A stretch of 64,000 nucleotides of DNA from Eledone cirrhosa (taxonomy: Eukaryota): the NCBI GenBank assembly GCA_964016885.1, contig OZ024743.1, forward strand, positions 321,160,001 to 321,224,000, written 5' to 3'. The translations under genes and the position numbers were made by a program. Shown here piece by piece: positions 1 to 64,000 of this stretch. Each line of letters opens with the position of its first letter. Position 1 is the stretch's first letter. The notes below the pieces were generated by a model, which saw nothing but the letters and a program-made list of their open reading frames with translations, did no database searches and had not been told where the DNA came from.

Positions 1-452
1 GGAGAGGAGAGACTGGTATGCATGGATGACTTTTGGTCTTCCACAAACAACCTTGCTTTGACTTGTGCCACAGAGGTGGAACTTTCTAGATGTAAATCTC
101 ATGGATATTCGTGACTGAAAGGGGTTTTTACCAATATCAAACTTTAACATGCTGAATTTTGTTATGAATTGGCTCCCTTGACACTGCATTATGTATTAAG
201 GGGAGATTACTCTATTGGTGACATAATGTGCCTAGAGCACCGAGAAGATTAAAAAACTAGATGACTGATTTTGAAAATGCCTAGCTTTGGCATTAAGACG
301 AAATGAAAAATCCTCCACAAGTATTATAATTTTGATACATCTGTTATCAGTAATCTGTCTAAATATTGAATTTTAATGCAGATTGGAGATAATCTTACAG
401 AATACAACTAACGAACAACAAATTAGACTTGTTTACTGGTTGGGGTTTCATC

Positions 453-947
453 AACATCATCATCATCATCACCGTTTTACGTCCGTTCTTCCACGCTAGC
501 ATGGGTTAGATGGGTTGTCCTGTTGTGGGCAGTGTCTGGTCGGCTGACCATACCTTGCTCATACAGGAACTGATTTGGCTTGATTTCTACAGCTGGATGC
601 CCTTCCTAACACCAACCTCATTTACAGTGAGTGCTGGGTGCTTTTTCGTGGCGCCTACACGTCCACTTTACAGTGTGGGCTGGGTGCTTTTTTGCCGTGG
701 CACCTCCACGACCACCTTGCAGTGGGGGGTGTGGGGGCATATTGTCTATATGCTTCAGCTTGTACCCATGGGAGGTCGGGTACTCTGTATTACTGCGTGA
801 CGCCAGAGGTCACGGTCGTGTGTCATCGCCTTTGAGAGGTGTAATTGGGTAAGGTCGGCTTTTATCACCTCATCCCAGGTCATCTTGGGTCTCCCCACTC
901 TGCGGTTTCCATCGACTTCTAGTACTCTGCACCTTTTTATGCACCTT
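453..947 (-). mobile_element. 5'-truncated RTE-clade LINE, 3' end only
   Basis: Near-identical reverse complement of 21690-22164 (end of ORF plus 3' UTR); ends in (GAT)n tail, seen as catcatcat at 456-470. Confidence 0.9.
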
Positions 948-1182
948 TATATAACATTTTATCTATAAGCAAACCTTCTGAGTTTAAAATATAGGATTTG
1001 TTTTATATAGATAGCTGTTAGATTTAAGCACCTGTACTATACTGTGGTGACATGATTTGACTCCCAGCTCTCACATGAATAAATTGGTCTTTTACAGAGT
1101 GAATAAAAACCAATCATTTTATGTATTTGTTTATTGAAATTAATTTAAGAAATCATTAATTATAATTTGTATGATATTCCAG

Positions 1183-1329
1183 CAAACAATATGCATTGCT
1201 CATTTGACAACAATATCTGTGAAATGACTATTGATGGCAACGATGAATATACATGGAAACGGATGCAACCTAGCCAGTCCCCTCAAGGAAATGGACTTGA
1301 CAAGGATCACACAACTAAATCTAGATATG
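1183..1329 (+). CDS. Exon of MAM-domain protein (MAM N-terminal part)
   Basis: ccag acceptor, gtaatt donor, 147 bp, phase 1/1. Translates NNMHCSFDNNICEMTIDGNDEYTWKRMQPSQSPQGNGLDKDHTTKSRYG, matching the MAM CxFxxxxC...W...DHT...G pattern. Confidence 0.85.
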
Positions 1330-2789
1330 GTAATTAGTTTCAGCTTTTATAATTTTTCTCTTCGTAAACTTTCTTTTAATTATCACAATCTCTGTTTCAG
1401 GCATTTTCTATGTTTTGCATAAGATGCAATGTCTTAAATAGTATTTTTACTACTCGTCTTCATATTATAATCCTCAGATAGAAACAGGAGATAATAAATA
1501 TATTTTTTTTTAAGCAGAATTTTTATTATAAAATAATTGAAATGAAAAAACAAATATTTTCAATATACCAAATCTCACAACGTCGTGGAAAACTCATTGA
1601 TATTGTATAAAAATTATTGAGCAGTATCTAATAAAAAACACATTATTAAAGGGAACAAAAGAGGGAAGAAAAGAAGAAAAAGAAAAAAAGGGATCAAGCA
1701 ATAAAACAAAAGAAGGGATAGAACAGACATTACACCCCAGTCTGAACAGAACCTCAGCCACACCCCACAGACAAAATGGCAAAGGCATTACTGTGAGGAT
1801 GGTCAGAGACACCCACTTGGAACATACATTCTACCAACTGGATTTATTGTTCATTCAACTGAAGCTGCTATATTGTATACTTAAGAATTAGTCATAATAA
1901 TTAGAGACACACTGGATAATGTAGTTCTAGATCTTCAGATCATATCCTGGAGAACAGATGTAAATAAATTACTCTACAGCCCATACCTTTACCTTTCTGC
2001 CAACAAAAAGCAAAAGTTGTTTGTTCATATCCAAGTTATAAAAGAAATTTTGAAAATGAAATAAGTATTTGGTGAAATCAAAGTGAGCTATCTTCTTGGG
2101 AGCAGGACAAACAGCAGCATATTTCCAAGGATCATAAGCGATTCCTGTGGATTTATTCAAGAGTTTGGCATAGAGTCAAGCTCTGAAGAGCAGGTTTTAA
2201 GGATGATGATAGAACAGGCTAGGTGTTTACCTACTTGATGTGTTATTGTTGTAGTTTAAACCCAAATGAACTTAGATAGAGCAGATCTAAAGTCAACTGC
2301 ATTTTTTCAATAATTATCTCATTTTTTTTGTCTATCTTGTATATCTAAAACTACATCTTCCAATGTGCTTATCATTTTTTCAACCCAATGGGATGTGATT
2401 TGAGGCTGATTTATCTGCTATTTCTTGCAAGTTGAGTTTCTACATAAAGGCTTTCCAACTGGCATGCATGTATACATATACATAGTAGGGAAACTATTGT
2501 AATGGAAAAATAATGTTTTATTGATGTTTGCAAAGTGTATACAATGTAGAGTTGAATACATGTCAGATAATGAACATAGAAATTTTATCCATAGGAGTAC
2601 TGCTTACATTGTTGAGGAGTGAAGGGTAAGGAAGTTCCACTAAGTTAGTAGAAATTCTTTGGGCAAGAAACCATAAGAATTGGTTACAATTCAAGAGATG
2701 AAAGAATTAGCAAGATATGTGATAATTGAAGACATGCTATATGCTATTTTATCAGTGAAAATAGAATCCTTCTTCACTGTTTTTAAGAG

Positions 2790-4756
2790 AACAGCTTCTC
2801 TTTGGCTCTGACAATAATGTCTAGGACTTTAGCAACTTGGAGAGTCTGTATCATCCAAGAGTGGGCAACAGAATCAAATGCTTTCCTGTAGTCCAGCCAG
2901 TCCTAAGTTATCGCTCCTCTGACATCGCAACTTTGTTAATTAGAAGTTGTTCAGCACACCCAAACACCGTTCTTTTCAGCTGCTTGTTCATCTGTGATGA
3001 TGTCATTACTGTTGCAGTGATCTTGGAGGAATAAGTTCAGGTAGGTTCTATACATCGTATCCATCGGTTACTGGCATTTAGTGGGTTGGTCATTTTTTGT
3101 CAAGTGGATGCCTTTGTTCTTGGGGACCAGTATTGTTTGTGCTAATGTCAACCATTCTGGTATATGTGCATCTGCCTTGAGATCTTGCTGGTAGAGGTCG
3201 ATAAGGTACATCCAATAGGTTATTAGTCTTTTGTACCAGTAGCCAATAATCAAGTCTCTTCATGTGTTTTCCTATCACAATCTCAAAGGTATCCTCATTT
3301 ATTTCGTATATTTTTGTTGTAGTGTAGCAGCAATAGTTCTTTTGGATTTCTTTTAGCCAAACTGCATCTTGGTTGAAATTCTTATTTTCACCCCATATTT
3401 TTCTCCAAAAGGAATCTATGTCTTTCTGGGATGGGGATTCAGTGACATTTATTACCTTGCCTTTCATATCTCTATAGACTGATGTTTGGTTTCGCCTGAA
3501 TCTTTTATTAATTCATTTTCTTTTATCTACACTCTTCAGCATCGAAGCTTCTCGCTGACAGCTCTCAAATCTTGTTTGAGGGTGATCAGCTTATATTGTA
3601 GAGTTCTGGTTGTACTGTCAACAAACATCGTTTCTATTTCATTTTTCACTCTTTGTTGGCGAGGAGTGAAGTTTTTTCTCTTTGTTTGCATGTAAGGAGC
3701 ATTGTCACATATCCTAGAGTTTTTCGTTAGTAAGCAAACTTTTTTTCTATTTTAGTTATATATGATGGTATTTTTGGTGGTGTTTCGTTCTTGTTAATAT
3801 CTCTGTTATCATCAAGATAATGCCCCACTGTCGTTGCTAGAGCATATAAACAGGTGTTGATTTGCTAAAATGTGGGGGTTTTAATTTGTCGTAAATATTC
3901 ATAATAGCAGGTATTTGGTTTTCAGTATTGTTGTTTTATTACGTTCAGCAATTACATGAATTAATTTCTCTCTGGAAGAGATCGTTGAGGGAAAATTTCA
4001 ATTGTTTATACTTTTAATTATTATTATCAATAGTGTTTTCCACAACAGTGAAGGCTGACTCAGATGGTACAAGTGGTGTAAAATTTCTTACGGGCATAGT
4101 TGTTTCAAGGCACTGTTCGGCCTGGCTGCTAGGAAGACTCGTAGCATAGCGACCTGTAGCATGTGCTGTTGATTCCATGTTTGTTCTGGGGGACTAACAA
4201 TTAATAATATTTATCTTATTTTTACGTTCAACAAAAGTTGCTTGTTGGCGTAATTGTTTGGCTGTGAAGTGATTTAGGTCTGGATGTATTTCGTCCCAGT
4301 GTAGTTTCATTCTGTTCATATAGACAATGGATGGATTTTTTTGCCATTTTATAACAATTAAATAAATCATCATTAAGTTTGCAACTCCATGAGAATTGCA
4401 ATTTTTAATTTCGGTTTATTCTTTAGCTACAACTAAATAAATTTTGTTTACTATTCTCATTGATTTACTTCGGTAAATTGTTCTCGTTGCTTGTGTTCGG
4501 TAAATTGTTTTTGCTGTTGATGTTGATGTTCTACACAACCATTTTGTTTGTAACAAATCCTTGTAAAATGAATTGTGTATTTATTTGGATATCTCTACGA
4601 ATTCGAATAAAAGGTGTCTCGGGTGGATATAGTTAGATGAATATCCAGTTATTCAACACGACTGGTAGTTATGGCAATACTGTCAGAGATAGTATTCATC
4701 TTAAATTTAATGAATACTTTCCCATGCCAAAATGTGAGACTGATCGCGTTGACTGT
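2790..4756 (-). mobile_element. Degenerate R4/Dong-like non-LTR retrotransposon, 5' part (N-terminus and start of RT)
   Basis: Frameshifted fragments YMNRMKLHWDEIHPDLNHFTAKQLRQQ, FWRKIWGENKNFNQDAVWL, IIGYWYKRL, PEWLTLAQTILVPK, GCAEQLLINK, WLDYRKAFDSVAHSWM. Clade call is from motif recall. Confidence 0.75.
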
Positions 4757-5250
4757 CTATATATGTATGTATGTATGTATACAACATTTTTGGAATGTTT
4801 TATATATTTTTACTGTTCCATTAATGTATTGTACTTTTAATTTCCTAACTATTTGTGTTCTTTCTGTTCCTGTGAAGCCTAGCTTCTCAAGATTGGTATT
4901 GAGGCAGTTACTAACATATCCCAGTGCCCCAATAATCACAGGCATAAATCTGAAGGTGTAATCAGGGTGGAGTATCTGCAGATTTCTCATCAGTTCTGCA
5001 TAAATGTTCTCCTTTTCACTAATCTTTGATATTATATTGGCATCTGCTGGGAAGCTAACTTCCACTACTGTGCATGCTTTCTTCTCCCTGTCCCATATCA
5101 TAATATCTGGTCTGTTATGCCTGCATTTTATTGGAGTTTTTACTGGAACATTCCAGCAGTACTCTTTCATATTATGTATATGTATGTTTTCCACATTGCT
5201 GTAGCTTTTAATGTGTTTATTATCGGGGCTATCTTTTCTACGGATTGCAT
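4757..5250 (-). mobile_element. 5'-truncated non-LTR element, restriction-like endonuclease (REL) C-terminus
   Basis: ORF 4757-5194 has HNRPDIMIWD...VVEVSFPAD...KENIYAEL...PVIIGALG (PD-(D/E)xK REL motif); flanked by (TACA)n on both sides. Confidence 0.85.
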
Positions 5251-5320
5251 TGTATGTATGTATGTATGTATGTATGTATGTATGTATGTATGTATGTATG
5301 TATGTATGTATGTATGTATG
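5251..5320. repeat. (TATG)n microsatellite
   Basis: Direct reading. Confidence 0.95.
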
Positions 5321-5464
5321 TTATATCTATATTATTATGGAGTTTAAGGAACTAAACTTAAATTCATTAGTTACTTATCCATGAAGCTGCAATTATGAGT
5401 TTTACATATCAAAATACATTTGCAAATGATGGAAAGAAACCCTTACATATATAGTTATCTCTTC

Positions 5465-5860
5465 TTTTACTGGTGATGGAATGCAGGAGACAGGATTAAG
5501 TACAAAAATTGCAGTAGCTGGTGCAGTAATCTGCCAACTTCAGCGTTAAGTAATCGGAGGACGGGAGGTGGGTGTAAAGGCCAAACTCGCTCTCTTTAAA
5601 TCAGTATTTGTGCCAACCCTTACCTATAATCATGAATCATGGGTAATGACCGAAATAATATCATCGCGAATATAAGCGGCCGAAATATGGTTCCTCCGAA
5701 GGATCTTTGGGGTAACGTTACCTGATAGAGTGCCTAGCTCGGAGATCAGAGACTCATTCCAGGTAGAGCCACTACTTCTCTGAATTGAGTGATCCAATTC
5801 TATGGACATGTGGTTAGAATGTCTCAGGATAGAATCGCTGGACAGATTTTACGGGCAAAG
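5465..5860 (+). mobile_element. Degenerate RTE (Rex3/Expander-like) C-terminal fragment
   Basis: AKLALFKSVFVPTLTYNHESWVMT...AAEIWFLRRIFGVTL...YGHVVRM with in-frame stops. Confidence 0.75.
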
Positions 5861-5899
5861 GAAAATAAAGTAATGTTGTGAATGAAGGATATAATTCTT

Positions 5900-6090
5900 T
5901 GACAGCAATTTTGGTGGGGTAGTCGATTATGTCGACCCCAGTACTTAACTAGTACTTTATTTGTTCGATCCAAGAAAGATGAAAGGCTCTCGACGGTATT
6001 TGAACACCGAACGTAGAAAGTGATAACTAAATACTGCAAAGTGGTAACTAAATGTTCGACGCTCTACTAATTACTGCCAATCCATCACCC
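5900..6090 (-). mobile_element. tRNA-derived SINE copy (degenerate)
   Basis: Shares agtcgatta..tcgaccccagt..gtactttat..gatgaaagg..tttgaac with copies at 6715, 6944 and 7845. Confidence 0.6.
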
Positions 6091-6326
6091 TAATGAATGA
6101 TATAACAACACGATATTTACCATTTAAAATGTTTAAAGTATTACTTTAAGGAATTACTTTACAGTTTTCTAAACTGAACCGTTTTATATATACATATTAG
6201 CCGAAATCCAAACCAAATGAGACTGATAGTTGTCATTATGCCATGTTCTGGTAAGTATATTGTCAACAAATCACATAGATGCATTATTTTTCATATCTTT
6301 GAACATTGTATATTTAAATATTACAG

Positions 6327-6567
6327 GGAAATATATGCTAGCCACTGGAGGTATTCCCCTAAGAGACAAAACAACACTGGCAACCAATAGCTTCACAAAT
6401 AACATGAAGAGTCTTAAATTCTACTATCACATGTATGGAGAAGACACAGGAAGCCTAAATGTCTATATTAAAAGTACAAATGGAATTAACACTAGGATAC
6501 TATCATTAAAAGGCAGTCTAGATGATGAATGGAAATATGCATGCATACCTCTGTCAATAACATTTGG
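6327..6567 (+). CDS. Exon of MAM-domain protein (MAM middle part)
   Basis: ttacag acceptor, gtaaga donor, phase 1/2. GKYMLA...TTLATNSF...LKFYYHMYGEDTGSLNVYI...KGSLDDEWKYACIPL carries the MAM FYYHMYG..GxLxV and G....W motifs; joins in frame to 1329. Confidence 0.9.
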
Positions 6568-6714
6568 GTAAGAAAAATATTTCGATTTTAACATCTTTTG
6601 GAAGTTAATTGCTTATTTTGTAGTAAAACTGAAAATTTTAGCACAAGTCTTTGGTTGATTATAGATTTTGACAGACCAACAAAGAAAAAGAAAACCGTGC
6701 AGTAAGAATACACG

Positions 6715-7127
6715 ATCTCCTGGGCAAAATTCTTTAGAATATTAGCACAAGGACAGCAATTTGAGGGATGGAGAAATTAGATTATACTTAACTCGTACTT
6801 TATTTTATTAACACAGAAATGATGAAAGTAGGGATGACCTTGGTGGTATTTGAACTCAAAACGTAGAAATCATCACGAAAAGGCCACAAAATATTTTGTC
6901 AGATACTCTACCGATTCTACTGCCCTTCGCCTGTGTAATAATTGTTTCTACTTTTGGCACAAGGCCAGCAATTACCCAGTACATTACTGGTACTTTATTT
7001 TATCGACCCCGTAAGGATGAAAGGCAAAGTTGACCTCGGCGGGATTTGAACTCAGAATGGCAAGGGTCATAACTCTCTGCGTCAAAGCAAGGCGTCCGAC
7101 CCTCTACCGATACTGCCAATCCACCAA
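6715..7127 (-). mobile_element. Two adjacent tRNA-derived SINE copies (about 6715-6925 and 6944-7127)
   Basis: B-box-like GAGTTCAAATCC on the minus strand (about 7041-7052); shared body ggtactttattttatcgacccc..ggatgaaaggcaaagttgacctcggc. Confidence 0.65.
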
Positions 7128-7205
7128 TGACTTTATAATTCACCTTGACAACCCATGTAACAATGATTTGACAGTTCACCTCTGCCTTCTTCTGTAATAC
7201 TCAAT

Positions 7206-7595
7206 TAATTATTCCCCTTTGAATAAACTCTACTATATGAATGACTTATTTTATTGTCGTAAGGAAGCGGAGTGAATTATTCCCCTTTGAATAAACTTTA
7301 CTATATGAATGACTTATTTTATTGTCGTAAGGAAGCGGAGTGAATGATTCCCCTTTTAATAAACTTTACTATATGAATGACTTATTTTATTGTTGTAAGG
7401 AAGCGGAGTGAATTATTCCCCTTTTAATAAACTTTACTACATGAATGACTTATTTTATTGTTGTAAGGAAGCGGAGTGAATTATTCCCCTTTTAATAAAC
7501 TCGACTATATGAATGACTTATTTTATTGTCGTAAGGAAGCGGAGTGAATTATTCCCTTTTGAATCAACTCTAGTCTATGAATATCTTATTTTATC
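7206..7595. repeat. 68-bp minisatellite, about 5.7 copies
   Basis: aaggaagcggagtg recurs at 7261, 7329, 7397, 7465 and 7533. Confidence 0.95.
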
Positions 7596-7844
7596 AAAAT
7601 GTGTCGGAGTATTGCGAAGCTGTCACCAGATATTTGAATTTAAAATATAGAAGAACGAATATAAATATTCAAAATTCATTATTTTCTTAAGTATAAGACT
7701 GTAGATATAATGGTAGAGAACAATCGATTATACTAACTCGTCTAGTTGACTTCTGTAGAGAACCATGACATATATAGTGTGTTTTCAAATTGTATTTTTT
7801 TTCTGATATGCTTTGATCTTGAGATTCTACAAATTACATAAATA

Positions 7845-8050
7845 ATGGTTTCTGATTTAGGCACCAGGCCAACAATTTGGGGGATGAGAAGTCGATTAAA
7901 TAGACCTCAGTGCTTTATGGTTCTTTATTTTATTGACCCTGTAAGTTTGAAAGACAAAGCTAACTTCGGCAAGATTTGAACATAAAGGGACGTAACTATA
8001 TGTCGTAAAGCATACTGTCTGATGTTCTATCGATTACTACCAATCTACCA
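7845..8050 (-). mobile_element. tRNA-derived SINE copy
   Basis: Same family blocks as 6944-7127. Confidence 0.6.
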
Positions 8051-9091
8051 CCCTTAGTTCACATAAATAATACTGGTGGTAGAATCCCATGAGAGAACAT
8101 CTGTGTAAGCTATATTCTTTCTTATACACTACACTAAGCAGAAAGAAAGGGAAATATAGACATAGAAAAACAACGGAAGAGACATCAAATAAACTTTCCC
8201 ATTTATCATATGTCATAGAATATAATGTATGTGTGTGTGTGTGTGAGTGTGAAGGACCTTAATTTTTATTTTACAAATTGAATCTTAAGGCTCTTAAAAA
8301 CTTGTTCCATGGCAACTCATGGCTAAAAAATAAGATCTACAATACATGGAGAAAGAAACCCTCCTGACAAAGAACAAAACAACAACTCAATAATAATAAA
8401 AAGTAACAAACTAGACAGCATTTACTCTGAACTGCAATTGTTGCAAAACCACTCTCTAAATAGCGAAGTATGCCTTCATGCATTGGATATCATTCACACC
8501 TCCAAAACTGCAGTTGATCTTTCTGATCCTTTCGCAAAAGGATCTCCATTATATTTACAGAATCCACTTTTTCCTCAATTTCTTAATGATGATAGTTCTG
8601 TTGGCATTACTCCCATGGAGAAAACCTCCACCTTCCCTCTTTCTTTACTTTGCATCCAACTCCACATTGCATACACTTGATAAATTTCTTCCAGATCTAT
8701 CCACTTCCACTCTATTGAATACAACACTCAATCTATACCCACAGTGTGCTTGAAAATAACTCCAGTTGCTTTAAACCAGCTGGATCACTAGTAATGACAA
8801 TGTCCCTTCCATCACCTTACAGCTACCCCCATTCTCACCTAACATTTCAATCTCTGTCTTTCTCTCTCTTCACAGGGATAGAGCTTGATATTTACAAACA
8901 TATTAAAGTGTGTCCCATTCCCAATAAGTAAAAATCCTCTGAAACTGACAAATGTTTAACAAGATTCACTTCCAATATCACAAAACTATTGGAGACAGCT
9001 ATTAATAATAACTTCCACCAAAACCTTGAATAATCATCGTCATCATCATAATCGTTTTTAGATCCATTTCATCATGCTGGCATGGGTGGCA

Positions 9092-9340
9092 TGGAGGCAT
9101 GTAGCCTAGCAGTAAGGGTGTTAGACTTACGATCATAATGCCATAGGTTCGATTCCTGCACTGGGTTGTGTCTCGTGTTCTTAAGCAAAACATTTCATTT
9201 TATGTTCCTCCAGTATGAGTACCAGCAATACATTGGGGTTTAATCCTGCAATGGACTGGCATCATATCCAATGGGGAGTCTTGTACTCTCAGTCGCTCAT
9301 AGCATGGAAACCAAGATAAGCCTATAAGCCTCCAGGCTCG
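9092..9340 (+). mobile_element. tRNA-derived SINE
   Basis: A-box-like tagcctagcagt and B-box ggttcgattcc, followed by a cttaagcaaaacatttcattt body similar to 18118-18145. Confidence 0.55.
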
Positions 9341-9701
9341 AGGCAGATATCAGATATAGGTTAGATGGAATCCTTTGAGACAATGCTTTACAGCCAAATC
9401 CTCTTCATGATGCCATCCCCTTTTGTCACCTTTTACAACATGCAGAAATATCGTGTAACTATTCTAAAAACTAGGATACACATCCTAAATAGCCACTAAA
9501 CTTGTTCTTGTTCGTATACAAACTCTCTCTAACCACCAGTTTATTTTCCCACCTTTATTGAGCACCAATCTTCAATGTGTAGCATTCATTCTACAGTCAC
9601 ATGCATACATATACACACACACACACATATATATATATATACATATATATATGTGTGTGTGTGTGCGTCTCTCTCTCTTTCTCTCTCTCTCTCTCTTTCC
9701 C

Positions 9702-11800
9702 GCACCCCCACTATCTACTTCCTCCCAAAACTCCACAAACCCGATAACCCTGGCCGCCCCATCGTCTCCGCTTGCAACTGCCCCACCGAACTCATCTCCG
9801 CCTTTCTTGACTCCATCCTCGCTCCCCTCGCCACCACCCTCCCCTCTCACATCTTCGACACCAACCACGCCCTTTGCCTGTTCGACTCCCTCACTTTCCC
9901 ACCCGACCCACACCCCCTCCTCTTCACACTAGATATCAAGTCCCTCTATACTGTCATCCCCCACGCCGGCGGCCTACGTGCCCTCCGGCACTACCTCAAC
10001 CTTCGCCCCTCCCCATCCCCATCCACCCACACCCTCCTACGCCTCGCTGAGCTGGTCCTCACCCTCAACTGCTTCTCCATCTCGAGTGAGTTTTACCAAC
10101 AGATCACGGGGGTAGCCATGGGCACAAGAATGGGCCCCAAACTATGCCAACCTTTTCGTTGGTCATGTTGAGGCCCAAATCTTTTCCCGGTACACCGGCC
10201 CCACACCCGAACAGTATGGTCGTTACATCGACGACTGTATCGGAGCCACGACCCTTGCCCGAGAACATCTTGACTCTCTTCTGCTCCTTCCACCCCTCCC
10301 TCCATTTCACCACCTCTATCTCCACCACCCACGTCCACTTCTTTGACATCTCCGTCGCCATCGACCCCTCCCACCGCTCCCTCGTCACCTCCGCCTTCTT
10401 CAAACCCACCGACTCCCACTCCTACCTCGACTTCACCTCCTCCCACCCAACACACACAAAACACTCCATTCCCTACTCCCAACTCATCCGGATCCGCCGC
10501 CTCTGCAGCCGAGAAGCTGACTTTGAGTCCCAGGCCCTTTCCCTAGTCAGCCATTTCATCCGGAGAGGTTACCCTACAGATCCACACACCCCTCGGCCTG
10601 AACTCCCCACCCCTATTCCTTTAGCCTTCGTTCGCCCCCATTCCCCCCCACACACACACATCCCCCACTAACACACTCTTCCATTTCACCGCCCACCCCA
10701 CGACTAATAATACTAGCACCAGTAATACTACCACCAGTAATACTAACACCCACTAACACCCCCTCTACCACACACACACCAGTACACTACACTCCCTCCT
10801 CCGTCTCCAACACCTTTTCTCCCCCTCTCCCTCTTCCCGCTCCACCTACACCCCTTCACACACACACACACATCCCACTAACACCTCTACTAATATACAC
10901 CCCATCCTCCCACATCACCACCTTCCCCTCCACCTTTCACACCTACCCATCCTTTCCCCTGTCCACCGCACCTCCGCACACACAGACACACAGTCCTCAC
11001 CACATACAGACCATTTCTCCACCTGTCATCCTCCTCTACTGCTATCTCTTCACCCTGCGTTGACCCCCTGACCACTTCCTGTTGCGCGCGCACCTCACAT
11101 CTCTCCACTTCCGACCACCACTAATGGATTCCACACCACCGGTCATCGTTCCTGGTATCCACTCTATAACATGAGAGATATCCAACATCTTATCGCACAC
11201 TCCGCGGAACTACCTTAGGAACTTACCCACGTACAAACACTCACATTTTTTTCGAACCACGCCACCTTCAGCCACACCACTTATAAAGACAAACACACAC
11301 GTGCATATCCCCACATATGCACACTCAGCCTCCGGAATCCCCCCCCCCCTCCATCCACACGCATGCACGCACACACCGATTTACACCTAACCCCACGCAC
11401 ACACACACACGTACACCTACACCTACACACATACACCACCATCAGCCCTCCCCGCTCGGACCCCCTGCTTCCCTCTCCCAACTCCACCTGCCACCACCCC
11501 TACATGCCTCACACTCTTCCACCACTTATTTATTTTTATGTTTATTTTTATGTTTATTTTTATTTTTATTTGTACTTCTTCAATCGTTTTTCCTCCCTTT
11601 TCTCTCCCCCTCTTTTTTCTAAATTTCTTTCCCCAACTCGCCCACATACCCTCGGAACTCTCTTCCTACCAACTTTTCTCCTGATGAAGGGTTTATGCTC
11701 GAAACGTCGTTACGCACCCCCACCCCGCTCTCAAAAGCGTGAACCTAATAAATTCTTATTTGTATTGCCTCTCTGTTTTTGTTCCCGTCTAAGTTTTAAC
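9702..11800 (+). mobile_element. Penelope-like element, truncated RT plus 3' region/pLTR
   Basis: IYFLPKLHKPDNPGRPIVS, LFTLDIKSLYTVIPH, QITGVAMGTRMGP, (frameshift) YGRYIDDC, KPTDSHSYL..SSHP..KHSIPYSQ. No GIY-YIG domain seen. Hammerhead-like motif at 11681 and AATAAA at 11747. Confidence 0.9.
11681..11708 (+). ncRNA. Minimal hammerhead-ribozyme-like motif (Penelope pLTR type)
   Basis: CUGAUGA-A-GGG-UUUAUG-CUC-GAA-ACGU-C with palindromic stem III and GUC triplet; stem I pairs poorly. Confidence 0.55.
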
Positions 11801-11865
11801 TATATCCAAGGCTCTGATACCATCAACACTATACACATAGGGCTGTCATATCTAAGAACTGACTA

Positions 11866-11921
11866 ACTGCCTGATGAGGTCATAGCCATTCAATGGCTAT
11901 CATCGAAATATATATAGCAGT
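11866..11921 (+). ncRNA. Type I hammerhead ribozyme, canonical core
   Basis: Stem I ACUGC/GCAGU; CUGAUGA; long stem II GGUcAUAGCCAU/AUGGCUAUcAUC; GAA; palindromic stem III AUAUAUAU; AUA triplet, predicted cut after 11916. Confidence 0.85.
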
Positions 11922-11962
11922 AAATAAAGGATTATGAGTTCATGCAATTGACTTATGTTTCG

Positions 11963-11997
<35 letters not shown>

Positions 11998-11999
<2 letters not shown>

Positions 12000-12066
12000 G
12001 GGGTCGATAAAATAAAGTACCAGTAATGCACTGGGTAATTGCTGGCCTTGTGCCTAAAGTAGAAAC

Positions 12067-12068
<2 letters not shown>
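11998..12068 (+). mobile_element. SINE 3' fragment between (TA)n tracts
   Basis: Reverse complement of about 6942-7012. Confidence 0.7.
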
Positions 12069-12125
<57 letters not shown>

Positions 12126-12136
12126 TAACAGATTAA

Positions 12137-12187
12137 AGTTTAAGCAACGAATCGCTGCTTTCACCCTTAACGGGATCTTCTGAAACT
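12137..12187 (-). ncRNA. Hammerhead-like fold with variant core CAGAAGA
   Basis: Stem I AGUUU/AAACU; CAGAAGA; stem II u-CCC-GUUAA-GGG-u; GAA; stem III AGCAGCG/CGUUGCU; CUU triplet. Confidence 0.6.
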
Positions 12188-12676
12188 AACAAAGTCAATC
12201 TGTAAACGCAGAAGTGGATATTTAAAAAAACGTTGTAACCGGAGGAAGACAGGAAGACGATACTTTGGTTCGTGGAAACGCTCCTTGGCAAAGAATGGGA
12301 AAAAACGAATATAATACGTCATTAATAGGAGAGGTGAAAAACGATTACACGCAAAGACAGACCCACGTTTATGGTATAAAAGAAGTCGTAGACTAATCTT
12401 CTCTTAGGTGGTTCATAGAGACGTTCTCTAGCAATGAACGGAAAAAACGAAGGTAATACGTCATATGTGGAGCGTGGAGAACAATTGCACCCAAGACAAA
12501 ACTTAAGTCGTAGACTAAAATTCTAACTAGGAAACCGAATGATTCTCCGCTTCAGAGTTAAGAATAAAGTAAATAAAATACAATACAGAGGTAATTGAAA
12601 TTAAATAAATACAGCCGTTAATATGCATAAGGAAAGTATATACTTTCAGACGTTCAACCATCTGGCAGGAAGGTAT

Positions 12677-12719
12677 ACGTTGCTGACGATAGCTAATAAG
12701 CTTGAAACTAGTACAGCGT
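12677..12719 (+). ncRNA. Minimal type I hammerhead ribozyme
   Basis: Stem I ACGUUG/CAGCGU; CUGACGA; stem II u-AGC-UAAUAA-GCU-u; GAA; palindromic stem III ACUAGU; GUA triplet, cut after 12713. Confidence 0.85.
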
Positions 12720-12864
12720 TCCTTTGTCAGTGTTGAACAAATGAGCAACGATGATTGCTAGACACTGTACGGCTTAATTCAGGATGTTTGTTTACAAACA
12801 CACCGAACATTATAATAAATGTTCGGTGAATCCATACGTACATATATATATGTGTGCATGTATG

Positions 12865-12932
<68 letters not shown>

Positions 12933-13159
12933 CATACATACATACATGCACACATATATATATGTACGTATACATACTTATATTTAAATAACAGCTGTAC
13001 TAAGAGTGAGGAATGAAATTTCGTTTCATTTTTTCCGTTTATCGTTTTCGGTACCCCGGCCGATTAACTCACTCGATATGCAAATTAGGCTGCTCAGCCG
13101 TTAATATGTATAAGGAAAGTATATACTTTCAGACGTTCAACCATCTGGTAGGAAGGTAT

Positions 13160-13202
13160 ACGTTGCTGACGATAGCTAATAAGCTTGAAACTAGTACAGC
13201 GT
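13160..13202 (+). ncRNA. Minimal type I hammerhead ribozyme, identical to 12677-12719
   Basis: Same 43-nt sequence; cut after 13196. Confidence 0.85.
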
Positions 13203-13341
13203 TCCTTTGTCAGTGTTGAACAAATGAGCAACGATGGTTGCTAGACACTGTACGGCTTAATTCGGGATGTGTGTTTACAAACACACCGAGCATTATAATA
13301 AATGTTCGGTGAATCCATACGTACATATATATATGTGCATG

Positions 13342-13423
<82 letters not shown>

Positions 13424-13456
13424 CAAATACATACTACTGTACGTCTGTATACATAT

Positions 13457-13580
13457 ATAACAGATTAAAGTTTAAGCAAAGAATCGCTGCTTTCACCCTT
13501 AACGGGATCTTCTGGTTAGTTTCAGAAGATCCCGTTAAGGGTGAAAGCAGCGATTCTTTTCTTAAACTTTAATCTGTTAT
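13457..13580. repeat. Inverted repeat (58-bp arms, 8-bp spacer) of the CAGAAGA hammerhead-like family
   Basis: 13457-13514 is the reverse complement of 13523-13580 with one mismatch. Full fold on + at 13518-13568 with a decayed stem III; AATAAA at 13584. Confidence 0.9.
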
Positions 13581-13675
13581 TTTAATAAATATTTGCTCTA
13601 CGGTTCTTATATATTTGATATATATTTATCCCTATCGAGCCCTCTTTGGATTTTAGTCTTCAAATTTATTATTAT

Positions 13676-13758
<83 letters not shown>

Positions 13759-13869
13759 ATATAATATATATAATATATATATTATATATATATTTATATA
13801 ATATATATATTATATATATATTTATATTATATATATATATATTATATATATATATTTATATAATATATA

Positions 13870-14980
13870 TCATCATCATCATCATCGTTTAACGTCCATA
13901 TTCCACGCTTGCATGGGTTTGGATGGGAGTTTTCCCACTTGAGGCTAGAGTGGTTGTCTTGCTCGCATAGGACTGTCTGGCGGGTTTACTACGGCTGGAT
14001 GCCCTTCCTAACACCAACCACATTTACAGTGCGGAACTGGGAGGTATTTACCGCGTTACCTACACGGTCACATTACAGCGTGGACTGTGTGTTTTTTTTT
14101 GACGTGACACCTACACGACCTCATTTGTTTCGGCCTGGATGTTGTGGTACCAACATAACTTTACATTGAAAGGGGCGGTGTTGATGGGGTGGGGGTAGTG
14201 GAACGGGGGTGTATTTTGTTAGAGGTGCCTACTGATGTAGTAGGTTTTACTTTGTATTTAGGTAAGGCGGGTCTTCTCTATTACTGAGTACCGCCAAAGA
14301 TGTCGGTCCAGTGACATTGTCTTGGAGAGGTGTAAGTGTGTGAGGTCAGAATTTATCAAGTCGTCCCAGGTTTTTCTGGGTCTGCCTACTCCGTGGCTAC
14401 CGTCTATTTTTATTGCCCTGCACTTTTTTATACAGCTGTCGTCTTTCATGCGCATCACGTGACCATACCAACGCAGCCTTCTCTCGAGTAAACAACATCT
14501 GATCCCTCTTATTTCTAATTTTTCCCTTAGTTTGTTAATGCTTTGCCGTTCACGTATATTACTATTACACATCCAGCGGAGCATGCAAGCTTCGTTCCTC
14601 TCTAGTCTGCGTATATCCTCTGCACACAATGCCCAGGTCTCACTGCCATGCAACATTGCTGTTCGTATGAAGGCATCATACAGCCTGCCTTTCATTTTTA
14701 GGGAGAACCCTTTAGCAGCTAATAGTGGTATAAGCTCTCTGAACTTTTTCCATCCAGTTCTGACTCTAGCTACTCTACTTTCAGAGCACCCTCCGCCACT
14801 GCTGATTTTGTCACCCAGGTAACGGAAGCTGTCCACTATTTCTATAGAACCCTCTGTGAAATTGAAAAAGCTAGTATTTTGTGGGCACCTGCTGCTACTT
14901 ATTGCACCAGAGCACAGGCCACATGTAAAATCGATGTTCTTAGTTAGCTTACCTGTGATCCCACTACATCTTTTATGCAA
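13870..14980 (-). mobile_element. 5'-truncated RTE LINE
   Basis: ORF 14258-14980 (FRYLGD, LYDAFIRTAMLHGSETW, RRLRWYGHVMRM, GRPRKTW), 3' UTR and (GAT)n tail. Confidence 0.92.
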
Positions 14981-15055
14981 GCATATATCTTATATATATA
15001 TAAATATATATATATAAATATAAATATATATATATATAAATATAAATATATATAT

Positions 15056-15573
15056 ATGTATATATAATGTATTTTGCAATACACTTTAAGCTTAATTAAA
15101 AGCATTTTGAAGACCGTATGCTATTGTTTTAGAGTAGTGACAAATTCACTTACCTTAATCTCAGCAAACAGGGGAGATAAGCCGACAAGACCTTGTTTCG
15201 CATTTATTGCTTTTAATTAAGCATAAAGTGTATTGCAAAATACATTATATATACATCCATATATATATTGCTATTTCAGAGCTCCAATTCTAATTTTTAA
15301 TTTCTGCCTGACCAACAACCGCTCTGTATAATCAGTTCCTGATTATTTACTAGAATTCTATAAGAATATAACATCAGTGATCTCGGCAGACAGGAGGGAG
15401 TAGTTAGCCTTGATAAGCATCAATAAATGCGAAACAAGGTCTTGTCGGCTTATCTCCCCTGTTTGCTGAGATTAAAGTAAGTGAATTTGTCACTACTCTA
15501 AAACAATAGCATACGGTCTTCAAAACGCTTTAATTAAGCATAAAGTGTATTGCAAAATACATTATATATACAT
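15056..15573. mobile_element. Solo pLTR-like unit with inverted partial copy
   Basis: 15056-15209 is the reverse complement of 15421-15573; 15209-15257 repeats the terminal ~48 bp; hammerhead at 15406. Confidence 0.75.
15406..15450 (+). ncRNA. Type I hammerhead ribozyme with U3-A8 core covariation
   Basis: Stem I AGCC/GGCU; UUGAUAA; stem II GCAU-CAAUAA-AUGC; GAA; stem III ACAAG/CUUGU; GUC triplet, cut after 15446. Confidence 0.8.
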
Positions 15574-15586
15574 ATATATATATTTA

Positions 15587-15650
<64 letters not shown>

Positions 15651-15697
15651 TGAAATAACAGGAGGCCGGACTGGTGTAAATCCTTGAAAGGTTTATT

Positions 15698-15755
15698 ATA
15701 CTATGATCATTTCAATGACCGGGTTCCATATGAATCCGGTGATATCATCGGGTAT
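15698..15755 (-). ncRNA. Hammerhead-like fold (core CCGAUGA)
   Basis: Stem I AUAC/GUAU; long stem II with ACCGG/CCGGU; GAA; palindromic stem III AUGAUCAU; AUA triplet; AATAAA immediately downstream. Confidence 0.65.
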
Positions 15756-15953
15756 TGGAATATACCAAAGGAATATGTAAAAAGCCATGGGTCCGAAAAA
15801 TCAGAGACAGAGACAAAGAGGGCGACTGACCAACTAGCATCCCAGCCAGCCGCCCTCAAAGGCGGCTGGCTGATAAGCTAGTTGGTCAGCCGTCCTCTCT
15901 GTCTCTGATTTTTCGGACCCATGGCTTTTTACATATTCCTTTGTTATATTCCA

Positions 15954-16011
15954 ATAGTTGATGATATCACCGGATTCATATGGAACCCGGTCATTGAAAT
16001 GGTCATAGTAT
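15954..16011 (+). ncRNA. Hammerhead-like fold (core UUGAUGA), mirror copy
   Basis: Same fold as 15698-15755 with a different core change and a stem I mismatch; AATAAA at 16012. Confidence 0.55.
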
Positions 16012-16222
16012 AATAAACCTTTCAAGGATTTACACCAGTCCGACCTCCTGTTATTTCATTTATAATTAACTCAGTATTCGCACCACCAACTACACAAACG
16101 AAGGTGGGAGAACAGCACTGCGTTGAGTACTCTTCACAATATTACTCCAGGATTGACCATACGGAATGACCAGTTCTCTCCAGTGGTGAACCAACAAACC
16201 TATATATATTATATATATATAA

Positions 16223-16287
<65 letters not shown>

Positions 16288-16294
<7 letters not shown>

Positions 16295-17700
16295 ATACTT
16301 TGGGAGGGTCATGTTTCCAACAAGAAACACACGCACCAGTTGCTTTCACTTCAATTTATTATAATAAATTTATAAATTTAGGAATTTATAAATTTCCGGT
16401 TATGCCAAACCAATGACTTCCAAATATCTGATCCACCGAAACTCAGCTGTTTCGGACCATACCAAAATCAACATACTGATTGCGGATTTGGTAGGGGTGA
16501 TGAGAAACGTGTCCCGCATGTGCAAGCCCAAAGAACTAGAGAGACACATAAAACACTTCATCCACCGTATGCAGTTCTCCGGTTACAATCAGAGTATATA
16601 GAGGAGCCAGAACCAAATGGGAAAAAATGGTAAATAATGACACAAATGGGACCTGCCCCTTGTATAGGAGCAAATTTTGGAATAGAATAGAAAGAACTAG
16701 GAATAAGGTTAATAGAATAAACTCATGGTATGATAGCAATAAATACCAGAGTGTAATGTTCATCGATACAACCCCTAGAGGTGAATTAGCTTACAAATTT
16801 AGAAGAGCCCTAGATAAACATAAACTCAATATTAAGATAGTAGAAAGACCAGGTACCTCCATAAAAACACTTATTAGCAATACATACCCTTTTCAAAGAC
16901 CTCCCTGTATAGACAAGAAATGTATAATCTGTAAATTAAGCCCCCATATTAACTGTAAAACTAGAAATATAGTATATAGCATAAGATGTACTGAAGGACA
17001 ACGTAGAGATAAGAATATAGTGTACATAGGTGAGACAGCTCGTAGTATAGGGGAACGGATAAATGAACACTGGCGAGACCAAGATAGTAAATAATCATCT
17101 GTACTCTACCAACATGCTAAAATAGAACATAAGGGTAAATTAGAGAACATAGAAATAAAAATAGAATCTACAGACAGAAAAGACGCAATGTTTAGACAAA
17201 TCACAGAGGCAATAAACATAAATGAACTCCAACCAAAATTAAATAGAAAACATGAATGGAACAGCAACATCACAACTTACAATTAAGGACAAAATGAAAA
17301 CACACACGCACATAGAACAAACAACCAACCAGTAACATGTAAATAAACAAATAAATAAACAAATATAAACACACACAGACACCCGGATGTAACACATGCG
17401 CAAACTATGCACACAACACACACAAAAACAAGATGGCGTAGGAGAGAACAAAGGAGAGGCACAAAAACAAAGAAAGGAATCCCCAGTCACTGAAGAGGTC
17501 ACATAATGTGTGACGAAAGAACTTTGATAATATATAAACAATCATCCGGTTGTGGAACCAATCAACCAACCGGAAATTTATAAATTCCTAAATTTATAAA
17601 TTTATTATAATAAATTGAAGTGAAAGCAACTGGTGCGTGTGTTTCTTATTGGAAACAGACCCTCCCAAAGTATAACAATATCGGTTTCAACACACGTTTT
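16288..17700 (+). mobile_element. 5'-truncated Penelope-like element (RT thumb and GIY-YIG) with inverted terminal copy
   Basis: YAKPMTSKYLIHRNSA (thumb); CIDKKCIIC..NCKTRNIVYSIRC..VYIGETARSIGERINEH (GIY-YIG); 16288-16401 is the reverse complement of 17568-17680. Confidence 0.9.
17486..17528 (+). ncRNA. Hammerhead-like motif in Penelope 3' pLTR
   Basis: Stem I GUCA/UGAU; CUGAAGA-G; stem II GUCACA/UGUGAC; GAA; weak stem III AG-AA-CU; CUU triplet. Confidence 0.6.
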
Positions 17701-17735
17701 CAGATAAAGAATCTTGCTAAACAAACTCAGAAACG

Positions 17736-18076
<341 letters not shown>

Positions 18077-18079
18077 CAT

Positions 18080-18369
18080 CACCCGTTCAATTCTCAGACC
18101 GGGTGATATGTTGTTTCCTTGAGCAAGACACTTTATTTCACATTGCTCCAGTTTACTCAGCTGTAGAAATGAGATGATAGGGACTGGGGTCCATATCATT
18201 CCACTGTAAAGTGGTCATTAAGGTGCCAGGCAAAACAGCACCCAGCACTCACTGTAAATGAGGTTGGTGTTAGGAAGGGCATCTAGCTGTAGAAATCAAG
18301 CCAGAATCAGTTCCTGTCCCACCCTTGCAAGCAGGGAAAAAGCGGACATAAAATGAAATGATGATGATT
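18080..18369 (+). mobile_element. SINE with bipartite RTE-derived body and tail
   Basis: Middle matches 21981-22057; 3' end cccacccttgcaagcagggaaaaagcggac matches the terminus of the RTE ending at 22222; (GAT)n tail. Confidence 0.8.
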
Positions 18370-18400
18370 ATATATCCATATATATATATATATATATATA

Positions 18401-18431
<31 letters not shown>

Positions 18432-18449
18432 ATTATTTTTGTTGTATAT

Positions 18450-18606
18450 CATCTCGGCTATTTGCCATGCGGTATTCTATTCTATCGGTTAGTTAGTTTG
18501 TTAGCCTTGATGGCGACCCTCAGTACCTACCTCACAATTTCCCTCCCACCACCATAGCCTATTCGACCAATCAAACCTCAGCATGCCATTTCTGCTGCTG
18601 CTGCTG

Positions 18607-18676
<70 letters not shown>

Positions 18677-21600
18677 CTAACTCTCTCCTCCCCTGTCGCA
18701 GCCCAACACACCCTGCCATTATCCCACCACCACTGTTCTTCTAGCCCTCAATTTTCCCACCGTTATGGATGGATGAGCTGAGAATAAATTTGAGCAACTC
18801 TGAATCAATAGATGAAATATGAATCTGCGAGCTACCAAGCACCCATGTGAAGCGCCAACCCAGAGACCCTTCCCTACGAGTGTCGACAAATGCCCAAATG
18901 CTAGAGCGAAAGGAAATTGATGTATGCTGTGTGCAAGAGACTAGATGGAGAGGAGAGTCTGCCAGAGTCCTTGTAGGAAAAAGTCGGTGCTACAAATTTT
19001 TCTGGGTGGGAAATGACGATGGGATGGGTGGTGTAGGTATACTACTAGCTGACAAGTAGGTAGATAAAGTAATCTCAGTGTACAGGGTAAATGCAAGAAT
19101 CATTAAACTCAGACTAGTCCTGAATAAAACAATTACCACAATAATATCAGCTTACGCACCCCAATCGGGGCTGCCAGACGAACTTAACGATAGGTTTTAC
19201 GAGTCCCTAATGCACACTACTGCTCTAACAGACGACAATGACTTCCTAATCATCGCAGGAGATTTTAACGGACACGTAGGTAAACACTGCGACGGCTTCA
19301 ATAGAGTACATGGAGGCCATGGGGTTGGCACAAGAAATGACGAAGGATTCAGACTTCTAGAATTCTGCGACGCCAATGACATGTCGATATATAACACAAA
19401 CTTTAAAAAACCCGACAACCACCTGATCACCTATAGATCAGGGGAGCACTCCAGTCAGATAGATTGTATCCTCACCAGAGGACGTGTCAGATGGACGGTC
19501 GTAAACACAAAAGCCTTCCCTAGTGAGGAATGTACATCCCAACATAGCTTAGTTGTCATCGACCTCACGGTCAGAACTAGACGAACCTGGAAACAGAGGC
19601 CAACCTGGAGAAGAAAGATCTGGAAGCTGAAAGTCCCCTCAACCAGTAACAGATTTAAAGATATTTTACTCAACGCCTATGACAGTAAAGAAGAACAGAT
19701 GGAGACATTCAATGTAGAAGAGAACTGGGAGTTCCTAAAAAATAATTTACTAGAGGCGACGGATGAGGTCTGTGGCTGGAGTAAGACCTCAAGCAGGAGG
19801 AGAGTGACTTGGTGGTGGAACAATAAGGTAGATGAAGCAGTTAAGGCCAAGAGACAGGCATGGAAAGAATGGAAGAACGTGGGGAGCAGGGTACATTACA
19901 TAGAGACCAAGAGGGAAGCTAGGCGACAAGTATACTTAGCTAGGAGGGAAGCAGAGGATAGAAAATTCAAGCATGTTTTGCAACGTGAGGACCAGAAACA
20001 GGAGGTGTTCAAGATTGCGAGGCAGTGTGTCAGAGATAGTTGTTATGTCATTGGAGAGAAGTGTATCCGGAATGATAAAGGTGAGCTTGCCCTCACAAGT
20101 GCTGAGAAGAAAGATGCATGGAAGAGTCATTATGATAGATTACTAAATGAGGAGAATGCATGGGAAGAAGAGACCCTACCCCAAGTAGACCCTATAGAGG
20201 AGCCAGCAGTACAAGTCAGCAGCAACGTAGTAAGTAAGGCAATCAAAGATATGAAGATGGGGAAGGCTACTGGTCCATCGGGTATAGCTGCCGAGATGCT
20301 GAAGGCATCTGGGTCTGTAGATCACACTATAACCACACGTATTGTTAACCAGGTAATACTAGAAGGTGACATACCAAAAGATTGGTGCAGTAGCATCATT
20401 GTCAACTGCTACAGAGGTAAAGGCGATACACTAGATAGAGGAAACTATAGAGGTATAAAGTTGATGGACCAGGTCATGAAAGTAACAGAAAGAGTTATAG
20501 CACAGTTGATTAGGGACCGGGTGAAAATAGACGAGATGCAATTTGGGTTTGTACCAGGAAGAGGCACCACTGATGCCCTCTTCCTTGTGAGGCAGTTACA
20601 GGAAAAGTACCTAGCTAAAAGTAAGCCACTCTACTTGGCATTTGTCGACCTTGAGAAAGCCTTTGACAGAGTTCCACGTGCTGTAATCTGGTGGGCTCTT
20701 AGAAAACTAGGAGTAGATGAATGGCTTGTGAAAGCGGTACAAGCCATGTATAGGGGAGCAGTCAGCAAAGTTAGGATTAGCAATGAGTATAGCGAGTAAT
20801 TTAGCGTACAGGTTGGGGTCCACCAGGGCTCTGTTCTTAGCCCCCTCCTGTTCATCATAGTCCTGTAGGCAATAACGGAGGAGTTTAAGACCGGATGCCC
20901 ATGGGAACTCCTGTATGCTGATGACCTCGCACTCATAGCTGAATCTATGGTAGAACTAGAGAATAAATTCCAAACTTGGAAGCAGGGACTAGAAAGAAAC
21001 GGTCTCAAAGTCAGCATGACAAAGACTCAGGTCCTTTTAAGTAGACGAGAAAACAGAACCCAGATCCCCTCAGGGAAATGGCCTTGCTCAGTATGTAGGA
21101 AATGTGTAGGTAGGAACTCTATTCTCTGCCCCAAATGCAAACAATGGGTACACAAGAGATGTAGCGGGATCCCAGGAAGCTTAATTAAGAATGTAGGATT
21201 CACATGCAGCAGCTGTGCTGGGACAGCAAGCAGCAAACAGCCACAGGAAACAAGTACCACCAATCTCTGGGAGGGCTCTGTAGAAACAGTAGACAGCTTC
21301 TGCTACCTAGGTGACCGAATTAGCAGCGGAGGTGGGTGTTCAGAAAGTACAATAACTAGGGTAAGAACGGGATGGAAGAAGTTTAGGGAACTACTACCAC
21401 TGCTAGCTGCAAAAGGCTTCTCCCTCAGAGTGAAAGGCAGACTGTATGATGCGTGTATCCGAACAGCAATGCTGCATGGTAGTGAGTCCTGGGTGCTGAA
21501 GGTGGAAGACTTACGTAGATTAGAGAGAAACGAAGCCTGCATGCTCCGATGGATGTATAACAGTAATATACGTGAACGACAAAGCATAAATGAATTGAGA

Positions 21601-22160
21601 GAGAGACTGAGCATAAGAGGAATCAAATGCTGTGTGCAGGAGAGGCGGTTGCGCTGGTATGGATATGTGATGCGTATGAAGGGTGACAGCTGCATAAAAA
21701 GGTGCAGAGTACTAGAAGTCGATGGAAACCGCGGAGATGACCTGGGATGAGGTGATAAAAGCCGACCTTACCCAATTACACCTCTCAAAGGCAATGACAC
21801 ACGACCGTGACCTCTGGCGTCAAGCAGTAATAGAGAGTACCCTACCTCCCATGGGTACAAGCTGAAGCATATAGACAATATGCCCCCACACCCCCCACCG
21901 CAAGGTGGTCGTGGAGGTGCCACGGCAAAAAGCCACCCAGCCCACACTGTAAAGTGGACATGTAGGCGCCACGAAAAAGGACCCAGCACTCACTGTAAAT
22001 GAGGTTGGTGTTAGGAAGGGCATCCAGCTGTAGAAATCAAGCCAAATCAGTTCCTGTATGAGCAAGGCATGGTCAGCCGACCAGACACTGCCCACAACAG
22101 GACAACCAGTCTAACCCATGCTAGTGTGGAAGAACGGACGTAAAACGGTGATGATGATGA

Positions 22161-22164
<4 letters not shown>
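18450..22164 (+). mobile_element. Near full-length RTE LINE (APE, RT, C4HC3 finger), inactivated
   Basis: CCVQETRW, SAYAPQ, IAGDFNGH, SQH; QFGF, AFVDLEKAFDRV, GVHQG, YADD at 20914. Stops at 19057, 20797 and 20866; small deletion near 21733; (GAT)n tail. 5' boundary uncertain; coding part about 18847-21830. Confidence 0.92.
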
Positions 22165-22196
<32 letters not shown>

Positions 22197-22198
<2 letters not shown>

Positions 22199-25100
22199 TC
22201 ATCATCATCATCATCATCATTTTACGTCCGCTTTTCCCTGCTTGCAAGGGTGGGACGGGTCTTATTCAGCACAGCATCTCTCCACTCGTCACGGTCCCTC
22301 GTCATCTCCACCGTGAGCTTCAATGATCTGAGGTCTGTTCTCACAACCTCCGCCCATGTTTGTCGTGATCTACCTCTACCACGTCTTCCTTCAACTGGCA
22401 ATTCCTGGCACTTCTTCACCCATCGGTCATCCTCCATGCGCATCACATGTCCATACCACCTCAGTCTCTTCTCCCGTACACTACATTCTATCCCTCTCAG
22501 ACACAGTTTCTCTCTCAACACATTTATGCTGGGTCGTTCACGCACATTTACACTGCACATCCAACAGAGCATGCTTGCCTCATTTCTCTCCAGCCGTCGC
22601 ATATCCTCTGCAGTTGCTGCCCATGTCTCACTACCATGCAGCATCGCGCTCCTCACACAGGCATCATACAACCGGCCTTTCGTACGCAGGGAGAAACCCT
22701 TCTTCGTCAACAGAGGAAGCAGCTCCCTAAACTTCTTCCAACCCGTCCTTATTCTAGATACTATGGCCTCGGAACACCCTCCTCCCATGCTAATCTGATC
22801 TCCTACGTACCGGAAGCTATCCACCACTTCTATAGCGCCCTCCTGCATTTGAAAAATGTGTCTATCAATGCGACTTCTACTGTCTAATTTCCCTCTACAT
22901 CTACTGCATACATATTTCTCCCTACCTGTTAGTTTTCCTGCTATCCCGCTACATCTCTTGTGTACCAGGATCTGCATTGTGTGCATTTTATAGAATGTAT
23001 GCCAGTTCTTTTTCTGCATATCGAACATGGCCATTTCCCTGACGGAATCAGGGTTTTGTCCTCTTTTCTACTCATCAACACTTTTGTCTTAGCTAGATTC
23101 ACTCTCAGTCCTCTTGCTTCCAACTGCTATTTCCATAGCCAGAATTTATTCTCTAGCTCCTCTACTGATTCGCCTCAACACCTAGCTTCCTTGGGGACCA
23201 CCAGATGACAGATTGGGGTACCCTATCAAAGGCCTTCTCTAGGTCAACAAAGGCTAAGTATAGTGGCTTATTCTTCTCTAAGAACCTCTCTTGCAATTGT
23301 CTCACCAAGAAGAGGGCATCTGTTGTACTCTTCCCAGGCACAAAACCAAACTGCATCTCATCTAGTTTGACCCTTTCTCTAATTAGTTGTGCTAAAATCC
23401 TTTCTCCTACTTTCATAACCTGATCTATCAGTTTTATACGCCTATAATTGCTCCTCTCCAAAGCATCCCCTTTACCTTTGTAGCAATTTATGAGAATACT
23501 GCTGCACCAGTCTTTGGGTATGACACCACCATATATAGCCTGATTGATGATGCGTGCAACCAGTTTAGTGCCTACGTCCCCTGATGCCTTCAGCATCTCA
23601 GCAACTATTCCCGATGGTCCGGCAGCCTTACCATTTTTCATTTCCCTAATCGCCTCTTGGACCCTATATTCGTCAATCTCAATAGCTGGTCCCTCTGTCG
23701 GATCTACCAAGGGTAATTTCTCTCTCTCCCATTCGTTCTCCACATTCATCAGTCTCTCATAATGACATTTCCAGGCCTCCTTTTTCTGATCATTCGTGAC
23801 ACTAAGTACACCGGCATCATCCCGGACACATTTATCTCCAACAACATCCTGATTTGCATTGACACACTGCCTTGCAATGTGGAACACCGCACGCCTCTGA
23901 TCTTCCCGTCGCAGAACATTGGCAAACCTCCTACCCTCTGCCTCCCTGCGTGCTAAGTACACCTGACGTCTAGCTTCTCTCTTAGTGGCTGTATATTCTT
24001 CCCTACTCCCACCCTTTTTCCAAGCCTTCCATGCTAGTCTTTTGTCTCTAATAGCCTTATCTACTGTGCTGTTCCACCACCAGGTCACTCTCTGTCTGGT
24101 TGGAGCTCTGCTCCAGCCACAGGTTTCATCAGTATCCTGCAGCAAGTTGTCATGTAAGAAATTCCAGTTATTATCTATGTCATACGTCTCTAAATCGTAT
24201 TCTTTTTCGTCATATACATCTTGAAGGGCTTTCCTAAATTTGTATTTTAGTGAAAGGTCTTTTAGCTTCCAGACCTTTCTTCTCCACACCTTCCTATATG
24301 TCTCATTCCATCTCTTTCTTACTGAGATATCACTAACAACTAACCTATGCTGTGGGGTACATTCTTCCCCAGGGTATGCCTTGGTATTAGACACTATCTG
24401 CCTGTCCCGCTGCCTAACTAGTAAGAAGTCAATTTGGCTTATGTGCTCACCAGATTTGTAGGTTATTAGGTGATTGGCAGGTTTCTGGAAGTTTGTGTTG
24501 CAAATAGTCAATGTACCCGCATCACAAAATTCAAGAAGTCTCACTCCTTCTTCATTTCTTGAACCGTAACCATGCCCATCATGTACCCCAGTGTAACCAT
24601 CCGGGAGCTGTCCAACATGACCATTGATGTCTCCTCCTAGCATAACGATGTCTCCGTCCTCTGTCATTGCGGTTGTTTGCAAAAGTTGCTCATAAAAGCA
24701 GTCTTTCTCATCTTTGCCTAGGCCTGCTTGGGGAGCATAGGCCGAGATGATTGTCAGTAGTCTCCTACCTACAACTAATCTAAGCTTAATTATTCGATTA
24801 CTAACTCGAACTACCTCTATTGTCTTATTGATCCATTTCTCAGCCAGGAAAATGCCTACTCCCCCTAGCCCATCATCCTTACCTACCCAGAATAGCTTAT
24901 AGCTAAGACGCTTGCCTACGACTAGTCTCGCAGAGGCACCTCTCCATCTCACCTCTTGCACGCAGCACACATCCACCTGCCTTCTCTCCAGCATCTCCGC
25001 TATTTCAGCAGATCTACCTCTGAGAGTGCCAACATTAAGTGTTGCAACTCTGAGATGCGACGTCTTCATATTTTGTGTTGTTCCTATTTGTTGCTGTGCT

Positions 25101-25260
25101 GATAAGCGTTTTGGCATTGATACACTGGTTGGATGCCCTTCCTAACACCAGCGTCACTTTACAGCATGGACTGGGTGCTTTTATTTGTGCCACCAGCACT
25201 AGAGAGGATGTCTTACTAGACTCAAGGGCCCTCTCTACTCCTCCATTTTACAGCATGGTC
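22197..25260 (-). mobile_element. Near full-length RTE LINE of a second subfamily, internal RT deletion
   Basis: 651-aa ORF 23162-25117 (TLNVGTL, VQEVRW, GDINGH, VDLEKAFDRV), then C-terminal ORF to 22222; QG/YADD segment absent; (GAT)n tail. Confidence 0.93.
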
Positions 25261-25406
25261 AATAAAAAAAAAAAAAAAAAACTTATTGACACGACGCACA
25301 CACAAACACTCACACACCAACACACATGCATACAAACCACAACCACACACACGCCACTCACATACCAACACTCATTCATACATACAATCACACACACCAC
25401 TCACAA

Positions 25407-25450
<44 letters not shown>

Positions 25451-25564
25451 CCGACAGTACTGATACAAATACAAAATCAAAATCAAAATAATCAAAATCA
25501 TGTCATTTGATGACCTTTCCCAGTCCAGTTCAGCTTGTATATAATAATAATAATAATTTATATA

Positions 25565-25604
<40 letters not shown>

Positions 25605-25758
25605 AAAGAATAGAGGTGTAACACACAAGTTATATATTGGTAAACGGAATAGAAAATGCTGACAAATTGTTCACAGTTGAAAAATGGTTTAATTAGGAAT
25701 AAAAGAGTATTAGTGATTGTATGGGTTAGTATTCAGTTGTGGTTTTAAGTTTTTAAGT

Positions 25759-25795
25759 TTTTACCGGTTGCGCATTTCTAAATGCTTTTCAAAAA
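25759..25795 (-). ncRNA. Degenerate hammerhead-like motif
   Basis: UUU-UUGAAAA-GCAUU-UAGA-AAUGC-GCA-ACCGGU-A-AAA; U3-A8-type core but GCAA replaces GAAA. Confidence 0.35.
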
Positions 25796-25991
25796 TAATT
25801 TTGAGATAGAGTGTCCGTGCTGTTTGCTCTGATCTGATTAGTTTGGGGAATTCTACCTGTTTTTATGTTAAAAAAGTGGCTCCAGCGTTATTTTTGTGTT
25901 GCAAAAATGCTTGTGGTCAAAACAATTTTGATTGGTCGGTAGAGGTCATGTGAATGTAAAAAGTTGATTTTGCGCCAAGACTGTTTTTATG

Positions 25992-26125
25992 TTAAAAAAG
26001 TGGCTCCAGCAAAAATTCTTGGTCAAAACAATTTTGATTGGTCGGTAGAGGTCATGTGGATAAAAAATTGGTTTTGCGCCAAGATTGAGAAATGACTCTT
26101 TCACAACAAATATGTGTGTGTGTGT

Positions 26126-26221
<96 letters not shown>

Positions 26222-26292
26222 AGTAGTAGTAGTAAGGTGTTCGATGCTGCGACAATGGCCAGCAGCGATGTGTGTCAAATGGCTATTAAGAT

Positions 26293-26329
<37 letters not shown>

Positions 26330-26332
26330 TGC

Positions 26333-26363
<31 letters not shown>

Positions 26364-26451
26364 TTATCTTAATAGCCATTTGACACACATCGCTGCTGGC
26401 CATTGTCGCAGCATCGAACACCTTACTACTACTACTACACACACACACACA

Positions 26452-26500
<49 letters not shown>

Positions 26501-26633
26501 ACACACACACACATATTTGTTGTGAAAGAATCATTTCTCAATCTTAGCGCAAAACCAATTTTTTATCCACATGACCTCTACCGACCAATCAAAATTGTTT
26601 TGACCAAGAATTTTTGCTGGAGCCACTTTTTAA
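25992..26633. repeat. About 640-bp fold-back palindrome containing (TG)n/(CA)n; preceded by a 124-bp-period tandem duplication from 25857
   Basis: Unique blocks of both arms are near-perfect reverse complements around ctgctat at 26329-26335. Confidence 0.95.
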
Positions 26634-26644
26634 GTAATTCCTAA

Positions 26645-27296
26645 GTAATTAGGAATAAGAGGGATCAGATGCTGTTTACTCAAGAGAAGACTACGTTGGT
26701 ATAGTCACGTGATGTGCATGAAAGACGACAGCTGTATAAAAAAGTGCAGGGCAATCAAAATTGATGGAAGCTACGGAGTAGGCAGATCCAGAAAAACCTG
26801 GGACGATTTGATAATTTCCAACCTTACACACTTACACCTCTCCAAGACAATGTCACTGGACTGAGATCTTTGGCGCTACGCTGTAATACAGAAGACCCAC
26901 CTTGCCTAAGTACAAAGCGAAACCTACAGTCAGTAGGCACCTCTTAACCAAAAATACACCCCCATCGCACTACCCCTACCCACACCCCCATATACACCAC
27001 CCCTTTCTCTGTAAAGTTATGTTGGTACCACAACATCCAGTCCTAAATAAATGATGTTGTGTAGGTGTCACGACAAAAAAAACACACAGTACACGCTGTA
27101 ATGTGGCCGTGTAGGTAACAGAGTAAAAACTTCCCAGTCCACACTGTAAATGTGGTTGGTGTTAGGAAGGGCATCCAGCCGTATAAAACCTGCCAGACAG
27201 TCCTATATGAGCAAGACAACCAATCTTGCCTCAAGTGGGACAATTCCCATCTAAACCCATGCTAGCATGGAAGATAGACGTTAAACGATGATGATG
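26645..27296 (+). mobile_element. 5'-truncated RTE LINE 3' end
   Basis: RLRWYSHVMCMKDDSCIKKCRAIKIDG, then a 3' UTR like 13870-14257; (GAT)n tail. Confidence 0.88.
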
Positions 27297-27309
27297 AATA
27301 TATATACAT

Positions 27310-28500
27310 ATCGTCATCGTTTAACGTCCGTGTTCCACGCTTGCATGGGTTTGGACGGGGGTTTTCCCACTTGAGGCAAGAGTGATTGTCTTGCTCGCAG
27401 GTTTTCTACAGTTGGATGCCCTTCCTAACACCAACCACATTTACAGTGCGGGTCTGGGAGGTTTTTACCGTGTTGCCTACACGGCCACATTACAGCGTGG
27501 ACTGTGTGTTTTTTTGTCGTGACACCTACACGATCTCATTTGTTTCGGCCTGGATGGTGTGGCACCAACATAACTTTACATAGAGGGGGCAGTGTGGATG
27601 GGGTGGGGGTGGTGGGACGGGGTGTATTTTGTTAGAGATGCCTACTGACTGTAGTAGGTTTTACTTTGTATTTAGGTAAGGCGGGTCTTCTCTATTACTG
27701 AGTACCGCCAAAGGTCTCGGTCCAGTGACATTGTCTTGGTGAGGTGTAACTGTGTGAGGTCGGAGTTTATCAGCTCGTCCCAGGTTTTTCTGGGTCTGCC
27801 TATTCCGTGGCTACCGTCTATCTTTATTGCCCTGCACTTTGTTATACAGCTATCGTCCTTCATGCGCATCACGTGACCATACGAACGTAGCCTTCTCTCT
27901 AGTAAACAACATCTGATCCCTCTTATTTCTAATTTTTTCCTTAGTTCGTTTATGCTTTGTCGTTCACGTATATTACTATTACACATCCAGCGGAGCATGC
28001 AAGCTTCGTTTCTCTCTAGTCTGCGTATATCCTCTGCACACAATGCCCAGGTCTCACTGCCATGCAACATTGCTGTTCGTATGCAGGCATCGTACAACCT
28101 GCCTTTCATTTTTAGGGAGAACCCTTTAGCGGCTAATAGTGGTATAAGCTCTCTGAACTTTTTCCACCCAGTTCTGACTCTAGCTACTGTACTTTCAGAG
28201 CACCCTCTCCCACTGCTGATTTTGTCACCCAGGTAACGGAAGCTGTCCACTATTTCTATAGAACCCTCTGCTCAGTTGAAAGAGCTAGTATTTTGTGGGC
28301 ACTTGCTGCTACTTATTGCCCCAGAACACCGGCCACATGTAAAATCTATGTTCTTAGTTAGCTTACCTGTGATCCCACTACATCTTTTATGATCCCAAAC
28401 TTTGCATTTGGGACACAAAATGGAATTTCTACCTACGCCTTTCCTACACTCTGCGCATGGCCACTTCCCGGAGGGGACCGCCGCCTTATTTTCTTTCACC
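27310..28500 (-). mobile_element. 5'-truncated RTE LINE
   Basis: ORFs 28272-28499 (C4HC3 finger) and 27672-28250; same subfamily as 13870-14980. Confidence 0.92.
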
Positions 28501-28889
28501 CAGCAGCACTTTGTCCTTCACTCTTCCATTTATTTTTTTCCTTTCATTCTGCTTACACTATTCCTTCAGACACTAATATGTGTTTAGGAAAATACACTCT
28601 GCTTTGGCCTCACTAGTTTGGAAACACCTGCAATGAATTTCTTTTTCAGTCTTCAGGATTAAAAAATATTTCAGCTGACTCCCTACAAAGCAGCAGCAAA
28701 CAATTACTGACCCCCTAAAATCAGCTTTGAATAGTTGCTGACCCCCTCCCAGGCAACTTTCAACAGTTATTCAACCCCCAAATAGCACAAGTTCAACTGT
28801 CATTAGAGTATTACTTACAAAATTAGTACATGCAATTTCCACATGCACCCATTCTGAAATACATTGAAAAAATACAAAAACAATATATC

Positions 28890-29300
28890 TCCCCATGGGG
28901 ATGGTAAACACTCAGATGTGATAACTCTCTTCCCATTGAAGTGAAGTAAATCTCTAATCTGGGATGTCACATACTGGGATGCCATGAGTTACAATCCCAC
29001 ATGCTGCAACACCAGCCTTGTTGCTTTGGCTGCAAACCTAGGCACCACTGCTTGCAATGCAGGGTAGATGATGATAACCAAATACCGGGGCTTAACTGTC
29101 CGCTTGCTTTTCATGCTAGTTACCATCATGACTAATTGTTCTCAGACCCCCACTGCTGTTTTCCTCCACAAAATTGGAAAGACAGCAATCTTCCTAAGGA
29201 AGAAGCCCTGTGATGTTGGGTGGTTGTTGCAGCAGGTGTCGCTGGCTATTCTATATTGCAATGCCATCACCATTTTGTCTATGGGGCACAGCTGAAACTT
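28890..29300 (+). mobile_element. Degenerate CRE-like non-LTR REL endonuclease C-terminus
   Basis: DGKHSDVITLFPLK*SKSLIWDVT and KYRGL...FLHKIG...WLLQQVSLAILYCNAITIL resemble DGKRPDG.T..PW..G..L.WDVT and FL.QR.S.AIQRGNA..IL. Confidence 0.65.
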
Positions 29301-29677
29301 ACCACTCAGACTGGGGTGTCCAGTCTGTCATTGCCTCCTGCTTATCCTTTTGTTTCACTGTTTAATTTCCTTTTTCCTTTTCTTCTCTTTTCTCTTCCTT
29401 TTTTGTTTCCTAATTCTCATTTATATTTTACAGTTTTCATCACATTTTCTCTTTAGTTTAATAAACATTTGTTTGCTTATTATTCATCCACCAACTGACT
29501 AGTCAAACAATTAATATTGTAATCTTTTTGGTTTAAGCCACCTTTAAGAACATTTCTAAAATGAAAGAAATAACCATATGTAACCTTATTTTCTAATATG
29601 GTAAAGTTTGATTTGAGGGTAATTAAACAGGTTGAGTGACTGCATAGACATTCTATCATTCACTTCACTATTTCAGA

Positions 29678-29865
29678 TCATCATCATGATCATTGTTTAA
29701 TGTTCATTTTCCATGTTAGAATGGGTTAGACGAGTTGCCCTGTTGTGAGACAAGTCAGGTCAAGTTCATACAGAAATATTTTTGATTTGGTTTCTATGTC
29801 TGGATGCCCTTCCTAATGCCAACTGTATTTACAGGATGCACTGGCTGATTTTTATCATGGCACTA
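29678..29865 (-). mobile_element. Degenerate bipartite RTE-derived SINE (similar copy about 30785-30920)
   Basis: catcat tail, ttccatg..atgggttagacg and tggatgcccttcctaatgccaac motifs. Confidence 0.55.
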
Positions 29866-30365
29866 AAATAACCAAATTACTGGGTGTTTAGCAAATATAA
29901 TAAATTTAAAGTTATTTGACAAGTATTCTTTTATGGGTTGGGATATCACAGAAGGCTATAAAGTTTCGCCTAGTTTGTTTAATGTTTTAACCATAAAAAT
30001 CCAACAAGTTTATAAACATAATCAGTTCAATTTATCTATAATTTATGATAATGATACAGCCAGCCAATGATTTATAAATCTTTGACTGTAAGTAGAAAAT
30101 GTGTGTGATATATCTGTTCATGTCTTCATTATTATTCAGCAATGCAAAACAAGTCATTAACTTTAGTTGAGGAAGAAGATATAACCATAGCAACATAAAT
30201 ATATTATTAGGACTATAACAACATAAATGTATTGATAGCAAGATATTAAAATATATAAATGAAAGATGTAGAATAAAGTTAAATATTTACTTTGATATTG
30301 TGAGGTCTTCCATCACTTATCTTTGCTATAAATTTTCATTCTGTTTGTTTACTTTTTATTTAAAG

Positions 30366-30460
30366 CTATCACCAACTGGTATTTGAGGCTGTCCAAGGAA
30401 AACATGTATTCAGTAAGATAGCTATCGATGATATAACAATATCAAAAAAAGGCTGTTCAT
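30366..30460 (+). CDS. Exon of MAM-domain protein (MAM C-terminal part)
   Basis: Pyrimidine-rich tract plus aag acceptor, gtgaga donor, phase 2/1. GYHQLVFEAVQGKHVFSKIAIDDITISKKGCS contains the MAM IAIDD..C signature; in frame with 6567. Confidence 0.9.
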
Positions 30461-30529
30461 GTGAGAGAATACAAATCTTATTACAGTATTTCATGTTATT
30501 TTATAGTTTATAGCTGAACCTTATGTATA

Positions 30530-30658
30530 TGAGGGTCAGCTGAAAAGTTTATAGTTTGCCTACGAAGGAGTGATGCTTGAGCTGTGAAATCTTGCATACA
30601 TTAATTTTAACTCTTGCTTCTTTCCAGAGACTCCTATGAACTTTTCAGACAAACTTTG
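30530..30658. mobile_element. Tc1/mariner-type MITE (degenerate)
   Basis: Imperfect TIRs tgagggtcagctgaaaagtttatag / ctatgaacttttcagacaaactttg with TA on both sides. Confidence 0.5.
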
Positions 30659-32510
30659 TATGTGAGCATATATGTATGTCTGCATGTGTACATGTGCATG
30701 TGCATCTGCATATGCACAAGTTTATTCCAATCCAATTAAATATATACATTAAATCTTCACTTGCAACATATTCAATAACAGATCTTCATCACCATTTCCC
30801 ATGCTGACAAGGGTTGGACAAGTTGTCATATTCTGAGGTTAGATATCATGCCTTGCTTTTATATTCCATTTTGGCATGCGTTCTATAATGCCCTTCCTAA
30901 TGCCAACCACATTACAGGGTTGAACATTAAAACAGAGAAAACATGTTGTTTGCCAAGGGAAGAAATCATCCCTCAGTGGGAGAAGGAGGGGGAAAGCTTT
31001 AGGATGTAGGTAGGGCCTTGAAAAGAGTGAATGACATCTAGCAGTAGTGTGTGGGGAGATGGGATGGGATTGGGGGTTAGATTTCTTCACCATTACCATC
31101 ATCAGTTTCATGTCTGTATTTCTATACTGGAATGGATTATGTCCATTTTCCATGCTGAGTAGTACATGCATTTTATTGTACACCAGCACGACCCTTTCTC
31201 AGAGTATGTGTTTTATTGTAGCACCAACACTAGAGATGTTGTGAAGTCCTCAACAGGACCAAACGGTCCTCTATATCCTATGTAGTCTTGATTTGATTGT
31301 CCTTAATTTTACAGGCAGTACTGAGTGTATTTTATTGTGACAGCAAAACTGGGCTAAAAGGGACCTTTCTGCTCTATTCAGTCACCAATTTCTCATAAAT
31401 CAACCTTTTGCTTAGCAGTGCTAGTACAGATGGTGGGTCTTTCTAATACATCAAGTTGCCAGTCAATATGATCGAGTATCATCACCTTCATGGGGTTCAG
31501 TTTCTTGAAGTCATTTTTCATTACTTAATTTCTTGTCTTCGTTGGTCTCCCTCTTCCATGTGTTTCATCTGCTACAAATACTTGTGACTTATTTTATATA
31601 GCTCTCACTCACCTTACTCATCACATATCCATACCAACATAATGTTCTCTTTTACATACTACATCCGACTCTTCTTATCAGTATTTTGAAATATGGGAGT
31701 TTGAAGAATACTGAGTGCATAGTTATCTAATACTTGTGATAGTGGACAGGTTATCTAATATGGTTGAATACCATGAAACAATCAAAAATGATATTATGCT
31801 CATAGTTGTTGGTAGTTATATGAAAGATACATTGATAAACTACTCAAGATACATGATAGACACAAACCTATGTGAGATAGTGGAATTTCATTATATCATT
31901 TGTTTTTGTGTCACCCTGTATATACACACAAATATCAAGTTGTTAAGTATATGATAATAAGTGTCCCTGTCAGTTTTCAACTATGAGCATTTTGGTTGTT
32001 TAATCAATAGAATAGCTCACTTGTGAAATTAACATGCAAGTGGCTAAGCATTCCACAAATATGTATACCTTTAATGTAATTCTCATGGGGATACAGTGTG
32101 ACACAGTGTGTGATAAGGCTTGTAGTCTGAATGATAAATACAATCCATCTGATGGGCTTCTAAACAGTATCTGTCCATCCAGTTTCCCTAGCAAGGTAAC
32201 TTGTTGGTCATTCAACATGATGTGTTCACAATTAAGAATATGCAACACTATCAAAGCAGCTGATATTCATATATATTAATAATTCCATAAGAAAAAACTA
32301 TTATACCCAGCATAATTAAAATATATTTCTGCTAGTTGTACAAATTAACAAAGCTTGTGGATATATTGAGAATGAAGCATTCTGTGATGAAAGATTGCAA
32401 AGAAATGTGCTTTAGAATACAGTTTGGTTATCAAAGTGTTGACTTGGTGAGTAATTCCTCCTTTATAATTGAATTTATTTCTTAACTCAAACATTTTATA
32501 TTAATTGCAG

Positions 32511-32630
32511 ATTGGAATATTAGCTGTAATTTTAATAGAGACAGTTGTGGTTATGATTTTGAAAAGGATTATTATCGGAGAGGCTGGAGCATTAAGAGGA
32601 TTCCAGGACTAAATGACAGGAAAACTGGGG
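32511..32630 (+). CDS. Exon starting a second MAM domain
   Basis: ttgcag acceptor, gtaatt donor, 120 bp, phase 1/1; YWNISCNFNRDSCGYDFEKDYYRRGWSIKRIPGLNDRKTGG. Confidence 0.8.
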
Positions 32631-32828
32631 GTAATTATTTTTATTCTATTTCTTATTGTTTTACGGAGAAATAATAAAAAATGCTAATCGATATTTCAAA
32701 TAATATTAAAGGATAATGAGTTCTTATATTTACATACCTGTAACCAATCTTTGGCATGAAGCTGACAGGGCAACAGGACAAATATATATATATATAAGTT
32801 AACAAAATTACAAGCACAGCATATAGAT

Positions 32829-35800
32829 ATGTCTTAGTTAGTACCCAAGGCAGGGAATTGACAGGGATATCTTATTTGGTATCCAAGGCAGGGAATTGAC
32901 AGGGATATCTTATTTAGTACCCAAGGCAGGGAATTGGCAGGGATATCATATTTAGTACCCAAGGCAGGGAATTGACAGGGATATCTTATTTAGTACCCAA
33001 GGCAGGGAATTGACAGGGATATCTTATTTAGTACCCAAGGCAGGGAATTGGCAGGGATGTCTTATTTAGTACCCAAGGCAGGGAATTGGCAGGGATATCA
33101 TATTTAGTACCCAAGGCAGGGAATTGGCAGGGATATCTTATTTAGTACCCAAGGCAGGGAATTGACAGGGATATCTTATTTAGTACCCAAGGCAGGGAAT
33201 TGGCAGGGATATCTTATTTAGTACCCAAGGCAGGGAATTGACAGGGATATCTTATTTAGTACCCAAGGCAGGGAATTGGCAGGGATATCTTATTTAGTAC
33301 CCAAGGCAGGGAATTGACAGGGATATCTTATTTAGTACCCAAGGCAGGGAATTGGCAGGGATGTCTTATTTAGTACCCAAGGCAGGGAATTGGCAGGGAT
33401 GTCATATTTAGTACCCAAGGCAGGGAATTGGCAGGGATGTCTTATTTAGTACCCAAGGCAGGGAATTGGCAGGGATGTCTTATTTAGTACCCAAGGCAGG
33501 GAATTGGCAGGGATGTCTTATTTAGTACCCAAGGCAGGGAATTGGCAGGGATGTCTTATTTAGTACCCAAGGCAGGGAATTGGCAGGGATGTCTTATTTA
33601 GTACCCAAGGCAGGGAATTGGCAGGGATGTCTTATTTAGTACCCAAGGCAGGGAATTGGCAGGGATGTCTTATTTAGTACCCAAGGCAGGGAATTGGCAG
33701 GGATGTCTTATTTAGTACCCAAGGCAGGGAATTGGCAGGGATGTCTTATTTAGTACCCAAGGCAGGGAATTGGCAGGGATATCTTATTTAGTACCCAAGG
33801 CAGGGAATTGGCAGGGATGTCTTATTTAGTACCCAAGGCAGGGATGTCTTATTTAGTACCCAAGGCCGGGAATTGGCAGGGATATCTTATTTAGTACCCA
33901 AGGCAGGGATGTCTTATTTAGTACCCAAGGCAGGGAATTGGCAGGGATGTCTTATTTAGTACCCAAGGCAGGGAATTGGCAGGGATGTCTTATTTAGTAC
34001 CCAAGGCCGGGAATTGGCAGTGATATCTTATTTAGTACCCAAGGCAGGGATGTCTTATTTAGTACCCAAGGCAGGGAATTGGCAGGGATGTCTTATTTAG
34101 TACCCAAGGCAGGGAATTGGCAGGGATGTCTTATTTAGTACCCAAGGCAGGGAATTGGCAGGGATGTCTTATTTAGTACCCAAGGCCGACAATTGGCAGT
34201 AATATCTTATTTAGTACCCAAGGCAGGGATGTCTTATTTAGTACCCAAGGCAGGGGATTGGCAGGGATGTCTTATTTAGTACCCGAGGCAGGGAATTGGC
34301 AGGGATGTCTTATTTAGTACCCAAGGCCGGGAATTGGCAGGGATATCTTATTTAGTACCCAAGGCAGGGAATTGGCAGGGATGTCTTATTTAGTACCCAA
34401 GGCAGGGAATTGGCAGGGATGTCTTATTTTGTACCCAAGGCAGGGAATTGGCAGGGATATCTTATTTAGTACCCAAGGCAGGGAATTGGCAGGGATGTCT
34501 TATTTGGTACCCATGGCAGGGAATTGGCAGGGATGTCTTATTTTGTACCCAAGGCAGGGAATTGGCAGGGATATCTTATTTAGTACCCAAGGCAGGGATG
34601 TCTTATTTAGTACCCAAGGCAGGGAATTGGCAGGGATGTCTTATTTAGTACCCAAGGCAGGGAATTGGCAGGGATGTCTTATTTAGTACCCAAGGCCGGG
34701 AATTGGCAGTGATATCTTATTTAGTACCCAAGGCAGGGATGTCTTATTTAGTACCCAAGGCAGGGAATTGGCAGGGATGTCTTATTTAGTACCCAAGGCA
34801 GGGAATTGGCAGGGATGTCTTATTTAGTACCCAAGGCCGGGAATTGGCAGTGATATCTTATTTAGTACCCAAGGCAGGGATGTCTTATTTAGTACCCAAG
34901 GCAGGGGATTGGCAGGGATGTCTTATTTAGTACCCGAGGCAGGGAATTGGCAGGGATGTCTTATTTAGTACCCAAGGCCGGGAATTGGCAGGGATATCTT
35001 ATTTAGTACCCAAGGCAGGGAATTGGCAGGGATGTCTTATTTAGTACCCAAGGCAGGGAATTGGCAGGGATGTCTTATTTTGTACCCAAGGCAGGGAATT
35101 GGCAGGGATATCTTATTTAGTACCCAAGGCAGGGAATTGGCAGGGATGTCTTATTTGGTACCCAAGGCAGGGAATTGGCAGGGATGTCTTATTTTGTACC
35201 CAAGGCAGGGAATTGGCAGGGATATCTTATTTAGTACCCAAGGCAGGCAATTGGCAGGGATGTCATATTTAGTACCCAAGGCAGGGAATTGGCAGGGGTG
35301 TCTTATTTGGTACCCAAGCCAGGGAATTGGCAGGGATATCTTACTTAGTACCCAAGGCAGGGAATTGGCAGGGATATCTTATTTAGTACCCAAGGCAGGG
35401 AATTGGCAGGGATGTCTTATTTAGTACCCAAGGCAGGGAATTGGCAGGGATGTCTTATTTAGTACCCAAGGCAGGGAATTGGCAGGGATGTCTTATTTAG
35501 TACCCAAGGCAGGGAATTGGCAGGGATGTCTTATTTAGTACCCAAGGCCGGGAATTGGCAGGGATATCTTATTTAGTACCCAAGGCAGGGAATTGGCAGG
35601 GATGTCTTATTTAGTACCCAAGGCAGGGAATTGGCAGGGATGTCTTATTTGGTACCCAAGGCAGGGAATTGGCAGGGATGTCTTATTTTGTAACCAAGGC
35701 AGGGAATTGGCAGGGATATCTAATTTAGTACCCAAGGCAGGGAATTGGCAGGGATGTCATATTTAGTACCCAAGGCAGGGAATTGGCAGGGGTGTCTTAT

Positions 35801-38800
35801 TTGGTACCCAAGCCAGGGAATTGGCAGGGATATCTTACTTAGTACCCAAGGCAGGGAATTGGCAGGGATGTCTTATTTAGTACCCAAGGCAGGGAATTGG
35901 CAGGGATATCTTATTTAGTACCCAAGGCAGGGAATTGGCAGGGATGTCTTATTTAGTACCCAAGGCAGGGAATTGGCAGGGATGTCTTATTTAGTACCCA
36001 AGGCAGGGAATTGGCAGGGATATCTTATTTAGTACCCAAGGCAGGGAATTGGCAGGGATATCTTACTTAGTACCCAAGGCAGGGAATTGGCAGGGATGTC
36101 TTATTTAGTACCCAAGGCAGGGAATTGGCAGGGATATCTTATTTAGTACCCAAGGCAGGGAATTGGCAGGGATATCTTACTTAGTACCCAAGGCAGGGAA
36201 TTGGCAGGGATGTCTTATTTAGTACCCAAGGCAGGGAATTGGCAGGGATATCTTATTTAGTACCCAAGGCAGGGAATTGGCAGGGATGTCTTATTTAGTA
36301 CCCAAGGCAGGGAATTGGCAGGGATGTCTTATTTAGTACTCAATACAGGGAATTGGCAGGGATGTCTTATTTAGTACCCAAGGCAGGGAATTGGCAGGGA
36401 TGTCTTATTTAGTACTCAAGGCAGGGAATTGGCAGGGATGTCTTATTTAGTACCCAAGGCAGGGAATTGGCAGGGATGTCTTATTTAGTACCCAAGGCAG
36501 GGAATTGGCAGGGATGTCTTATTTAGTACCCAAGGCAGGGAATTGGCAGGGATGTCTTATTTAGTACCCAAGGCAGGGAATTGGCAGGGATGTCTTATTT
36601 AGTACCCAAGGCAGGGAATTGGCAGGGATGTCTTATTTAGTACCCAAGGCCGGGAATTGGCAGGGATATCTTATTTAGTACCCAAGGCAGGGAATTGGCA
36701 GGGATGTCTTATTTAGTACCCAAGGCAGGGATGTCTTATTTAGTACCCAAGGCCGGGAATTGGCAGGGATATCTTATTTAGTACCCAAGGCAGGGATGTC
36801 TTATTTAGTACCCAAGGCAGGGAATTGGCAGGGATGTCTTATTTAGTACCCAAGGCAGGGAATTGGCAGGGATGTCTTATTTAGTACCCAAGGCCGGGAA
36901 TTGGCAGTGATATCTTATTTAGTACCCAAGGCAGGGATGTCTTATTTAGTACCCAAGGCAGGGAATTGGCAGGGATGTCTTATTTAGTACCCAAGGCAGG
37001 GAATTGGCAGGGATGTCTTATTTAGTACCCAAGGCCGGGAATTGGCAGTAATATCTTATTTAGTACCCAAGGCAGGGATGTCTTATTTAGTACCCAAGGC
37101 AGGGGATTGGCAGGGATGTCTTATTTAGTACCCGAGGCAGGGAATTGGCAGGGATATCTTATTTAGTACCCAAGGCCGGGAATTGGCAGGGATATCTTAT
37201 TTAGTACCCAAGGCAGGGAATTGGCAGGGATGTCTTATTTAGTACCCAAGGCAGGGAATTGGCAGGGATGTCTTATTTTGTACCCAAGGCAGGGAATTGG
37301 CAGGGATATCTTATTTAGTACCCAAGGCAGGGAATTGGCAGGGATGTCTTATTTGGTACCCAAGGCAGGGAATTGGCAGGGATGTCTTATTTTGTACCCA
37401 AGGCAGGGAATTGGCAGGGATATCTTATTTAGTACCCAAGGCAGGGATGTCTTATTTAGTACCCAAGGCAGGGAATTGGCAGGGATGTCTTATTTAGTAC
37501 CCAAGGCAGGGAATTGGCAGGGATGTCTTATTTAGTACCCAAGGCCGGGAATTGGCAGTGATATCTTATTTAGTACCCAAGGCAGGGATGTCTTATTTAG
37601 TACCCAAGGCAGGGAATTGGCAGGGATGTCTTATTTAGTACCCAAGGCAGGGAATTGGCAGGGATGTCTTATTTAGTACCCAAGGCCGGGAATTGGCAGT
37701 GATATCTTATTTAGTACCCAAGGCAGGGATGTCTTATTTAGTACCCAAGGCAGGGGATTGGCAGGGATGTCTTATTTAGTACCCGAGGCAGGGAATTGGC
37801 AAGGATGTCTTATTTAGTACCCAAGGCCGGGAATTGGCAGGGATATCTTATTTAGTACCCAAGGCAGGGAATTGGCAGGGATGTCTTATTTAGTACCCAA
37901 GGCAGGGAATTGGCAGGGATGTCTTATTTTGTACCCAAGGCAGGGAATTGGCAGGGATATCTTATTTAGTACCCAAGGCAGGGAATTGGCAGGGATGTCT
38001 TATTTGGTACCCAAGGCAGGGAATTGGCAGGGATGTCTTATTTTGTACCCAAGGCAGGGAATTGGCAGGGATATCTTATTTAGTACCCAAGGCAGGCAAT
38101 TGGCAGGGATGTCATATTTAGTACCCAAGGCAGGAAATTGGCAGGGGTGTCTTATTTGGTACCCAAGCCAGGGAATTGGCAGGGATATCTTACTTAGTAC
38201 CCAAGGCAGGGAATTGGCAGGGATATCTTATTTAGTACCCAAGGCAGGGAATTGGCAGGGATGTCTTATTTAGTACCCAAGGCAGGGAATTGGCAGGGAT
38301 GTCTTATTTGGTACCCAAGGCAGGGAATTGGCAGGGATGTCTTATTTTGTACCCAAGGCAGGGAATTGGCAGGGATATCTTATTTAGTACCCAAGGCAGG
38401 CAATTGGCAGGGATGTCATATTTAGTACCCAAGGCAGGAAATTGGCAGGGGTGTCTTATTTGGTACCCAAGCCAGGGAATTGGCAGGGATATTTACTTAG
38501 TACCCAAGGCAGGGAATTGGCAGGGATATCTTATTTAGTACCCAAGGCAGGGAATTGGCAGGGATGTCTTATTTAGTACCCAAGGCAGGGAATTGGCAGG
38601 GATGTCTTATTTAGTACCCAAGGCAGGGAATTGGCAGGGATGTCTTATTTAGTACCCAAGGCAGGGAATTGGCAGGGATGTCTTATTTAGTACCCAAGGC
38701 CGGGAATTGGCAGGGATATCTTATTTAGTACCCAAGGCAGGGAATTGGCAGGGATGTCTTATTTAGTAGCCAAGGCAGGGAATTGGCAGGGATGTCTTAT

Positions 38801-41800
38801 TTGGTACCCAAGGCAGGGAATTGGCAGGGATGTCTTATTTTGTAACCAAGGCAGGGAATTGGCAGGGATATCTAATTTAGTACCCAAGGCAGGGAATTGG
38901 CAGGGATGTCATATTTAGTACCCAAGGCAGGGAATTGGCAGGGGTGTCTTATTTGGTACCCAAGCCAGGGAATTGGCAGGGATATCTTACTTAGTACCCA
39001 AGGCAGGGAATTGGCAGGGATGTCTTATTTAGTACCCAAGGCAGGGAATTGGCAGGGATATCTTATTTAGTACCCAAGGCAGGGAATTGGCAGGGATGTC
39101 TTATTTAGTACCCAAGGCAGGGAATTGGCAGGGATGTCTTATTTAGTACCCAAGGCAGGAAATTGGCAGGGATATCTTATTTAGTACCCAAGGCAGGGAA
39201 TTGGCAGGGATATCTTACTTAGTACCCAAGGCAGGGAATTGGCAGGGATGTCTTATTTAGTACCCAAGGCAGGGAATTGGCAGGGATATCTTATTTAGTA
39301 CCCAAGGCAGGGAATTGGCAGGGATATCTTACTTAGTACCCAAGGCAGGGAATTGGCAGGGATGTCTTATTTAGTACCCAAGGCAGGGAATTGGCAGGGA
39401 TATCTTATTTAGTACCCAAGGCAGGGAATTGGCAGGGATGTCTTATTTAGTACCCAAGGCAGGGAATTGGCAGGGATGTCTTATTTAGTACTCAATACAG
39501 GGAATTGGCAGGGATGTCTTATTTAGTACCCAAGGCAGGGAATTGGCAGGGATGTCTTATTTAGTACTCAAGGCAGGGAATTGGCAGGGATGTCTTATTT
39601 AGTACCCAAGGCAGGGAATTGGCAGGGATGTCTTATTTAGTACCCAAGGCAGGGAATTGGCAGGGATGTCTTATTTTGTAACCAAGGCAGGGAATTGGCA
39701 GGGATATCTAATTTAGTACCCAAGGCAGGGAATTGGCAGGGATGTCATATTTAGTACCCAAGGCAGGGAATTGGCAGGGGTGTCTTATTTGGTACCCAAG
39801 CCAGGGAATTGGCAGGGATATCTTACTTAGTACCCAAGGCAGGAAATTGGCAGGGATGTCTTATTTAGTACCCAAGGCAGGGAATTGGCAGGGATATCTT
39901 ATTTAGTACCCAAGGCAGGGAATTGGCAGGGATGTCTTATTTAGTACCCAAGGCAGGGAATTGGCAGGGATGTCTTATTTAGTACCCAAGGCAGGAAATT
40001 GGCAGGGATATCTTATTTAGTACCCAAGGCAGGGAATTGGCAGGGATATCTTACTTAGTACCCAAGGCAGGGAATTGGCAGGGATGTCTTATTTAGTACC
40101 CAAGGCAGGGAATTGGCAGGGATATCTTATTTAGTACCCAAGGCAGGGAATTGGCAGGGATATCTTACTTAGTACCCAAGGCAGGGAATTGGCAGGGATG
40201 TCTTATTTAGTACCCAAGGCAGGGAATTGGCAGGGATATCTTATTTAGTACCCAAGGCAGGGAATTGGCAGGGATGTCTTATTTAGTACCCAAGGCAGGG
40301 AATTGGCAGGGATGTCTTATTTAGTACTCAATACAGGGAATTGGCAGGGATGTCTTATTTAGTACCTAAGGCAGGGAATTGGCAGGGATGTCTTATTTAG
40401 TACTCAAGGCAGGGAATTGGCAGGGATGTCTTATTTAGTACCCAAGGCAGGGAATTGGCAGGGATGTCTTATTTAGTACCCAAGGCCGGGAATTGGCAGG
40501 GATATCTTATTTAGTACCCAAGGCAGGGAATTGGCAGGGATGTCTTATTTAGTACCCAAGGCAGGGAATTGGCAGGGATGTCTTATTTAGTACCCAAGGC
40601 AGGGAATTGGCAGGGATGTCTTATTTGGTACCCAAGACAGGGAATTGGCAGGGATGTCTTATTTAGTACCCAAGGCAGGGAATTGGCAGGGATGTCTTAT
40701 TTAGTACCCAAGGTAGGGAATTGACAGGGATATCTTATTTAGTACCCAAGACAGGGAATTGGCAGAGATGTCTTATTTACTACCCAAGGCAGGGAATTGG
40801 CAGGGATGTCTTATTTAGTACCCAAGGCAGGGAAATGACAGGGATATCTTATTTAGTACCCAAGGCAGGGAATTGGTAGGGATGTCTTATTTAGTACCCA
40901 AGGCAGGGAATTGGCAGGGATGTCTTATTTGGTACCCAAGGCAGGGAATTGGCAGGGATGTCTTATTTAGTACCCAAGGCAGGGAATTGGCAGGGATGTC
41001 TTATTTAGTACCCAAGGCAGGGAATTGGCAGGGATGTCTTATTTAGTACCCAAGGCAGGGAATTGGCAGGGATGTCTTATTTGGTACCCAAGGCAGGGAA
41101 TTGGCAGGGATATCTTATTTGGTACCCAAGGCAGGGAATTGACAGGGATGTCTTATTTCGTAGACAAGGCAGGGAATTGGCAGGGATGTCTTATTTAGTA
41201 CCCAAGGCAGGGAATTGGCAGGGATGTCTTATTTAGTACCCAAGGCAGGGAATTGACAGGGATGACTTATTTAGTACCCAAGGCCGGGAATTGGCAGGGA
41301 TATCTTATTTAGTACCCAAGGCAGGGAATAGGCAGGGATGTCTTATTTAGTACCCAAGGCAGGGAATTGGCAGGGATGTCTTATTTAGTACCCAAGGCAG
41401 GGAATTGGCAGGGATGTCTTAATTGGTACCCAAGGCAGGGAATTGGCAGGGATGTCTTATTTAGTACCCAAGGCAGGGAATTGGCAGGGATATCTTATTT
41501 AGTACCCAAGGCAGGGAATTGGCAGGGATGTCTTATTTAGTACCCAAGCAGGGAATTGGCAGGGATGTCTTATTTAGTACCCAAGGCAGGGAATTGACAG
41601 GGATGTCTTATTTAGTACCCAAGGCAGGGAATTGGCAGGGATGTCTTATTTAGTACCCAAGGCAGGGAATTGGCAGGGATGTCTTATTTAGTACCCAAGG
41701 CAGGGAATTGGCAGGGATGTCTTATTTAGTACCCAAGGCAGGGAATTGGTAGGGATGTCTTATTTAGTACCCAAGGCAGGGAATTGTCAGGGATGTCTTA

Positions 41801-44800
41801 TTTAGTACCCAAGCAGGGAATTGGCAGGTATGTCTTATTTAGTACCCAAGCAGGGAATTGGCAGGGATATATTATTTAGTATCCAAGGCAGGGAATTGGC
41901 AGGGCTGTCTTATTTAGTACCCAAGGCAGGGAATTGGCAGGGATGTCTTATTTTGTACCCAAGGCATGGAATTGGCAGGGATATCTTATTTAGTACCCAA
42001 GGCAGGGAATTGGCAGGGATGTCTTATTTAGTACCCAAGGCAGGGAATTGGCAGGGATGTCTTATTTAGTACCCAAGGCCGGGAATTGGCAGTGATATCT
42101 TATTTAGTACCCAAGGCAGGGAATTGGCAGGGATGTCTTATTTAGTACCCAAGGCAGGGAATTGGCAGGGATGTCTTATTTAGTACCCAAGGCAGGGAAT
42201 TGGCAGGGATGTCTTATTTAGTACCCAAGGCAGGGAATTGGCAGTGATATCTTATTTAGTAACCAAGGCAGGGATGTCTTATTTAGTACCCAAGGCAGGG
42301 AATTGGCAGGGATGTCTTATTTAGTACCCAAGGCAGGGAATTGGCAGGGATGTCTTATTTAGTACCCAAGGCAGGGAATTGGCAGTGATATCTTATTTAG
42401 TACCCAAGGCCGGGAATTGGCAGTGATATCTTATTTAGTAACCAAGGCAGGGATGTCTTATTTAGTACCCAAGGCAGGGAATTGGCAGGGATGTCTTATT
42501 TAGTACCCAAGGCAGGGAATTGGCAGGGATGTCTTATTTAGTACCCAAGGCCGGGAATTGGCAGTGATATCTTATTTAGTACCCAAGGCAGGGATGTCTT
42601 ATTTAGTACCCAAGGCAGGGAATTGGCAGGGATGTCTTATTTAGTACCAGAGGCAGGGAATTGGCAGGGATGTCTTATTTAGTACCCAAGGCCGGGAATT
42701 GGCAGGGATATCTTATTTAGTACCCAAGGCAGGGAATTGGCAGGGATGTCTTATTTAGTACCCAAGGCAGGGAATTGGCAGGAATGTCTTATTTTGTACC
42801 CAAGGCAGGGAATTGGCAGGGATATCTTATTTAGTACCCAAGGCAGGGAATTGGCAGGGATGTCTTATTTGGTACCCAAGGCAGGGAATTGGCAGGGATG
42901 TCTTATTTTGTACCCAAGGCAGGGAATTGGCAGGGATATCTTATTTAGTACCCAAGGCAGGGAATTGGCAGGGATGTCATATTTAGTACCCAAGGCAGGG
43001 AATTGGCAGGGGTGTCTTATTTGGTACCCAAGGCAGGGAAGTGGCAGGTATATATTATTTAGTACCCAAGGCAGGGAATTGGCAGGGATGTCTTATTTGG
43101 TACCCAAGACAGGGAATTGGCAGGGATGTCTTATTTAGTACCCAAGGCAGGGAATTGGCAGGGATGTCTTATTTAGTACCCAAGGCAGGGAATTGGCAGG
43201 GATGTCTTATTTGGTACCCAAGGCAGGGAATTGGCAGGGATGTCTTATTTGGTACCCAAGACAGGGAATTGGCAGGGATGTCTTATTTAGTACTCAATAC
43301 AGGAAATTGGCAGGGATGTCTTATTTGGTACCCAAGTCAGGGAATTGGCAGGGATGTCTTATTTAGTACTCAATACAGGGAATTTGCAGGGATGTCTTAT
43401 TTAGTACCCAAGGCAGGGAATTGGCAGGGATATCTTATTTAGTACCCAAGGCAGGGATTTGGCATGATGTCTTATTTAGTACCCAAGGCAGGGTATTGGC
43501 AGGGATGTCTTATTTAGTACCCAAGGCAGGGAATTGGCAGGGATGTCTTATTTAGTACCCAAGGCAGGGAATTGGCAGTGATGTTTTATTTAGTACCCAA
43601 GGCAGGGAATTGGCAGGGATATCTTATTTAGTACCCAAGGCAGGGAATTGTCAGGGATATCTTATTTAGTACCCAAGGCAGGGAATTGGCAGTGATGTCT
43701 TATTTAGTACCCAAGGCAGGGAATTGGCAGGGATATCTTATTTAGTACCCAAGGCAGGGAATTGCCAGGGATGTCTTATTTAGTACCCAAGGCAGGGAAT
43801 TGGCAGGGATGTCTTATTTAGTACCCAAGGCAGGGAATTGGCAGGGATGTCTTATTTAGTACCCAAGGCAGGGAATTGGCAGTGATATCTTATTTAGTAC
43901 CCAAGGCCGGGAATTGGCAGTGATATCTTATTTAGTAACCAAGGCAGGGATGTCTTATTTAGTACCCAAGGCAGGGAATTGGCAGGGATGTCTTATTTAG
44001 TACCCAAGACAGGGAATTGGCAGGGATGTCTTATTTAGTACCCAAGGCCGGGAATTGGCAGTGATATCTTATTTAGTACCCAAGGCAGGGATGTCTTATT
44101 TAGTACCCAAGGCAGGGAATTGGCAGGGATGTCTTATTTAGTACCCGAGGCAGGGAATTGGCAGGGATGTCTTATTTAGTACCCAAGGCCGGGAATTGGC
44201 AGGGATATCTTATTTAGTACCCAAGGCAGGGAATTGACAGGGATGTCTTATTTAGTACCCAAGGCAGGGAATTGGCAGGAATGTCTTATTTTGTACCCAA
44301 GGCAGGGAATTGGCAGGGATATCTTATTTAGTACCCTAGGCAGGGAATTGGCAGGGATGTCTTATTTGGTACCCAAGGCAGGGAATTGGCAGGGATGTCT
44401 TATTTTGTACCCAAGGCAGGGAATTGGCAGGGATATCTTATTTAGTACCCAAGGCAGGGAATTGGCAGGGATGTCATATTTAGTACCCAAGGCAGGGAAT
44501 TGGCAGGGGTGTCTTATTTGGTACCCAAGCCAGGGAATTGGCAGGGATATCTTACTTAGAACCCAAGGCAGGGAATTGGCAGGGATGTCTTATTTGGTAC
44601 CCAAGGCAGGGAATTGGCAGGGATGTCTTTTTTGGTACCCAAGGCAGGGAATTGGCAGGAATGTCTTATTTAGTACCCAAGGCAGGGAATTGGCAGGGAT
44701 GTCTTATATAGTACCCAAGGCAGGGAATTGGCAGGGATGTCTTATTTAGTACCCAAGCAGGGAATTGGCAGGGATGTCTTATTTAGTACCCAAGGCCGGG

Positions 44801-47800
44801 AATTGGCAGGGATATCTTATTTAGTACCCAAGGCAGGGAATTGGCAGGGATGTCTTATTTAGTACCCAAGGCAGGGAATTGGCAGGGATGTCTTATTTGG
44901 TATCCAAGGCAGGGAATTGGCAGGGATGTCTTATTTTGTACCCAAGGCAGGGAAGTGGCAGGTATATATTATTTAGTACCCAAGGCAGGGAATTGGCAGG
45001 GATGTCTTATTTGGTACCCAAGACAGGGAATTGGCAGGGATGTCTTATTTAGTACCCAAGGCAGGGAATTGGCAGGGATGTCTTATTTAGTACCCAAGGC
45101 AGGGAATTGGCAGGGATGTCTTATTTGGTACCCAAGGCAGGGAATTGGCAGGGATGTCTTATTTGGTACCCAAGACAGGGAATTGGCAGGGATGTTTTAT
45201 TTAGTACTCAATACAGGAAATTGGCAGGGATGTCTTATTTGGTACCCAAGTCAGGGAATTGGCAGGGATGTCTTATTTAGTACCCAACCCAGGGAATTGG
45301 CAGGGATATCTTATTTAGTACCCAAGGCAGGGATTTGGCAGTGATGTCTTATTTAGTACCCAAGGCAGGGAATTGGCAGGGATGTCTTATTTAGTACCCA
45401 AGGCAGGGAATTGGCAGGGATGTCTTATTTAGTACCCAAGGCAGGGAATTGGCAGTGATGTCTTATTTAGTACCCAAGGCAGGGAATTGGCAGGGATATC
45501 TTATTTAGTACCCAAGGCAGGGAATTGTCAGGGATATCTTATTTAGTACCCAAGGCAGGGAATTGGCAGTGATGTCTTATTTAGTACCCAAGGCAGGGAA
45601 TTGGCAGGGATATCTTATTTAGTACCCAAGGCAGGGAATTGGCAGGGATGTCTTATTTAGTACCCAAGGCAGGGAATTGGCAGGGATGTCTTATTTAGTA
45701 CCCAAGGCAGGGTATTGGCAGGGATGTCTTATTTAGTACACAAGGCAGGGAATTGGCAGGGATATCTTATTTAGTACCCAAGGCAGGGAATTGGCAGGGA
45801 TGTCTTATTTAGTACCCAAGGCAGGGAATTGGCAGGGATGTCTTATTTAGTACCCAAGGCAGGGAATTAGCAGGCATGTCTTATTTAGTACCCAAGGCAG
45901 GGAATTGGCAGGGATATCTTATTTAGTACCCAAGGCAGGGAATTGGCAGGGATGTCTTATTTAGTACCCAAGGCAGGGAATTGGCAGGGATGTCTTATTT
46001 AGTACTCAATACAGGGAATTGGCAGGGATGTCTTATTTAGTACCCAAGGCAAGGAATTGGCAGGGATGTCTTATTTAGTACCCAAGGCAGGGAATTGGCA
46101 GGGATGTCTTATTTAGTACCCAAGGCCGGGAATTGGCAGGGATATCTTATTTAGTACCCAAGGCAGGGAATTGGCAGGGATGTCTTATTTAGTACCCAAG
46201 GTAGGGAATTGGCAGGGATGTCTTATTTAGTACCCAAGGCAGGGAATTGACAACGATATCTTATTTAGTAGCCAAGGCAGGGAATTGGTAGGGATGTCTT
46301 ATTTAGTACCCAAGGCAGGGAATTGTCAGGGATGTCTTATTTAGTACCCAAGCAGGGAATTGGCAGGTATGTCTTATTTAGTACCCAAGCAGGGAATTGG
46401 CAGGGATATATTATTTAGTATCCAAGGCAGGGAATTGGCAGGGATGTCTTATTTAGTACCCAAGGCAGGGAATTGGCAGGGATGTCTTATTTTGTACCCA
46501 AGGCATGGAATTGGCAGGGATATCTTATTTAGTACCCAAGGCAGGGAATTGGCAGGGATGTCTTATTTAGTACCCAAGGCAGGGAATTGGCAGGGATGTC
46601 TTATTTAGTACCCAAGGCCGGGAATTGGCAGTGATATCTTATTTAGTACCCAAGGCAGGGAATTGGCAGGGATGTCTTATTTAGTACCCAAGGCAGGGAA
46701 TTGGCAGGGATGTCTTATTTAGTACCCAAGGCAGGGAATTGGCAGGGATGTCTTATTTAGTACCCAAGGCAGGGAATTGGCAGTGATATCTTATTTAGTA
46801 ACCAAGGCAGGGATGTCTTATTTAGTACCCAAGGCAGGGAATTGGCAGGGATGTCTTATTTAGTACCCAAGGCAGGGAATTGGCAGGGATGTCTTTTTTA
46901 GTACCCAAGGCAGGGAATTGGCAGTGATATCTTATTTAGTACCCAAGGCCGGGAATTGGCAGTGATATCTTATTTAGTAACCAAGGCAGGGATGTCTTAT
47001 TTAGTACCCAAGGCAGGGAATTGGCAGGGATGTCTTATTTAGTACCCAAGGCAGGGAATTGGCAGGGATGTCTTATTTAGTACCCAAGGCCGGGAATTGG
47101 CAGTGATATCTTATTTAGTACCCAAGGCAGGGATGTCTTATTTAGTACCCAAGGCAGGGAATTGGCAGGGATGTCTTATTTAGTACCAGAGGCAGGGAAT
47201 TGGCAGGGATGTCTTATTTAGTACCCAAGGCCAGGAATTGGCAGGGATATCTTATTTAGTACCCAAGGCAGGGAATTGGCAGGGATGTCTTATTTAGTAC
47301 CCAAGGCAGGGAATTGGCAGGAATGTCTTATTTTGTACCCAAGGCAGGGAATTGGCAGGGATATCTTATTTAGTACCCAAGGCAGGGAATTGGCAGGGAT
47401 GTCTTATTTGGTACCCAAGGCAGGGAATTGGCAGGGATGTCTTATTTTGTACCCAAGGCAGGGAATTGGCAGGGATATCTTATTTAGTACCCAAGGCAGG
47501 GAATTGGCAGGGATGTCATATTTAGTACCCAAGGCAGGGAATTGGCAGGGGTGTCTTATTTGGTACCCAAGGCAGGGAAGTGGCAGGTATATATTATTTA
47601 GTACCCAAGGCAGGGAATTGGCAGGGATGTCTTATTTAGTACCCAAGGCAGGGAATTGGCAGGGATGTCTTATTTAGTACCCAAGGCCGGGAATTGGCAG
47701 TGATATCTTATTTAGTACCCAAGGCAGGGAATTGGCAGGGATGTCTTATTCAGTACCCAAGGCAGGGAATTGGCAGGGATGTCTTATTTAGTACCCAAGG

Positions 47801-50800
47801 CAGGGAATTGGCAGGGATGTCTTATTTAGTACCCAAGGCAGGGAATTGGCAGGGATGTCTTATTTAGTACCCAAGGCCGGGAATTGGCAGTGATATCTTA
47901 TTTAGTACCCAAGGCAGGGATGTCTTATTTAGTACCCAAGGCAGGGAATTGGCAGGGATGTCTTATTTAGTACCAGAGGCAGGGAATTGGCAGGGATGTC
48001 TTATTTAGTACCCAAGGCCGGGAATTGGCAGGGATATCTTATTTAGTACCCAAGGCAGGGAATTGGCAGGGATGTCTTATTTAGTACCCAAGGCAGGGAA
48101 TTGGCAGGAATGTCTTATTTTGTACCCAAGGCAGGGAATTGGCAGGGATATCTTATTTAGTACCCAAGGCAGGGAATTGGCAGGGATGTCTTATTTGGTA
48201 CCCAAGGCAGGGAATTGGCAGGGATGTCTTATTTTGTACCCAAGGCAGGGAATTGGCAGGGATATCTTATTTAGTACCCAAGGCAGGGAATTGGCAGGGA
48301 TGTCATATTTAGTACCCAAGGCAGGGAATTGGCAGGGGTGTCTTATTTGGTACCCAAGGCAGGGAAGTGGCAGGTATATATTATTTAGTACCCAAGGCAG
48401 GGAATTGGCAGGGATGTCTTATTTAGTACCCAAGGCAGGGAATTGGCAGGGATGTCTTATTTAGTACCCAAGGCCGGGAATTGGCAGTGATATCTTATTT
48501 AGTACCCAAGGCAGGGAATTGGCAGGGATGTCTTATTCAGTACCCAAGGCAGGGAATTGGCAGGGATGTCTTATTTAGTACCCAAGGCAGGGAATTGGCA
48601 GGGATGTCTTATTTAGTACCCAAGGCAGGGAATTGGCAGTGATATCTTATTTAGTAACCAAGGCAGGGATGTCTTATTTAGTACCCAAGGCAGGGAATTG
48701 GCAGGGATGTCTTATTTAGTACCCAAGGCAGGGAATTGGCAGGGATGTCTTATTTAGTACCCAAGGCAGGGAATTGGCAGTGATATCTTATTTAGTACCC
48801 AAGGCCGGGAATTGGCAGTGATATCTTATTTAGTAACCAAGGCAGGGATGTCTTATTTAGTACCCAAGGCAGGGAATTGGCAGGGATGTCTTATTTAGTA
48901 CCCAAGGCAGGGAATTGGCAGGGATGTCTTATTTAGTACCCAAGGCCGGGAATTGGCAGTGATATCTTATTTAGTACCCAAGGCAGGGATGTCTTATTTA
49001 GTACCCAAGGCAGGGAATTGGCAGGGATGTCTTATTTAGTACCAGAGGCAGGGAATTGGCAGGGATGTCTTATTTAGTACCCAAGGCCGGGAATTGGCAG
49101 GGATATCTTATTTAGTACCCAAGGCAGGGAATTGGCAGGGATGTCTTATTTAGTACCCAAGGCAGGGAATTGGCAGGAATGTCTTATTTTGTACCCAAGG
49201 CAGGGAATTGGCAGGGATATCTTATTTAGTACCCAAGGCAGGGAATTGGCAGGGATGTCTTATTTGGTACCCAAGGCAGGGAATTGGCAGGGATGTCTTA
49301 TTTTGTACCCAAGGCAGGGAATTGGCAGGGATGTCATATTTAGTACCCAAGGCAGGGAATTGGCAGGGATGTCTTATTTGGTACCCAAGGCAGGGAATTG
49401 GCAGGGATGTCTTATTTGGTACCCAAGACAGGGAATTGGCAGGGATGTCTTATTTAGTACTCAATACAGGAAATTGGCAGGGATGTCTTATTTGGTACCC
49501 AAGTCAGGGAATTGGCAGGGATGTCTTATTTAGTACTCAATACAGGGAATTGGCAGGGATGTCTTATTTAGTACCCAAGGCAGGGAATTGGCAGGGATAT
49601 CTTATTTAGTACCCAAGGCAGGGATTTGGCAGTGATGTCTTATTTAGTACCCAAGGCAGGGAATTGGCAGGGATGTCTTATTTAGTACCCAAGGCAGGGA
49701 ATTGGCAGGGATGTCTTATTTAGTACCCAAGGCAGGAAATTGGCAGTGATGTCTTATTTAGTACCCAAGGCAGTGAATTGGCAGGGATATCTTATTTAGT
49801 ACCCAAGTCAGGGAATTGTCAGGGATATCTTATTTAGTACCCAAGGCAGGGAATTGGCAGTGATGTCTTATTTAGTACCCAAGGCAGGGAATTGGCAGGG
49901 ATATCTTATTTAGTACCCAAGGCAGGGAATTGGCAGGGATGTCTTATTTAGTACCCAAGGCAGGGAATTGGCAGGGATGTCTTATTTAGTACCCAAGGCA
50001 GGGAATTGGCAGGGATGACTTATTTAGTACCCAAGGCAGGGAATTGGCAGTGATATCTTATTTAGTACCCAAGGCCGGGAATTGGCAGTGATATCTTATT
50101 TAGTAACCAAGGCAGGGATGTCTTATTTAGTACCCAAGGCAGGGAATTGGCAGGGATGTCTTATTTAGTACCCAAGGCAGGGAATTGGCAGGGATGTCTT
50201 ATTTAGTACCCAAGGCCGGGAATTGGCAGTGATATCTTATTTAGTACCCAAGGCAGGGATGTCTTATTTAGTACCCAAGGCAGGGAATTGGCAGGGATGT
50301 CTTATTTAGTACCCAAGGCCGGGAATTGGCAGGGATATCTTATTTAGTACCCAAGGCAGGGAATTGGCAGGGATGTCTTATTTAGTACCCAAGGCAGGGA
50401 ATTGGCAGGAATGTCTTATTTTGTACCCAAGGCAGGGAATTGGCAGGGATATCTTATTTAGTACCCAAGGCAGGGAATTGGCAGGGATGTCTTATTTGGT
50501 ACCCAAGGCAGGGAATTGGCAGGGATGTCTTATTTTGTACCCAAGGCAGGGAATTGGCAGGGATATCTTATTTAATACCCAAGGCAGGGAATTGGCAGGG
50601 ATGTCATATTTAGTACCCAAGGCAGGGAATTGGCAGGGGTGTCTTATTTGGTACCCAAGCCAGGGAATTGGCAGGGATATCTTACTTAGAACCCAAGGCA
50701 GGGAATTGGCAGGGATGTCTTATTTGGTACCCAAGGCAGGGAATTGGCAGGGATGTCTTATTTGGTACCCAAGGCAGGGAATTGGCAGGAATGTCTTATT

Positions 50801-53800
50801 TAGTACCCAAGGCAGGGAATTGGCAGGGATGTCTTATTTAGTACCCAAGGCAGGGAATTGGCAGGGATGTCTTATTTAGTACCCAAGCAGGGAATTGGCA
50901 GGGATGTCTTATTTAGTACCCAAGGCCGGGAATTGGCAGGGATATCTTATTTAGTACCCAAGGCAGGGAATTGGCAGGGATGTCTTATTTAGTACCCAAG
51001 GCAGGGAATTGGCAGGGATGTCTTATTTGGTATCCAAGGCAGGGAATTGGCAGGGATGGCTTATTTTGTACCCAAGGCAGGGAAGTGGCAGGTATATATT
51101 ATTTAGTACCCAAGGCAGGGAATTGGCAGGGATGTCTTATTTGGTACCCAAGACAGGGAATTGGCAGGGATGTCTTATTTAGTACCCAAGGCAGGGAATT
51201 GGCAGGGATGTCTTATTTAGTACCCAAGGCAGGGAATTGGCAGGGATGTCTTATTTGGTACCCAAGGCAGGGAATTGGCAGGGATGTCTTATTTGGTACC
51301 CAAGACAGGGAATTGGCAGGGATGTTTTATTTAGTACTCAATACAGGAAATTGGCAGGGATGTCTTATTTGGTACCCAAGTCAGGGAATTGGCAGGGATG
51401 TCTTATTTAGTACTCAATACAGGGAATTGGCAGGGATGTCTTATTTAGTACCCAAGGCAGGGAATTGGCAGGGATATCTTATTTAGTACCCAAGGCAGGG
51501 ATTTGGCAGTGATGTCTTATTTAGTACCCAAGGCAGGGAATTGGCAGGGATGTCTTATTTAGTACCCAAGGCAGGGAATTGGCAGGGATGTCTTATTTAG
51601 TACCCAAGGCAGGGAATTGGCAGTGATGTCTTATTTAGTACCCAAGGCAGGGAATTGGCAGGGATATCTTATTTAGTACCCAAGGCAGGGAATTGTCAGG
51701 GATATCTTATTTAGTACCCAAGGCAGGGAATTGGCAGTGATGTCTTATTTAGTACCCAAGGCAGGGAATTGGCAGGGATATCTTATTTAGTACCCAAGGC
51801 AGGGAATTGGCAAGGATGTCTTATTTAGTACCCAAGGCAGGGAATTGGCAGGGATGTCTTATTTAGTACCCAAGGCAGGGTATTGGCAGGGATGTCTTAT
51901 TTAGTACCCAAGGCAGGGAATTGGCAGGGATATCTTATTTAGTACCCAAGGCAGGGAATTGGCAGGGATGTCTTATTTAGTACCCAAGGCAGGGAATTGG
52001 CAGGGATGTCTTATTTAGTACCCAAGGCAGGGAATTAGCAGGGATGTCTTATTTAGTACCCAAGGCAGGGAATTGGCAGGGATATCTTATTTAGTACCCA
52101 AGGCAGGGAATTGGCAGGGATGTCTTATTTAGTACCCAAGGCAGGGAATTGGCAGGGATGTCTTATTTAGTACTCAATACAGGGAATTGGCAGGGATGTC
52201 TTATTTAGTACCCAAGGCAAGGAATTGGCAGGGATGTCTTATTTAGTACCCAAGGCAGGGAATTGGCAGGGATGTCTTATTTAGTACCCAAGGCCGGGAA
52301 TTGGCAGGGATATCTTATTTAGTACCCAAGGCAGGGAATTAGCAGGGATGTCTTATTTAGTACCCAAGGTAGGGAATTGGCAGGGATGTCTTATTTAGTA
52401 CCCAAGGCAGGGAATTGGCAGGGATGTCTTATTTAGTACCCAAGGCCGGGAATTGGCAGGGATATCTTATTTAGTACCCAAGGCAGGGAATTGGCAGGGA
52501 TGTCTTATTTAGTACCCAAGGCAGGGAATTGGCAGGGATGTCTTATTTAGTACCCAAGGCAGGGAATTGGCAGGGATGTCTTATTTAGTACCCAAGGCCG
52601 GGAATTGGCAGGGATATCTTACTTAGTACCCAAGGCAGGGAATTGGCAGGGATGTCTTATTTAGTACCCAAGGCAGGGAATTGGCAGGGATGTCTTATTT
52701 AGTAACCAAGGCAGGGAATTGGCAGGGATGTCTTATTTGGTACCCAAGACAGGGAATTGGCAGGGATGTCTTATTTAGTACCCAAGGCAGGGAATTGGCA
52801 GGGATGTCTTATTTAGTACCCAAGGTAGGGAATTGACAGGGATATCTTATTTAGTACCCAAGACAGGGAATTGGCAGAGATGTCTTATTTAGTACCCAAG
52901 GCAGGGAATTGGCAGGGATGTCTTATTTAGTACCCAAGGCAGGGAAATGACAGGGATATCTTATTTAGTACCCAAGGCAGGGAATTGACAGGGATATCTT
53001 ATTTAGTACCCAAGGCAGGGAATTGGTAGGGATGTCTTATTTAGTACCCAAGGCAGGGAATTGGCAGGGATGTCTTATTTAGTCCCCAAGGCAGGGAATT
53101 GGCAGGGATGTCTTATTTAGTACCCAAGGCAGGGAATTGGCAGGGATATCTTATTTGGTACCCAAGGCAGGGAATTGGGAGGGATGTCTTATTTAGTACC
53201 CAAGACCGGGAATTGGCAGGGATATCTTATTTGGTACCCAAGGCAGGGAATTGGGAGGTATGTCTTATTTAGTACCCAAGGCAGGGAATAGGCAGGGATG
53301 TCTTATTTAGTACCCAAGGCAGGTAATTGGCAGGGATGTCTTATTTAGTACCCAAGGCAGGGAATTGGCAGGGATGTCTTAGTTGGTACCCAAGGCAGGG
53401 AATTGGCAGGGATGTCTTATTTAGTACCCAAGGCAGGGAATTGGCAGGGATATCTTATTTAGTACCCAAGGCAGGGAATTGGCAGGGATGTCTTATTTAG
53501 TACCCAAGCAGGGAATTGGCAGGGATGTCTTATTTAGTACCCAAGGCAGGGAATTGACAGGGATGTCTTATTTAGTACACAAGGCAGGGAATTGGCAGGG
53601 ATGTCTTATTTAGTACCCAAGGCAGGGAATTGGCAGGGAAGTCTTATTTAGTACCCAAGGCAGGGAATTGACAACGATATCTTATTTAGTAGCCAAGGCA
53701 GGGAATTGGTAGGGATGTCTTATTTAGTACCCAAGGCAGGGAATTGTCAGGGATGTCTTATTTAGTACCCAAGCAGGGAATTGGCAGGTATGTCTTATTT

Positions 53801-56800
53801 AGTACCCAAGCAGGGAATTGGCAGGGATATATTATTTAGTATCCAAGGCAGGGAATTGGCAGGGATGTCTTATTTAGTACCCAAGGCAGGGAATTGGCAG
53901 GGATGTCTTATTTAGTACCCAAGGCAGGGAATTGGCAGGGATGTCTTATTTAGTACCCAAGCAGGGAATTGGCAGGGATGTCTTATTTAGTACCCAAGGC
54001 CGGGAATTGGCAGGGATATCTTATTTAGTACCCAAGGCAGGGAATTGGCAGGGATGTCTTATTTAGTACCCAAGGCAGGGAATTGGCAGGGATGTCTTAT
54101 TTGGTATCCAAGGCAGGGAATTGGCAGGGATGTCTTATTTTGTACCCAAGGCAGGGAAGTGGCAGGGATATCTTATTTAGTACCCAATGCAGGGAATTGG
54201 CAGGGATGTCTTATTTGGTACCCAAGACAGGGAATTGGCAGGGATGTCTTATTTAGTACCCAAGGCAGGGAATTGGCAGGGATGTCTTATTTAGTACCCA
54301 AGGCAGGGAATTGGCAGGGATGTCTTATTTGGTACCCAAGGCAGGGAATTGGCAGGGATGTCTTATTTGGTACCCAAGACAGGGAATTGGCAGGGATGTC
54401 TTATTTAGTACTCAATACAGGAAATTGGCAGGGATGTCTTATTTGGTACCCAACTCAGGGAATTGGCAGGGATGTCTTACTTAGTACTCAATACAGGGAA
54501 TTGGCAGGGATGTCTTATTTAGTACCCAAGGCAGGGAATTGGCAGGGATATCTTATTTAGTACCCAAGGCAGGGATTTGGCAGTGATGTCTTATTTAGTA
54601 CCCAAGGCAGGGAATTGGCAGGGATGTCTTATTTAGTACCCAAGGCAGGGAATTGGCAGGGATGTCTTATTTAGTACCCAAGGCAGGGAATTGGCAGTGA
54701 TGTCTTATTTAGTACCCAAGGCAGGGAATTGGCAGGGATATCTTATTTAGTACCCAAGGCATGGAATTGTCAGGGATATCTTATTTAGTACCCAAGGCAG
54801 GGAATTGGCAGTGATGTCTTATTTAGTACCCAAGGCAGGGAATTGGCAGGGATATCTTATTTAGTACCCAAGGCAGGGAATTGGCAGGGATGTCTTATTT
54901 AGTACCCAAGGCAGGGAATTGGCAGGGATGTCTTATTTAGTACCCAAGGCAGGGTATTGGCAGGGATGTCTTATTTAGTACCCAAGGCAGGGAATAGGCA
55001 GGGATGTCTTATTTAGTACCCAAGGCAGGTAATTGGCAGGGATGTCTTATTTAGTACCCAAGGCAGGGAATTGGCAGGGATGTCTTAGTTGGTACCCAAG
55101 GCAGGGAATTGGCAGGGATGTCTTATTTAGTACCCAAGGCAGGGAATTGGCAGGGATATCTTATTTAGTACCCAAGGCAGGGAATTGGCAGGGATGTCTT
55201 ATTTAGTACCCAAGCAGGGAATTGGCAGGGATGTCTTATTTAGTACCCAAGGCAGGGAATTGACAGGGATGTCTTATTTAGTACACAAGGCAGGAAATTG
55301 GCAGGGATGTCTTATTTAGTACCCAAGGCAGGGAATTGGCAGGGAAGTCTTATTTAGTACCCAAGGCAGGGAATTGACAACGATATCTTATTTAGTAGCC
55401 AAGGCAGGGAATTGGTAGGGATGTCTTATTTAGTACCCAAGGCAGGGAATTGTCAGGGATGTCTTATTTAGTACCCAAGCAGGGAATTGGCAGGTATGTC
55501 TTATTTAGTACCCAAGCAGGGAATTGGCAGGGATATATTATTTAGTATCCAAGGCAGGGAATTGGCAGGGATGTCTTATTTAGTACCCAAGGCAGGGAAT
55601 TGGCAGGGATGTCTTATTTAGTACCCAAGGCAGGGAATTGGCAGGGATGTCTTATTTAGTACCCAAGCAGGGAATTGGCAGGGATGTCTTATTTAGTACC
55701 CAAGGCCGGGAATTGGCAGGGATATCTTATTTAGTACCCAAGGCAGGGAATTGGCAGGGATGTCTTATTTAGTACCCAAGGCAGGGAATTGGCAGGGATG
55801 TCTTATTTGGTATCCAAGGCAGGGAATTGGCAGGGATGTCTTATTTTGTACCCAAGGCAGGGAAGTGGCAGGGATATCTTATTTAGTACCCAAGGCAGGG
55901 AATTGGCAGGGATGTCTTATTTGGTACCCAAGACAGGGAATTGGCAGGGATGTCTTATTTAGTACCCAAGGCAGGGAATTGGCAGGGATGTCTTATTTAG
56001 TACCCAAGGCAGGGAATTGGCAGGGATGTCTTATTTGGTACCCAAGGCAGGGAATTGGCAGGGATGTCTTATTTGGTACCCAAGACAGGGAATTGGCAGG
56101 GATGTCTTATTTAGTACTCAATACAGGAAATTGGCAGGGATGTCTTATTTGGTACCCAACTCAGGGAATTGGCAGGGATGTCTTATTTAGTACTCAATAC
56201 AGGGAATTGGCAGGGATGTCTTATTTAGTACCCAAGGCAGGGAATTGGCAGGGATATCTTATTTAGTACCCAAGGCAGGGATTTGGCAGTGATGTCTTAT
56301 TTAGTACCCAAGGCAGGGAATTGGCAGGGATGTCTTATTTAGTACCCAAGGCAGGGAATTGGCAGGGATGTCTTATTTAGTACCAAAGGCAGTGAATTGG
56401 CAGTGATGTCTTATTTAGTACCCAAGGCAGGGAATTGGCAGGGATATCTTATTTAGTACCCAAGGCATGGAATTGTCAGGGATATCTTATTTAGTACCCA
56501 AGGCAGGGAATTGGCAGTGATGTCTTATTTAGTACCCAAGGCAGGGAATTGGCAGGGATATCTTATTTAGTACCCAAGGCAGGGAATTGGCAGGGATGTC
56601 TTATTTAGTACCCAAGGCAGGGAATTGGCAGGGATGTCTTATTTAGTACCCAAGGCAGGGTATTGGCAGGGATGTCTTATTTAGTACCCAAGGCAAGGAA
56701 TAGGCAGGGATGTCTTATTTAGTACCCAAGGCAGGTAATTGGCAGGGATGTCTTATTTAGTACCCAAGGCAGGGAATTGGCAGGGATGTCTTAGCTGGTA

Positions 56801-59800
56801 CCCAAGGCAGGGAATTGGCAGGGATGTCTTATTTAGTACCCAAGGCAGGGAATTGGCAGGGATATCTTATTTAGTACCCAAGGCAGGGAATTGGCAGGGA
56901 TGTCTTATTTAGTACCCAAGCAGGGAATTGGCAGGGATGTCTTATTTAGTACCCAAGGCAGGGAATTGACAGGGATGTCTTATTTAGTACACAAGGCAGG
57001 GAATTGGCAGGGATGTCTTATTTAGTACCCAAGGCAGGGAATTGGCAGGGAAGTCTTATTTAGTACCCAAGGCAGGGAATTGACAACGATATCTTATTTA
57101 GTAGCCAAGGCAGGGAATTGGTAGCGATGTCTTATTTAGTACCCAAGGCAGGGAATTGTCAGGGATGTCTTATTTAGTACCCAAGCAGGGAATTGGCAGG
57201 TATGTCTTATTTAGTACCCAAGCAGGGAATTGGCAGGGATATATTATTTAGTATCCAAGGCAGGGAATTGGCAGGGATGTCTTATTTAGTACCCAAGGCA
57301 GGGAATTGGCAGGGATGTCTTATTTAGTACCCAAGGCAGGGAATTGGCAGGGATGTCTTATTTAGTACCCAAGCAGGGAATTGGCAGGGATGTCTTATTT
57401 AGTACCCAAGGCCGGGAATTGGCAGGGATATCTTATTTAGTACCCAAGGCAGGGAATTGGCAGGGATGTCTTATTTAGTACACAAGGCAGGGAATTGGCA
57501 GGGATGTCTTATTTGGTATCCAAGGCAGGGAATTGGCAGGGATGTCTTATTTTGTACCCAAGGCAGGGAAGTGGCAGGGATATCTTATTTAGTACCCAAG
57601 GCAGGGAATTGGCAGGGATGTCTTATTTGGTACCCAAGACAGGGAATTGGCAGGGATGTCTTATTTAGTACCCAAGGCAGGGAATTGGCAGGGATGTCTT
57701 ATTTAGTACCCAAGGCAGGGAATTGGCAGGGATGTCTTATTTGGTACCCAAGGCAGGGAATTGGCAGGGATGTCTTATTTGGTACCCAAGACAGGGAATT
57801 GGCAGGGATGTCTTATTTAGTACTCAATACAGGAAATTGGCAGGGATGTATTATTTGGTACCCAACTCAGGGAATTGGCAGGGATGTCTTATTTAGAACT
57901 CAATACAGGGAATTGGCAGGGATGTCTTATTTAGTACCCAAGGCAGGGAATTGGCAGGGATATCTTATTTAGTACCCAAGGCAGGGATTTGGCAGTGATG
58001 TCTTATTTAGTACCCAAGGCAGGGAATTGGCAGGAATGTCTTATTTAGTACCCAAGGCAGGGAATTGGCAGGGATGTCTTATTTAGTACCCAAGGCAGGG
58101 AATTGGCAGTGATGTCTTATTTATTACCCAAGGCAGGGAATTGGCAGGGATATCTTATTTAGTACCCAAGGCATGGAATTGTCAGGGATATCTTATTTAG
58201 TACCCAAGGCAGGGAATTTGCAGTGATGTCTTATTTAGTACCCAAGGCAGGGAATTGGCAGGGATATCTTATTTAGTACCCAAGGCAGGGAATTGGCAGG
58301 GATGTCTTATTTAGTACCCAAGGCAGGGAATTGGCAGGGATGTCTTATTTAGTACCCAAGGCAGGGTATTGGCAGGGATGTCTTATTTAGTACCCAAGGC
58401 AGGGAATTGGCAGGGATATCTTATTTAGTACCCAAGGCAGGGAATTGGCAGGGATGTCTTATTTAGTACCCAAGGCAGGGAATTGGCAGGGATGTCTTAT
58501 TTAGTACCCAAGGCAGGGAATTAGCAGGGATGTCTTATTTAGTACCCAAGGCAGGGAATTGGCAGGGATATCTTATTTAGTACCCAAGGCAGGGAATTGG
58601 CAGGGATGTCTTATTTAGTACCCAAGGCAGTGAATTGGCAGGGATGTCTTATTTAGTACTCAATACAGGGAATTGGCAGGGATGTCTTATTTAGTACCCA
58701 AGGCAGGGAATTGGCAGGGATGTCTTATTTAGTACCCAAGGCAGGGAATTGGCAGGGATGTCTTATTTAGTACCCAAGGCAGGGAATTGGCAGGGATGTC
58801 TTATTTAGTACCCAAGGCCGGGAATTGGCAGGGATACCTTATTTAGTACCCAAGGCAGGGAATTGGCAGGGATGTCTTATTTAGTACCCAAGGTAGGGAA
58901 TTGGCAGGGATGTCTTATTTAGTACCCAAGGCCGGGAATTGGCAGGGATGTCTTATTTAGTACCCAAGGCCGGGAATTGGCAGGGATATCTTATTTAGTA
59001 CCCAAGGCAGGGAATTGGCAGGGATGTCTTATTTAGTACCCAAGGCAGGGAATTGGCAGGGATGTCTTATTTAGTACCCAAGGCAGGGAATTGGCAGGGA
59101 TATCTTATTTAGTACCCAAGACAGGGAATTGGCAGAGATGTCTTATTTAGTACCCAAGGCAGGGAATTGGCAGGGATATCTTATTTAGTACCCAAGGCAG
59201 GGAATTGACAGGGATGTCTTATTTAGTACCCAAGGCAGGGAATTGGTAGGGATGTCTTATTTAGTACCCAAGGCAGGGAATTGGCAGGGATGTCTTATTT
59301 AGTACCCAAGGCAGGGAATTGGCAGGGATGTCTTATTTAGTACCCAAGGCAGGGAATTGGCAGGGATGTCTTATTTAGTACCCAAGGCAGGGAATTGGCA
59401 GGGATGTCTTATTTTGTACCCAAGGCAGGGAATTGGGAGGGATGTCTTATTTAGTACCCAAGGCAGGGAATTGGCAGGGATGTCTTATTTAGTACCCAAG
59501 GCAGGGAATTGGCAGGGATGTCTTATTTAGTACCCAATCCAGGGAATTGGCGGGGATGTCTTATTTAGTACACAAGACCGGGAATTGGCAGGGATATCTT
59601 ATTTAGTACCCAAGGCAGGGAATTGGCAGGGATGTCTTATTTAGTACCCAAGGCAGGGAATTGGCAGGGATGTCTTATTTAGTACCCAAGGCAGGGAATT
59701 GGCAGGGATGTCTTATTTAGTACCCAAGGCCGGGAATTGGCAGGGATATTTTATTTAGTACCCAAGGCAGGGAATAGGCAGGGATGTCTTATTTAGTACC

Positions 59801-62800
59801 CAAGGCAGGGAATTGGCAGGGATGTCTTATTTAGTACCCAAGGCAGGGAATTGGCAGGGATGTCTTAGTTGGTACACAAGGCAGGGAATTGGCAGGGATG
59901 TCTTATTTAGTACCCAAGGCAGGGAATTGGCAGGGATATCTTATTTAGTACCCAAGGCAGGGAATTGGCAGGGATGTCTTATTTAGTACCCAAGCAGGGA
60001 ATTGGCAGGGATGTCTTATTTAGTACCCAAGGCAGGGAATTGACAGGGATGTCTTATTTAGTACACAAGGCAGGGAATTGGCAGGGATGTCTTATTTAGT
60101 ACCCAAGGCAGGGAATTGGCAGGGATGTCTTATTTAGTACCCAAGGCAGGGAATTGACAACGATATCTTATTTAGTAGCCAAGGCAGGGAATTGGTAGGG
60201 ATGTCTTATTTAGTACCCAAGGCAGGGAATTGTCAGGGATGTCTTATTTAGTACCCAAGCAGGGAATTGGCAGGGATGTCTTATTTAGTACCCAAGGCAG
60301 CGAATTGGCAGGGATATCTTATTTAGTACCCAAGGTAGGGAATTGGCAGGGATGTCTTATTTAGTACCCAAGGCAGGGAATTGGCAGGGATATCTTATTT
60401 AGTACCCAAGGCAGGGAATTGGCAGGGATGTCTTATTTAGTACCCAAGGCAGGGAATTGGCAAGGATGTCTTATTTAGTACCCAAGGCCGGGAATTGGCA
60501 GTGATATCTTATTTAGTAACCAAGGCAGGGATGTCTTATTTAGTACCCAAGGCAGGGAATTGGCAGGGATGTCTTATTTAGTACCCAAGGCAGGGAATTG
60601 GCAGGGATGTCTTATTTAGTACCCAAGGCCGGGAATTGGCAGTGATATCTTATTTAGTACCCAAGGCAGGGATGTCTTATTTAGTACCCAAGGCAGGGAA
60701 TTGGCAGGGATGTCTTATTTAGTACCCGAGGCAGGGAATTGGCAGGGATGTCTTATTTAGTACCCAAGGCCAGGAATTGGCAGGGATATCTTATTTAGTA
60801 CCCAAGGCAGGGAATTGGCAGGGATGTCTTATTTAGTACCCAAGGCAGGGAATTGGCAGGGATGTCTTATTTTGTACCCAAGGCAGGGAATTGGCAGGGA
60901 TATCTTATTTAGTACCCAAGGCAGGGAATTGGCAGGGATGTCATATTTAGTACCCAAGGCAGGGAATTGGCAGGGGTGTCTTATTTGGTACCCAAGCCAG
61001 GGAATTGGCAGGGATATCTTACTTAGAACCCAAGGCAGGGAATTGGCAGGGATGTCTTATTTGGTACCCAAGGCAGGGAATTGGCAGGGATATCTTATTT
61101 AGTACCCAAGGCGGGGAATTGGCAGGGATGTCTTATTTAGTACCCAAGGCAGGGAATTGGCAGGTATGTCTTATTTAGTACGCAAGGCAGGGAATTGGTA
61201 GGGATATCTTATTTAGTACCCAAGGCAGGGAATTGGCAGGGATGTCTTATTTAGTACCCAAGGCAGGGAATTGGCAGGGATGTCTTATTTAGTACCCAAG
61301 GCAGGGAATTGGCAGGGATGTCTTATTTAGTCCCCAAGGCAGGGTATTGGCAGGGATGTCTTATTTAGTACCCAAGGTCGGGAATTGGCAGGGATGTCTT
61401 ATTTAGTACCCAAGGCAGGGAATTGGCAGGGATGTCTTATTTAGTACCCAAGGCAGGGAATTGGCAGGGATGTCTTATTTAGTACCCAAGGCCGGGAATT
61501 GGCAGGGATATCTTATTTAGTACCCAAGGCAGGGAATTGGCAGGGATGTCTTATTTAGTACCCAAGGCAGGGAATTGGCAGGGATGTCTTATTTAGTACC
61601 CAAGGCAGGGAATTGGCAGGGATGTCTTATTTAGTACCCAAGGCAGGGAATTGGCAGGGATGTCTTATTTAGTACCCAAGGTAGGGATTTGGCAGTGATG
61701 TCTTATTTAGTACCCAAGGCAGGGAATTGACAGGGATGTCTTACTTAGTACCCAAGGCAGGGAATTGGCAGGGATGTCTTATTTAGTACCCAAGGCAGGG
61801 AATTGGCAGGGATATCTTATTTAGTACCCAAGGCAGGGAATTGGTAGGGATGTCTTATTTAGTACCCAAGGCAGGGAATTGGCAGGGATGTCTTATTTAG
61901 TACCCAAGGCAGGGAATTGGTAGGGATGTCTTATTTAGTACCCAAGGCAGGGAATTGGCAGGTATGTCTTATTTAGTACCCAAGGCAGGGAATTGGCAGG
62001 GATATCTTATTTAGTACCCAAGGCAGGGAATTGGTAGGGATGTCTTATTTAGTACCCAAGACAGGGAATTGGCAGGGATGTCTTATTTAGTACCCAAGGC
62101 AGGGAATTGGCAGGGATGTCTTATTTAGTACCCAAGGCAGGGAATTGACAGGGATGTCTTATTTAGTACACAAGGCAGGGAATTGGCAGGGATGTCTTAT
62201 TTAGTACCCAAGGCAGGGAATTGGCAGGGATGTCTTATTTAGTACCCAAGGCAGGGAATTGACAACGATATCTTATTTAGTAGCCAAGGCAGGGAATTGG
62301 CAGGGATGTCTTATTTAGTACCCAAGGCAGGGAATTGTCAGGGATGTCTTATTTAGTACCCAAGCAGGGAATTGGCAGGTATGTCTTATTTAGTACCCAA
62401 GCAGGGAATTGGCAGGGATATATTATTTAGTATCCAATGCAGGGAATTGGCAGGGATGTCTTATTTAGTACCCAAGGCAGGGAATTGGCAGGGATGTCTT
62501 ATTTTGTACCCAAGGCATGGAATTGGCAGGGATATCTTATTTAGTACCCAAGGCAGGGAATTGGCAGGGATGTCTTATTTAGTACCCAAGGCAGGGAATT
62601 GGCAGGGATATCTTATTTAGTACCCAAGGCAGGGAATTGGCAGGGATGTCTTATTTAGTTCTCAAGGCAGGGAATTGGCAGGGATGTCTTATTTAGTACC
62701 CAAGGCCGGGAATTGGCAGTGATATCTTATTTAGTAACCAAGGCAGGGATGTCTTTTTTAGCACCCAAGGCAGGGAATTGGCAGGGATGTCTTATTTAGT

Positions 62801-64000
62801 ACCCAAGGCAGGGAATTGGCAGGGATGTCTTATTTAGTACCCAAGGCCGGGAATTGGCAGTGATATCTTATTTAGTACCCAAGGCAGGGATGTCTTATTT
62901 AGTACCCAAGGCAGGGAATTGGCAGGGATGTCTTATTTAGTACCCGAGGCAGGGAATTGGCAGGGATGTCTTATTTAGTACCCAAGGCCGGGAATTGGCA
63001 GGGATATCTTATTTAGTACCCTAGGCAGGGAATTGGCAGGGATGTCTTATTTAGTACCCAAGGCAGGGAATTGGTAAGGATGTCTTGTTTAGTACCCAAG
63101 GCAGGGAATTGGCAGGGATGTCCTATTTAGTACCCAAGGCAGGGAATTGGCAGGGATATCTTATTTGGTACCCAAGGCAGGGAATTGGCAGGGATATCTT
63201 ATTTCGTAGCCAAGGCAGGGAATTGGCAGGGATGTCTTATTTGGTACCCAAGGCAGGGAATTGGGAGGGATGTCTTATTTAGTACCCAAGGCAGGGAATT
63301 GGCAGGGATGTCTTATTTAGTACCCAAGGCAGGGAATTGGCAGGGATGTCTTATTTAGTACCCAAGGCAGGGAATTGGCAGGGATGTCTTATTTAGTACC
63401 CAAGACCGGGAATTGGCAGGGATATCTTATTTAGTACCCAAGGCAGGGAATTGGCAGGGATGTCTTATTTAGTACCCAAGGCAGGGAATTGGCAGGGATG
63501 TCTTATTTAGTACCCAAGGCAGGGAATTGGCAGGGATGTCTTATTTAGTACCCAAGGCCGGGAATTGGCAGGGATATCTTATTTAGTACCCAAGGCAGGG
63601 AATAGGCAGGGATGTCTTATTTAGTACCCAAGGCAGGGAATTGGCAGGGATGTCTTATTTAGTACCCAAGGCAGGGAATTGGCAGGGATGTCTTAGTTGG
63701 TACCCAAGGCAGGGAATTGGCGGGGATGTCTTATTTAGTACCCAAGGCAGGGAATTGGCAGGGATATCTTATTTAGTACCCAAGGCAGGGAATTGGCAGG
63801 GATGTCTTATTTAGTACCCAAGCAGGGAATTGGCAGGGATGTCTTATTTAGTACCCAAGGCAGGGAATTGACAGGGATGTCTTATTTAGTACACAAGGCA
63901 GGGAATTGGCAGGGATGTCTTATTTAGTACCCAAGGCAGGGAATTGGCAGGGATGTCTTATTTAGTACCCAAGGCAGGGAATTGACAACGATATCTTATT
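32829..64000 (+). repeat. 38-bp tandem satellite, about 820 units, continues past window end
   Basis: Consensus GTACCCAAGGCAGGGAATTGGCAGGGATGTCTTATTTA; 27-bp and 37-bp variants; higher-order blocks; no spacers or interruptions seen. Confidence 0.99.

Follow-up and report, generated by a model that had tools for sequence, protein, structure and literature searches.

A pile of hammerhead motifs from Penelope-like elements and retrozyme-type units in one intron of Eledone cirrhosa

Results

Hammerhead motifs of seven families lie within one intron

We analysed a stretch of 64,000 nucleotides of the Eledone cirrhosa genome (contig OZ024743.1, positions 321,160,001 to 321,224,000), hereafter the window, in which hammerhead ribozyme motifs are piled up over 6 kb. 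With a probability of about 85%, we read this pile as eight insertions that belong to seven high-copy families, of which four correspond to truncated ends of coding Penelope-like elements (PLEs) and three to non-coding units; they were probably gathered through insertion into TA microsatellites. Every motif was found to belong to a dispersed family.

The host gene, on the + strand, encodes a MAM domain. Its start is carried by an exon at 1183–1329 (Pfam MAM positions 1–41, E = 1.9×10−4, AG/GT borders), its middle by an exon at 6327–6567 (MAM 54–123, E = 4×10−10, GTAAGA donor at 6568), and its end by an exon at 30366–30460 (MAM 129–158, E = 6.6×10−5). The last two are separated by a putative 23.8-kb phase-2 intron (6568–30365, +), whose donor and acceptor, as read from the DNA, are in phase. 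The cluster lies entirely between these in-phase MAM exons; a preliminary description of this DNA had already placed it in one intron. In the remaining 18 kb of intron, a homology scan detected no further motif, and the MAM gene is likely a passive carrier of the pile.

The preliminary description had listed ten type I folds from at least six families; its observations are partly confirmed. A hammerhead-family motif was present, on the strand given, in 10 cases out of 10, the homology scan added an eleventh, truncated copy (13466–13514, −), and the family count reached seven. Only five of the ten passed a type I descriptor requiring a canonical C3-G8 or U3-A8 core (CUGANGA/GAAA/UH) and helices I, II and III, namely those at 11871, 12683, 13166, 15410 and 17490, all with the open end in helix I. 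When the 6 kb were dinucleotide-shuffled 300 times, the same descriptor matched once. The five failures have distinct causes: helix I of the family A fold is reduced to 1 bp, the two family C folds have an A at position 4 (core CAGAAGA, U4 to A, at 12182 (−) and 13523 (+)), and the two family E folds carry private mutations of core or helices. Of the latter, the fold at 15751 (−) has a CCGATGA core, and that at 15958 (+) a TTGATGA core with helices I and III damaged; both are mutated copies, the form prevailing in their family being intact.

Helix III, described as a short palindrome in most folds, is a perfect palindrome in five (A, M, both B, and the minus-strand E), nearly so in three (D, F and the plus-strand E), and a hairpin in the two C folds. 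The AATAAA that was said to follow many folds comes no more than 131 nt after the beginning of the core in 8/10, and no more than 66 nt in 5/10, compared to its presence in 17% of random 100-nt stretches. Rfam hammerhead models (RF00163, RF02275) gave no match at the gathering threshold, the best Rfam score being 20.4 bits with Hammerhead_HH9 (cut-off 52) at 15403–15459. As Rfam scans miss such motifs, published cephalopod counts, such as the 235 hammerheads of the giant squid (PMC6962438), may be strong underestimates. A rough inspection by eye for hammerheads in scrambled order (CTGANGA with GAAA upstream), covering C3 cores in positions 1–32800, returned 8 places, corresponding to three known folds and five sites without evident helices.

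Genomic copies revealed helix covariation between subfamilies in two families. In family M, a C-G/U-A exchange was found in 6 of 20 distinct sequences, a level attained in 0 of 500 shuffles; the number of covarying pairs was not above that of shuffles (267/500). In family D, an A-U/U-A exchange was found in 5 of 23 sequences (0/500 shuffles as high), the alignment comprising 23 of 26 distinct sequences after omission of 3 with indels or chimeric starts. Each of these pairs represents one inherited event.

Four families are the 3′ ends of coding Penelope-like elements

Families A, M, C and F derive from protein-coding PLEs, of which they represent truncated 3′ ends. Pfam, RVT included, did not match the reverse transcriptase (RT) frames of these elements, and RT motifs were judged by eye. 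Family A is a broken coding element (9698–11800, +) with a translated frame (9701–10580) that we take, from its motifs, to be RT; no GIY-YIG frame was seen. Its motif (11673–11720) has a core, a helix II and an ACGT palindrome, and the single base pair of helix I is shared by the copies shown. A first look gave 3150 candidates for this family. Family F is a 5′-truncated element (16287–17690, +) starting with an inverted arm (16287–16401). Its coding part (16441–17280) includes thumb, CX4CxxC linker and a GIY-YIG-type end, and the frame was also found at another locus (L301); the fold (17482–17532) has a predicted cut after 17524 (CUU).

The preliminary description had held that only two folds were attached to coding Penelope sequence. 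This proved incorrect, as family M and family C (two listed folds) also turned out to be coding 3′ ends, which raises the share of coding families to 5 of the 10 listed folds. The M insertion (11806–11966, +) is a 160-nt 3′ end with an intact type I fold (11863–11924) and a predicted cut after 11916 (AUA); RT and GIY-YIG frames lie upstream at locus L298 (Pfam GIY-YIG, E = 0.004). M copies seemed to begin at a fixed 5′ point, but this was partly artefactual, the query having included the end of A, and was discarded. Family C is present twice. The first copy (12121–12613, −) contains a fold at 12134–12190, and the second (13459–13680, +) is made of an inverted arm (13459–13514) and a sense end with a 95-nt tail, its fold spanning 13515–13571; both have the CAGAAGA core. 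An intact RT plus GIY-YIG frame of 713 aa was found for this family at locus L295. Among the loci of the four families, 5′ truncation, inverted 5′ copies, optional tails and microsatellite targets were all encountered.

Three families are non-coding units

Families B, D and E are non-coding, retrozyme-type units, so that the short non-coding modules of the preliminary description hold for these three families and not for M and C. Family B forms a head-to-tail 1.9-mer (12612–13459, +) with two intact folds (12675–12721 and 13158–13204), characterised by an ACUAGU palindrome and a U-U at the base of helix II, and predicted to cut after 12713 and 13196. Its unit, typically 437 nt long, reaches 483 nt in the window due to an expanded internal TA tract; arrays elsewhere have units of 420–480 nt. 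Family D (15038–15591, +) has a 318-nt unit, an inverted arm (15038–15209) and a U3-A8 fold (15402–15454) with a predicted cut after 15446 (GUC). Family E (15645–16202, +) is the 3′ end of a 1,852-nt unit, found in tandem at locus L291; it has an inverted arm (15645–15861), a 140-nt tail, and the two mutated folds (15694–15759, −, and 15950–16015, +). A unit size of a few hundred bases thus applies to D and B, not to E.

At constant spacing, multimers reach 8 units in B and 3 units in D. The best 30 copies of each family were read for an upstream partner: for B and D, no common extension past their own unit was found in 30 of 30 loci each, and for E, the loci read showed the 5′ part leading back to the ribozyme end of E itself, with 0/30 having a common coding extension. 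No autonomous partner emerged by sequence, tblastn against five PLE proteins, a tiny database, giving nothing better than E = 0.004. Matches to B (74–84%) near C and M elements lay outside the element ends or were TA-rich, and were not accepted as indicating a partner.

The pile is dense but ordinary for this genome

Background was estimated from 60 evenly spaced 10-kb pieces (600 kb, 0.02% of the genome, 40 of the 60 from the four largest contigs). They contained 48 intact folds, about 1 per 12 kb, and none after shuffling. Extrapolated to the genome, this makes ∼240,000 intact folds (bootstrap 150,000–340,000). Exact pattern counts over the whole genome yielded 22,909 copies for B, 17,429 for C and 564 for D, with 0 for reversed-pattern controls.

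By homology count, with a family library built partly from the window itself, 11 motifs per 6 kb were found here, up to 9 in 1 of the 60 samples, and 9–10 just upstream (L213–L214). The density is about 10 times the genome mean, and this 6-kb count the highest of the stretches examined (11 versus 10 and 9). The term "hot spot" is nevertheless an overstatement, since one sample in 60 and the neighbouring DNA match it. As to whether the modules sit at background density, the answer is half yes: the density of this 6 kb belongs to the upper tail of a background that is itself very high. Motif counts were clumped across samples (variance/mean 2.0–2.5), and we conclude that the pile is dense but ordinary for the genome.

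The association with TA microsatellites noted earlier was confirmed. Of 101 sampled motifs, 86 had a (TA)6+ tract in the 300 nt downstream, compared to 25% of random places, and TA arrays and motifs were correlated across samples (rho 0.59). In the pile, such a tract lies within 286 nt downstream of 10/10 listed motifs, but the one between the two B folds is internal to the repeat unit.

Which folds could cut the host RNA

Eight of the ten listed folds are on the + strand, as had been described. In terms of independent insertions, 7 of 8 are sense, which is not significant (binomial p = 0.07). The earlier suggestion of eight folds able to cut the intron loses weight, as mainly the B dimer, M and F remain predicted cutters. 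The second C fold and the D fold are predicted to be buried in fold-back duplexes costing 58 and 46 kcal/mol to open, the plus-strand E fold is within a 169-nt inverted repeat (96%) besides being mutated, and A is not a predicted cutter as it lacks helix I. For B, the predicted cost of folding was 4.1 kcal/mol as a dimer versus 7.7 as a monomer. The B pair would then fold as a dimer and release a 483-nt unit, which could circularise. M and F may cut weakly or as dimers, and the remaining sense-strand copies are probably silent.

The A4 core of family C

The CAGAAGA core was found in 17,429 exact copies of family C, versus 499 for CTGAAGA. A canonical-core subfamily was considered and rejected: 18 of 20 CTGAAGA copies read had an inverted arm directly upstream, and are inversion junctions (an automatic flag had marked 11); of the other two, one had a TA tract and one a normal flank. 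The A4 core was also fixed in a second family, unrelated to C, in which covariation is weak (one G-C/A-U pair in 4 of 11 sequences, 32/500 shuffles as high; 1 of 12 loci was dropped as truncated).

Discussion

Both kinds of elements, PLEs and retrozymes, are already published. The pLTR hammerheads of endonuclease-bearing PLEs, in the part of the report considered here (Cervera and De la Pena 2014, PMC4209133), share with the present ones type I folding, a short palindromic helix III, an extra base after A9, the U3-A8 variant, many families per genome, mostly single truncated copies, and opposite-strand pairs 100–700 bp apart. They differ by number, 2,000–9,000 per genome against ∼240,000 here, with different descriptors, and that part of the report makes no mention of the U4-to-A core of family C. 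Among PLEs, family C resembles the Hydra clade as presented in the portion used of Craig et al. 2021 (PMC8557442): one ORF, C-terminal GIY-YIG, DKT, CxCX5C linker, CxxC, CxH, no CCHH, (TA)n insertion, inverted 5′ copy and tail. The corresponding motifs in C are RWR (for RWK), DKT, CNCRNRADC, CDLC and CKH; the endonuclease of family M is similar too. In contrast to the canonical ribozymes of that clade, C has CAGAAGA, and it has a 3′ UTR of ∼0.9–1.1 kb and a tail of 95 nt versus 30–40. Its protein motifs, rather than a tree, would make it Hydra-type.

B and D resemble metazoan non-LTR retrozymes as described in the sections drawn upon of Cervera and de la Pena 2020 (PMC7229834), being low-GC non-coding tandems with one type I fold per unit; the axolotl HHR_Amex2 has the U-U helix II base of B. 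The B pair fits the retrozyme definition, two consecutive units with complete folds, given by Li, Clavereau and Pollet 2026 (bioRxiv 10.64898/2026.07.22.740005). Compared to published retrozymes in these partial sources, inverted arms and TA-tract sites are particular to the units of the window; with units of 51–972 nt there, B (437–483 nt) ranks among the longer ones and E (1,852 nt) exceeds the reported range.

A Penelope or retrozyme origin of the motifs, as proposed earlier, is supported by the coding partners and the non-coding units, and the interpretation of the preliminary description is, as a whole, partly supported. On the 3′ side, copies stop at a fixed point located 20–270 nt beyond the cut site, while their 5′ ends vary; inverted arms occur at the 5′ side, and some copies have tails. 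The tandem, inverted, tail and (TA)n layout is known for PLEs (PMC8557442). The elements likely insert at TA microsatellites. We infer that their endonuclease would nick AT-rich DNA and that reverse transcription would begin just downstream of the ribozyme, so that even the shortest stub keeps a hammerhead; AT-rich nicking and internal RT start have been described for a PLE (PMC11167929). TA tracts that are split could regrow and attract more insertions, hence the clumps. B, D and E are likely copied by enzymes of coding PLEs.

One could instead suppose that all seven families are 3′ ends of autonomous PLEs, coding copies of B, D and E being unsampled. This did hold for C and M, which had at first been counted among the non-coding modules; moreover, reading covered the best 30 copies of each family, and partial pLTR tandems can mimic units. 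The constant spacing of B and D multimers, the lack of common extension in 30/30 B and D loci, the way E runs into its own ribozyme end and the tblastn result all oppose it, and we hold it for improbable. That the folds are chance products of AT-rich DNA, or an assembly artefact, can be suspected from the sub-threshold Rfam scores and the five descriptor failures. It is, to us, practically negligible: the descriptor applied to shuffles and the whole-genome counts of C and B already refute it, compensatory pairs exist in M and D, and contigs of two public runs (of a kind not given) cover the repeats far above flank depth.

It has been proposed for CPEB3 and the amniote intronic ribozymes that cutting serves the host, which would here have kept or gathered sense ribozymes to cut the pre-mRNA of the MAM gene, adjusting its splicing or output. 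Like HH9 and HH10 in amniotes and CPEB3 (reviewed in PMC6765202), the present folds include sense-strand ones within an intron that are predicted to self-cleave; those are single-copy and conserved, whereas these are young copies, with hundreds to tens of thousands per family. Seven of eight insertions are sense, the B dimer, M and F are intact and accessible (predicted cost 4–9 kcal/mol), and a long intron leaves time for cutting. Yet the strand bias stays at p = 0.07, E and the second C copy are mutated or buried, the remaining 18 kb have no motif, and copies are 90–98% like their dispersed relatives, as for neutral young insertions. Moreover, among 9 retrozyme dimers of Xenopus assayed in vitro, only 1 cleaved (bioRxiv 10.64898/2026.07.22.740005), and an anole PLE ribozyme required its protein, with no read ends at the cut site (PMC11167929). 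We find a host role very unlikely, and retain insertion of dispersed elements at TA tracts.

What may be new is the motif density, and the fixation of the U4-to-A core in C and an unrelated family. No literature report of a U4A hammerhead core was found among the matches listed, and supplements of surveys, or Lunse et al. 2017, who reportedly give about 150,000 variants, may already list A4 cores or octopus motifs. A bolder reading, which we consider conceivable though rather doubtful, is that about a quarter-million intact hammerheads (1 per 12 kb, the densest load for which we found figures) would place sense ribozymes in most long introns, some, like the B dimer, cutting host pre-mRNA and shedding circles, and that A4, fixed in at least two unrelated strong-helix families, would either cut or signify that Penelope spreads without cutting.

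Taken by itself, the locus is an ordinary accumulation of elements whose kinds are known; it is of value as a sample of a genome in which dozens of hammerhead families exist in parallel. The need for ribozyme cleavage in Penelope can be asked there, family C numbering 17,000 copies although its core is non-canonical, and so can the purging of intronic sense ribozymes, strand bias being countable over tens of thousands of intronic copies.

Hammerhead motifs in the MAM-gene intron

Three plus-strand MAM-domain exons were identified with Pfam at 1183-1329, 6327-6567 and 30366-30460, on a contig of 379 Mb within a 3.0-Gb assembly. Because these exons flank the hammerhead cluster (11681-17528) with splice borders that agree in phase, we infer from the DNA alone that the cluster lies within a 23.8-kb intron (6568-30365). 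Bases 1-32800 were scanned with a type I descriptor that asks for helices I-III, helix III being palindromic or hairpin, around a core of CTGANGA or TTGANAA. Five folds were found, at 11871, 12683, 13166, 15410 and 17490, all on the plus strand and all inside the cluster; shuffling the 6 kb 300 times gave one match. A homology scan returned 11 motifs, namely a truncated copy and all ten positions of the preliminary description, of which only five satisfy the descriptor. The five failures have differing causes. The A fold (11681) has a helix I of a single pair in the displayed copies, the two C folds (12182-, 13523+) have A in core position 4, and the two E folds (15751-, 15958+) carry private mutations, an intact form being common to 13 of the 30 best copies. 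The Rfam scan gave one sub-threshold match, HH9 at 15403-15459, and none above cut-off.

Families carrying the motifs

The motifs lie at the ends of seven element families (A, M, B, C, D, E and F). Copy number, a check proposed in the preliminary description, came to at least 730-3,150 first-look candidates per family in own-genome searches. Families were sorted by aligning, then extending, the flanks of the best 30 copies. Family C extends to an unbroken 713-aa frame that combines RT with a GIY-YIG-type endonuclease and resembles Hydra clade Penelope-like elements (PLEs), as they appear in the available part of PMC8557442, in RWR, DKT and CxCX5C, without CCHH. M extends to RT and endonuclease frames (in L298, another stretch of this genome), while A and F carry coding sequence within the window, F having a CX4CxxC linker in common with Neptune/Nematis. 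B, D and E have units of 437, 318 and 1,852 nt, each of which returns to its own ribozyme end, and they occur as tandems and inverted pairs; no coding frame was found in these units or their extended copies. On this division, the ten folds are half coding-family and half non-coding, in eight insertions. Only two had initially been attached to coding Penelope sequence, too low a count, as five belong to A, M, C and F; the term "non-coding modules" holds for B, D and E but not for C and M, which continue into RT/endonuclease frames.

Insertion layout and TA targets

In the best-30 alignments, 3′ ends are fixed, downstream of the cut site, and 5′ ends vary; copies show inverted 5′ arms and optional tails of ∼50-140 nt. 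PLEs in the available part of PMC8557442 have the same layout of ends, arms and tails. The accessible portion of PMC11167929 reports AT-rich nicking, reverse transcription that begins inside the RNA, and insertion that persists with ribozyme mutants. The suspected association with TA microsatellites was borne out: with motifs near sample edges set aside, 86 of 101 sampled motifs were followed within 300 nt by (TA)6 or longer, against 25% for randomly chosen positions, and motif and TA counts correlate. Insertions are probably drawn by TA tracts, and every stub would have a ribozyme because the ribozyme would occupy the end that is the first to be copied. There are 16 TA arrays in the 6 kb and one in the preceding 11.6 kb; since the following 15 kb has 14 arrays and zero motifs, TA content is only part of the explanation.

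Density relative to the genome

The same descriptor was applied to 60 evenly spaced 10-kb genome samples, and found 48 folds (0 in shuffled samples), with five folds in 2 of the 60 and four in one. Scaled to the genome, intact folds would number ∼240,000 (bootstrap 150,000-340,000), and all motifs, with decayed ones counted in, 524,000. Exact-match genome counts (B 22,909; C 17,429; D 564) match the extrapolated load in size. Over all loci, 47 fold clusters were distinguished, 31 of them met more than once.

Was the cluster a "hot spot", as first described? Its 11 motifs amount to roughly ten times the mean and were the highest value seen, with a homology library that took in the window's own families and so favours it. 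On the other hand, the scan of the samples (105 motifs) found 9 in the richest 6 kb (L165), and 2 of 20 neighbouring stretches have 9 and 10, mostly from one 310-nt tandem array. With a variance/mean of 2.0-2.5, the cluster's count is inside a clumped distribution, and the cluster is an ordinary clump. The 310-nt arrays (L213:7655-L214:2325 and L216:3310-4594) belong to another hammerhead family, with an ACGCGT helix III; two-armed, with 5 minus units then 11 plus units, they have the form of an ordinary retrozyme array and lie 60-70 kb upstream.

PLE ribozymes, retrozymes, their common origin and TA targeting are already published. Hammerheads have been reported to number 126,247 in axolotl (28 Gb), >6,000 in one coral, ∼5,000 in one mussel and, from an Rfam search, 235 in giant squid (PMC6962438); these figures and our ∼240,000 come from differing methods. 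An Octopus vulgaris repeat annotation (PMC13282606, 2026) has 31 recently active Penelope-like families, and the words "ribozyme" and "hammerhead" are absent from its main text as available. The motifs are real, their kinds known and the clump ordinary; the interest of the locus rests on the genome-wide load and on the A4 core.

The A4 core

In family C the core reads CAGAAGA, with A replacing U at position 4, in 17,429 exact copies, and canonical CTGAAGA in 499; unbiased copies from samples and neighbours were A4 in 11 cases out of 11. Inversion junctions account for 18 of the 20 CTGAAGA copies examined. Such junctions (L341-L360) recur at the same point within the core, where microhomology yields CTGAAGA with loss of helix I. 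A second, unrelated A4 family (L361-L372, L291:6535-6611; 171 exact matches) has A4 in 99 of 100 among the matches listed, an 8-bp helix I and a long helix III, with one compensatory pair in helix III across subfamilies ∼76% alike, weak compared to shuffles. Two further families have a C4 core, CCGAAGA (L161:203-257, L215:5552-5606 and L307:8696-8750; L013:1973-2017). In the available text of PMC3088659, figure excepted, U4 counts as a conserved base, and a viroid U4C is cited as less active; that text backs U3-A8 and a U-U at the helix II base, and does not name A4. Literature searches, whose coverage left Lunse et al. 2017 outside, returned no report of an A4 core.

Could the folds cut the intron?

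The cost of the active fold, computed with ViennaRNA, was 4.1 kcal/mol for B as a dimer and 7.7 as monomers, 5.5-6.1 for M and 7.9-9.4 for F. D costs 6.6 locally and 46 with its own inverted arm, C2 (a C copy) 58, and the E copy E2 sits within a 96% inverted repeat. Of the eight sense folds proposed to cut the intron, mainly the B dimer, M and F are left as predicted cutters. If cleaved, the B pair would free a unit of 483 nt and 31% GC, whose circular form is predicted to be 70% paired, much of it through the TA tract. Assuming activity is counselled against, because minimal PLE ribozymes cleave poorly in vitro (PMC4209133, in the part available) and cleavage was seen in 1 of 9 Xenopus dimers (bioRxiv 10.64898/2026.07.22.740005, likewise in part). 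Insertions are on the sense strand in 7 of 8 cases (p = 0.07). Covariation among genomic copies, whose absence the preliminary description named as grounds for refutation, was seen between subfamilies in the helices of M and D, and points to selection on mobile lineages, not on the window copies.

Surroundings of the cluster

A 38-bp satellite fills 32829-64000 and runs on into L220-L221, ∼50 kb in total, with higher-order repeats. It apparently lies inside the MAM gene, as plus-strand MAM-like exons restart ∼20-44 kb beyond the window end. A near-perfect, non-coding palindrome of ∼640 nt (25995-26631), on (TG)n/(CA)n, accounts for spurious Rfam miRNA matches. The cluster's own intron also holds a 68-bp unit repeated 5.7 times, without hammerhead (7207-7594), and LINE copies, presumably of RTE type, with endonuclease, RT and PHD domains by Pfam (13875-14985, 19060-21750, 22225-25141, 27300-28400), some bordered by (ATC)n. 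Fragments of a very high-copy repeat, which we take to be SINE-like, lie amid TA tracts at 11997-12069 and 6940-7125 and show the highest depth of cover by contigs of two public sequencing runs. In the intron before, decayed retroelement coding remnants were seen by eye on the minus strand (2780-3300 and 4760-5250).
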